Assembly (NCBI GenBank): GCA_036867785.1
Contig: CP145425.1
Location: forward strand, 558,001-622,000
DNA length: 64,000 bases
Reading direction: 5' to 3'
Source of the DNA: Plasmodiophora brassicae
Taxonomy: Eukaryota
Shown here: positions 1-64,000 of the stretch, piece by piece
How positions within the stretch are numbered: position 1 is the stretch's first letter
How the letters are laid out: every line of letters starts with the position of its first letter
Position numbers and translations under genes: made by a program
The notes under the pieces: generated by a model
What the model was told of the DNA's origin: nothing
What the model saw: the letters and a program-made list of their open reading frames with translations, nothing else
The model's database searches: none

Positions 1-2424
1 CAGCATGCGAAGGCGATACAGGCGATTGACGACCTGAGAACAAGTCGCCTTCCGCTCACCATCGAGATATACACGAACATGCTGTCCGTCTACGCAAAGG
101 CGGATCAGCTTGACGAGGCCATGGCCGTGTTCCGAGAAATGGTTGCCCTCAACATGAACGTCGACGAGCCTGTACTTGCGATTCTGGTCACTACCTGCGG
201 TCGCCGCGCGGACAAGCAGAGGGTGAACATGCTCGCTGAGTACGCAGAACGCAATGTGCTCCTGGCGAGGAAGATCGTGTTCACATCGTTCGTTGCCGCC
301 TATGGGCAGTGTTGCGATTTGCCCTCCATTAAGCTGCTGCATCGTTTCGCGTGGACAAGCGGATCGTCGACGCGGCTGCTGCAGGATGAATTTGTCGTCA
401 ACGCGTTCATTTCAGCCTACGGGCACTGTCAGCGCCCGGAAGAGGCGCACGCCCTGTTCTGCACGGTCAAAGCGCCTCGTGTTTCCACGTACAACACCAT
501 GATCTCTGCGTACAGCAACAACGGCATGTTCTCCAGCGCCATATGCGTATTCGAAGACCTGCGCCAGGCTGGCCTCGAGTGCAACATTGAGGTCTACAAC
601 AACGTCCTATCGGTATACGCAAAGGCGAACCTCGTCCCCACAGCGCTCATATTGCTCGACGAACTATCGGCACGGGGCCTGAAGATTGGCTCACGTGTGC
701 TCGCTTGCCTTGTTGCCGGGTGTAACGCGCTGGGGCCTTTAAAGACGCTTCACCAGTACGCGGAGGAGAACGCGCTGCTCTCGAACGACAACGTATTCCC
801 GGCACTGGTCGCGTCTTATGGTCAGTGTCGGGATTTGAAGACGATCCAAACGCTTCATGAGTCAGCGATCTCCAACGGCCTCGTGCGGTACGAATTCGTG
901 GTCAGCGCGTTCATTGCCGCCTATGGGCATTGCGGGCGCCCCGTCGAGGCGCATGACGTCCTTCGCAGCACGCCTCACCAGCGTGCATCGACGTTTAACG
1001 CCCTGATTGCCGCGTACGCGAACAACGACATGCTTGACAGTGCGATTGCGACATTCGAAGAGGTCAAGGCCATGCCGGATCTGGAGGTCACCCTTGAAAT
1101 CTACAACAATGTCCTATCGTTATTCGCCAAGGCGGATCGTATACCAGACGCCATGAACATGTTCGATGAGATGGCTGGTCGAGGGATCGACGTGGGTCCT
1201 CCGGTCCTGTGCTGCTTGATCTCTGCCTGTGGCCGCAATGCACAGACCGCTTTCCTGCGCAAATTGCAGCAATACGTCACCGAGCACGCGCTCCTTCACA
1301 ACAGGGCTGTCTTCAATGCCTTCGTCACCGCGTACGGTCGCTGCTCAGAGCTGTCCAGCATCCAGGACCTGCATCGACTCGCCAGCGAGAACGCCCTGCT
1401 AGATGACATCGGCGTTGCAAACAGCCTCATATCGTCGTATGGGCATTGTGGACATATCGACGGCGCAGAACACCTGTTCCTGTCGTTGAAGGCAGCTCCC
1501 ATTCTTGTCACGTTCAACTCCATGATTACGACGTACGGGTGGCATGGCATGCTCCCGGACGCGTTATCCACATTTGAGCGACTGAAGGCGACGGGGATCA
1601 CGCCGGACGCGATCACGTTGCTGTCCCTGCTAACGGCCTGCAGCCATACAGGTTCCCTCGACGACGCGAACGCGATCGCCGCCGAATTCGAACAGGTGTG
1701 GCGCGTACCTTTCGATGCACGCCACACGAACTGCATGATCAATCTGTATGGGCGGGCGGGCAACCTGGACCAAGCAGAGCACCTTGCCCTGTCGTCCGCG
1801 CAAGCCGACCAAGTTACGTGGACGACCGTCCTCAGCGCGTGCCGCAAGCATAACGACGTCGTTCGTGCGGAGCGTGTCTTTTCCCGCATTCAGTCGTTGC
1901 CCAACGCATCGTCGCATCTCGCAGGCGCCTATGTCATCCTTTCCAGCATCTACGCGTCTGTGCGCCGTCACTCAGACGCGGAACGTCTTCGGGAGGAGAT
2001 GAGGGTCCAGGGTCTTGCGAAGAAGCCACAGGGCGAAACAGCATCGCTCATGCTCCCTGATCGAACGATTCATTTCAGCTCCGATGATACGAGAAACGGA
2101 CCGATGACCGACCCGGATCTGCTGGAAACGTATCGGCGTCTGATGCGGAGCCTGACGGCGTCTGGACATTGGTTGGAGCGGGCAGAAGACGTTGACCGGC
2201 CTGCATCGATCCACGTTGACAAGCTGGTGATCACGTACGCGCTCATGGTGCTGCCGCCTGGCGGCCCCATCCACGTGATGTCCAAGAATCATCGAATCTG
2301 TTTCGAGTGCCATGAAATCGCCAAGGCCGTATCGGTACTGTACAAGCGCGAGATCTTCATCCGGGACACGAATCGTCACCACCGGTTCTGCAATGGCCGA
2401 TGCTCTTGCAACGACTACTGGTGA
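1..2424 (+). CDS. PLS-like pentatricopeptide repeat protein with C-terminal E/DYW (cytidine deaminase-like) domain; 5' end lies outside the window
   Basis: Frame is open from base 1 and intronless. Many PPR motifs (TYNTMISAY, TFNALIAAY, VTFNSMITTYG), E-type region (TWTTVLSACRKH, AYVILSSIYA), and a DYW domain (HVDKL...PGGPIHVMSKNHRICFECH...REIFIRD...HHRFCNGRCSCNDYW*). Confidence 0.95.
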   Translation, partial: QHAKAIQAIDDLRTSRLPLTIEIYTNMLSVYAKADQLDEAMAVFREMVALNMNVDEPVLAILVTTCGRRADKQRVNMLAEYAERNVLLARKIVFTSFVAAYGQCCDLPSIKLLHRFAWTSGSSTRLLQDEFVVNAFISAYGHCQRPEEAHALFCTVKAPRVSTYNTMISAYSNNGMFSSAICVFEDLRQAGLECNIEVYNNVLSVYAKANLVPTALILLDELSARGLKIGSRVLACLVAGCNALGPLKTLHQYAEENALLSNDNVFPALVASYGQCRDLKTIQTLHESAISNGLVRYEFVVSAFIAAYGHCGRPVEAHDVLRSTPHQRASTFNALIAAYANNDMLDSAIATFEEVKAMPDLEVTLEIYNNVLSLFAKADRIPDAMNMFDEMAGRGIDVGPPVLCCLISACGRNAQTAFLRKLQQYVTEHALLHNRAVFNAFVTAYGRCSELSSIQDLHRLASENALLDDIGVANSLISSYGHCGHIDGAEHLFLSLKAAPILVTFNSMITTYGWHGMLPDALSTFERLKATGITPDAITLLSLLTACSHTGSLDDANAIAAEFEQVWRVPFDARHTNCMINLYGRAGNLDQAEHLALSSAQADQVTWTTVLSACRKHNDVVRAERVFSRIQSLPNASSHLAGAYVILSSIYASVRRHSDAERLREEMRVQGLAKKPQGETASLMLPDRTIHFSSDDTRNGPMTDPDLLETYRRLMRSLTASGHWLERAEDVDRPASIHVDKLVITYALMVLPPGGPIHVMSKNHRICFECHEIAKAVSVLYKREIFIRDTNRHHRFCNGRCSCNDYW

Positions 2425-2802
2425 CAGCGGCAGGCGCTCGGCGATTGAAGCGGTTAGTATGACGGCGTTCTAATTCGGCCTGATGAGCGGAAACGCTGTT
2501 TAGCGAAGTTGCCATTAGGTTGTTTTATGTTAATACTTACAGCATGTGCCATGCGGTACAATAAGTATTGTCTGCGGATCGTGCAGCATAATACATTCGT
2601 CAGCGACAGTCGTCGGACTGCAACTCATATTCCTGTTCCATTGGGATATACCCGCACAACCAAAGCGTTCCTGGAAAAGGCCGGTTGCAGCAGATCAGTT
2701 ATCGAAACGCTGTAGTTCTTTCATTTCGTCTATTGTAGTTTATAGCAGGCTGCAACAGAAACCGTCAGCGCGCAAATGTGATAGATGCTCATCGACCTAC
2801 AT

Positions 2803-3231
2803 TCACGAGTCGGCGCCCTGTGCGGTCTGCTTCGGGACTGGCTTGTGAAGGCCTTTGCCGGTGTGATATACGAACCGCGGATGTTTGCATTCAGGGGTTG
2901 GGGCCGGCCGTAATGTCCAGACCTTGTGCTGGCGCTTCAGAACATCAATGAACAGCTTCAGCTTCTTCCCGCTGGCAATCTTCATCAGTGGCGTCCCGGG
3001 GTCCTCCTCGTTGGCCTTGTTCACGATCGATCGCAGGTCGCCGAACGTGATAGGCGCACTGGCAGCCACGACCTTGTACAGCGCATGACTCGTCGACTCC
3101 GGCCGGTTCGCATACCGCGCCGCACGCCGCTCCTTGGCCGTTCCCAACTTCGGCACCGACACCGACTCGGCGTCGACCGTCGCCGCATCCGTGAAGATGG
3201 ACCGCGCCCATCGCGCGCAACGCCTCAACAT
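2803..3231 (-). CDS. Small basic protein with mitochondrial-type presequence; winged-helix-like, resembling mitoribosomal mL80; paralogue of 4920-5264
   Basis: 142-aa ORF starting MLRRCARWARS; core ALYKVVAASAPITFGDLRSIV...PLMKIASGKKLKLFIDVLKRQHKV...FVY aligns by eye with the 4920 ORF. The mL80 resemblance is from memory of the family pattern. Confidence 0.6.
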   Translation of the reverse strand: MLRRCARWARSIFTDAATVDAESVSVPKLGTAKERRAARYANRPESTSHALYKVVAASAPITFGDLRSIVNKANEEDPGTPLMKIASGKKLKLFIDVLKRQHKVWTLRPAPTPECKHPRFVYHTGKGLHKPVPKQTAQGADS

Positions 3232-3658
3232 GACTCCCCGCGATCCACTTCCAAAATGGTCACCCGCGCGCGCTCACCCCGTCGACTGCGTCCTCGACTC
3301 GGCGTCACTGCAGAACTGCATTGCAGTGTGCAGCACGCCGGGTACCCGGCATGTAACGGTGCATTTCAGTGCGACTACGTGTTTTGTGGGAGAGCTGAAG
3401 ATACGGAGCTGCTTGATATCAATGCTGCGTTCTGGATTGTGCGCCTGCGTACGCCGCCAGCCGAGACTGGTATTCCCGGCCGATGCTGGATGAATGATAT
3501 TTATCTGTTCGTATGCCGGGTGGCGCCCAGTCAGCGACTGTTCTCGAGAGAGGGGCCACCCAGTCTCGTTTGTTCTAGGCGGATGCGACCAACGGTATTT
3601 GAGCGGCAGGCGTCCCCGGTGGTTTAGCCATAGTAGCTTTCAGCTGGAGAACGACAAC

Positions 3659-4630
3659 ATGAGCAACTGCGTTTACGCTATCCTGCTGTTGGTAGCCTGC
3701 ACCGCCAGCGCTCTGGGCCAGTATGTGGATATGCGCGTCCCGGCATCGTGGGCTGTCTGCCATCCCGTTGCACCTGGCGAGACCTGCGAATCGGCATGCA
3801 CAGCATCGCCCAGCTGCAACGGGTTCTACGTCGACCCGACCGACTCGTGCAGTTGCCGGTTTATCGGTGCGCCGGTCTGCCTGCTACCTGGCATCGAGGT
3901 GACCCCTGGAACGGAAACCATCTCTGCGCGTATTCGCGCGTCTGCAAACATCGCGTTACCCGAACGTGTCGAATACGACGCGTTTGTACTGAAGATGTCG
4001 GCACCGGCACCGTCCTCGGTCTTCGTCGACCTGGAGGGCACCGTGACATGCGCCGACGTCTGCGCGTCAGGCAAGGTACTGCCTGACTGCGTCCTGTCAC
4101 AGGAGATATCGTACGAGGCGGAGGGGACCGCGACTTCCGCGTGCTGGTTGTTCCCGGCGTCGGCCTGGGACCAGCTGCACAGTTTGAAGCAAATCGACGG
4201 CACTGCAAGCGGTGACGTTCGACGGACAGCGATAACAACGATCGCCACCGACAGGTGGACGCCGCCTCGACTCGACCGCTGCGCTGCGCATCTCGCGAGT
4301 TCCAAGATCGAACCTCATGCGCTCGGGGAGTCAGATCGGCCCCCGATGAAGACGGCGGAGATCAAGGTAGCGGATAGCGTACCGCCCGTCGACGACGAGG
4401 ACACGTCCCACAGTAGAACGTTTCAACCACTCGGCAACATGACCACCGTCGAACAAGTCGTCCTCCTATCCGGGTGCATCGTGTTCCTGCTGTTCCTGTC
4501 CGGCGCCATCGCGGCCGCCTGCATTGCCAAGCGTCGTCGTCGGCATGGTGCACGTGACCCTTGCCGCTGCCACCAATGCCATCCGCCCGCAATCCATCAT
4601 CCGAAGAACGTCACCCATGAAATCCCGTAA
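3659..4630 (+). CDS. Cys-rich type I membrane protein (signal peptide, PAN/apple-like ectodomain, single TM)
   Basis: Signal-like MSNCVYAILLLVACTASALG; motifs CESACTASPSCNGF and CADVC...DC...CWLF; TM VVLLSGCIVFLLFLSGAIAAACIA followed by KRRRR stop-transfer. Confidence 0.75.
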   Translation: MSNCVYAILLLVACTASALGQYVDMRVPASWAVCHPVAPGETCESACTASPSCNGFYVDPTDSCSCRFIGAPVCLLPGIEVTPGTETISARIRASANIALPERVEYDAFVLKMSAPAPSSVFVDLEGTVTCADVCASGKVLPDCVLSQEISYEAEGTATSACWLFPASAWDQLHSLKQIDGTASGDVRRTAITTIATDRWTPPRLDRCAAHLASSKIEPHALGESDRPPMKTAEIKVADSVPPVDDEDTSHSRTFQPLGNMTTVEQVVLLSGCIVFLLFLSGAIAAACIAKRRRRHGARDPCRCHQCHPPAIHHPKNVTHEIP

Positions 4631-4728
4631 TCCCGCTCGATGGGCCAGTATAATACGTAATCATAAAGTCACGAGCGCAGCGCTCGTTCCGCAGCCTGCT
4701 CAGGGGTTCGCAGTTATCGTTCCGCCGC

Positions 4729-4890
4729 CAGCAGTTTGCAGCTCTCGTCCCGCAGTCGGCCCAGCGGTGTGCAGTTCTCGTACCGCAGTCAGCCCAGCGG
4801 TTTGCAGTTCTCGTTCTGCAGTCGGCCCAGCGGTGTGCAGTTCTCGAACTGCAGTCAGCCCAGCGGTTTGCAGTTCTCGTTCCGCAGTCG
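4729..4890. repeat. 33-bp minisatellite, about 5 copies, directly upstream of the 4920 gene
   Basis: Unit approximately GCAGTCGGCCCAGCGGTGTGCAGTTCTCGTACC with alternating variants; degenerate partial units extend back to about 4676. Confidence 0.9.
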
Positions 4891-4919
4891 ACTCGGTGAG
4901 TTGTAAATCCGTGGCGATC

Positions 4920-5264
4920 ATGTTCCGCGTTGTGAGGCGGGCGCTGGCGACTGAGGCGACGGGCGGGCGAGTGGAGATGGTGTGCCGGGCGCTGTACGAC
5001 GTGATCGCGAAGCGCGGCCCGCTCCCGTACAGGCGCCTGTGGGAGATCGTGGCGTACGAGAAGGTGGCGGACCCGACCGGGCCGCTGGCGCGCATCGCAT
5101 CGGGACGCATGCTCAAGTACCTACTGGAAGAACTGAAGAGGAGCAACCAGGTCACGGTAGTGAAGTCGGAACCGGCAAACGATGCCGCAGGGTTCGTGTA
5201 CCGCACGGTGAGTTCCATCCAACACCCTTCCGAAAGCGGACATCCGCACCATAAACTCCCATAA
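4920..5264 (+). CDS. Small basic protein with mitochondrial-type presequence, mL80-like; paralogue of 2803-3231
   Basis: MFRVVRRALAT presequence; RALYDVIAKRGPLPYRRLWEIV...PLARIASGRMLKYLLEELKRSNQV...FVY. Confidence 0.65.
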   Translation: MFRVVRRALATEATGGRVEMVCRALYDVIAKRGPLPYRRLWEIVAYEKVADPTGPLARIASGRMLKYLLEELKRSNQVTVVKSEPANDAAGFVYRTVSSIQHPSESGHPHHKLP

Positions 5265-5414
5265 CATAATACCCGGCAGGTTCGTGTGCGGCCAGGAGCG
5301 TGGCAGCAACGCTGGTTGTTGCCTTCCGTCCCAATTGCTACCGACGCAAAACGGTCGCACAGGTGACAGGCCACGGTCGTTTTGGTTCGGGCCCTGTCAC
5401 TTGTCATTGTCGAC

Positions 5415-7130
5415 ATGATCACCGAGCTGGTGCTTGGGGCGGCGCTCCGTGCCGCGCTCATGGCGGCCGGGTCGGCTGAGATGCTGTCGAACGCCGTCGA
5501 GCTGGTCGGTCCGACAACCAGCTACAGGAGAGGTATGGCGGGGCGACTGTGGGACACGGTCACGGCAGGCTGAGGCAGCGCGTTACCAGTGCAGGAGGCG
5601 CTGTATCTGAATGCGCGTCACCTATCGATATACGATGGCGACGTGTTCCATCAGCCGCCGCTGGTGTTCGAATTATTCTCGGCGCTTGAATCCATCGGGC
5701 TTCGCGCCCTCGTGCCCGGCGTCTTCATCGCTATCGACGTGATAATTGCCGTTCTGTTCCACGAGATCGCAAGAATGAACAACACGTTCAATTTCCCGCT
5801 AACCATCAAGTAAGTAGTGGTACGACTCCACATTACAGGACGTTGACCTGGGGGCTCACCGAAGGGTGCCGAATCGTGCGGAGAACATGAACTCTTCCAG
5901 CGGCATGGAGTACGTGGTGTTGCTTGTGTATGAATGGCATGTTCGTCTGGCTCGTGCATGCTGCGTGCTGACATACCTGTCGTCTAGATATTTATTCAAC
6001 CCACTGACCGTCCTGTCGTGCGCCGCGATGTCAACGTCGTTGCTGACGCACCTGTTTGCTGTCATGAGCATTTACCTGGCGTTCAGAGGTTCGCTGGACA
6101 GTTCGTTCCACCTCGCGCGTTATGCGATGCTCATGCCAGCGGCAGGAAGACCGACCCTGCTGGGGTTCTGCATAGCGGCTGCCACGTACTTGGAGCTTCA
6201 CAGTGCTTTCCTGATCATCCCCGGTGTACTGCTCTTGCACTTCGGCAGCGTAGTACAGCCTATGCCAACAACGGCAATATCTACTGATCATGATGCTGAT
6301 CGGATTCCAGACCTGCCACGGTTTGCGGTGAACCCGCGAATTCTGACATGTATAATCAGTGCCCTTCTCTGGTACCCCGTGTTGGTCGTACTCTCAACCG
6401 CTGTATATGGGTACGTTCTTCACCAGGTATTTCGCAGCTGATGCTGACTGCTCTAGAAGATCTTGGGAATGGATTTCTCATAGCTACAAGTACGTCTTCG
6501 CCGTCATGGATTTATCGCCAAACATTGGCGTTTTCTGGTACTTCGAGACGGAGATCTTCAATCGATTCCGAACGTTCTTCCTGGTGTGCTTCCACGCCCA
6601 CGTATGCGTGCCCGTTGACGTACGTCTTCCGGTGCTAACGTGTCATGTTCAGGTCCTTGTGTACCTTATTCCGCTGACTGTCCGGTTCTGGCACAATCCA
6701 CTATTCCTCGGTTTCGTGTGCGCCCAGCTTGCGAACCTGTTCCAGTCGTACCCGGTTTTAGGCGACTATGGCATATCGTATCCACTGTTGCTTACGCAAT
6801 GGGCCATTCTGAAGAGTGGGTCATAACGCAAACGTGGTCTTCGCTGTTTCTTATTCGGCTGTGCCAGAGATGCGTCCTATCATCCCGGTATACGTTGGAT
6901 TGTTGATCTCCTGTACGCTGGGACATATGACCTGGTTCCTGTGGATTCACGCTGGGTCTGGAAACGCGAACTTCTACTACAACCAGACTCTCGTCTGGGG
7001 CTTCTGCAATGGCTTCCTCGTGATAGAGGCAGTCTCTGCCGTCAGGACACTCTATACCCTTGCCGATCCTTCACCGCCTCCAACAGAGCATGATGGTGCT
7101 GACCAGTCCAAGGCCCCTGTCGCCCGATAA
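5415..7130 (+). CDS. PIGU: GPI transamidase subunit PIG-U/GAB1 (multi-exon)
   Basis: Exon motifs ELVGPTTSYRR, YDGDVFHQPPL, YLFNPLT, DLSPNIGVFWYFETEIF, LWIHAGSGNANFYY. Confidence 0.93.
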
Positions 7131-7261
7131 ACATCATTGCAGACATACGTATCCTGTATGACGCCCATTGAGCGTTAATATCGTTAGACGACGCCATCTG
7201 CAGCATGAATCTGCCGGAGCGGATATCGCCAGTGGCATTGGCACGCGCCATCAGCACAACA

Positions 7262-7566
7262 ATGAGTGACCCAGCGAAACCCATCACGATTGACGAGGTG
7301 AAAAACCACAAAGGCGACAACTGGATCGCCATCGGCGGCTCTGTCTACGATGTGAAGGCCTTCAAGAACAGCCACCCGGGAGGGAAATCCATTCTCGAGA
7401 AGCATTCGGTCGCAGTGGACTGGGTCGCTGCCCGTTCTTGCATCTGATGCTGTCGCCATTGTAGGGCACCGATGCCACTGCTGCATTCGACAAAGTCGGG
7501 CACCCCCAGGAAGCGAAAATCGCCATGGCCAAATTCAAGATCGGCGTACTCGCGAAGGCCGCCTGA
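7262..7566 (+). CDS. Soluble cytochrome b5-like protein (intron 7409-7464)
   Basis: WIAIGGSVYDV...HPGG...|GTDATAAFDKVGH; both heme-ligand His present; no C-terminal membrane anchor. Confidence 0.92.
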
Positions 7567-7651
7567 TGATCTACTCCTCCAAATACATTCGAATCATCCC
7601 GAGGCGCCTCCCAGTCGTCAGCTTCGTGTTGAGCATTTATTCTTGGAAGGA

Positions 7652-7968
7652 TCATGAGCCGTCAGCAGTAGATGACGTGACTGGCGGCTGCGATGGTGTC
7701 TCTGCAACCTCCACAGAAGGCGTCGCAGACAGCGACGGGAAAGGTTTCGCCAGGTTAACGAGCAACCGCTATATATTCGTAGCAGTCAGCACGACAGCCC
7801 GCGATGGGCAGCATTCGCCGTTACCGTGTACGCGTCCCGTTCGAGCTCAAGCATCCTTCGCAGGCACTGCAACTCCTTACGATCGCGCGCCCACCCGTCC
7901 AGCAGCATCTCCCGTTCGGTCAGCCACGCCTGCTGCACCTTCTCCAGCTGGTGCACCGTGAGCCCCAT
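7652..7968 (-). CDS. Small hypothetical coiled-coil protein (one intron)
   Basis: MGLTVHQLEKVQQAWLTERE...ERDAYT spliced in phase 0 (GTAACG...TAG) to RLLVNLAKPF...DGS*. Confidence 0.45.
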
Positions 7969-8077
7969 CCACCCCCGATCCCGTCTGGACGCAGCCCCGT
8001 CCCTTATCAGCACCCTTTGCCCATGGGTTGCAGTCGCGCAGTGTAACGCTTTGCACTGGCCACTCGGGCCGGGACGT

Positions 8078-8139
8078 TGCAGTCGCAGGCGGGCAGCACA
8101 TTGCAGTCGCAGGCCGGGCTGTACATTGCAGTCGCAGGC
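8078..8139. repeat. Three spaced copies of TTGCAGTCGCAGGC in a divergent intergenic region
   Basis: Exact 14-mer at 8078, 8101 and 8126. Confidence 0.85.
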
Positions 8140-8227
8140 GACTGTCACAAGTGACGCCGGTGACGCGTCCTGCGCGTAGTATTTTTGGATCAGAGCGCTA
8201 TCGGGTTGGTGGTGTGGGTGTCCGTCG

Positions 8228-9287
8228 ATGAGGACGTGGGAACGATGGCTGCTGCGGATGGCGAGGCAGGGCAGCATCCCGGAGCACGTCGCGTTCATCA
8301 TGGACGGCAACCGGCGGTACGCGCGGCGTCACGCGCAGGCACCGACCGCCGGACACGAGCAAGGGACGTGCACGCTCGAGTCGGTCCTGGAGTGGTGCTA
8401 CGAGGTCGGCGTCCGCGTCGTGTCCGCGTTCGCGTTCAGCATTGACAACTTCAGCCGGCCCGCGTCTGAAGTTGCCGGTTTATTTGACCTGTGCGAGCAA
8501 AAGTTCCGCCAACTGTTTCAAGGGTTCCTCGTGCTGCTCTCAAACTGTTGGCCCTGTCTGATGCTGCATGTGCGTCCAGGGACGCATTAGACAAGTACGA
8601 TGTGTGCGTTCGCGTGCTCGGCGACATATCCAAGTTCCCGCCGTCACTGCAGGTCTTGATGGCTCGTGCCGTCGTCCTGTCAAGAGGAAATCGCGGCCCG
8701 ATTCTGAACCTGTGTTTCGGGTATTCGTCGGAAGCGGAAATGGCCGCTGTCGGAGGCATCATCCACAAGGGCATATCTGCCAACAAGCTCGAACCCAGGT
8801 AAGCATGATCGGATGACCCATCCGTCCCCTGTTGATTTCGTTTGAGCTACAGTGATGTCGACGAGGAGCTGTTCAGACGATGCACGTTGTTTGAGGATTG
8901 CTCGCCGCCCGGTCTGCTTCTTCGTACGTCGGGGGAAACGAGGTAGGCATGCCTGTCCAACTCCTGCATTCGTTCTCGTGCTCATCGGCGGTGATCAGGC
9001 TGAGTGATTTCATGCTATGGCAAGTCCGGTCGTCCTGCCTGTCGTTCTTCCCGATCATGTGGCCGGAACTCTCCATCTGGTGGTTCCTGCGCGTCCTGTT
9101 CGAGTACCAGATCGCCCTGACGCGGATGCCGCCGCGCTCATCTGCGACCCGCGCCGCACCTGCGACCGGCGATGCAGAAGGTCGAGCCCGGATCGACGCG
9201 TTTGTCGACGAGGTCCGCCTCCAAAGACATGCCACGATGTCCAGGATCCTGTCGAATGATACATGCAATGCGCCAGCGTCGGCGTAA
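8228..9287 (+). CDS. DHDDS: cis-prenyltransferase / dehydrodolichyl diphosphate synthase (multi-exon)
   Basis: [45 protein letters not shown]. Confidence 0.95.
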
Positions 9288-9545
9288 TCGTCTACCCCTG
9301 TCGGGCGTTATGCAGCCTTGCGGGCTGCCCGAATTTGAGCTTACTACTGCATGCAGCTGAGCAGCACAGGTCGACGCCGCGTCAGTGCTTCCGACCGTCG
9401 CCAGACTTCTGGAACAACCGGTCCCAGGGTGTCGGGCACCCTGGCCCGTGGACCACAACGAGACAGCGGGCCGACCGTTCAGCGTGGTACTGTCGTCGCA
9501 AAGGCACCAACCGGTCAGCGCTCTTCGACGACCCTCGATAGCGGG

Positions 9546-12050
9546 ATGGAATCGCAGGACGTTCGCGTCGACGTTGCCGCCGTTGAGCCGCCCAAGAGCC
9601 CGTCCCGGAGGGTGCACTTGACCTGGGACAACGTCCAGTACAGCATTCCGGTGAAGGTCGGCAAGAAGACTGAAGAGCGGGCGCTGCTGAAAGGCGTCTC
9701 CGGCGAAGCCAAACCTGGGCAGCTGTGCGCCATCATGGGGGTACGCCGCCTGCGGGCGCTGTTCGTGTCCCGCCCTGTCTGACCCGCCCATTGCATAGAG
9801 CTCGGGCGCCGGCAAGACCACGCTGCTGAACGTTCTCGCTGGGCGAATCGACGTTGGAAATGTATACGATCAGGACGGGCGTGCCTGTCTGGAGCGCTGC
9901 TGACTGCAAGCGCGTACAGCTGTCGGGCAGCATCCTCGTCAACGGGGACCCGCGGACGGAGTCGACTTGGAAGAAAACGGTGGCGTTCGTCGAGCAGGAC
10001 GACCTGATGCTGCACAATCTGTCGGTTCGCGAGACGCTCATGTACGCGGCGATGCTGCGGTTGCCATCGTCCGTCAGCAAGGAGGACAAGGCGAATCGCG
10101 TCGAGAAGATCATCGAGCAGCTGGGCCTGAAGAAATGCGGTATGAATGCCCAGCTCAACGTCCTCATCGGTCTACTGAGCCATGGCGTTTCCATTCCAGC
10201 CGACTCCTGGATCGGCAGTGTCGATACGGCGCGGGGCATCTCCGGCGGCGAACGGAAGCGTGTCTCGATTGGGATTGAGCTCGTCACCGACCCGTCGTTG
10301 CTGTTCCTCGACGAGGTCGTACCGCGCCGTGCATCGTCGCTGTGCCACTCAGGATCGTTCGTGCTCAGCCAACGTCGGGGTTGGACGCGTTCACTGCCTG
10401 CACCGTTATGGACGTGGTCAAGAAGGTGGCTGTTGCCGGGAACAAGACCGTGCTGTGCACGATCCACCAGCCGTACGTCGACGCGCTAGACCTTGTTAGG
10501 CGAATCTAAGGCATCCGTGTGCAGGCGCTCTGAGATCCTGGAACTGTTCGACTCGATCATCCTGCTGGCCGGCGGCAAATGCATCTTCGTGGGCAGCGTC
10601 GACGCCGGCGTGCAGCATTTCGCATCGCTGGGCATCAAGTGCCCGCCGCAGACGAACCCGTCCGACTTCTTCCTGGACACGATGACGCTGGATTTCCGGT
10701 CGGACAAGCTGAAGGAGGAGTCGGCCGCCCGCATCAAGGCGCTGCAGGACAAATGGGAATCGATGCCCCGAGAAGGTGGGCAGCCGGCGCTGAAGCTCGA
10801 GGAGGCCCCCAAGGCGTGCGAGACCTGGACCGCACAGACCGACTGGAGCAACTCGTTCGTCGTGGAATTCCTCATTCTGCTCGACCGCGGGTTCAAGGAC
10901 CTGCTGCGCAACCCGGCCAACATCGGCGCCTCTATGGGGCAGGCCACCATCCTCATCATCATCGTGGGTCCCGTGTGCTCCCCCTGCCAAACCCTCCCTG
11001 CTTATATGTCGCTGTCGACAGTTCGGCGCCCTGTTCTGGCAAGTGACGCTGGATTCGGCCGGCGTCCAGAACCGTATCGGATTCCTGTACGTTTAAGCGA
11101 CGTCATGCTGTTGCTGTCACGCGTGTGTGTTAACCGACCCGCCCTGCAGGTTCATGATCACGATCAACCAAACGTGGGAACGGTTGCCGCCGATGGGCCA
11201 TCATCACGCATCTGACCGATTCAATTGGTAGGTTCGGCGTTGTGATGCCCATCATTGGCGTTCTGCCCGTCTCGAAGTACGTTGCTGGTGGTGCTCGCGT
11301 GTTCCAGACGTAGCGTCTAACGCCAGTGCAGGGCGCTGATTCGTCGCGAGCGGTCTGCTGGGACGTACCGGGCGGGATCGGCGTTCCTGGCGCGGGTGAT
11401 CACGGGCGGTTTCCTGCCGATCATCTCCTGTGTCTACCTGACCGCCGTCGTCTACTGGCCGATTGGGCTCCGGAACTCGGCCTCCCAGTTCTTCATATTC
11501 GTCGGCTGCGTGTCCCTGCACTCGTCCGTCTCCAACGTTCTGTAAGCACCGGCCGCGCTCTCGCTAGACGCGTCAGAGCCTGAAGTGAACGCCACCCCAG
11601 GGGCATCATGATCGGGTCGATCGTGCCGAACCCGTTCGTCGGGCAGATCGTCGGTACGGATCGCCACGTGCGTAGCCGGTTGCCGTCGGCGGAACTGAAC
11701 GCGCGCGCGTGTATACAGGCCCACTGTTCATCATGATCATGCTGTTGTTCGGCGGCATGCTCATCAACGTGTCGTCGATCACCCCGGCGCTGAGCTGGCT
11801 CAAGTACTTCTCCACGATCCGCTACGCGTACTCGTCCATCTCGCAGAACGAGTTCAGGGACCTGAAGTTCCGCTGCCCGCCCAATGGCCAGTGCTTCGCC
11901 ACAGGGGACTCCGTCCTGACGACGTACGGCCTGGAGGACTACTCGATCGCCTGGAACTGTTTCGCATCGGCCGTCATCGGCGTCGGGTTCTTCCTCATCG
12001 GCGCCTTCTTCTTCGCCGTGAAGACCAAGCCAAGCCTTCGCCTGCGATGA
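9546..12050 (+). CDS. ABCG (White-type) half transporter (multi-exon)
   Basis: LLKGVSG, AIMG|SSGAGKTTLLN (Walker A), ISGGERKRVSIG (signature), LFLDE, TIHQP, NPSDF, then an ABC2 membrane domain. Confidence 0.96.
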
Positions 12051-12347
12051 GTTCCGGTTGCACCCGGTCCTGGACGACTCCCGCGAATACAACCCTGGGC
12101 GCGCGTTCCCCGTCGCCTGCATTTCTGTGCAGAGTCCAAAGTCGCTTCCCTCTTCTGTGTCAACCAGGAGATACGGAGGTGTTGTCGTTAGAGCGCGCGT
12201 GTTGCTCATGATGTGCTCCTGAACGTCCTTCCGCGGTTTGTTTTTTGTGCCGTACACCGGTCACGCCACAAATAGCTGCAGTCGCCCCCCGGTGGCAGTG
12301 GCCGGGTGTGCAGCCCGCACGGCGCTGTCGGGATGATTCCATCGGGA

Positions 12348-13920
12348 ATGATGTGGCGGACGGCGACGACGGGCGCGTACGCCGGATGGATGTGCGCCCG
12401 GGTCGCCGTCCGCCGATTCGCGTCTCGCTCGACGTCGTCGTCGTTCTCGCTGGTCCCGTTCCGGTTCGACCGTCGCGCGGGGCCACTGGCGAAACGGGAC
12501 GATTGACGCGCGCCTACCTACATAGGTTGTCGACCGATGACGCCCGCCGCGTGTTTCACGACTTCTTCCAGAACATGTGGCTGGCGCCTGAGGAGGTGCG
12601 AAGCGCGGCGAACGTTCGTGGGTGCCGCGCCGTGTTCACGCCGTACTGGGCGTACGACGTCCAGACGGAGACCACCGTCGAAGGCGTACGTTCAACGTAG
12701 ACTACGTCACCGTCGGTACCCATTCGTGGCCCCTCAGGACATTGGCCGCCGATCACCGGACGGCACAAAGATCTCCTTCTCAAGCGCCCGCCTTCGCAAA
12801 CCGATTCGCAGCCACTACTCGAGCGATTTGCCCGAAATGCAAATCTACGCCGGGTTCTCGCTCAAACGTGCCAACGCCCAGATCCTCAAGGTCGGCTGGT
12901 TCGAACAGTGCAACACAGTTCTGTTGATCAACGGCCGCTGGGCCCACCTACGTAGGTCCCGCTGTCGGCGGTAAAGCCGCTCAGCCCATCGACGGTCTAC
13001 GGGCAGGAAATGGAGCCGTTCAGTATGGACCGATCGCGCGCCCTCGTTCGTGTATTGCGACACGTGAAGGCGGTCGAGCAGCGCATGGCCGAGCGGGAAC
13101 TGCTTCGTGCAACGGGGGCCGCTGCCTGCCGTAATGTCACCGTTGATGTTCGGGTGACACACACCTGGAGGCGGGTCTACTTTCCAGCGTACGTCTTTGA
13201 TTACAGCCACTTGGGAAGCGATTTCACTGTATGACGCAACGCGGTGGGCTGGTGGTGATTGTCTGAGCGGGTTCCCGTATAGGTCGTCATCAACGGGTTC
13301 AACGGCAACATCTTCGGGTTACCTCAGTTCTCGGCGGTTAAGGTCGCCCTGGCGGTTGCGTTCCCAGTGACCCTGATCCTGCACAGCCTCGAAGCGTCGC
13401 TAAACCTGCCCCTGTACGTGGCGTGTGTCGCCATCCCGTCAGCGTTTATCGGCTTGGCGTGCAAGTTCCTACCTGGGTTCGTCGCGCAGCGTCGCGAAGC
13501 ACAGCGCCTTCAGGAACAGCAAACAGAAAGGTGTGGTACCTGGCGTTCATGTCGCCCGTTGCTGACCATCGGATGCACAGTACATACTCCGCTGACTTCG
13601 AGGAAGAGTGGGACAGCGAATCGCGTACACAGTGGGATCGAAGGGAACAACGATACCAGGAGCGGTATCGGCCGCCGCCGCACGTCTCCAGGCAGGCGTC
13701 CGACCTGTACGACTTGATTGGCGTCAAGCGAGATGCCAGCCTGGCTGACATATCCCGAGCGTTCCGTGCGCAAGCACTGAAGTACCATCCCGATGTTCAC
13801 GCCAACGAGTCCGATCAGGCGGAGGCAGGGAGGCGCTTCACGAAGATCGTCGCCGCCTACCAAGTCCTTCGGGACCCAGTGAAACGAGCCAACTACGACC
13901 GCACCGGCCGAACAGGCTGA
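12348..13920 (+). CDS. DnaJ protein with C-terminal J domain and probable organellar presequence (multi-exon; start approximate)
   Basis: DLYDLIGV...ISRAFRAQALKYHPD...AYQVLRDPVKRANYD; upstream exons include PYWAYD, VYFPAYVFDY and a TM segment. Confidence 0.8.
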
Positions 13921-13981
13921 CTAACTATACCATTCGTCGAAGGACCAACCCCTATGTTTATTTACAGCCGGATATAATAGC

Positions 13982-14960
13982 TTACGGAGCGCCGCCCGTC
14001 GTAAAGACAACAGCCAGCTCGACAACGAACAAGACAATGGTGAGGCCCGTCAGCACTTTCCGGGCCGTGTTCTCCTTGGCCGAGTACGTGTACTTCTTCA
14101 CGAGGCCGCCACCAATCAGCAACCCATAGACAAGGCCACCTGCATGATGGTCCACGTCAGAATCGCCAATGCCAGACCGATCGATGGAGGGCAACGTACC
14201 CAGGTGCGCGTAGTTATCAATCCCGGTGCTCGTTAGCCCCAGCCCGAAATTGAGTACCAACAGGATGATGATATTGCAGAGCCTCTACGATCGGGGAGCG
14301 CATCACATTACGACGCAGCAAGCGAGACCACCCGATGCCACTAACCTGGGGAGCGTCAGGCAATTCGTTCCAGTTGAAGACGATGTAGGATATGATTGCG
14401 CCCAGGAGACCCATCAGCGCACCACTGGCGCCCACGCTGATGGCTTCCCCCAACGTCGCCGACGTCAAACTGGCGCCGACGCCGGAGACCCAGTAGATCA
14501 CGGCCATACGCGACGTTCCCCAGAGCGCTTCGTACACGAAGCCGATGTTGCATTGGAAGACAAGGTTCAGGCCAATGTGGAGCAGGCCAGCGTGAAGAAC
14601 TACGGCCGAGAACAACCGCCAGACCTCGTAGTGCTTGATCAGTTTCAGCTTCTCGATGGCACCCATCGCCAACAGGGTCTGGGAGCTCGGGCCAGCCATG
14701 CTGTTCGCCTTGACGAACGCTCCGTCGCGCGTCGCACCAACGATCAACGTGATGAGGAACATGACGACATCGATGGTCGACATCACGCCGATGAACGAGC
14801 GCCAGCGCGCCTGCGGGAACATGATCTCCTTGATCGACGGCAGCACCGGCAAGGCCATCGGGGCGACGCCCCCCGACGGCACTGCGCGGGCGCCGCCCAT
14901 GCCGCTGCTGCGCCCACCATCGCTCTGGTCCTCTAGGTCGGCCAGGCCACGAACTACCAT
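13982..14960 (-). CDS. Rhomboid intramembrane serine protease (2 introns)
   Basis: EVWRLF, HAGLLHIGLN, catalytic VGASG, GIDNYAHL|GGL. Confidence 0.95.
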
Positions 14961-15520
14961 GGCGACGACAACGAAACACGTTCCAAGTCGTCGGCCACTA
15001 CGCAAAAATAGCGTTTTGCGTCGACAGTGACTGACACAGGGCCGCGCCGGGTCGGCGCCGGCGGCCTCGGGAACCGTTTGCGACGCATTTTGTCCGCGAC
15101 AGTGACGACGTTACCCGGATTCTGACCCAGCACACGCGTTGCCGTCGTCGTTGGGTAACCCTTCGGACAGGTCTTGCGACCCCAAGATCCAGAGTCCAGC
15201 AAAGCCGAATATTGCATACGCTGCGATCGACTCTGCTAGGTGGCGCTCGTCGTGAATTGACCGCTGCCGTCGGTCGAGGGGATCATCACGCCTGCCACCG
15301 TCGGGTTGCATCCTCAGCTGTCCAGCGCGCGTGACCCACGCCTACGTCAACTCCACGAGTAGGTGATACCTTGTCTGAAATCGCTCGCAAGCCATGTGTT
15401 AACTGATACCACAGATAACAGGTCGTTGCTGGTGCGTGCAAACCGGTCGACCGCGTGACCGGTGACGCGCACGGGAACGTCCTCGAACCGTCGACCAATG
15501 CAAAACGAGTCGGTACTAAT

Positions 15521-16175
15521 TTATTCCCATTCGTCTGCTTCGTCGTCCTCGACGGTGACTTCGTATTCCTGTTCAATCTCCTGTCCATCGTCGGACATGT
15601 CAGCAGCGCGCCAGTCCTTCGCCTTGGCGTCCATCATGTACCCGTCGCTCAGGACTGACCATTGCTTGTCGGCGTCGTCTGCAGGTGCCGTCGATTTCGT
15701 GCGGCCGGATTTTAGCATGTCAAAGAACTTCGCTTTGGAAACCTTATCCGCGGCCGCTACTTTCGATGTGGCTAGAGCGGCAGGTTTCCTATCTTGCATC
15801 AGCTTCTGTTGCGCTGTGACGGCGTTAAATAAAGTAACCACTGCACGAATATTGACAATTAGCGTCGCAGGTTACGCACAAACAACACTGGCGATTACCT
15901 CCTTTCGTTGCTGTCCGAATAAGAATCCGTTCCAGCGCACCGTCCGCCTCGTAGTCGGTGACGGGCGCATGCTCTTTCAGGCGAAGGAGCTTCTTGAGTT
16001 TGCGCTCCTTTCGTTTGGCGCGGAGTTCCTTATCGACCGTGGGCAGCGATTTCCGCACGGCGACGTCATGCTCGCAGGCGTCCGACCTCCTGCTCAGCAG
16101 GCCCGACAACGCATTGCCGAATGCGGATGGCGCTGATGATACCTCGGTAGAGGGAGCCGTCTGAACTTTGCTCAT
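15521..16175 (-). CDS. RRP15: Ribosome biogenesis protein RRP15 (one intron)
   Basis: ERILIRTATKG|VVTLFNAV, KAKFFDMLK, WSVLSDGYMMDAKAKDW. Confidence 0.85.
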
Positions 16176-16857
16176 GGTCGTTTGAGAACGTGACCCAGCA
16201 CGCTGCCCGAGTCCGCTGCGGTGTCCGCCACGGACTTCCCTGCTCCAGCCGTGGAACGACGCGGACGATGTGATCGACTGGGACGACGACGCCCGTGCAA
16301 GGGGCGCGTCCCATTCGCCATGGACTCACTGCTGAAGTCGCCAATGGGCCATGACGTTCGGTAACCGCAGCATCGGCGATTACGTCCTGATGCTGCGCGC
16401 TGACGGCATCCCACCGACGGCCCCGCGTCGGGCGACGACGCTGCGCGCGACTCGTCTGTTCAAGGTCGAGGAGTTCGCGGCGTGTGTCCCGTCGGATACG
16501 CTGGTTGCCATCGGATCGGAACATTGACTTGTTGCCGTTTGTTGCGAAGAGGGCGCTCGCGAATCGGAACAGTAACATCGGGAAGGTCACACGCCGGTGC
16601 CCGGTCGTCACCTGCAGCAACGAGCTGTGGGCCGTCGGTGCCCCGGTACGCCGCGAGCGTCACCGCCTGGTCGTGGAGTGTCGACGTACCAGTCACGATA
16701 TCCCGCGCCTGCCGCCGCCGACTCCCTACTCCAGGCTCTGCACCAGCTGACATGGGCCGGCGCAATGCAGAAGGTGATGGCGATGCAAGTCCAGCGACTC
16801 CCGAAGCCGATTGATTCGCTAGATGTGTCGAAGACGTCGTCCATACGCAAGTAAGCG

Positions 16858-17303
16858 AAGCTGTTTAATGAGGCCTTGCTGTTAGGATTCTCTCCGAGTG
16901 GTATGGCTTCACCGGTGTCCCTCGGGAATCCAGTACATCTACGTCGTCCGACAGCCTCTGGAGCATGATGAGCAGTGCCGGAGGCGCTTCTACACCTCAG
17001 AATGCGTATGACGAGGTCGACGCATTCTATTCGCAAGCCGTTGGGGATTTGCCTGACCTGGATCTGGTCACTTGGTGGTATGTACGCAGGGACCAGGTTC
17101 CATACCAATACCGCTTGTCAATGGACATCTTGGCGGATACTGGTCCCTGCGTACATACCACCAAGTGACCAGATCCAGGTCAGGCAAATCCCCAACGGCT
17201 TGCGAATAGAATGCGTCGACCTCGTCATACGATTTTGGAGGGATACCGCTGAAGACGTTCCTCTCGGAGAGGATCCTACCAGCAAAGCCTAACTAAACAA
17301 CTT
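16858..17303. mobile_element. hAT transposase C-terminal (dimerisation domain) relic present as two inverted copies
   Basis: The + strand reads STSTSSDSLWSMM...YDEVDAFYSQAVGDLPDLDLVTWWYVRRDQVPYQYRLSMDILA, matching the hAT-type E.d.Y....D.l.WW.....fP.l..la.diL pattern, then breaks into its own reverse complement. Confidence 0.7.
17005..17231. repeat. Perfect 92-bp inverted repeat (17005-17096 / 17140-17231) with 43-nt loop
   Basis: Arms are exact reverse complements by base-by-base reading; diverged outer arms at about 16858-16923 / 17238-17303. Confidence 0.95.
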
Positions 17304-17954
17304 CAATACGTGTTGGAACTGTTGGCAAACGCGACAATGGCCGATCAATGTGAGAGAAAGGCATCGTGAGGTAGGTCGCGTCATTATGCAGATACGCAGC
17401 GCGTTCCCAACTTGTTAGCATCGGAGATGATGGCATGGTCACGATATACCGATGGCTTTGACGAGGAAGTTCACAAGGAGGGTATCACCGCGTGACAGAA
17501 TACCGCTGTGCGGGTTCCCAGGGCTCGTATCCAGCAGGAGAAGATCTCAAGCATAACTGGGTGGGTATCGCCAGGCAACAGCCGTGCAGCGTGGACGATG
17601 CAGCACCCGATACCTTCAGCAAATCTTCGACTCTCCTTCGTGAACTCGCCATCCGCTTTGAATCGCAGGGCATCGAACTCACGTCGGGTGAGCGACGACA
17701 GAGGGCGCCGTGTCGTCGGAAACTGCCGCTACTTGAAGGGCAACGGCGACGTCAAGCCCGCCCCATTGTCAACCGCTTTGCCGGCCACCGACGATGCCGA
17801 CCCTGCTGCACGCCAGACGCGAACAGCGTGTCGCATCGCCACGTAGGTTGCGAATGCAGCCGATAAACCGACCCGCCCAGCAGGTCGTCCTGGTGGTGAA
17901 CTGCTGCTGATGGAAGACAACCGCACCGGCGGCGCCGGTCATCAGAGGTGGGCC

Positions 17955-17959
17955 AAAAA
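17955..17959 (-). terminator. Pol III oligo-T terminator of 5S rRNA
   Basis: TTTTT directly 3' of the 5S on the minus strand. Confidence 0.8.
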
Positions 17960-18079
17960 GGTTACATCACCATGCGGTTCCCCGGTGGTCCCCCTCCCGA
18001 GTACTGAACAGGCCAAACACCATTTGGCTTCGCAATTCGGAATGAGATACGGCACATTCGGTGTTGTATGAACGTAACC
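17960..18079 (-). rRNA. 5S rRNA, solitary copy
   Basis: 120 nt GGTTACGTTCATAC...CCGAATTGCGAAGCCAA...AGTACT...GGGACCACCGGGGAA...GTAACC with terminal helix GGTTAC/GTAACC, immediately followed by TTTTT. Confidence 0.93.
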
Positions 18080-18920
18080 GTCAGAGGACAGCGGCTCGGC
18101 TAATTCGAGGTCGCCGTCTGTTGATGGACGGCTCGGATGGGCGCTACATTGCCGCCTCAGGTGCGAGCAGCAACGATGAAGTGCGGTTGGCCCGTTTCGG
18201 AAAAGGGCATTTGCAGTTGGGGCGGACGGTTCATCTTATTGGGGTGCGCTGAGTCAAGGTCGCGCACGTCACTATTCGATGCGTCCAGGTGCACGCCCAA
18301 TACCCGCCGCCGTCCAATCGATAATTACACCGGACACCAGACGTGTGCTATTCAATCACGAACGACCGAATCGGATTCCGCTTCATGGATTCGATTGGAT
18401 TGTAAGGTTTCCAGGTTGTACTGGTGTGCACGCAATTCGAGGTCCTCGATCAGAACTTGTCGCCCAGTTGCGGGAATGAACACGTCCGTCCGAGGCCCAA
18501 TCCAAGTGGGAATCAAACCCACCCTGCCGTTGAACATTCGCGGTACATACCGGTACCAATATGTCGACGCTGACTGCGCAAGTTGGTCTCTCAGAAGTGT
18601 CTTCCATGGTTTATATACCTGGCGTATCGTTGCCGCCGTCTAGCTCGAGTCTATTTACAAATAATGAATTGAGAAGCGCCAAGTAACGTCGGCAGTATGA
18701 TCGCGTTCTGCGCGGGGATGCCGGCCTGACGATAGTGAAGTTTCGGTGTCCGTGACCAATTCGTCCAGATAATGAGACCATCCCCTGATGCCCTTACGTC
18801 GTCAATTCTCTGCAGCCATTTATACTGTCTGCACCCTCTCTCTCTCTGTCTGGACCTGCACTGCGGACTACAGCGAGGGGAACGCGATAGAATCAGCGTT
18901 GATGCTACGTACGCCTGACG

Positions 18921-19669
18921 CTATTGTATTCGTTCAACGATCTCGAGGAATGTGGCCATGAACCGATTATAATCGTTGACGTCGAACGGATACGGGGAGA
19001 AGCGCGCTCTCTCGTATTGCTCGATGTAGTCCTGTGCCAGGTCGTCTGCAATGCCCGGGAACTCAGTCTGCAGGTATCTGCAGATGATCATCAGCCACAC
19101 AGCCCGATAACCATGCGCGTGAATACGAACGCCATGAAATCACGAACGCTGCGGAAATCGCGATGCCGGGTACCGGGCCTCGGCACTGATGCGGCCTCTT
19201 CCAGGACCAAGTACGATTTCGCGATTGATGTCTTGAAGTGCACGCCCTCCAGATTGGGCCCGTCGGGTGCGCTTCGGCCCCAGCCGTTATCCCCCTCTCC
19301 GGGCCTTCCAATTAGTGTCAGGCCCCCACCCTGATATCGGATACGTACGCGCGATTTCTACGATTCAGGGACCAATGACGCTTTGATGCGGTGCTCACGA
19401 ACAAGCTCGTTAACCATCGCTTGGTACATTCTCTGCAAAGCAGCGTAGCGCATTAGAAAATGTGTGAGTTGCCTGGGGCGTTGCTGTACCCGTGGCATAT
19501 CAGTCCTGGCCAGGGGCATTGCCTCGCGAGGGATCTCGGCGCGCAACCGGGCCACGGTCAGCGCACGTTTACGCTGAGCGGCGTACAGCAGGAGGACGGT
19601 GAGCGCCAGCAGGCTCGAGAAGATGAAGTAGTGCGCCGGCTGGATATTGCCCCACGACCGGTACGCCAT
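18921..19669 (-). CDS. DLT1/NICE-3-like N-terminally anchored membrane protein (2 introns)
   Basis: N-terminal TM (FIFSSLLALTVLLLYAA); spliced core NGWGRSAPDGPNLEGVHFKTSI...RSVRDFMA|YLQTEFPGIADDLAQDYIEQYERARFSPYPFDVNDYNRFMATF. Not captured as a single ORF in the track. Confidence 0.65.
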
Positions 19670-20007
19670 CACGACGCGTCACAATCCGTTGCATACGCAG
19701 TGAAGCGGGTTGCGACTTGCAAACACCGATAACGGAGAACGCGCGTCGGCGCGGTTCGGTCTGGTTTGGGTCTCGAGGAGCCGAAATGAACGAAACCAAA
19801 CGGACATATACTACGGGGACCCCTCGCCGACCCGGACATGGCGCCTATGGGCGGTGCCAGGAGCAACCGGAACGGATGGAACGCGCGCGCCACTCGCGAT
19901 GGCCAGAACAAAGCGTCCACGTTGCCCATGAGCCTATTCCTTGGGCGATATGTAACGCCAGTGACCTTCTCTCGTTTATCGTGAGTGCTTGAACTGGGTG
20001 GCAGGCG

Positions 20008-21366
20008 CTACAGGGCGAAGAACATGGTGAGCGTTGCCGTTAGAAGGGCGGCGACCGCCATGCTGGGCTTCTCCCTGAAGGCGCTTATGGTTGCTGGCGG
20101 CGTTGTCGGCCTAGGGTTCTGCACGTTCCCGACCGACGTGGTCGGCGATGGCGTCGCCGGCGCGTGCCGACCACCGTCGATGACGACCGGCGCTGGTGTC
20201 GGTGCAGGCGTCGGCGGTGGTGGCTTCGAGACGACCGCTGGCGGGCCATTCCTGGCCGCACTGAGTCGACAGCAAGTCAGTTGCTGATCGAGCCCATCTG
20301 CTGCTCTGGGTCGGTTACCACGACACGTTCATCGACACCCATCGAGACGTCGCGTAGGTCGGGTAGATCTGGAGCAGCAACAGTCAGGACGACGACACGG
20401 CTGACAGACCGAAGGCAGGCTTACGCCATTCGGTGCCGACCCAGCCCACGTGCTCTCCAGGGACGTCTCCCAGGCTCCAAACGAGATGCGCGAGGGAGTC
20501 GATGGGAAGTCCTCGCCAGCGGCCGCTGCACTCGCCGCCGTCGACGTGTGCTGGACGACGCCGTCGATGGCTGTGCAGGGAATCGCTCAGTCCACAGCGG
20601 CACCAGGGTGATCTGCCAGGAGCCGACCCCAGGTGATGCGTTCGGCGTTCCAGTCGAGCGTGTACGTGTGGAAGTGCTTCGAGTTGTCGTCCGGCGTCCG
20701 CATCGTGTACCCGTTGATGTTGTGCCCGTTGGCGTCCAGCATCTGCGTGCCCTTGAAGTACCAGTTGGCGCCGACGTTGGTCGGGTCGGCGCCCGTGATC
20801 TCCAGGTCGATCTCGTCCAGCGCCGTCGACACGCTGATGAACGACGTGACGCAGGTCGGGACGCCCGTCGACGTGAACCGCGCCGAGAACGTCCCGTAGA
20901 GGAACGCCCGCGACGTCGACACGATCGTCCCGCTGCCGATCTTCCCGGGGCCGTCGCCCGGCACGACCTGCATGATCAGCTCGCCGGCCTCGTTCAAGAA
21001 GGGCGTCCCGCCCTCGACGATAAACTGGGACGACGGCCCCGGGACCGGGTTCGTATTGTACTCCTGCAGGCTGATGTGCTCGTTCTCCCTTGCAACCGCG
21101 TCGAGTCAGTCGTGTGTGTGGCGTTGCCTACGCGGCGTCATGGAGCGTACCAGTTGGAGAAATCGGTCGCCCAGTTGCAGGTCGGCCCATCAAACAGGCA
21201 TTGCGACCAGTCGGTGTTGCCCGGGTCTGCCAGCTGAGGTCAGGCGCTGGTGACGCAACGGGGGAGCGGCGGCGGGCGCCATACGATTGCAATAGATCGG
21301 GGCGATATCGGCCCCAGCGTGCCAAACGCAGACGACCCCGACGACGATCCAGACGATGGGTTGCAT
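20008..21366 (-). CDS. Secreted, probably GPI-anchored GH16 (Crh-like) glycosidase/transglycosylase (multi-exon)
   Basis: Signal peptide MQPIVWIVVGVVCVWHAGA; FLYGTF, VTSFI, catalytic DEIDLE, FHTYTLDW; Pro/Thr stalk and hydrophobic tail MAVAALLTATLTMFFAL*. Confidence 0.88.
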
Positions 21367-21598
21367 TGTGTCTTTACAACGAAACGAGTACCGCTGTGAG
21401 AGGGGCGCGCGTGCCGCCAAAGGTGCTGCTGCCACGCGCCGTCCTGGCACGTGGCACCCAGCGTTCCATATGGGTGCCGGGCGCCTGCTGGTTCACGTCA
21501 GCTGTCTACTGCTTCCCTGCCGAATACAAACGAACTCGCGCCCGCCTGGGGGCGACTGGCGAGGCTGGCGGAAACCTCTGCTGTATAGACCCCATGTG

Positions 21599-24500
21599 TC
21601 ACTGTGCAACGCCAAGTTTCGCCTTGAACGCCTTCAGCATCTCCTGGTACGCCTTCTCAGCGGCGTCGTCGTCGGCGGCTTCACCGGCCGACCGGACGGG
21701 GGCGACGCCCTCGCCCGAGGCATCCTGTGCAGATACCGGGATCAGTCGGGCTCCACGTCTGGCACAGACGGGGATGACCGGGCACAACCTTAGCGGGTTC
21801 TTTCCTGTCCGAGCCGGCCATGGTGCCACCCGTTGTGCCATGCAGCTGTGCCCAGTACCGATCAGTAACCGATAGAGCGACGATGAAGGACGGGGCGGGA
21901 CCTGTTTGAAGTACAGGAACCGGGCGCTCTCCCTCTCGTAGAACGTGCGCATGATCTGGACCTCGTTCGAGAGCTTCGTGGTGAAGTTCGACGGCAACTG
22001 GACGATGTGTAGGTTGCCGCCGCTATCGCCAACAGCCAGGTAGGGGATCGGAAGCTGGTTCCCCGCCGGCCCGCTGCGACAGCGCGCGATCAGCAACGAC
22101 GAACCGACGGTACGGGGGAGGGAATCGCGGACGTGCCTATAGCGAACCGGGCGGAACTGGGCGTAGGAGATCTCGGTGGACGAGATCATCATCTCGGGCG
22201 CCGCCGGCTTATGCGACTGGTCGCACAGGTCCCAGATGTCCAGCGACCCGTTCGCCTTGGTCGTGATCACGACGCCCGGCCTGTTCGGGCACCAGACCGC
22301 CCCGGTCAGGTAGTCGGAGGCGCACCCGGAATGGAAGATCCTCTGCAACTGCTTCGTGGCGTCCACGATCCGGAACACGGTGAACGTCCAGTCCCCCACC
22401 GCCAGGATCAGGTCGGGGAAATCCGGCGACACCTGCACCGCATCGCTTCATGGCAACGAACATAACGTGTATGTGCAAACGGCCGCCCGACCTGCAACGT
22501 ATGGCACGACAGCGAATGGGCGTCGAAAATCGCCGACACGGCCACGTTCGTGTTGGACGCCTCCACGCCCGGTGGGATGTCCTGTTGACGCGGCCGCCGT
22601 TCAGCCCGGATGCGTTCCACAGGCGATTAAACGGGTTGGCGTACGTCGAGGGCGGCGTCCTTCTTGGGCAGCCAGGACCCTAGGGCGATGGCGCCGTTCT
22701 CGTTGACGAAGACGGCCGAGTTGCGCGCGTCCACCGCCAGGTGCATGCAGGTGGGGGCGAACCCGTTCAGGTCCAGCGTGAACACGGGCGTCCAGCGGAA
22801 GTCGCCCTACAACGCCCAGTTACACCCGATCGACGGTCAACGCGTGGCCCAGCGGTTACGTCGTTATCGTGCTGGTCCTGGGCGGTGACGTCGCCGCGAA
22901 CGTCCCAGAACAGGAGGTGGTCGTCCCCGGCCAGAGACGCGAACTGAACCGGGTACGGTTCGCTGCCGTTCGTCTTGAGGTCGCCGCGTTTCTGGACCTC
23001 GAACCCGGCCGGTAGCCATTGCAGGTCCTGGACGGGGCGACTGTGCGACCGCTCGGTGTACGACAGCAGGTGCGGGTCGATATGGGCGATCTGCTGCGCG
23101 CCGACGTGATCGCCATTGTCCAGGTCCAGGTCGCGTTGCGGATCGTTGCTCCTGGCGACCACGCGCCTGTTGTTCGTGTTCCACAGGACAACCTGGCCGT
23201 TGGCCAGGCCGCCGACCACGATGTTCGGCGACTTCGGGTTGAACCGGAACACGAAGACCTCGTCGGGCGCCTCCAGAATCATCTCCGGGTGGATGAGGTC
23301 GTTGAAGTTCCAGACGAGGACAGCGCTCGGCTGGGGCCTCCCCGCCATATCGACGCGCTGTGGCGAGAGCATCTCAGACGATGGCGTCCGTTGAGACGAG
23401 GAACGAACCTCGTCTTCCGATCCGCTTAGGGCGCAACTGACGGCCACCGATCCAGGTCGTTGCGGGTCCCAGTCAATGGCCGTTATTCGCCTGTTCTTCG
23501 AGTACGTCAGGTCGACGAACGTGTTGAAGAACCTGCCAGCGATGAGCATGGACGGTACGGACGGAGAGCGTCGCGCCGACCGACTTGACGTGTTCCGATT
23601 TCTGCCCCAGCGGCAGCTCGCCGTCGCCGCCGATGTCGAGGTCGTCGCCGAAAATGTCCACGGTGAGGTTCTGCTCGATGGCCATCTGGATGAGCGGGCG
23701 GGCGGTCTTCACGACCCGAAGCAGGTCGCCACTCTCCATCGCCTGCGCCCGATCCGCGTCGCTCATCTCCACGGCACTGTACAGCGTCGTGCTGTTCACC
23801 ATTCGGAAGTTGGACGCCTGTTGCCGGGGGGAATATTAGGGCGCGCGTCATATAGGACTGCGCGGCAGGCGGACCTGGACTGCCGCGTCCCGCGTCTGCT
23901 CAGCCGACTGGAACGCGCCGTCCAGGCAGGTCTTACGCAGGTCGTACGTCTTGTCGATCTGGCGGTTGCAGGAGATCACTTGCTTGTCCTTCTCGTCGAA
24001 GTTGTCGAACTGGTACTTGCCGCCAAAGTTCTTGCGCGCCTTCAGGAACTGGAAGGCGATCGGCGCCCGCTTCCGGCTGTACCGCCGCCGCTCACACCGT
24101 CATCCGCTGCACACCAGGGCCAACACGATGCCCACCGGACCTGCCTTCGACCCACTGCGAGTCGATCTCGGCGTCGCTGCCGAGGCTGTTCCAAGGTCGC
24201 GGCCGAAAGTCGGGCTCGACGTACGTAAGTAGTTTGATTTCGGCCAGGCGCTCCTGCTCTTCACGCTCTACGCGGGCCAGACGCTCTGCCTCGCTCTCCT
24301 GTGGCTCGCCCGTATCTCCGCCAGCCGACCCTGACCCTGTCGGGTCGAAATGCTTAACGAGCGCCTCGGACGCGGCCCAGAAGTAATTCTCGCCGTACTG
24401 CCCTGAGGCAAGCGTTCAGATCGACGGAACGATTGGGGCGCCGTGCGCCCTCCTAGACCGTTGTCGTCCTTGATAACAAGTATGGATGGTTGCGTCCAGG

Positions 24501-24770
24501 TGTGCACCCGATCGCGAACGGCGTGGAAGTCGCACATGAACCCCAGGGCGGTGCATTCCTCCTGGATGGCCTTTGTGTCAAAGTAGTGTTTGGCAACCTG
24601 AACCATCGGCCGTAAGTGTTGCAGGCTGTCTCGGAGACGTGCTGGGCATCCCGCACCGAGTGGCCAACGTCTTCGGACAGCTTCATGCCGTACTTGACCA
24701 GGCTCTTCTCCGGCAGGAAGACCGGGACGATGTCGGCCTCCATGGCGCCCAGGGCGTCCTCGTCCCCCAT
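21599..24770 (-). CDS. DNAI3: Axonemal dynein intermediate chain WDR63/DNAI3 (IC140-like), multi-exon
   Basis: ALEQN-like IQMAIEQNLTVDIFGDD, DLTYSKNRRITAIDW, VWNFNDLIHPEMILEAP, VVGGLANGQVVLW, ILAVGDWTF, DIWDL, LAVGDSGGNLHI. Confidence 0.85.
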
Positions 24771-25022
24771 CGTCGTCGCGCTGGTCAGCGCCAACTACAA
24801 TCCGCTTGCTGTCACACGCGCGATCTGAAACCGTCAGGGGCCGCGTCGCGCGGGTGCTGACCGACCAGCCCCCTGATCCACTCGGTACCACCGCATGTTC
24901 ACACGTCTCCGAGGCACGGAGGACCCTTATTGCCAGCCTCGCAGGGCCACCAGGCTAGCTATTGGCGTTTGTCAGCCCCTGGCAATAGGTTGCACGGCCA
25001 TCGACGCGCTGCAAGCGAACCT

Positions 25023-25745
25023 TTAGTGAGAGCCGTTGCGCCTCCCGCCAGGCCCAGGCTGGAATAGGCTCGGGTCCTTGAGGAGCCTAGCGGCAGCTTC
25101 CTTGCACTCCTTCTGGTTCGTGATGTTCTCGGCGGCTTCGAAGAACTTGTCGATCCAGGACCCGCGATGGTACCCAGGGCAGATGGCGTACTGGTCGATG
25201 CCCGTCCTGAAGCTGAGGTCGGGCCCCGGGCGCTGCGCCGTCTTCCGATGCGTCGGTTTGTAATCGATCGCCGTCCGCGGTCGCGGTGTAATCACCAGGA
25301 TCGGCGACGCCTGCTTCGAGTGCACCTGGCTGAGCAGGAGCTTCATCTTCAGGTTGACGTCCAGCCGCTTCGACGTGCAGCATCGGATGTGCTCGACGTC
25401 GAACCTCTGCAGCTCCGCCGACCGCTCGTAGACGTGCTGCCGGAAGTCCCGCACGACCTGGTCGACCTTGAACTTGACCGACTCCGGTTCGGCGGCGTCG
25501 CCCGCCAACGGTTCCCGGTTATGGTTGACAACGACATACCAGTACGTCCGCTCTGCCCACAACAACCCGAGTCAGCACCGCGCTGCCCGCGTCACCGTTG
25601 CATGCGGACCCTCGACCGGGATCAGACGGACGGCGGATCGTACGCCACCGCGCCAGACCCGCGCCTGCAGCGCCGCCGACCCCGCCGCACGCGGGATGGG
25701 GCCGATCCCAACGCAGCGACAGACGTCGCCCACGGTGCGCTGCAT
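25023..25745 (-). CDS. Short protein with Crinkler (CRN)-type ubiquitin-like header; main exon 25023-25550, first exon inferred
   Basis: YWYVVVNHNREPL...ESVKF...VRDFRQHV...PILVITP; paralogous to 26163-26612. Confidence 0.6.
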
Positions 25746-25868
25746 GACGTCGTCGGACGGCAGTCGGACAGAGGAGGGAGGGGGGCGCGCGCTTCACCAA
25801 AAAAAGATGCAGCGTGGTCGACCACGTCGACGCGGATTTGCACCGGCACGCCAAAAATGTCCCCCGAG

Positions 25869-25940
25869 TACCACAAGCGTGGATTGAACACGCGGCCTAC
25901 CGCTTACAAAGCGGGTGCGCTGCCACTGCGCCATTGTGGC
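25869..25940 (-). tRNA. tRNA-Thr (anticodon UGU)
   Basis: GCCACAA/TTGTGGT acceptor, D-arm GCGC-AGTGGCA-GCGC, anticodon loop TTTGTAA, T-arm GCGTG-TTCAATC-CACGC; TTTTT about 12 nt downstream. Confidence 0.95.
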
Positions 25941-26162
25941 TAGTATCGTCATCGTCACTGGGGGCGAACCGCCCCTCTTCAGAGGGCGAACGTTCGCGTG
26001 ATGACCGACTTGAGGACGTGTCGAGCCCCGAATCGGGGTCTGCCCCTCAAACCCGACCCATCCGGGTCCGTTCTCACATTGTAGCCAGTTTCTCGTTGCA
26101 GTTGCGCGCTGGCTGAGCCAGTTCGCTGATGCGTCTGTGGATACTTTAGGTTCATGATAGTT

Positions 26163-26769
26163 TCAAAACCAGCCGGGGTCGGGTTCACGCCGTATGGCCT
26201 CTTCCCGTTCCTTCCTGTCGCTCAGGGCGCAATCGACTTCGTCCAGCCATGACTTGCCGGTGGTGGCCCCATCGGTCCGAACCGCCGTCATGATCTCATC
26301 TTCATCCAGCGCGAACTGGTCGATAACGCCCTGGAACCCGGGTCGCCGGGCCCGCGGTGCGATCACCAGCAACGGCGAATCCGACGACGTCTCCAGCGTA
26401 TGCACCTTCACCGATTTCTTTAACGAGACATCCGGCATGCTCTTTGGAGCGCATCGCAGGTTGTCGACAAGAAACTTCTTCAGATGCTGGCACCGCGATC
26501 GTACCTCCCTTCTCAGCGTATCAACATCATCGTTCTCGTCCAGGACGAGCCCGACGGGACGAGCGCGCGGATCGAACGGTGTCAATCTGTGATCCAGAAC
26601 CACGTACCACACCGTGCAATCTAAGCATTACGCCAGTGAGCAAACCACCGAATACGCGGTCGAGCAGCGGAAACGTGCATTTAGGAGGTGGTCGACCTCG
26701 CGACCCGGACCACCGCCTGCTGGGCAGGCACGCGTTCGACCGGATCACGCGACGTACGTTCATCGTCAT
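26163..26769 (-). CDS. Second CRN-header-like short protein; main exon 26163-26618, first exon inferred
   Basis: [13 protein letters not shown]...[18 protein letters not shown]...PLLVIAP; shares DQ(Y/F)A, SW(I/L)D, KExxEA and DPxxF with its neighbour. Confidence 0.6.
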
Positions 26770-26853
26770 CCAGGTGGTTGCCATCGCGCGCCGGTGCGTT
26801 TACGCAGTCCGTGGTGGAGCTGCAGACCAAGCCCGTCGGCGCGCGTGATCGCC

Positions 26854-27420
26854 ATGTCGACCGCCGTCTCGGCCACGCTACGGTCCCGGTACGAGAACCT
26901 GACATCGGAGGAGAACCCGGTCGTGTTCTTCGACATCACGATCGGGTCGCACGAGGCCGGGCGCATCGTCATGGAGCTGTACGCCAACCAGGTGCCGCGC
27001 ACGTGCGAGAATTTCCGGCAGTTCTGCACGGGCGAGTTCAAGCGAACCGGTGTGCCCCAGGGGTACAAAGGCTGCCCGTTCCATCGGATCATCAAGGATT
27101 TCATGATCCAGGGCGGCGATTTCGTGGCCGGCGACGGGTCCGGCTGCACGTCGATCTACGGCGACAAGTTCGCCGACGAGTCGTTCGGCGGGCGGCACGA
27201 TTCCCCGTTCCTGCTGTCGATGGCGAACAGCGGCCCGAACTCGAACGGCTGCCAGTTCTTCATCCTAACGCAACCGAGCCCCTGGCTGGACAACAAGCAC
27301 GTCGTCTTCGGCAAGGTCATCGACGGGTTCCTGACCGTCCGCAAGATCGAGAACGTGCCGACCGGCAAGAGCAACCAGCCCACCGTCCCCGTCGTCGTCT
27401 CGCAATGCGGCCAAATGTAA
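26854..27420 (+). CDS. PPIH: Cyclophilin H-type peptidyl-prolyl isomerase
   Basis: [22 protein letters not shown]...[48 protein letters not shown]; intronless. Confidence 0.92.
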
Positions 27421-27459
27421 TAACGAAACCATATGCCATCGCGTGCCCGCTGCCGAAGC

Positions 27460-30101
27460 TTACGGTCGCTGCCCGCTCCCCAGCTTCACGTGCCAGGCGT
27501 CGGCCCAGCCTTTACTGGCCGACACCTTGCTCATGGACGACGACGCGTTGGACGGTGCCGGCGAGGCATCGCGCCGGTGGACTTGCGTTCGGGAAGGCGT
27601 TCGCATGCGCTCGGCGATGATCTGGTCGGGCGACCTGTACGCGTGCGAGCTGCGACGCTCGACGCTGCTGCGATGCCCTTCGACCTGCGACGAGTACGGG
27701 TGCTGCGCCTGCTGCTGGTGCCCGGCTTCGTAGACGGCGATCAGCTCCTGCACCGTCTGGCATGTCAGTCAGTGGGGACACATGAGGTCGCGCCCCGTGT
27801 GGACCTTCAGCGACCGGCCACCAGGGGCCGCCACACCGCTGGACACGGAATGGGCCAGGCTCTGCGCCACCGAGTAGACGGACGACACCGAATTCGCTGG
27901 GCTGGGCGCCCGGGCAGGTTCGACGGCGCGCGGCTGGTCCAGATCGCGAAGCAGTTCCGATCGCAACGACTTCTCGCTGCGCAGAACCTCGTCATCGTCG
28001 TACGTCTCCGCCTGCTGGGCAAACGCAGCGTTCTCGCGATCGTCCTCCTCAGTGGCCACGATGCTGCCCATCATCGAATCGTCCTTCTTCATGGACGACA
28101 CGGTCAGCGCGCCCTGAACGATGATGTCGGGGCGAACGGTCCGGCTCCGCCGAACGCCCTAGACGATGGCTGTCATTGCCCCGTCAACATGTGGACATTG
28201 CTCCCCAAGACATACGCTGTGTGAAGGGGGCGTATGCAACTCCGTCCTGTACTTGACGTGACGGGACCAGGCCTCCAGGAATTCGACCTGACATCGCGGG
28301 ACGTTACGAAACCATTTGGCCAGGCAGCGCGGGGCACTATAACGTACCGGGCCGAGCGACCGTTGCTGGAGCGTCAGGAATTCCTCAAGCCAACTGATAC
28401 GGAACAGCTGACGTTTCAGGTCCACTTCCTCTGCCAGGACGACGCTGACCTAGAGCAAGGATCAGTTCGCCCGTGTCGACGACTCATTCGCAGAGGAACC
28501 TTGGCCTGAGCACACTTCTTCAGGTCCGCCAGGGCTTGCTCCATCTTCCGAAGAATCTCGGCTTCGACCTCCTTCGTGTTGAGGTTGAGCGACATTAGCT
28601 TCTTGTCGAGGCCGTCCAGGTCTCGCATAATGTGCATCTGCTGTCGCCTCAGCAACCACGTACCTCGCAAACGAAGGCACTCGACACTGACCCTGCGCTC
28701 AGCCAGGAACGGGTCGCTCTTGCGCGATGCCATCAGAGCCAGGTCGTACGCCTCCCGGATTGCAGTGAGCTTATGGGTGCTCGCATCGCCAGCTGAATGG
28801 CTGCCAATCATTTTGCAGTGGATACAGACAGGGACCTGTTTGCCGATGAGGTCCCCAAACCCGCCGAATGGGAACGGCGACTGGGTACCTGGCAGAGGTG
28901 GCAGTAGTATGCGATGGTGTTGTCTGGATGGTAGACACAGGTGCCAAAGTCGGTCACTGGTTTCTGCACCACCACCACCACCAAACGTTAACGAGGAGGT
29001 TGCCCCGCGCCGATCCGAGGTACCTCAGAGATTGGGACCCGTCGATGTTTGCTGACCACTTTGTTGGTCGAATGAACTGCCCGATCACAACGTTCGCACA
29101 GGCTGTGCATGCCACACCGGTGAGCGACGCCGGCCGCATTTGTCGTACGAGACCCACATACCTGGCGTTATCCGCATGGCAGAACACGACGGCCGGGGCG
29201 GTTTCACAGGAGTTGCACACCTCCGCCTGCGATATCACGACCATTATCGCGCCTGACCCCGTACCACATCGCAGCGTCCGACCTTATTTCGCTGGTCGAA
29301 CGCTTTCACCTCGCAGGTCAGCACGTAGACGGGCAGGACCAGATCCGGGTCGCGAACGAGGAACCGCTGCTGCGTCATGCCCGCCACCGACGACACCGTC
29401 GTCTTCCTGGCCCGGTCCGCCTCTGCGCTTCGTATCAGTCCCCTCTGCTGCTGCTGGTATGTGACCGGTTTCCGTATACCATTGTCGTCAGCCAGGTCGG
29501 GGTTGATGGGCCCGTTGTGGATGAAGATGCTGTCGTACCCGTCGGGGACGACGACCTCCTCGCCCAGATCAATCCTGCCCTGGATGGCGGATGCCTCCAT
29601 GCACATGGACACGCCGACGCCGACATGGCACAGGATCAGCTGATGATGGGTGTTGCCCTCGGTGCCACGAGGAACGTCGACGGCGCCGTACGTGAACACG
29701 AGGCCCTTCTGGCCAACGACGAACCCTTTGTTGATGACGCCGCCCAACGTGTTCTGGCCGTCCAGCATGGACGCATCGACCCAGCACTCGACGACGTCCA
29801 GGCCGCGGGTCCGCTTCTGGAACCGCAGGTTCAGGTGCGGGTTGCTGACCGCCACGATGTCGCTGATCCGAGCACGCCTCGGCGAGCTCTGCATACTCAT
29901 CTGCAGCATGTACTCCACACGGGATCGCTCCTGCCGGCCGTGTCAGACACAGGCGGGTTGTCCAATGCGCGCCCGCCGGACCTCGCTCTCCAGCGGGAGG
30001 CGCGCCTCGGTGGAGATATCGATCGCCGGCCCATGCGATGCGGCGCGCGGCGACCCGACGCCGGCGCCGCCGACCTCGATCAGGTTGATGGCGACGTCCA
30101 T
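27460..30101 (-). CDS. B-box zinc finger / coiled-coil protein with N-terminal degenerate PARP-like domain (multi-exon)
   Basis: NPHLNLRF, LILCHVGVG, PDGYDSIF, FLVRDPDLVLPVYV (ART/PARP-like); CNSCE...VFCHADNA B-box; second Cys/His cluster; coiled coil. Confidence 0.7.
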
Positions 30102-30580
30102 TGCCAGATCTGCTGATCGTCCCAGGACCACGTGCGGGACCCGGCGTCCGGGCCACCCTGTCGCTATTGTCATTCCCCCATTCCCCAACCCTCACGAGAT
30201 GAACGTTGCTTGCAGCTCTTCGCGCGGTTTCGTCGTCTCTGATGAGGAAGGTTATAAAGCGAATAACGACAGGTGAGTGTTGTTGGCGGACAGCGCGGGG
30301 GCAGACAGGGCCTGTTTCGGCGGACGCGTGATTTGGCTCTTGCGTGGCCCGATGTGCTCCGTCGGTGGCAGTACCTACTGTACGGACATTCCTGTGCCGA
30401 CCGCCGAGCCGGAGCCACTTGGGTTCACTGCAGACAATTTTCTTGCGTCCGCGTGAACTGCATCGTGCGCGCGGTTTTGCTGGCGGTTCATCCGGGCGCA
30501 GCGCGTCGGAGCCAAACTGTGCGAACTGCGGCCCGGCCGACGGCGAGCCGAACGGCGGCAGCGCGCGTGGCAAACGCGTG

Positions 30581-31291
30581 ATGGGTTCGCGTGCCGACGA
30601 TGATGCGGATGCGGCAGCGGCCGCCGATGCGTTCCAGATTGTGATCGACCTGCACGATGATGACGCGCGCCATGGTGCGCTGGCGTCCGCTAGCGATATA
30701 GACCTACTGGAGCCGATCTACGGGCAGGCGACGCAGCATGGTATTGCCCACGATATGTACGCCAGGTTCGCCGTCACCCACCCGCTGGAGTTCGACCACC
30801 TATTTACTGGGACTTCGGACAAACTGGACAGACTCGGTCAGCAATCGCGTCGGCAATGGTGCCCGCGCGCGCGCTCATCTGAATGGGTGCGACCAGATCG
30901 CATGTTCGACAGGATGCTGACGGCACTGTCGAAGAGGCCGCAACAAAGTAGAGATGTGTCCATCCAGATCAGCATCGTCGAGAAGGTGGTCCTGCTTGGG
31001 CACCTGCATGCTCGCAGAGGGATTAGACCGAGCCTGGTGGAGCCCATGGGCAAAGCGCTGATGTACGCCACGAGAAAGAAGTTCGGCGCGCGATTCGGCC
31101 CAGCTGAGCAGGACGCTGCGCACCGTTTCTTTTCAACCATAGCGAGGTACTTCATACTGGGGCTACAGCACGCGTCAGAAACCTGCCACCTGATTCATCC
31201 GAACCTGGCCCGGGGAGACGACAACCGCGATGACGTTGACATCAGCACCATAGCACCGGCATGGTACCTGTATACACCGAAGCTTGGGTAA
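30581..31291 (+). CDS. Single-domain globin (possible in-frame intron near 30840-30897)
   Basis: MYARF...HP...LF (B10 Tyr, CD1 Phe), proximal LGHLHARRGI, MGKALM, F...EQDAA. Confidence 0.75.
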   Translation: MGSRADDDADAAAAADAFQIVIDLHDDDARHGALASASDIDLLEPIYGQATQHGIAHDMYARFAVTHPLEFDHLFTGTSDKLDRLGQQSRRQWCPRARSSEWVRPDRMFDRMLTALSKRPQQSRDVSIQISIVEKVVLLGHLHARRGIRPSLVEPMGKALMYATRKKFGARFGPAEQDAAHRFFSTIARYFILGLQHASETCHLIHPNLARGDDNRDDVDISTIAPAWYLYTPKLG

Positions 31292-31607
31292 CACCGCATG
31301 CCATCGACGAACGCTACGAGACGTCCCCGACAATGTAGTGCCTGATCGATCAGGTCACACGAGCACGTGCCGAACCCGGGGGCGACGCTATGAGGCCGAT
31401 CAGAACGTGCAGGCGACGGTTTCACCTCGTCCGACGTTGGTACCCGAACGTGGCGAAGTACGTCACGCGCCGGCGACGGTGGCTCGGCCATATCTAGCAC
31501 GGCAGGTCGACGACGATACCCGGTTGCACAGGCGGACACAAGACGGATAACGACACCGCACGGAAACCCAGTGCATGCATTACAATTACGATTACAAGGC
31601 AACGCGT

Positions 31608-33077
31608 CTAGCGCGTGTCGCCGGCGGCGCTGATCACCTGCAGAGGCGTTTGCTGCTGCTGCTGCTGTTGCTGGCCGGCGGCACCCTTCTGCGACGCGAA
31701 CAGGTGCCGGGTTATGGGCGGCAGGCCCTTGTTCAGGCTGACCCAGTTCTTGACGCTGACGGCCAGCTGCATGGGCAGGTGCGGGCGGACGACCTTGATC
31801 CGGGACAGTTCCTCCAGGCTCAGCGCGCTGATCATGACGGCCAGCATCAGCCTGGTCAGCGGCGCCTGCACGGCCATGACCCGATCCCGGCTGATGCTCG
31901 GGCCGACTTGCCTGAAGAAGTCGCGGACGAGAGCGCGCCCGTGCCCGTGACGACGATGCTCGCGCCGGACGTAGATGCCGGTCAGGACGGCGAACACGCC
32001 GTACTGCCTGTCCATGCGCACCGAGTACGTGCTGAAGCCGACGGCGCGATCGTCGACCCAGACGAGACGGGCGCTGCCGTCGAGGTCCTCCACCGGCATC
32101 GGTCGTCTCGTGTCCTCCTCGACCTTGTCGATGCATGCGGCAGCCGCAGCGTTCTCGTCGTTCACGTTCTCGTCGTCGTCGTCGTCGTCGCGGTCGTCGG
32201 CAGCAGCCTTCTTCGTCGCTGCGACGGTGACCTCCTCCACGAAGTCGTCGTACGGCTTCATGACCCGGAACAGGACGGCGAGCCCGATCCGGTCGATGGT
32301 CAGGCCGGAGTTGACCTCGGTGATGGCGTCGCCGGTGCCGCCCCGCTTCAGGAACGCGTCCAGCGGGAGCCATCGCCCTCGGTAGTGCAGCGCGATCAGG
32401 ACGCCCGCGTTCTCCATCGTCATGCCCTCGCCGTACCTGGGCGTCGCATCGCACCCGAGGTTCCTCCCGCTGCAGGCCACGTTCGAGCAGTACATGGCCG
32501 GCAGCAGCCATTCGGGGGACGCGGACACAACGAACAGAGGCAGGGACCTCCCGGCAGGAAGCGGCGTCGCAGGCGGTTCAGCGACACCGTTGCAGCACCA
32601 GCAGTGGACGGCGGGCGCCTGTGGGGCGCGCGCCTGCCGAACCTCGTAGAGCGCCCGTTCGCTAATGTCGTGGACGGCCCGCGCCATGATCGCCGATTGC
32701 ATCTCGTCGATCGTCGCCGACGATAGGACGGTGGCCTCGGCGAGGACGTCGCGACCCGCATCGGCCACGGCCAGGACGTCGCCGTCGACCTCGGGCGGCT
32801 GCTGCTGCTGCACGACATCGCCCGTCGACGTTTCGTTGTCGTTTTCGTTTTCATCGGCTGAGCTGTCGGACGACGCATCGTCGTCGTCGTCGCTGGCGTT
32901 GTCGTCGTCGTCGCTGGCGTTGTCGTCGTCGTCGTCGGCGAACGAGACGCGCCGGCGCTTGCGCGCTGCCGCGTCGCGCTTGACAACGATCGCCGAGTCC
33001 GTATCATCGTTGTCGTCGTCGTCGACGCCGGGGGCCAGCGGGACGCGTCGCGCGCTGCGCCGCACGCCGACGGCCAT
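31608..33077 (-). CDS. FAM169/SLAP75-like protein with GNAT-type C-terminal domain and acidic N-terminus
   Basis: Intronless; IALHYRGRWLPLDAFL, LVWVDDRAVGF, VLTGIYVRREHRRHGHGRALVRDF (motif A RxxGxG); NLS-like RKRRR; poly-Asp repeats. Confidence 0.65.
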   Translation of the reverse strand: MAVGVRRSARRVPLAPGVDDDDNDDTDSAIVVKRDAAARKRRRVSFADDDDDNASDDDDNASDDDDDASSDSSADENENDNETSTGDVVQQQQPPEVDGDVLAVADAGRDVLAEATVLSSATIDEMQSAIMARAVHDISERALYEVRQARAPQAPAVHCWCCNGVAEPPATPLPAGRSLPLFVVSASPEWLLPAMYCSNVACSGRNLGCDATPRYGEGMTMENAGVLIALHYRGRWLPLDAFLKRGGTGDAITEVNSGLTIDRIGLAVLFRVMKPYDDFVEEVTVAATKKAAADDRDDDDDDENVNDENAAAAACIDKVEEDTRRPMPVEDLDGSARLVWVDDRAVGFSTYSVRMDRQYGVFAVLTGIYVRREHRRHGHGRALVRDFFRQVGPSISRDRVMAVQAPLTRLMLAVMISALSLEELSRIKVVRPHLPMQLAVSVKNWVSLNKGLPPITRHLFASQKGAAGQQQQQQQQTPLQVISAAGDTR

Positions 33078-33649
33078 GGTGGCGAACGGAACGGGACGGG
33101 CGACGAAGGGATCACGGGGACGCGCACGACCCCGCCGGATTGACGACAAAAGTGTCGCACGGCGAGTGGTGGTGCGTGGCCGTTACGCACGTCGACCCGA
33201 CCCCTCCCCCTGTTCGACTTCATGGGGCGGGCTGCGCGCGCGCACTGGTCCACCCCGGAGAACCTGCACGCCGGAGTGGGGCACTGGGCACGCGCCTGCC
33301 ACCGGGCACCCCGGGACAGCGCCGGCCGCCGATAGAGCGACGCGTGCCGCGACAGGTGCCCTTGCCGACGACGGACGCACCCTAAGCCCGTCATTGCCCC
33401 TTGCCCGCTGGCCGCATGAAACCTTTCATCGAACCGTTTCGGCAACCATTTCGTCTGCGACCTGGCTCGCCTAAATTCCCGGGGACCCTTTAGCGGGTCG
33501 TCCCAGCTCTCTTGGTCCTCCTCTGGCACGCATTGGTCTCCTCGAACCAATCCGTCTTGAGGATCGTGCGGCACGCAGGCCCCTCGGACCCCGGTGCCTC
33601 CTCCGGATGACCTCGCACGCTTGTTCCTCGCACAAATTACACCTTCTGA

Positions 33650-34210
33650 GTGCCATCTGACCGTTCCACTCGGACTGCTACTACCGATCAGCTTCAGCTA
33701 CCGCAGTGGGCAATTCCTCCTCGAACTCCCAGGCAATCAGTGCTTGCGTTCGCGAGCGTCCATGGCCTTATTGATGTGTACTCGACAGCAGGGACGTCCC
33801 ACCGTTCAACTTTCTTCGATTGTTGTCGGCAGTTCGCCTTGAAACATCGTGATACCTGCACATACCCAGGGTGCATGTCAGTCTGGATTCTGGACGGGGC
33901 ACGACCCGGAGATTGCTAACTATCTTCAATCCGATCGAGTTCCTTATTGTGAACGTTGGACGGTCCGGTCTACATTGTTGCCATGATCAAGAGGCGACTC
34001 CGCGAAGCTTATGAAGAGAGTGCCGGCACTGACCTCGTCACTGTCGTCAATGACGTTATGATCGAATTCAGCAGCATCTCTTCGAAAGCCTTTTTCAAGA
34101 AGCACGGTTATGTCTGTGATGGCGTATGTGACCCTGGCATTGGTATGCACAGCGACATGAGTGCTTTTAATTTTGGCGCTATAGTGAGTTCGCTGGCGCA
34201 TGTATTCTGA
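33650..34210 (+). mobile_element. Degenerate IS630/Tc1-type DDE transposase fragment
   Basis: PRQSVLAF...GLIDVYSTAGT...FFDCCRQF...YPG..SVWILDGA and FNPIE, then IKRRL...; interrupted by a deletion and stops. Confidence 0.75.
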
Positions 34211-35061
34211 CTTGATGTTCATTTCCCACGTTTGGACAGAACGTGCTCTCGTGGCGTAGTTGGGCGGTCCGGTCCTGGTGTGACGGATTTGGTCTACAAC
34301 CCTCATGGCATAATAGACGATGTCGTGTTGTGTTACCGGTTTTTGAATACACAACATCCGTTTGTCTTGAAATAATGGGGCTGCTTGAAACTGTACATTT
34401 GGAAGTACATTACATGAATTGGTTGATTTCGAGATAGTTTATTAATTAGTCAGATACCTCTCATTGGGAAACCGGTAGTTGTTAATTCCGCATACGCCCT
34501 TCAAAGTAACTCCAACAACATTCAATTCATGGCGTCGCGTGCTGCCCATGTGCTTGAAATGTGCCAATTCCTGACTGAAGTGATGAAAAGTGCATGTTGT
34601 GGCACTTCCGCACATATGTGAGCCGAAGTGACGAAAAGTGCGCTCTAACCCAGGAATGTGTGGCATTCGACACGCATTCGTGACGCATTTTGATACACAT
34701 CGATACATCTGACATGAACTTGACCAGAAGTGTACACTAGTGTACACTTTCTGGCCACACGAGTATGGGCTACCTGGCGGCTTCATTGTACCAATTGCAG
34801 ACACTACGCGAGTAGATGGTCGACGATAACTTCGTTCCGGTGATGTGATCTGTGAGTTCGTTGCCACATTAGTATATTACGCTGAGTTAAACAGTTCGAA
34901 ATATAACTGTACACAAATGCGTTTGTGTTCACTTTCAAGCAGCCCCAATGCATCACGACTTCCGTTTATCATGACATCATGTCAGAAGATTTGGCGTCTC
35001 GATGTTCGACGTCCTTCATCTGCTTCGTTGCCGTTGTTGTGGTCGACATCGAACTGGTTAG

Positions 35062-35960
35062 TCACTTGCGCTTCCGAGACCGGCCGAATTCGCTTTCAGC
35101 AGGACTGATGGCGTCTCCAAACGACGCGATTACGCTTCCAGCGGTGTCGGCTATTTCACCAAGCCTTTCGAGCTGAGCGATATGTAGCTGGATTGCCGAT
35201 CGCATGGTCTCGGCCGACTGCTTCGCAACACCTACTTCGAACTGAAGGCGCTCCACCATATTACGGTTCACATTCGTACTCGTCTTCAACTTGTTCAGAA
35301 CGGCACCAGCATCAAATGGGGTCATCTTGAAGAAGTGCGCCAGATGTGGCGGGGGTGCCTGCTTCGCCTTCTCATCGCGCAGGTGGAGGGGTTGCGACTC
35401 GATCCACGCCGCCCACTGCAGCCAATTGATGTCGTGCGCCGTATAATCTGGATGGATCTCCATCAAAGACACCTTTCGAGAGTCGAGCATCGAAACAGCA
35501 GGCTGCATGCACCCGGGCCGCATGGTCACTTTCACGCTGAAGACTTGACTGGACCGTCCGGTACAATGCGGACGATCGGGCGGCGATTGGTGTCTGAAGC
35601 CTACGGCTATACGCGTTCATCGGATCGGGCATTGCGGATCGGGATTACTCGAGCCTCATGAGTGGACGTGCTGGGCCAGATGACTGCATCTCCACCCGTT
35701 GTATTGTACCTACTGTAAACCTACACCTAAGCGGGCTCTTAGGGATCTCTAAAATACATCATCTGGAGGACGGATGGCACCTTCGTCGTGGCTGCCATAT
35801 CATGCACCGTGCCGTTGTCGCCAACACAAAATTGGTCGCAGACATCGTTTCGGATGTGCTCAAACGCAGGCGGCATAACGCGTCGTCGAGGCACGAATCT
35901 TCGTGTGGACGTTGGCCTGGATGAGCGACCCCAGCACGATCTCCATCGATCGTACTCCAA
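35062..35960 (-). pseudogene. Disrupted gene of a transposon-associated/repetitive family within the AT-richer island
   Basis: Protein-like segment HPDYTAHDINWLQWAAWIESQPLHLRDEKAKQAPPPHLAHFF plus coiled coil; upstream pieces are broken by stops and frameshifts. Confidence 0.45.
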
Positions 35961-36928
35961 TGGTCATGTGGTAGTGGGAAATACTTGAATTGCATAACGC
36001 AATTACTCAAGCTCCAAGACTGAACGAGCCAGAGCTGACGAGCATCTCCACGTCGTCACTGTCATAGATAATGTCGTCGTTAACCATACTGAACGGCAAC
36101 AGAGTCAGAGCATAATCCACACACAGACGTGATAGACAGTACAAGTCTGCCACGGCGTTGCGGACGCCCGCTGCCTCGAAATAAGTGCGCGTCGCTATTT
36201 TTGCGCTGGACTCCGCCGTCGACGCCAATGTTAGGGCAGGCTGGAGCGCGGAGCACCGCCACGGCGTTGCTGGCGGATTGCGGAGTCCGACGGCTTCACA
36301 ACGCTATCAGCAATGGTGAGTCCGCGTTTCAAGTTGCTGTTGTAACGATTCGTTCGTGATGATTCTCAACCAGCTACTCGTAGCATTCTGTGCACGATAG
36401 ACCGTTATTTGCTCAGGGGGCCTGGAAACCCCCCTTTGCGTCCCTGAATTTCGTTACAATTCGCATCTACATTACGGCTGGCCCTTGACCTGTGCTTACT
36501 GTGCTTGTGTCTGTAGGTACTGCATGGGCATTCCCGGGTGAACATTCGGCTGCAAGCGTCGCGAAGCCAGCCGTGAATGTCCAGTAGTGTATTAACCATT
36601 GCGCGCACCTTTATTTGGGATCGATCGGGGGCTCGGGGCCAACCTCACCATTCGGTTTCTTCATGCGGGTGCAACAACAAACACATGGTTTTAATTAGCA
36701 TGTGGCATTTTGCGTCTGCGATCGACGCGGCAGCATGGATGGGGGTTTTCTCTGTCGTGCACCACGCTGCGCCGCCCAGACGTCCAGTGGCCTCGTGTTG
36801 ACTGCCATGTAACAGTCCCCTGCGTTGCCATCGTGTACCGTACAGTTATGGACCATTGTAAATATACAGAATACATGTTGTATATGTTGCTGCCCTGCTT
36901 CCACAATGCACCTCAATGCTGGAAAGCA

Positions 36929-38441
36929 TCAGTCGGACCAAAGGTTGAACCCGTCGTCCTTTAGGTAGGCGACGAAGATCAGGTTGATGAACCAGGCGCC
37001 TACGGCGGTCGTCATGTACAAGAAATGACGCGTGATCGAGAAATGGACTAGGTGCAGCAGATCGACATGGAAAGCGCGCTTAACGAAGAGCCAGACGAAG
37101 ATGGCGAGAACGGTCTCGGCGCCGACCGTAACGGCCAGCGCAACAGACGTTGCCTCGAAATCTTCCGTAGTCATCGTGTCGATGACCCAGAACCCGGTCC
37201 GATTGTACGCCAGATACCCGAACGACAGGAATGCCATGAAGTGAATGGCGGCGCTGAACTTGGCCAGTTCCTGCAGCACCATCATCTCGCAGGCCTGTAG
37301 TCGGGCGCGCCTGAACTCGTGGGCAGTAAACTGGTGGTCAGACGAGACGACAACAGCATCATTGTTGTCGTCACCGTCGCCTCTGCCCGATGCCTCGTTC
37401 TTGGACACCGCTTTGCTGCCGTTGGCAATCTGGCTGAGCGATGCCGTCACGCGGCGTAACCTCGCGCTGCCCGTCCTCTTGACTTTCGCGACGATCCCGG
37501 CGAACTCCATACTCAGCGACGTAACATGGTAAACGGCAACGACGATATCGCTGGCGATTACGCAGACCATCACCGTCATCGTCGTGCTCTCGTCCAGGCA
37601 GGCGCTCACGAACACGGCATGCATGTAGAAACACGGCCAGGAGCCGATCGCACCCGCATCAGGCTGCGTAATCTATGCGAGCGCGACGTTAGAGATGCCC
37701 ACCACACTAGTCAGTGTACATCCTACATGACTGAGGCGGGCGTTAATTTGCAACCAGGTGTACCTGATCAGTTGTAGAAGGATCGTCGAGCAGGACTGCA
37801 GGGCGACGTTGAAACGTAGGAAGATGAACAGCAGACGGAACGCCACGTATACGAAGAAGCTTCACCGACGTCATTAACGGCGAGGATCAAACAAACGGGT
37901 CATGTCGCTCTTACAAGCTGGCAGCAATGGCAAGATTCACTAATGTTATCTTGACGTGGATACGGAAGACGGGGTCCTCACGCCGCCACTGCTCAGGGAT
38001 GATGAAATACATGGCGGGCAAGGCAACAGGCATGAGGCAGCCGGCGAGGAAAACGGTCGAGAACGGTACAGGGAAGAACCCCATGTAGAACGTGGCGACG
38101 TTGAACAATAGGGCGACGGTGGCGAACAGGAACATGATGGGCAGCGTGCGTCGCCAGGAAGCCGGCAGCTTCGTGAAGGTTGAGATCGCCGACATGGTCC
38201 ACAAGCCAATGATGGCGCACGTGACAGGCTTGGACACGAGCAGATAGGGCATGTTGGCAATGAAAGTATCGGTGTGCGACGCAGCAAGTGGGACGACGAT
38301 GACGGACAGGCTCAATGCCCCGGATGCGACCACGAAGCCGACGACGACGCCCAATTGGTGCGCTGCGGGTCGCTTGTCAAACTGGTGGAAGTCGGCCGTG
38401 CGGTTCAGCGAGAACAGCTGGTAATGCCGGGGCGTTGTCAT
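36929..38441 (-). CDS. Multi-pass membrane protein of unknown function (2 introns)
   Basis: Two hydrophobic ORFs joined by a short middle exon; about 10 TM-like segments; FFPVPFS motif. Confidence 0.75.
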
Positions 38442-38861
38442 CGCTATCACCGTACGCTATAAGGGTCATCAAATATCGGACGGGACCACCGACCACCACC
38501 CCCGGCAGTCGACCGTACCCGCCCTGGCGTATTGGCAGACGGGCCCGGGTTTCGACACCCCTCCATCAACCTGTACGGACCGTTTCCCGCACCCGGACCT
38601 GCACGTCGACAGGCGGCGCGCGTTCCGCGTCCAGGCCCTGCCTGGCTGCCGAATTGCGCATGACACGTGCCGGTGTGGTGGTCGTCACGTCGTCCGACTC
38701 GGACCCGACGATCCCAAAAATATCAGCTTGCGCGGTAAGGTACTTTTCGTGTGTGTTTTTGGGCGCGCGTGGCCCGTCCGCGCTGAGTCGGACTGCTGCC
38801 GCTGGTCAGTGTCGACTGTCGGTGGGTAGTCCACAGCGCAATTGTGCGCGCCGGTCGCGGG

Positions 38862-40285
38862 ATGGGTTCGCGTCGGGACGCGGCGTACTGGAGCGGCGGG
38901 CGGCAGCGGTACCGGGATGCGTACGACGATGACTGTTACCGGCAGGGCAGCCTCAGGCGGGAGCACCACCGCGACCGACGCCATCGGCGGCGTCGGTCGC
39001 GGTCGCCGTCGGGCGGCGACGATGACGACAGGAAGGGCATGATTGATTTCCGGAAAGGGGAGCGCATTGACGGGCGATGTCTGTCCAATCGGTCGAGATG
39101 GTTGCTCTGTTCACCCGTATCTGATTCGCGATACGTCCGCTGCCAGTTGAGATCGTTCGTGTCGCCGGGCAGGGCACGTTCGGGACCGTCCTAGAATGCA
39201 TCGACCACAAGCGCGACAGGCGACGGGTCGCGGTCAAGGCCGTCCGCTCTGTGGATCGGTACCTCGATGCGGCCGGCATCGAGGTCGAGATCCTGCAGAA
39301 AATCGCGGACGCCGATGTGCACCGGACCAGCCTGTGCGTGCGCCTCCTGTCGTGGTTCTCGACCCGGCACCATCACCGCCAGCACATGTTCCTCGTGTTC
39401 GAGTACCTGGGCAGGGACCTGTACACGTTCATGAAGCGCAACGAGCACCGCGGGTTTGCAATCGCCCATGTCCGGTCGTTCGCCCGGCAGCTCCTGCAAG
39501 CCATTGGCTTCTGCCACAGCATCAAACTGTGCCATACCGATCTCAAGGTCATTTGATGCGCCGCCCTGTCGTTCGCTACCCGTGTCTGATTCGGGTGTGT
39601 GTGTTGCGTTTCCCAGCCGGAGAATATTCTGCTCTGCTCCAGCGATTACACGCTGGAGCCCGACGGGACGTCCATGGTGCGAGTGCCCGTCTCGACCGAC
39701 ATCCGCGTGATCGACTTTGGCGGGGCAACGTTCGAACATGAACGGCATGCGCGGACGGTGGCAACGCGCCAGTACCGAGCGCCGGAGGTCATCCTCGGCC
39801 TGCCTTGGTCCTACCCGTCAGACATCTGGTCGCTCGGGTGCATATTCGCGGAGCTCGTAACAGGCGATCTGCTGTTCAACACGCACGACGATCTGGAGCA
39901 TCTCGCACTCATGGAGCGCGTCCTGGGCGGGCCGCTGCCTTTATCGATGGCCGAACGGGCCCTGGCGCCTTATCGAAGATCGGCGTCCACATCCAGGAGC
40001 TCTGAGAGCGGCTCCAGGCATTCTCGCAGGCGGCATCGTCGTTCGTCCGAATGCGACGCCAACGAACTGTTGAGCCTGTCAACCGGCAAGCTGCGCTGGC
40101 CGGATTGTGCCTCTGGCCAGGGCAGCATCGATCACGTCGGCGCGTACCCCGCCCTGGAGAAGATCGTTGGCGACGCCCAGCTGTCCGACCTCATCCGGAA
40201 GATGCTCAGGTACGAACCGGGCGAGCGTCTAACGGCCCACGAGGCGCTCAAGCACCCGTTCTTCCGTACCGCTGATGGCCAGTAA
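38862..40285 (+). CDS. CLK/LAMMER-family dual-specificity kinase (2 introns)
   Basis: RS-rich N-terminus, GQGTFG, VAVK, HTDLK|PEN, DFG, ATRQYRAPE, EHLALMER. Confidence 0.95.
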
Positions 40286-40365
40286 CCCCCCAGATTAAAT
40301 TAACCGTTTCCAGCACGCCGCTGCCACCTGGTGAACGATACATATAGCGGTGTTTTATTTCGTCG

Positions 40366-41017
40366 TCATCGAGCAATCTGCTGCTGTTCGGGTCGGGCCA
40401 CGACAGGGTACTCGCCGGTGTTGGGCGGTTTGCCCTCCTCAGGGAAGTGGTCCTCGCGTTCCGGTTCGGGCGGGTACACGTCATCGCCGTTTTCGTCGCA
40501 CGGGATCTCGCCCCGTTCGACGACTGCGTTCAGCCCGGGAAGGTCCGGCTCACCTGCTTCGCCATCGGGAAATCGGTCCGTCCCGCCGCTAAAGTAGTTG
40601 TCCACCATGACGAAGTCGTCCAGAGGGCGACACATTCGAATGCACTCCGCCCCCGTCATCACGGAGGCCATGACACGCAAGGTGGGTCGAAGGGTTGGTT
40701 CGCCGGTGCCGCGATCTACGACAGGCATTCAGTCCAGTGTTACGGGTAGATGTTCGGGGCGTGCTTGTCGACGACCAACAGTTTTCGGATATGACGGAAC
40801 CGGGAACGCATCGAGCCTGTTGCCCAGCCCTGGACGGGTCAATGGCAACTGCGTCGGCAGTCGGGGAGACCCGTTGGACGTCGGGCCACCAACGCCCGAA
40901 ACGATATGACCTGACCCCCCGGGTGTGACAGGTCAAACAGGAACTGCGTCCCGTTCCGGTTGCCGAAGCGCTCCGGCTCAAGCCGGCAACCAAGCTACCC
41001 GCGAAGCAACTGAGCAT
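40366..41017 (-). CDS. Hypothetical protein with acidic/Pro-rich C-terminus; exon structure uncertain
   Basis: Coding-like terminal exon 40366-40728 and AATAAA near the stop; start not established. Confidence 0.35.
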
Positions 41018-41127
41018 ACGTCATATGGCGACAGGCAATGCCAAACAGGGACACAGTTCCGATCCAGAGGACGTCGACGGAAAGAGCCATCGTCCGTGTA
41101 TGTCTGCCGTTAGAGATGTCGGAACGC

Positions 41128-42817
41128 TCACTCGACGGCCACCGGCTCGGAGTTCGTCAGAAGCGAGTGAGGCCCACCGTAGGACGCTCCTGAAATAAAC
41201 GAGCTGATCATGGCGAGAGAGTTGCCCGGCTGGTTCATTGGGACCTGGGACAGATCGTTTCAGCAATCTTCGGCAGGTACGTACGAATGTGGTGCGGTAC
41301 GTACCATGTGCCCCGCATCGAACACTTTCAGGAATGTCAACGGTCCAGCAGTTTTGAATTCCCCCGCTTTCTTGCCGAACACGTTCCAGTCCTGGAACTG
41401 TTGTCGGTTGTAGTCTTCTTGACGGGACCACTTCAGTGCGCTAACCCACGCCATCCCGCCGATCTGCCAAACCGGTTCCCGTTAAATCAGTGGCCGCCTT
41501 TACAACGGCTGTCGTAATGCAAATGCCTACGTAGTTGCAGATGAAGTCTTTCGTGCCGGAATAGACCAGGACCGGGATCTTGGATTCGAGCAACGGCACG
41601 AGCATGTGGTCGCACTCCAAGAACCAGTCCGAGGAAAGGTGCTGGTACACCTTCGTAGAGCATTCCGACCACGTCGACAGCGGCGACACGTCGAGAGCGT
41701 CCTGGACCTTCGGGTCGCCCATCAGGTCGTCCAGAGCCGAGAAATCGTAGCAGAGCGAGCCATGACTGCACTCCTCTCGGATGTCGTAGACGTTGAAGTT
41801 GCCAGCGTACTGCTGGATGGAGACGATGATGCTGTTGCAGACAGCAGTGGCACCAGGCAACCCGTGGTCCATGAAGTACTTGCAGAGAGAGGTCTCCCGC
41901 TCAACGCGAGCAAGTTTCGACTTGCTCTTAATCATGTGGTTCTTCTTCACGAACGTCACGTACTCGAGATACTGGATCTTGGCGTTCACCATTCCGTTGC
42001 CGATGGCCGCACCCGCCAGGTTGACATGGCGACCTTCCGCCGCCTTGTTCCCATTGAAGATACGATTGGCAACGGCAGGGACGTAATGCCCAGCGTAACT
42101 GACAACAAGTGAGGGCTACCGCCCGACAGCACGAACGTGACGCACTGACCTCTCTCCAGTGACGAACAGCGGCAGTTTGGCATACTGCGGGTAACGATCG
42201 AAGAAGCCTTGCAGGAACTCGAACATGTCCTCGCCCTGAGCACTGTCAGTCAGCACGCGCTGGCAGTAAGAGCAACCATCGGGATCGTACCACTTGCGCT
42301 TCGCTGACAACGTAATCGTCGTCATTGTCGCAGTACGAGAAGCCTGTCCCGGCGGGCTGATCGACGAACAGGACGTTCGCAACGCCATTCCAGGAGTGCG
42401 GGTTAATCGACACCGTCCCGTTCGCGTCCAGGCGATACTGCGCCAGGGCGAGTGAGCGCGCGCACGTGCCGACCGATGGAGAATCGATTACCGGTCCCTG
42501 CTCGTAGAACACCGCCAGCTCGGAAGAGCATCCCGGGCCACCCGTCATCCAGAGTATCAACGGGTCGTTCGTCGGATCCGCGCGCGACTCGAACATCCAG
42601 TAGAAAATGTGCCCACCTGCACGGCGGTCAGCGGCACACAGGCACGGACGGGTACGGCAACGAACGACGACGAACCGTTGTCCGACTGCGTATTGACCGT
42701 CACGTACCCGGTGTGCTGCTGGACCCGCTCAGGACCCCACGAGCCCGCCGAGCACAGCCCGGCCAGCACCCCAGCAACGACAGCTGCTCCAACGAACATG
42801 GTAACGGGCGCCGTCAT
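41128..42817 (-). CDS. Secreted serine carboxypeptidase, family S10 (multi-exon)
   Basis: Signal peptide; FYWMFESR, LWMTGGPGCSS, DQPAGTGFS, TGE|SYAGHY, DFICN, FDAGHM|VP (complete Ser-Asp-His triad). Confidence 0.95.
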
Positions 42818-43276
42818 GATCGATGCCCCCCTCTCCACCCGCCGAAGGTCGAGGCAAAATGACAAGTGAGCAGCAGCGCACTGACGCGGCCCGTCGGCGT
42901 TACGACTTACCGACGGGGCCACGCCGCCACGGGCGCTGCGGGGAACGCCTCACTGGCGCGCCCACTCACGATGATCCAAATCGGGACCCAGACCGACGAC
43001 AGTCGCCGTCACGGACACGCCCTCAGGAAACTGCTTTGGTACCTGCTCGACGGCATTGCAACTCTCGGCTCTGCTATGCACCATGTTTCACTGACACGGC
43101 ACTTTCTGACGGCTCCTGCTGTCAGTTGCTATATATCGACGATGGCATTGTATAGCTCTGGGGGCGGTACGTCGCAAGGCAGGTCGCAGTAGGGGGACGG
43201 TGTCGGCTGGAGAATGGACATTGGGCAGCCACTCGTCGGCGGTTGATTGCTGCGGACTCCGTGACAGTCGGTGACC

Positions 43277-44638
43277 ATGTCGCGGTCGACGGATGTCGCC
43301 GACACGTTCCCGATCCTGTGCGATTCCTGCCTGGGCAGCAACAAGTTCATAAGAATGGTGGCAATAGTGGGCGGCGGACGGTTGTGCTCTGGTTCCTAAG
43401 CGGTGCCTGGTGTAGACGAAGGACCCGTTCGGCGAGGCGTGCAAAGTCTGCAACCGCCCCTATGATGTGTTCAAATGGAGGGCCGCTGCTGATGGCCACT
43501 TGAAGCAGACAGAGTGCTGCCAGCTTGTAGGATGTCGTTTGGGGTCGGTGCGACTGCATGCGGTAGCTTACCCTTCCGTTTGCAGTGCGCTAAAATCAAG
43601 AACATATGCTCTACGTGTATGCTAGACCTGGAATTCAAGTTGCCGTCGCAGATACGAGATGCTGTCCTTGAGCCTGATGAGATTATGCGCGTACCGACAA
43701 GCCATGCGAACCGGGAGTATGTACATGATTATTGATCCTCCGGTCGGGCGCTAACCGACCTGCAGGTTTATGTTCGAGCAACACGAAAAACGGATCATGG
43801 GCGCTGGCGATCACGTTCAGGATCAGGTACTGGCGTTACCGTACGGCAAGGCGAATCCTGCCTCTATCCTGGACAGGATAGAATCCAGGAAACCATTCTA
43901 CAAGAAGCGGAACTTGCAGAACATTTGCAAGGTATCTTGTTCGATCGTTGCATAGCACGCCATGCCGCGTTTGACGGACCGTTCTCATCGCCACAGGACT
44001 ATTTAAAAGGGATCTGCACACGTGGTTCCAGCTGTCCTTACCTTCATCATGCTCCGCTGTCAGATAAGACGACGCAGGATGAGCTCATGGAACGGTTCCG
44101 TGCGGAGAATGCTCCTCCGGACCGGTCTGGTGAGGCGCCACCAATCCCGCCTGCCAATCAAACGATCACCACGATTTTCGTGGGTGGTAACGATAACACT
44201 ATCAGCGAGGACGACCTGGTAGCGTTCTTCTCCACCTACGGGCACGTTGCCAGCGTTCGTGCCATACCATCGAAAAACGTCGCTTTTGTCGAATTCATGG
44301 ATCGCAGCGCTGCCGACGCTGCCGTTGCCAAACTGTGGAAGAAATGTGTCATCAAAAGTGTCCCCGTCAGGATTGCGTGGGCGAGACCACGAGGTCAGTT
44401 ATGCGTCTGGATCGACCGTGGTTCGGTACGCTGATAGCGACCCGCAGCACCACAAGGTGACGTCGCCGATGCAGTCGACACAACTCATCGTGTCAGCCAC
44501 GAGGACGCCAACCGGCATCTTTCAGTACCACCGCCTCCCGTGCGCGCCGCCTCCATTCCGCCGCCGCCCGGCATGTATGGCAAGCGCCGACTGTACCCGT
44601 CTCAAAACCCCAAGTTTGGCTCTGCCAAGTTATCATAA
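43277..44638 (+). CDS. RBM22: Pre-mRNA splicing factor RBM22/Slt11 (multi-exon)
   Basis: FPILCDSCLG, CKVCNRPY, CAKIKNICSTCMLDLEFKLP, CCCH finger, RRM (TTIFVGG, AFVEF), YPSQNP. Confidence 0.93.
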
Positions 44639-44767
44639 CAATACATGTGGGGCCATGACGTCAGGGGCATGCTGGTATTAGGGCGCCGCTCATATAGGCG
44701 TGCAGCCACGGAGTCCGCGGCCGGCGTTGTCGGGGACGCACCGGGGTAGCCATATTGATCGAACATC

Positions 44768-45733
44768 ATGTCGGAACTGTCGCTGCGTGGAGAGCTTCGT
44801 GGCCACGATGGCTGGGTGACGTCGATCGCGACGACGCTCGAGGCGCCAGACATGATCCTGTCGGCGTCGCGCGACAAGTCTGTCATCGTCTGGAAGCTGA
44901 CCCGCGATGACGAGTCGTACGGCGTGCCGCTGCGCCGTCTCAAGGGCCACTCGCACTTTGTCGAGGACATTGCGATCAGCTCCGACGGCCAGTTCGCCCT
45001 GTCTGGTTCCTGGGACGGCACGCTCCGTCTCTGGGACCTGGCGACCGGCCAGACGACGCGCCGTTTCGTCGGCCACGACAAGGATGTTCTGTCGGTGGCC
45101 TTCTCCGCTGACAACCGCCAGATCGTGTCCGGCTCCCGCGACAAGTCCATCAACCTGTGGAACACGCTCGGCCAGTGCAAGTACCGCATCACGGAGGAAG
45201 GCCACACCGAGTGGGTCTCCTGCGTCCGCTTCTCGCCGAACGTCCAGAACCCGCTGATTGTGTCCGCCGGCTGGGACAAGCTCGTCAAGGTCTGGAACCT
45301 GACGACCTGCAAACTTCGCACGAACCTGATCGGCCACCGCGGCTACGTCAACACGGTCACGGTCTCGCCCGACGGGTCGCTGTGCGCGTCCGGTGGCAAG
45401 GACGGTACGGCCATGCTGTGGGACCTGAACGAAGGTCGCCACCTGTCCTCGCTGGAGGCCGGTGACATCATCCACGACCTGGCGTTCTCCCCGAACCGTT
45501 ACTGGCTGTGTGCGGCGACGGCGTCCACCATCAGGATCTGGGACCTCGAGTCGAAGATCATGATCGACGAGCTGCGCCCGACGTTCCAGTCCAAGTCCAC
45601 GTCTGGCAACCCGTCGAAGAAGGCCGTCCCGATCCAGTGCATTTCGCTGGCCTGGAGCGCTGACGGCACGACCCTGTTCGCCGGTTACACCGACAACATC
45701 ATTCGCGTCTGGACCGTCACGGCCCGCATGTGA
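44768..45733 (+). CDS. RACK1: RACK1 (WD40 40S ribosome-associated protein)
   Basis: 321 aa, intronless; [36 protein letters not shown]. Confidence 0.98.
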
Positions 45734-45763
45734 TTACACCACTCTCTGCATCGTACAGTCCGT

Positions 45764-46003
45764 TTAGGAATCAGCTGGCAGGTTACGTGGGCGCAACGGT
45801 GTCGGAATCTTCGAGTCGACCCATCGCCGTCTGCGGCGGGCGTGCTCACTCTGCAGAGCGGTGAACATGTCAGGATCGGCGCCAGCCGGGCTCAGCAGCG
45901 GATATGGCCCTGGGAGTCGCAGCCTTGCCACCGGGACCGCCACGCAGGCCGGTGTCGGTGCCCTCCACTCGTCGAACGTTGTCGCCGACTGGCTCGGTGC
46001 CAT
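45764..46003 (-). CDS. Possible small hypothetical protein (terminal exon)
   Basis: 79-aa ORF with PDMFTALQSEHARRRRRW filling an otherwise long intergenic gap; no recognised family. Confidence 0.25.
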   Translation of the reverse strand: MAPSQSATTFDEWRAPTPACVAVPVARLRLPGPYPLLSPAGADPDMFTALQSEHARRRRRWVDSKIPTPLRPRNLPADS

Positions 46004-46454
46004 TGTCGCCCCTCCCGTGACGCAGCGGAAGTGGCACGCGTCCGCACGGCTGTGCCCTCGTGCCCCTTTCCGTACGGGCGGAGGATGGGTGCCTTGCCAG
46101 CCCTAGGCATCGCCAACCGATCCGACGATCCTTATGGGCATTGATGCCGTTGCGGCGCCCATTCCCTGATCAGGATGTTCATTGCTCGGCACGTCGGACG
46201 AACAGACCCGCGCAACGTCACGTTCCATGCACCCTTGCTGCGGGCTCGTGAGGAGGCCGTTGTGAACGCGGCGCCGAACCCTCAGGAGGGGGAGTGCGGT
46301 TTAAATCGGCAGTTGCCAGTCGCGACCCGTCGACACAACGCGCGCGAGTCGTATTTTAGGGCGTCTGCGGGGGCGACGGGCGCATCACCCGTCGTTTGTT
46401 TTGTGCCCAGCGCCAGAGTGAGGTCGTCCGGGACGGGACGCGGCGTCCGGCAGC

Positions 46455-64000: not shown

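Follow-up and report, generated by a model that had tools for sequence, protein, structure and literature searches.

The first 2,424 nucleotides of a 64,000-nucleotide stretch of Plasmodiophora brassicae DNA (hereafter the window) make up the 3' two-thirds of a nuclear gene that is native, transcribed and free of introns and that encodes a PPR protein ending in an E motif and a DYW-type deaminase domain. Sequence comparison places this protein in a large, monophyletic and lineage-specific family that is new here. C-to-U editing in plant organelles is carried out by DYW-type PPR proteins, and why these proteins also turn up here and there in other eukaryotes is an open evolutionary puzzle. We favor, at somewhat less than an even chance, the view that the protein recognizes RNA sites for a mitochondrial C-to-U editing system and that paralogues with an intact HxE motif probably supply the catalysis. 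An earlier note on this DNA had read the segment as a PPR-E-DYW gene that resembles plant editing factors but belongs to a non-plant protist; the Pfam matches (PPR, E_motif, DYW_deaminase) together with paralogues named Plasmodiophora brassicae bear this out; the same names agree with its suggestion that the organism is an intracellular plant parasite.

The gene runs along the forward strand (1..2424) as 807 codons followed by TGA, in an unspliced frame that is open at its 5' end. In full it comprises 1189 codons and no intron. Codons 1–382 precede the window, such that residue 1 of the window frame is residue 383 of the protein; this N-terminus, which the earlier note had proposed to recover, was found both in the full-length protein (P0001), which is 100% identical to the window frame across the query, and in RNA contigs. 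Contigs with the entire ORF were present in all four runs, which come from four studies and were judged to be RNA from their spliced contigs, in which the introns of neighboring genes are skipped. Every run covers positions 1..2749 with 0 differing letters, and the contigs extend 1162–1231 nt past the window start. In each run a single contig of 4378–4546 nt spans the 2749>2801 splice junction and stops 16–85 nt 5' of the predicted ATG. The contigs carry no strand information, and the RNA across the ORF may come from either strand. The earlier note had also considered a gene with no expression, no targeting and no editing; that description does not hold, since RNA contigs carry the gene. Elsewhere in the window, bins 3336–4669 and 16676–17342 have next to no RNA-contig cover in 3–4 runs, an observation that carries no evidential weight.

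The neighbors of the gene contain introns of 49–65 nt with GT..AG or CT..AC ends that are spliced out in RNA contigs from 4/4 runs, and their Pfam families include PIG-U, prenyltransferase, DnaJ, rhomboid, cyclophilin, protein kinase, S10 carboxypeptidase, RRM, WD40, porphobilinogen deaminase and Tra1. The intron-rich housekeeping neighbors described earlier are therefore present, but the axonemal genes said to accompany them are not confirmed: no axonemal family was detected by Pfam among 100 ORFs and six-frame pieces of the window. That host-plant DNA was mis-assembled onto a parasite contig, or was transferred from the host very recently, might be suspected from the best named matches outside the family, which are flowering plants. 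These matches, however, are only 29–36% identical. Moreover, the codon usage of the gene resembles that of its neighbors (RSCU r 0.92; GC3 0.72), the gene is found in two assemblies whose proteins differ at 7 amino acids, and one RNA contig in each of the four runs ties it to the adjoining spliced parasite gene. Together these results dispose of the idea that the 5' end is chimeric with plant host DNA. The protein also shares its N-terminal module with 58 other representatives, and the family forms one clade in the DYW tree (both described below). Given the single origin of the family DYW domains and their old diversification, recent transfer from the host is excluded, and we rejected host contamination as well, its probability being negligible on all of these grounds.

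From N- to C-terminus the protein has four parts: an Arg-rich, presequence-like start, a PPR module specific to the family, a long PPR array, and a PLS-E1-E2-DYW end of the plant type. Its first 31 residues contain 8 Arg and 0 acidic residues, a composition from which we infer a mitochondrial presequence. A heuristic hydropathy scan of the first 70 residues revealed no hydrophobic signal-peptide core, the best 10-residue window (VHAVNVVVHV) scoring 1.71 amid Arg-rich sequence. Similar N-termini predominate in the family (median of 6.5 basic residues and 1 acidic residue), with four or more basic residues and no more than one acidic residue in 27 of 44 cases. The N-terminal PPR module, which lies upstream of the window at residues 47–322, matches an HMM of this module with a score of 483.6, P0001 being one of the 3 source sequences of that HMM.

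The PPR array (1..1599, forward strand) is built from about 3.3 copies of a five-motif super-unit of roughly 172 residues, with borders near nucleotides 283, 805 and 1330; the first super-unit begins 5' of the window. Pfam assigns PPR, PPR_2, PPR_1 and PPR_3 to the array, and the matches of the window protein are far past chance (PPR, E 1.3e-65; PPR_2, E 3.3e-56). The super-unit was recognized by self-comparison rather than by formal P/L/S typing: BLASTP of segments against the protein itself gave offsets of 168–175 and 341–344 residues at 38–50% identity, and the whole protein used as query returned the identity match only. At the DNA level, TRF found no repeat in nucleotides 1–2600. The C-terminal 351 residues (1369..2421, forward strand) are collinear with the plant-consensus PLS-E1-E2-DYW design. 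In a phmmer search, residues 457–807 of the window protein matched residues 262–612 of the synthetic PPR-DYW protein 9kfx_A in one stretch with 205 bits, and the PLS9-PPR and PLS3-PPR designs were also matched.

The end of the protein had been described as a complete E/DYW module. This holds for its length, E motif, zinc ligands and terminal CSCNDYW, but not for three other elements, all on the forward strand. The E motif (E1+E2, 1849..2028, residues 617–676) matches PF20431 with E 8.5e-8 and 32.8 bits against a curated cut-off of 27.3. It is followed by the DYW-type deaminase domain, which extends from a degenerate PG box to the terminal DYW (2020..2421) and matches PF14432 over residues 737–807 (E 8.3e-21). 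The PG box itself (2020..2055) reads KKPQGETASLML where 9kfx has KKEPGCSWIE (aligned as KKEPGC--SWIE), and the Pfam DYW profile is matched at positions 24–93 of 93 only, leaving 1–23 unmatched. The beta-finger region of the gating domain (2164..2211), which directly precedes the catalytic motif, is present in shortened form; gaps of 6+2 residues make it 8 residues shorter than in 9kfx, and it is 9 shorter than in the paralogues P0002 and P0020. Finally, HVD (CAC GTT GAC, 2212..2220) replaces the catalytic HxE. Because HVD sits under the HSE of three solved DYW structures (9kfx, 7w86 and 7o4e), the catalytic Glu has become Asp (codon GAC), with the His zinc ligand retained. The HVD is identical in the protein of the second assembly (P0121), and no letter of it differs in the RNA contigs.

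The rest of the domain is intact. Alignment to the DYW structures identifies the CxxC zinc ligands with the following His (CFECH, 2299..2313), and the second zinc site and DYW tail are complete up to the stop codon (RHHRF ... CSCNDYW, 2374..2424). The zinc ligands H738, C767 and C770 are all in place, and the Lys before CxxC is conserved too. An AlphaFold2 model of residues 594–807 (pLDDT 89.8) predicts that the DYW fold is preserved, with the lowest confidence at the beta-finger (block 131–140, pLDDT 62). Foldseek searches with this model retrieved 9kfx_A (E 8e-14), the DYW domain of OTP86 (7o4f_A, TM(target) 0.81) and DYW1 (7w86), with TM values ranging from 0.73 to 0.81.

Asp is the most conservative substitute for Glu. 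We found no literature on E-to-D tests in a DYW domain, and the enzyme may still work. For related proteins, the available text of the reports describes OTP86 E894A and E894Q as inactive and a beta-finger deletion as markedly lowering editing (PMC7611903), and PPR56 as weakened by a P2A change in the PG box (PMC10482289). Taking the Asp, the short beta-finger and the degenerate PG box together, we think that the deaminase of this protein is weak or dead.

The family was delineated by its N-module, the N-terminal PPR module of about 270 residues, which is found in 59 of the best 150 representatives; members score above 100 with our own HMM, and all other proteins, named plant proteins included, score at most 35. 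An E2/DYW match is present in 39 of these 59, and 20 have none. A name or look-up result is available for 24 family clusters; 22 of them carry the name P. brassicae, and the other 2 are the ENA sequences P0165 and P0202, the only N-module proteins outside named P. brassicae. No match to Spongospora, Polymyxa or another named phytomyxid appeared in any search, and the window itself harbors no second member of the family. Counted within the representative library, as opposed to a whole genome, P. brassicae appears to have 19 or more DYW-type members, namely the window gene and those of 18 named clusters, and perhaps up to about 38. They are well diverged, with a median best identity between family members of 43%. 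The family-profile search gave 15 matches, and the 9 matches of a search with the DYW region of P0002 were itself, one paralogue, plants or sequences without a species name.

Departures from the catalytic motif are widespread in the family. HxE is kept in 24 of 40 family DYW domains and deviates in 16; sequences outside the family keep it in 47 of 48 cases. With 24 intact domains, catalytic partners exist. When HxE and CxxC were counted together, the 37 full-length domains of the tree included 17 deviant ones, which sit on longer branches (median 2.16 vs 1.82; one-sided MWU p 0.005, with rows that are not independent). The Glu-to-Asp change is found in a second paralogue as well, where it is kept in all 5 members of the cluster. 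The tree compared the 37 domains, after 3 of the 40 were left out as incomplete domain matches, with 80 other sequences that are either plant or without a species name (45 of 55 eligible non-family representatives and 35 of 84 eligible protein-search matches). All 37 fall on one side of a branch with SH-aLRT 99. The tree is unrooted and carries no inference about a donor; by this sequence comparison the family DYW domains have a single origin relative to the 80 others. The end branch of the window gene's DYW domain is long, at 1.07 against an overall median of 0.55.

The mitochondrion is the sole known DNA-bearing organelle of plastid-less P. brassicae. On the reading we prefer, the protein would be imported into it, where the PPR array would recognize one specific stretch of a mitochondrial transcript and the E1-E2-DYW end would be set over a cytidine a few bases downstream, like in plant editing factors. 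With its own deaminase weak or dead, the protein would serve mainly as a site-recognition subunit, and deamination would be performed by a paralogue retaining HxE and CxxC. To our knowledge, such help in trans is known only from flowering plants. The size of the DYW family suggests that there is mitochondrial RNA editing in this lineage. A broader proposal, on balance doubtful, is that P. brassicae, and probably phytomyxids generally, have unreported plant-type mitochondrial C-to-U editing and the largest non-plant DYW family, about 40% of whose DYW domains may be pseudo-deaminases borrowing catalysis from intact paralogues, and that the split editosome of flowering plants was thus re-invented independently.

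A role in RNA maturation that involves no editing has to be weighed against this. The protein might bind a mitochondrial transcript and aid its splicing, end formation, stability or translation, with the DYW domain surviving as a decaying remnant or a structural module. In its favor, the P. brassicae mitogenome is unusually rich in introns, with 54 in total and 41 in 12 respiratory-chain genes, and how these introns are spliced is poorly understood (PMC6823432). Such a role would also agree with the 20 family representatives that lack an E2/DYW match and with the frequent, faster-evolving deviant domains. Furthermore, editing does not figure in the available text of two mitogenome accounts with mapped transcripts, neither of which states that editing was sought: 'RNA editing' occurs in a reference title only in PMC6823432, and 'editing' 0 times in bioRxiv 10.1101/335406. 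The odd mitochondrial start codons given there are TTA, TTG, ATC, ATT and GTG, with ACG not among them. ACG is the start codon that editing would repair, and its absence counts against the editing reading. On the other hand, neither the zinc ligands nor the second zinc site has been lost from the window protein, its conserved Lys ahead of CxxC and its DYW tail are kept too, and its high-confidence predicted fold speaks against free decay. The full HxE in 24 of 40 family domains would likewise be puzzling if no member of the family had deaminase activity. We therefore regard a purely non-editing function as rather unlikely, though to be taken seriously.

The opposite possibility is that the protein recognizes and deaminates its own site, with Asp acting as proton shuttle instead of Glu, like moss PPR65 or PPR56. 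The substitution is conservative, recurs in the second paralogue and is present in both assemblies of the window gene, the zinc ligands are all intact, and single moss PPR-DYW proteins are described as enough for editing in E. coli (PMC6397227, in part). Yet three catalysis-related elements deviate at once, the Glu position tolerates neither Ala nor Gln in OTP86, loss of the beta-finger is costly there too, and the DYW end branch is long, so that an autonomous enzyme strikes us as distinctly unlikely. Very improbable, finally, is the suggestion of the earlier note that the protein acts on host organellar RNA, as an effector delivered into the plant cell to bind or edit mitochondrial or plastid transcripts. 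The parasite does live within plant cells, the last 351 residues of the protein look plant-like, and a 2026 study, as far as its available text goes, reports host PLS-PPR genes up at night in clubroot and speculates about manipulated host organellar editing (PMC13247141). That study deals with host genes only, however, and the N-terminus of this protein has no signal-peptide-like core and resembles, like 27 of 44 N-termini in the family, a mitochondrial presequence, on which heuristic ground the secreted form was rejected. Some 60 diverged members with their own N-module would also suit the parasite's own mitogenome, given in the accessible part of PMC6823432 as 114 kb with 32 protein genes and 54 introns.

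The closest architectural counterparts of the protein are the land-plant PLS-class PPR-DYW proteins (DYW:PG; moss PPR65 and PPR56, Arabidopsis OTP86, synthetic 9kfx). They share the PPR array followed by E1-E2 and the DYW deaminase, 351 collinear residues, the zinc ligands, the second zinc site, the DYW tail and the predicted fold. The Plasmodiophora protein differs from them in its low identity (about 30–36%), in having HVD and not HSE, a degenerate PG box and a shorter beta-finger, in an upstream array made of 172-residue five-motif super-units in place of plain P-L-S triplets, and in its N-module, for which other proteins score at most 35. Signatures differ as well, with RHHxF and PGRTSLxL in the family and RFHHF and PGCSWIEV in plants. 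The recognition factor we favor would have its analogue in the split editors of flowering plants (DYW1, DYW2, MEF8-type in trans), where a recognition PPR protein is joined by a separate catalytic DYW protein; the 16 family domains without HxE and the 24 with it could correspond to such a division. The recognition partner in flowering plants usually has a truncated DYW domain, whereas the Plasmodiophora protein keeps the whole domain and its zinc sites. MORF/RIP helpers are described as seed-plant specific in the available part of PMC13386178.

With 24 HxE-intact and 16 degenerate domains, one genome would provide a natural experiment on the evolution of deaminase-dead recognition factors. Tens of DYW genes in a rhizarian crop pathogen also predict many editing sites in its mitogenome, the annotation of which is admittedly difficult, with fragmented genes, 54 introns and odd start codons according to the portion available (PMC6823432). 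Should editing occur, the gene models and protein sequences published for this mitogenome would have to be revised. Mitochondrial RNA editing in P. brassicae, if true, seems to be unreported so far: we found no literature linking Plasmodiophora or Phytomyxea with DYW proteins, though a mention in Knoop 2023 (J Exp Bot) or Schallenberg-Rudinger 2013 is possible. Public RNA and DNA data for P. brassicae are already available, and editing can easily be checked in them.

As far as is known, the DYW families of other non-plant eukaryotes are small, with about ten genes in Naegleria. If so, no DYW family outside plants would be larger than that of Plasmodiophora. DYW-type PPR proteins are recorded, in the accessible text of one report, from Naegleria and other Discoba, Amoebozoa, Malawimonadidae, some fungi and rotifers, with Rhizaria not listed there (PMC13386178); the occurrence in Plasmodiophora shares the patchiness of these lineages, which is usually discussed as horizontal transfer. 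The nearest precedent is that of the paradinids (Ascetosporea, Endomyxa, Rhizaria), for which the part of the report available describes PPR-DYW proteins and mitochondrial editing on a massive scale, both C-to-U and A-to-I (Yabuki et al. 2025, PMC11946409). Phytomyxea are likewise Endomyxa, and the two share a parasitic life, DYW-type PPR proteins and a predicted mitochondrial location, with C-to-U editing shown in the paradinids. On whether such genes were transferred or inherited, P. brassicae offers another endomyxan lineage to set beside the paradinids. The paradinids yielded 1 and 3 DYW sequences, in contrast to the tens of the Plasmodiophora family. Paradinids and fungi are also described there as having in common a two-residue deletion between H28 and C56, at alignment positions 43–44 (PMC11946409). 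Compared with that description, the H-to-C spacing in the Plasmodiophora family is the plant-like 28 in 26 of 40 domains and 26 in just 1.

The window is nuclear DNA of Plasmodiophora brassicae, a clubroot parasite (Phytomyxea, Endomyxa, Rhizaria) that has biflagellate zoospores and lacks a plastid. At its start, the 3′ part of the DYW gene occupies positions 1..2424 (+): 807 codons in one uninterrupted reading frame, with an open 5′ end and a terminus reading ...RFCNGRCSCNDYW before TGA. Pfam matches of this frame to PPR (E 1.3e-65), PPR_2 (E 3.3e-56), PPR_1 and PPR_3, to the E motif (aa 617-676; 32.8 bits against a cut-off of 27.3) and to DYW_deaminase (E 8.3e-21 for aa 737-807, covering positions 24-93 of the 93-position profile) show that the core observation of the earlier note, a PPR array with an E/DYW end, is real and far beyond chance. 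A protein search returned the full-length product, P0001, with 1189 residues; it is identical to the window frame over the query, and its residue 383 is window aa 1. The counterpart in a second assembly, P0121, differs by 7 substitutions, and each of these precedes the E/DYW end.

The DYW gene is real and native, is carried in spliced-RNA contigs and belongs to the PPR-DYW kind. Of 24 listed runs, 20 (from 6 studies) contained every sampled word of the DYW stretch; none of the runs is recorded as RNA, and their RNA nature was judged from spliced contigs. Contigs of four runs from four studies were aligned to window positions 1-20000. In all four, short introns of neighbouring genes are skipped (49-65 nt, GT..AG or CT..AC ends; 15 listed skip junctions and 24 more), and the contigs therefore derive from spliced RNA. 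One contig of 4378-4546 nt per run (4/4) covers positions 1..2749 without a differing letter, also with the junction 2749>2801. The skipped stretch, 2750..2800 (51 nt), starts with CT and ends with AC and thus belongs, as an intron, to a convergent gene on the minus strand at 2425-3241, whose first ORF (2803..3231, 142 aa) has no Pfam match. This gene lies directly behind the DYW gene; since one RNA contig spans both in all four runs, their 3′ ends abut or overlap, with the proviso that the contigs are unstranded and one contig over two genes does not equal one transcript. The same contigs extend 1162-1231 nt past the window start, which accounts for the 1146 nt of coding sequence absent from the window and a further 16-85 nt; RNA-derived contigs thus hold the complete unspliced ORF.

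The GC3 of the DYW ORF is 0.72 (neighbours' range 0.52-0.89), and its relative synonymous codon usage agrees with that of five neighbouring coding stretches (r 0.92). The neighbours encode ordinary eukaryotic families (PIG-U, cis-prenyltransferase, ABC2, DnaJ, rhomboid, cyclophilin, protein kinase, S10 carboxypeptidase, RRM, WD40, isocitrate/isopropylmalate dehydrogenase, porphobilinogen deaminase and Tra1). The gene is accordingly native to the parasite and not chimeric host DNA; an origin from host-plant DNA is further rejected by the second assembly and by the RNA contig shared with a neighbour. Intron-rich housekeeping neighbours were borne out by Pfam families and spliced contigs. Axonemal genes, also named in the earlier note, were not: no such family was found among 100 window ORFs and pieces scanned.

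The last 351 residues of P0001 align as one stretch to residues 262-612 of 9kfx, a synthetic plant-consensus PPR-DYW protein, so that the end of P0001 follows the plant PLS-E1-E2-DYW type. An AlphaFold2 model of window aa 594-807 (42-row alignment, pLDDT 89.8, pTM 0.78) matches 9kfx (E 8e-14, TM 0.73), the OTP86 DYW domain (TM to target 0.81) and DYW1. In residues ~305-915 (window 1-1599), five PPR-like motifs form a super-unit of ~172 residues that is present in ~3.3 copies at 38-50% identity. The repeat is not visible at the DNA level, and the PPR array is an old tandem amplification of this 172-residue five-motif block. An insertion of ~560 residues with super-units is missing from two shorter paralogues (641 and 718 aa).

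The E/DYW module had been called complete, which in alignments holds for the zinc ligands and the DYW tail, and fails for the catalytic HxE motif and the PG box; the beta-finger is present but shortened. P0001 keeps CxxCH, HH..F, CSC, DYW and the Lys that precedes CxxC by five residues. Its HVD (codon GAC) stands under HSE in alignments to 9kfx, 7w86 (DYW1) and 7o4e (OTP86 DYW domain), is also found in P0121 and agrees with the RNA contigs. The PG box reads KKPQGETASLML versus KKEPGCSWIE, and the gating-domain beta-finger before the catalytic His lacks 8 residues relative to 9kfx and 9 relative to the paralogues P0002 and P0020. In the accessible text of Takenaka et al. 2021 (PMC7611903), the catalytic Glu is essential in OTP86 (E894A and E894Q are inactive) and beta-finger replacement markedly lowers editing; a P2A change in the PG box has strong effects in PPR56 (PMC10482289, in part). 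Because three catalysis-related elements deviate, the deaminase of P0001 is more likely to be weak or dead than active, as judged from sequence.

A profile of P0001 and two paralogues, searched against 1.84 billion representatives, gave 28,747 matches at E <= 0.001. An HMM of the ~270-residue N-module, the family-specific N-terminal PPR module shared by the three sequences, was applied to the best 150 of these 28,747: 59 scored >100 in one domain and all others <=35. The E2/DYW end is present in 39 of the 59 and absent in 20; with P0002 added, the family counts 60 representatives, 40 with this end. No second member lies within the window. The N-module, annotated by sources as PRORP/PROP1-like (family proteins P0127-P0261), is possibly a common docking or RNA-binding module. 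Look-up or name covered 24 of the 59 clusters; 22 are named P. brassicae, mostly 'DYW domain-containing protein', and two are ENA sequences (P0165, P0202). Several NCBI entries of family members, from one assembly, bear the title 'unnamed protein product (mitochondrion) [Plasmodiophora brassicae]' despite genes on ~1.1-1.9 Mb contigs, which looks like a labelling artefact and not evidence of location. Members are old: their best matches among the other representatives have a median identity of 43% (range 37.5-52). In a DYW-domain tree (117 rows, 145 columns, IQ-TREE quick search, LG+G4; unrooted, with few columns for its rows), 37/37 family rows lie on the same side of a branch supported at SH-aLRT 99. 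Recent transfer of the family from host to parasite is excluded; the family would go back to an old transfer or to inheritance. HxE is kept in 47/48 non-family sequences and in 24 of 40 family DYW domains; the 16 deviants have HxD (2), HxV (3), HxT (2), HxA (2), HxP (2), HxC (1), RxE (3) or QxE (1), some also without CxxC. H..E and C..C are both kept in 20 of the 37 tree rows; branches are longer for the other 17 (stem-to-tip median 2.16 vs 1.82, one-sided Mann-Whitney p 0.005, for rows that are not phylogenetically independent).

Because the family is large and partly conserved, mitochondrial C-to-U editing in P. brassicae is probable. No literature linking P. brassicae or Phytomyxea to DYW proteins or editing was found in a search with most subscription journals outside its scope, and papers pairing P. 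brassicae with pentatricopeptide concern host genes or generic mentions. In the available part of Yabuki et al. 2025 (PMC11946409), which does not mention Plasmodiophora, the endomyxan paradinids have PPR-DYW proteins and massive C-to-U and A-to-I mitochondrial editing. According to that paper, paradinids and fungi both lack two residues in the interval from the catalytic His to CxxC, whereas 26/40 Plasmodiophora family members have the plant-like spacing of 28. We tentatively favour P0001 as a site-recognition factor: it would recognise an editing site, at which deamination would be supplied in trans.

An autonomous editing enzyme, which the intact zinc ligands would favour, is unlikely given the deviant HVD, PG box and beta-finger. 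Somewhat better placed, and still doubtful, is a factor that matures transcripts of the intron-rich mitogenome without editing them; the accessible text of the e3 mitogenome paper (PMC6823432) reports fragmented gene predictions along with 54 introns, non-ATG starts and the use of TGA for Trp, and names RNA editing only within a reference title, and 'editing' occurs 0 times in the eH preprint as available (bioRxiv 10.1101/335406). A host-directed effector is highly improbable: the P0001 N-terminus, MYRRVHAVNVVVHVRYRRGRRFG..., has 8 Arg and 0 acidic residues in its first 31 positions and, by composition only, no signal-peptide-like core. Extensions between a Met start and the N-module in 44 family members have medians of 6.5 basic and 1 acidic residues, and 27/44 have >=4 basic and <=1 acidic (composition only). 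An artefactual DYW gene, set against the second assembly and the RNA contigs, has a negligible probability.

Elsewhere in the window, a multi-exon Tra1/TRRAP-type gene (Tra1_central, Tra1_ring, FAT; 52946-62092, +) takes up the low-GC end (~0.52-0.55 vs ~0.6 elsewhere). RNA contigs of single runs show several loose ends at 17800-18230, together with one inserted base (17815), one deleted base (17955) and an A>G difference (18007); isoforms, differences between strains or a repeat are suggested here. A 378-aa ORF at 3494-4630 (+), without Pfam match and with many Cys, has an internal Met followed by a hydrophobic N-terminal stretch, and a membrane-span-like stretch at its C-terminus; it could encode a secreted or surface protein.
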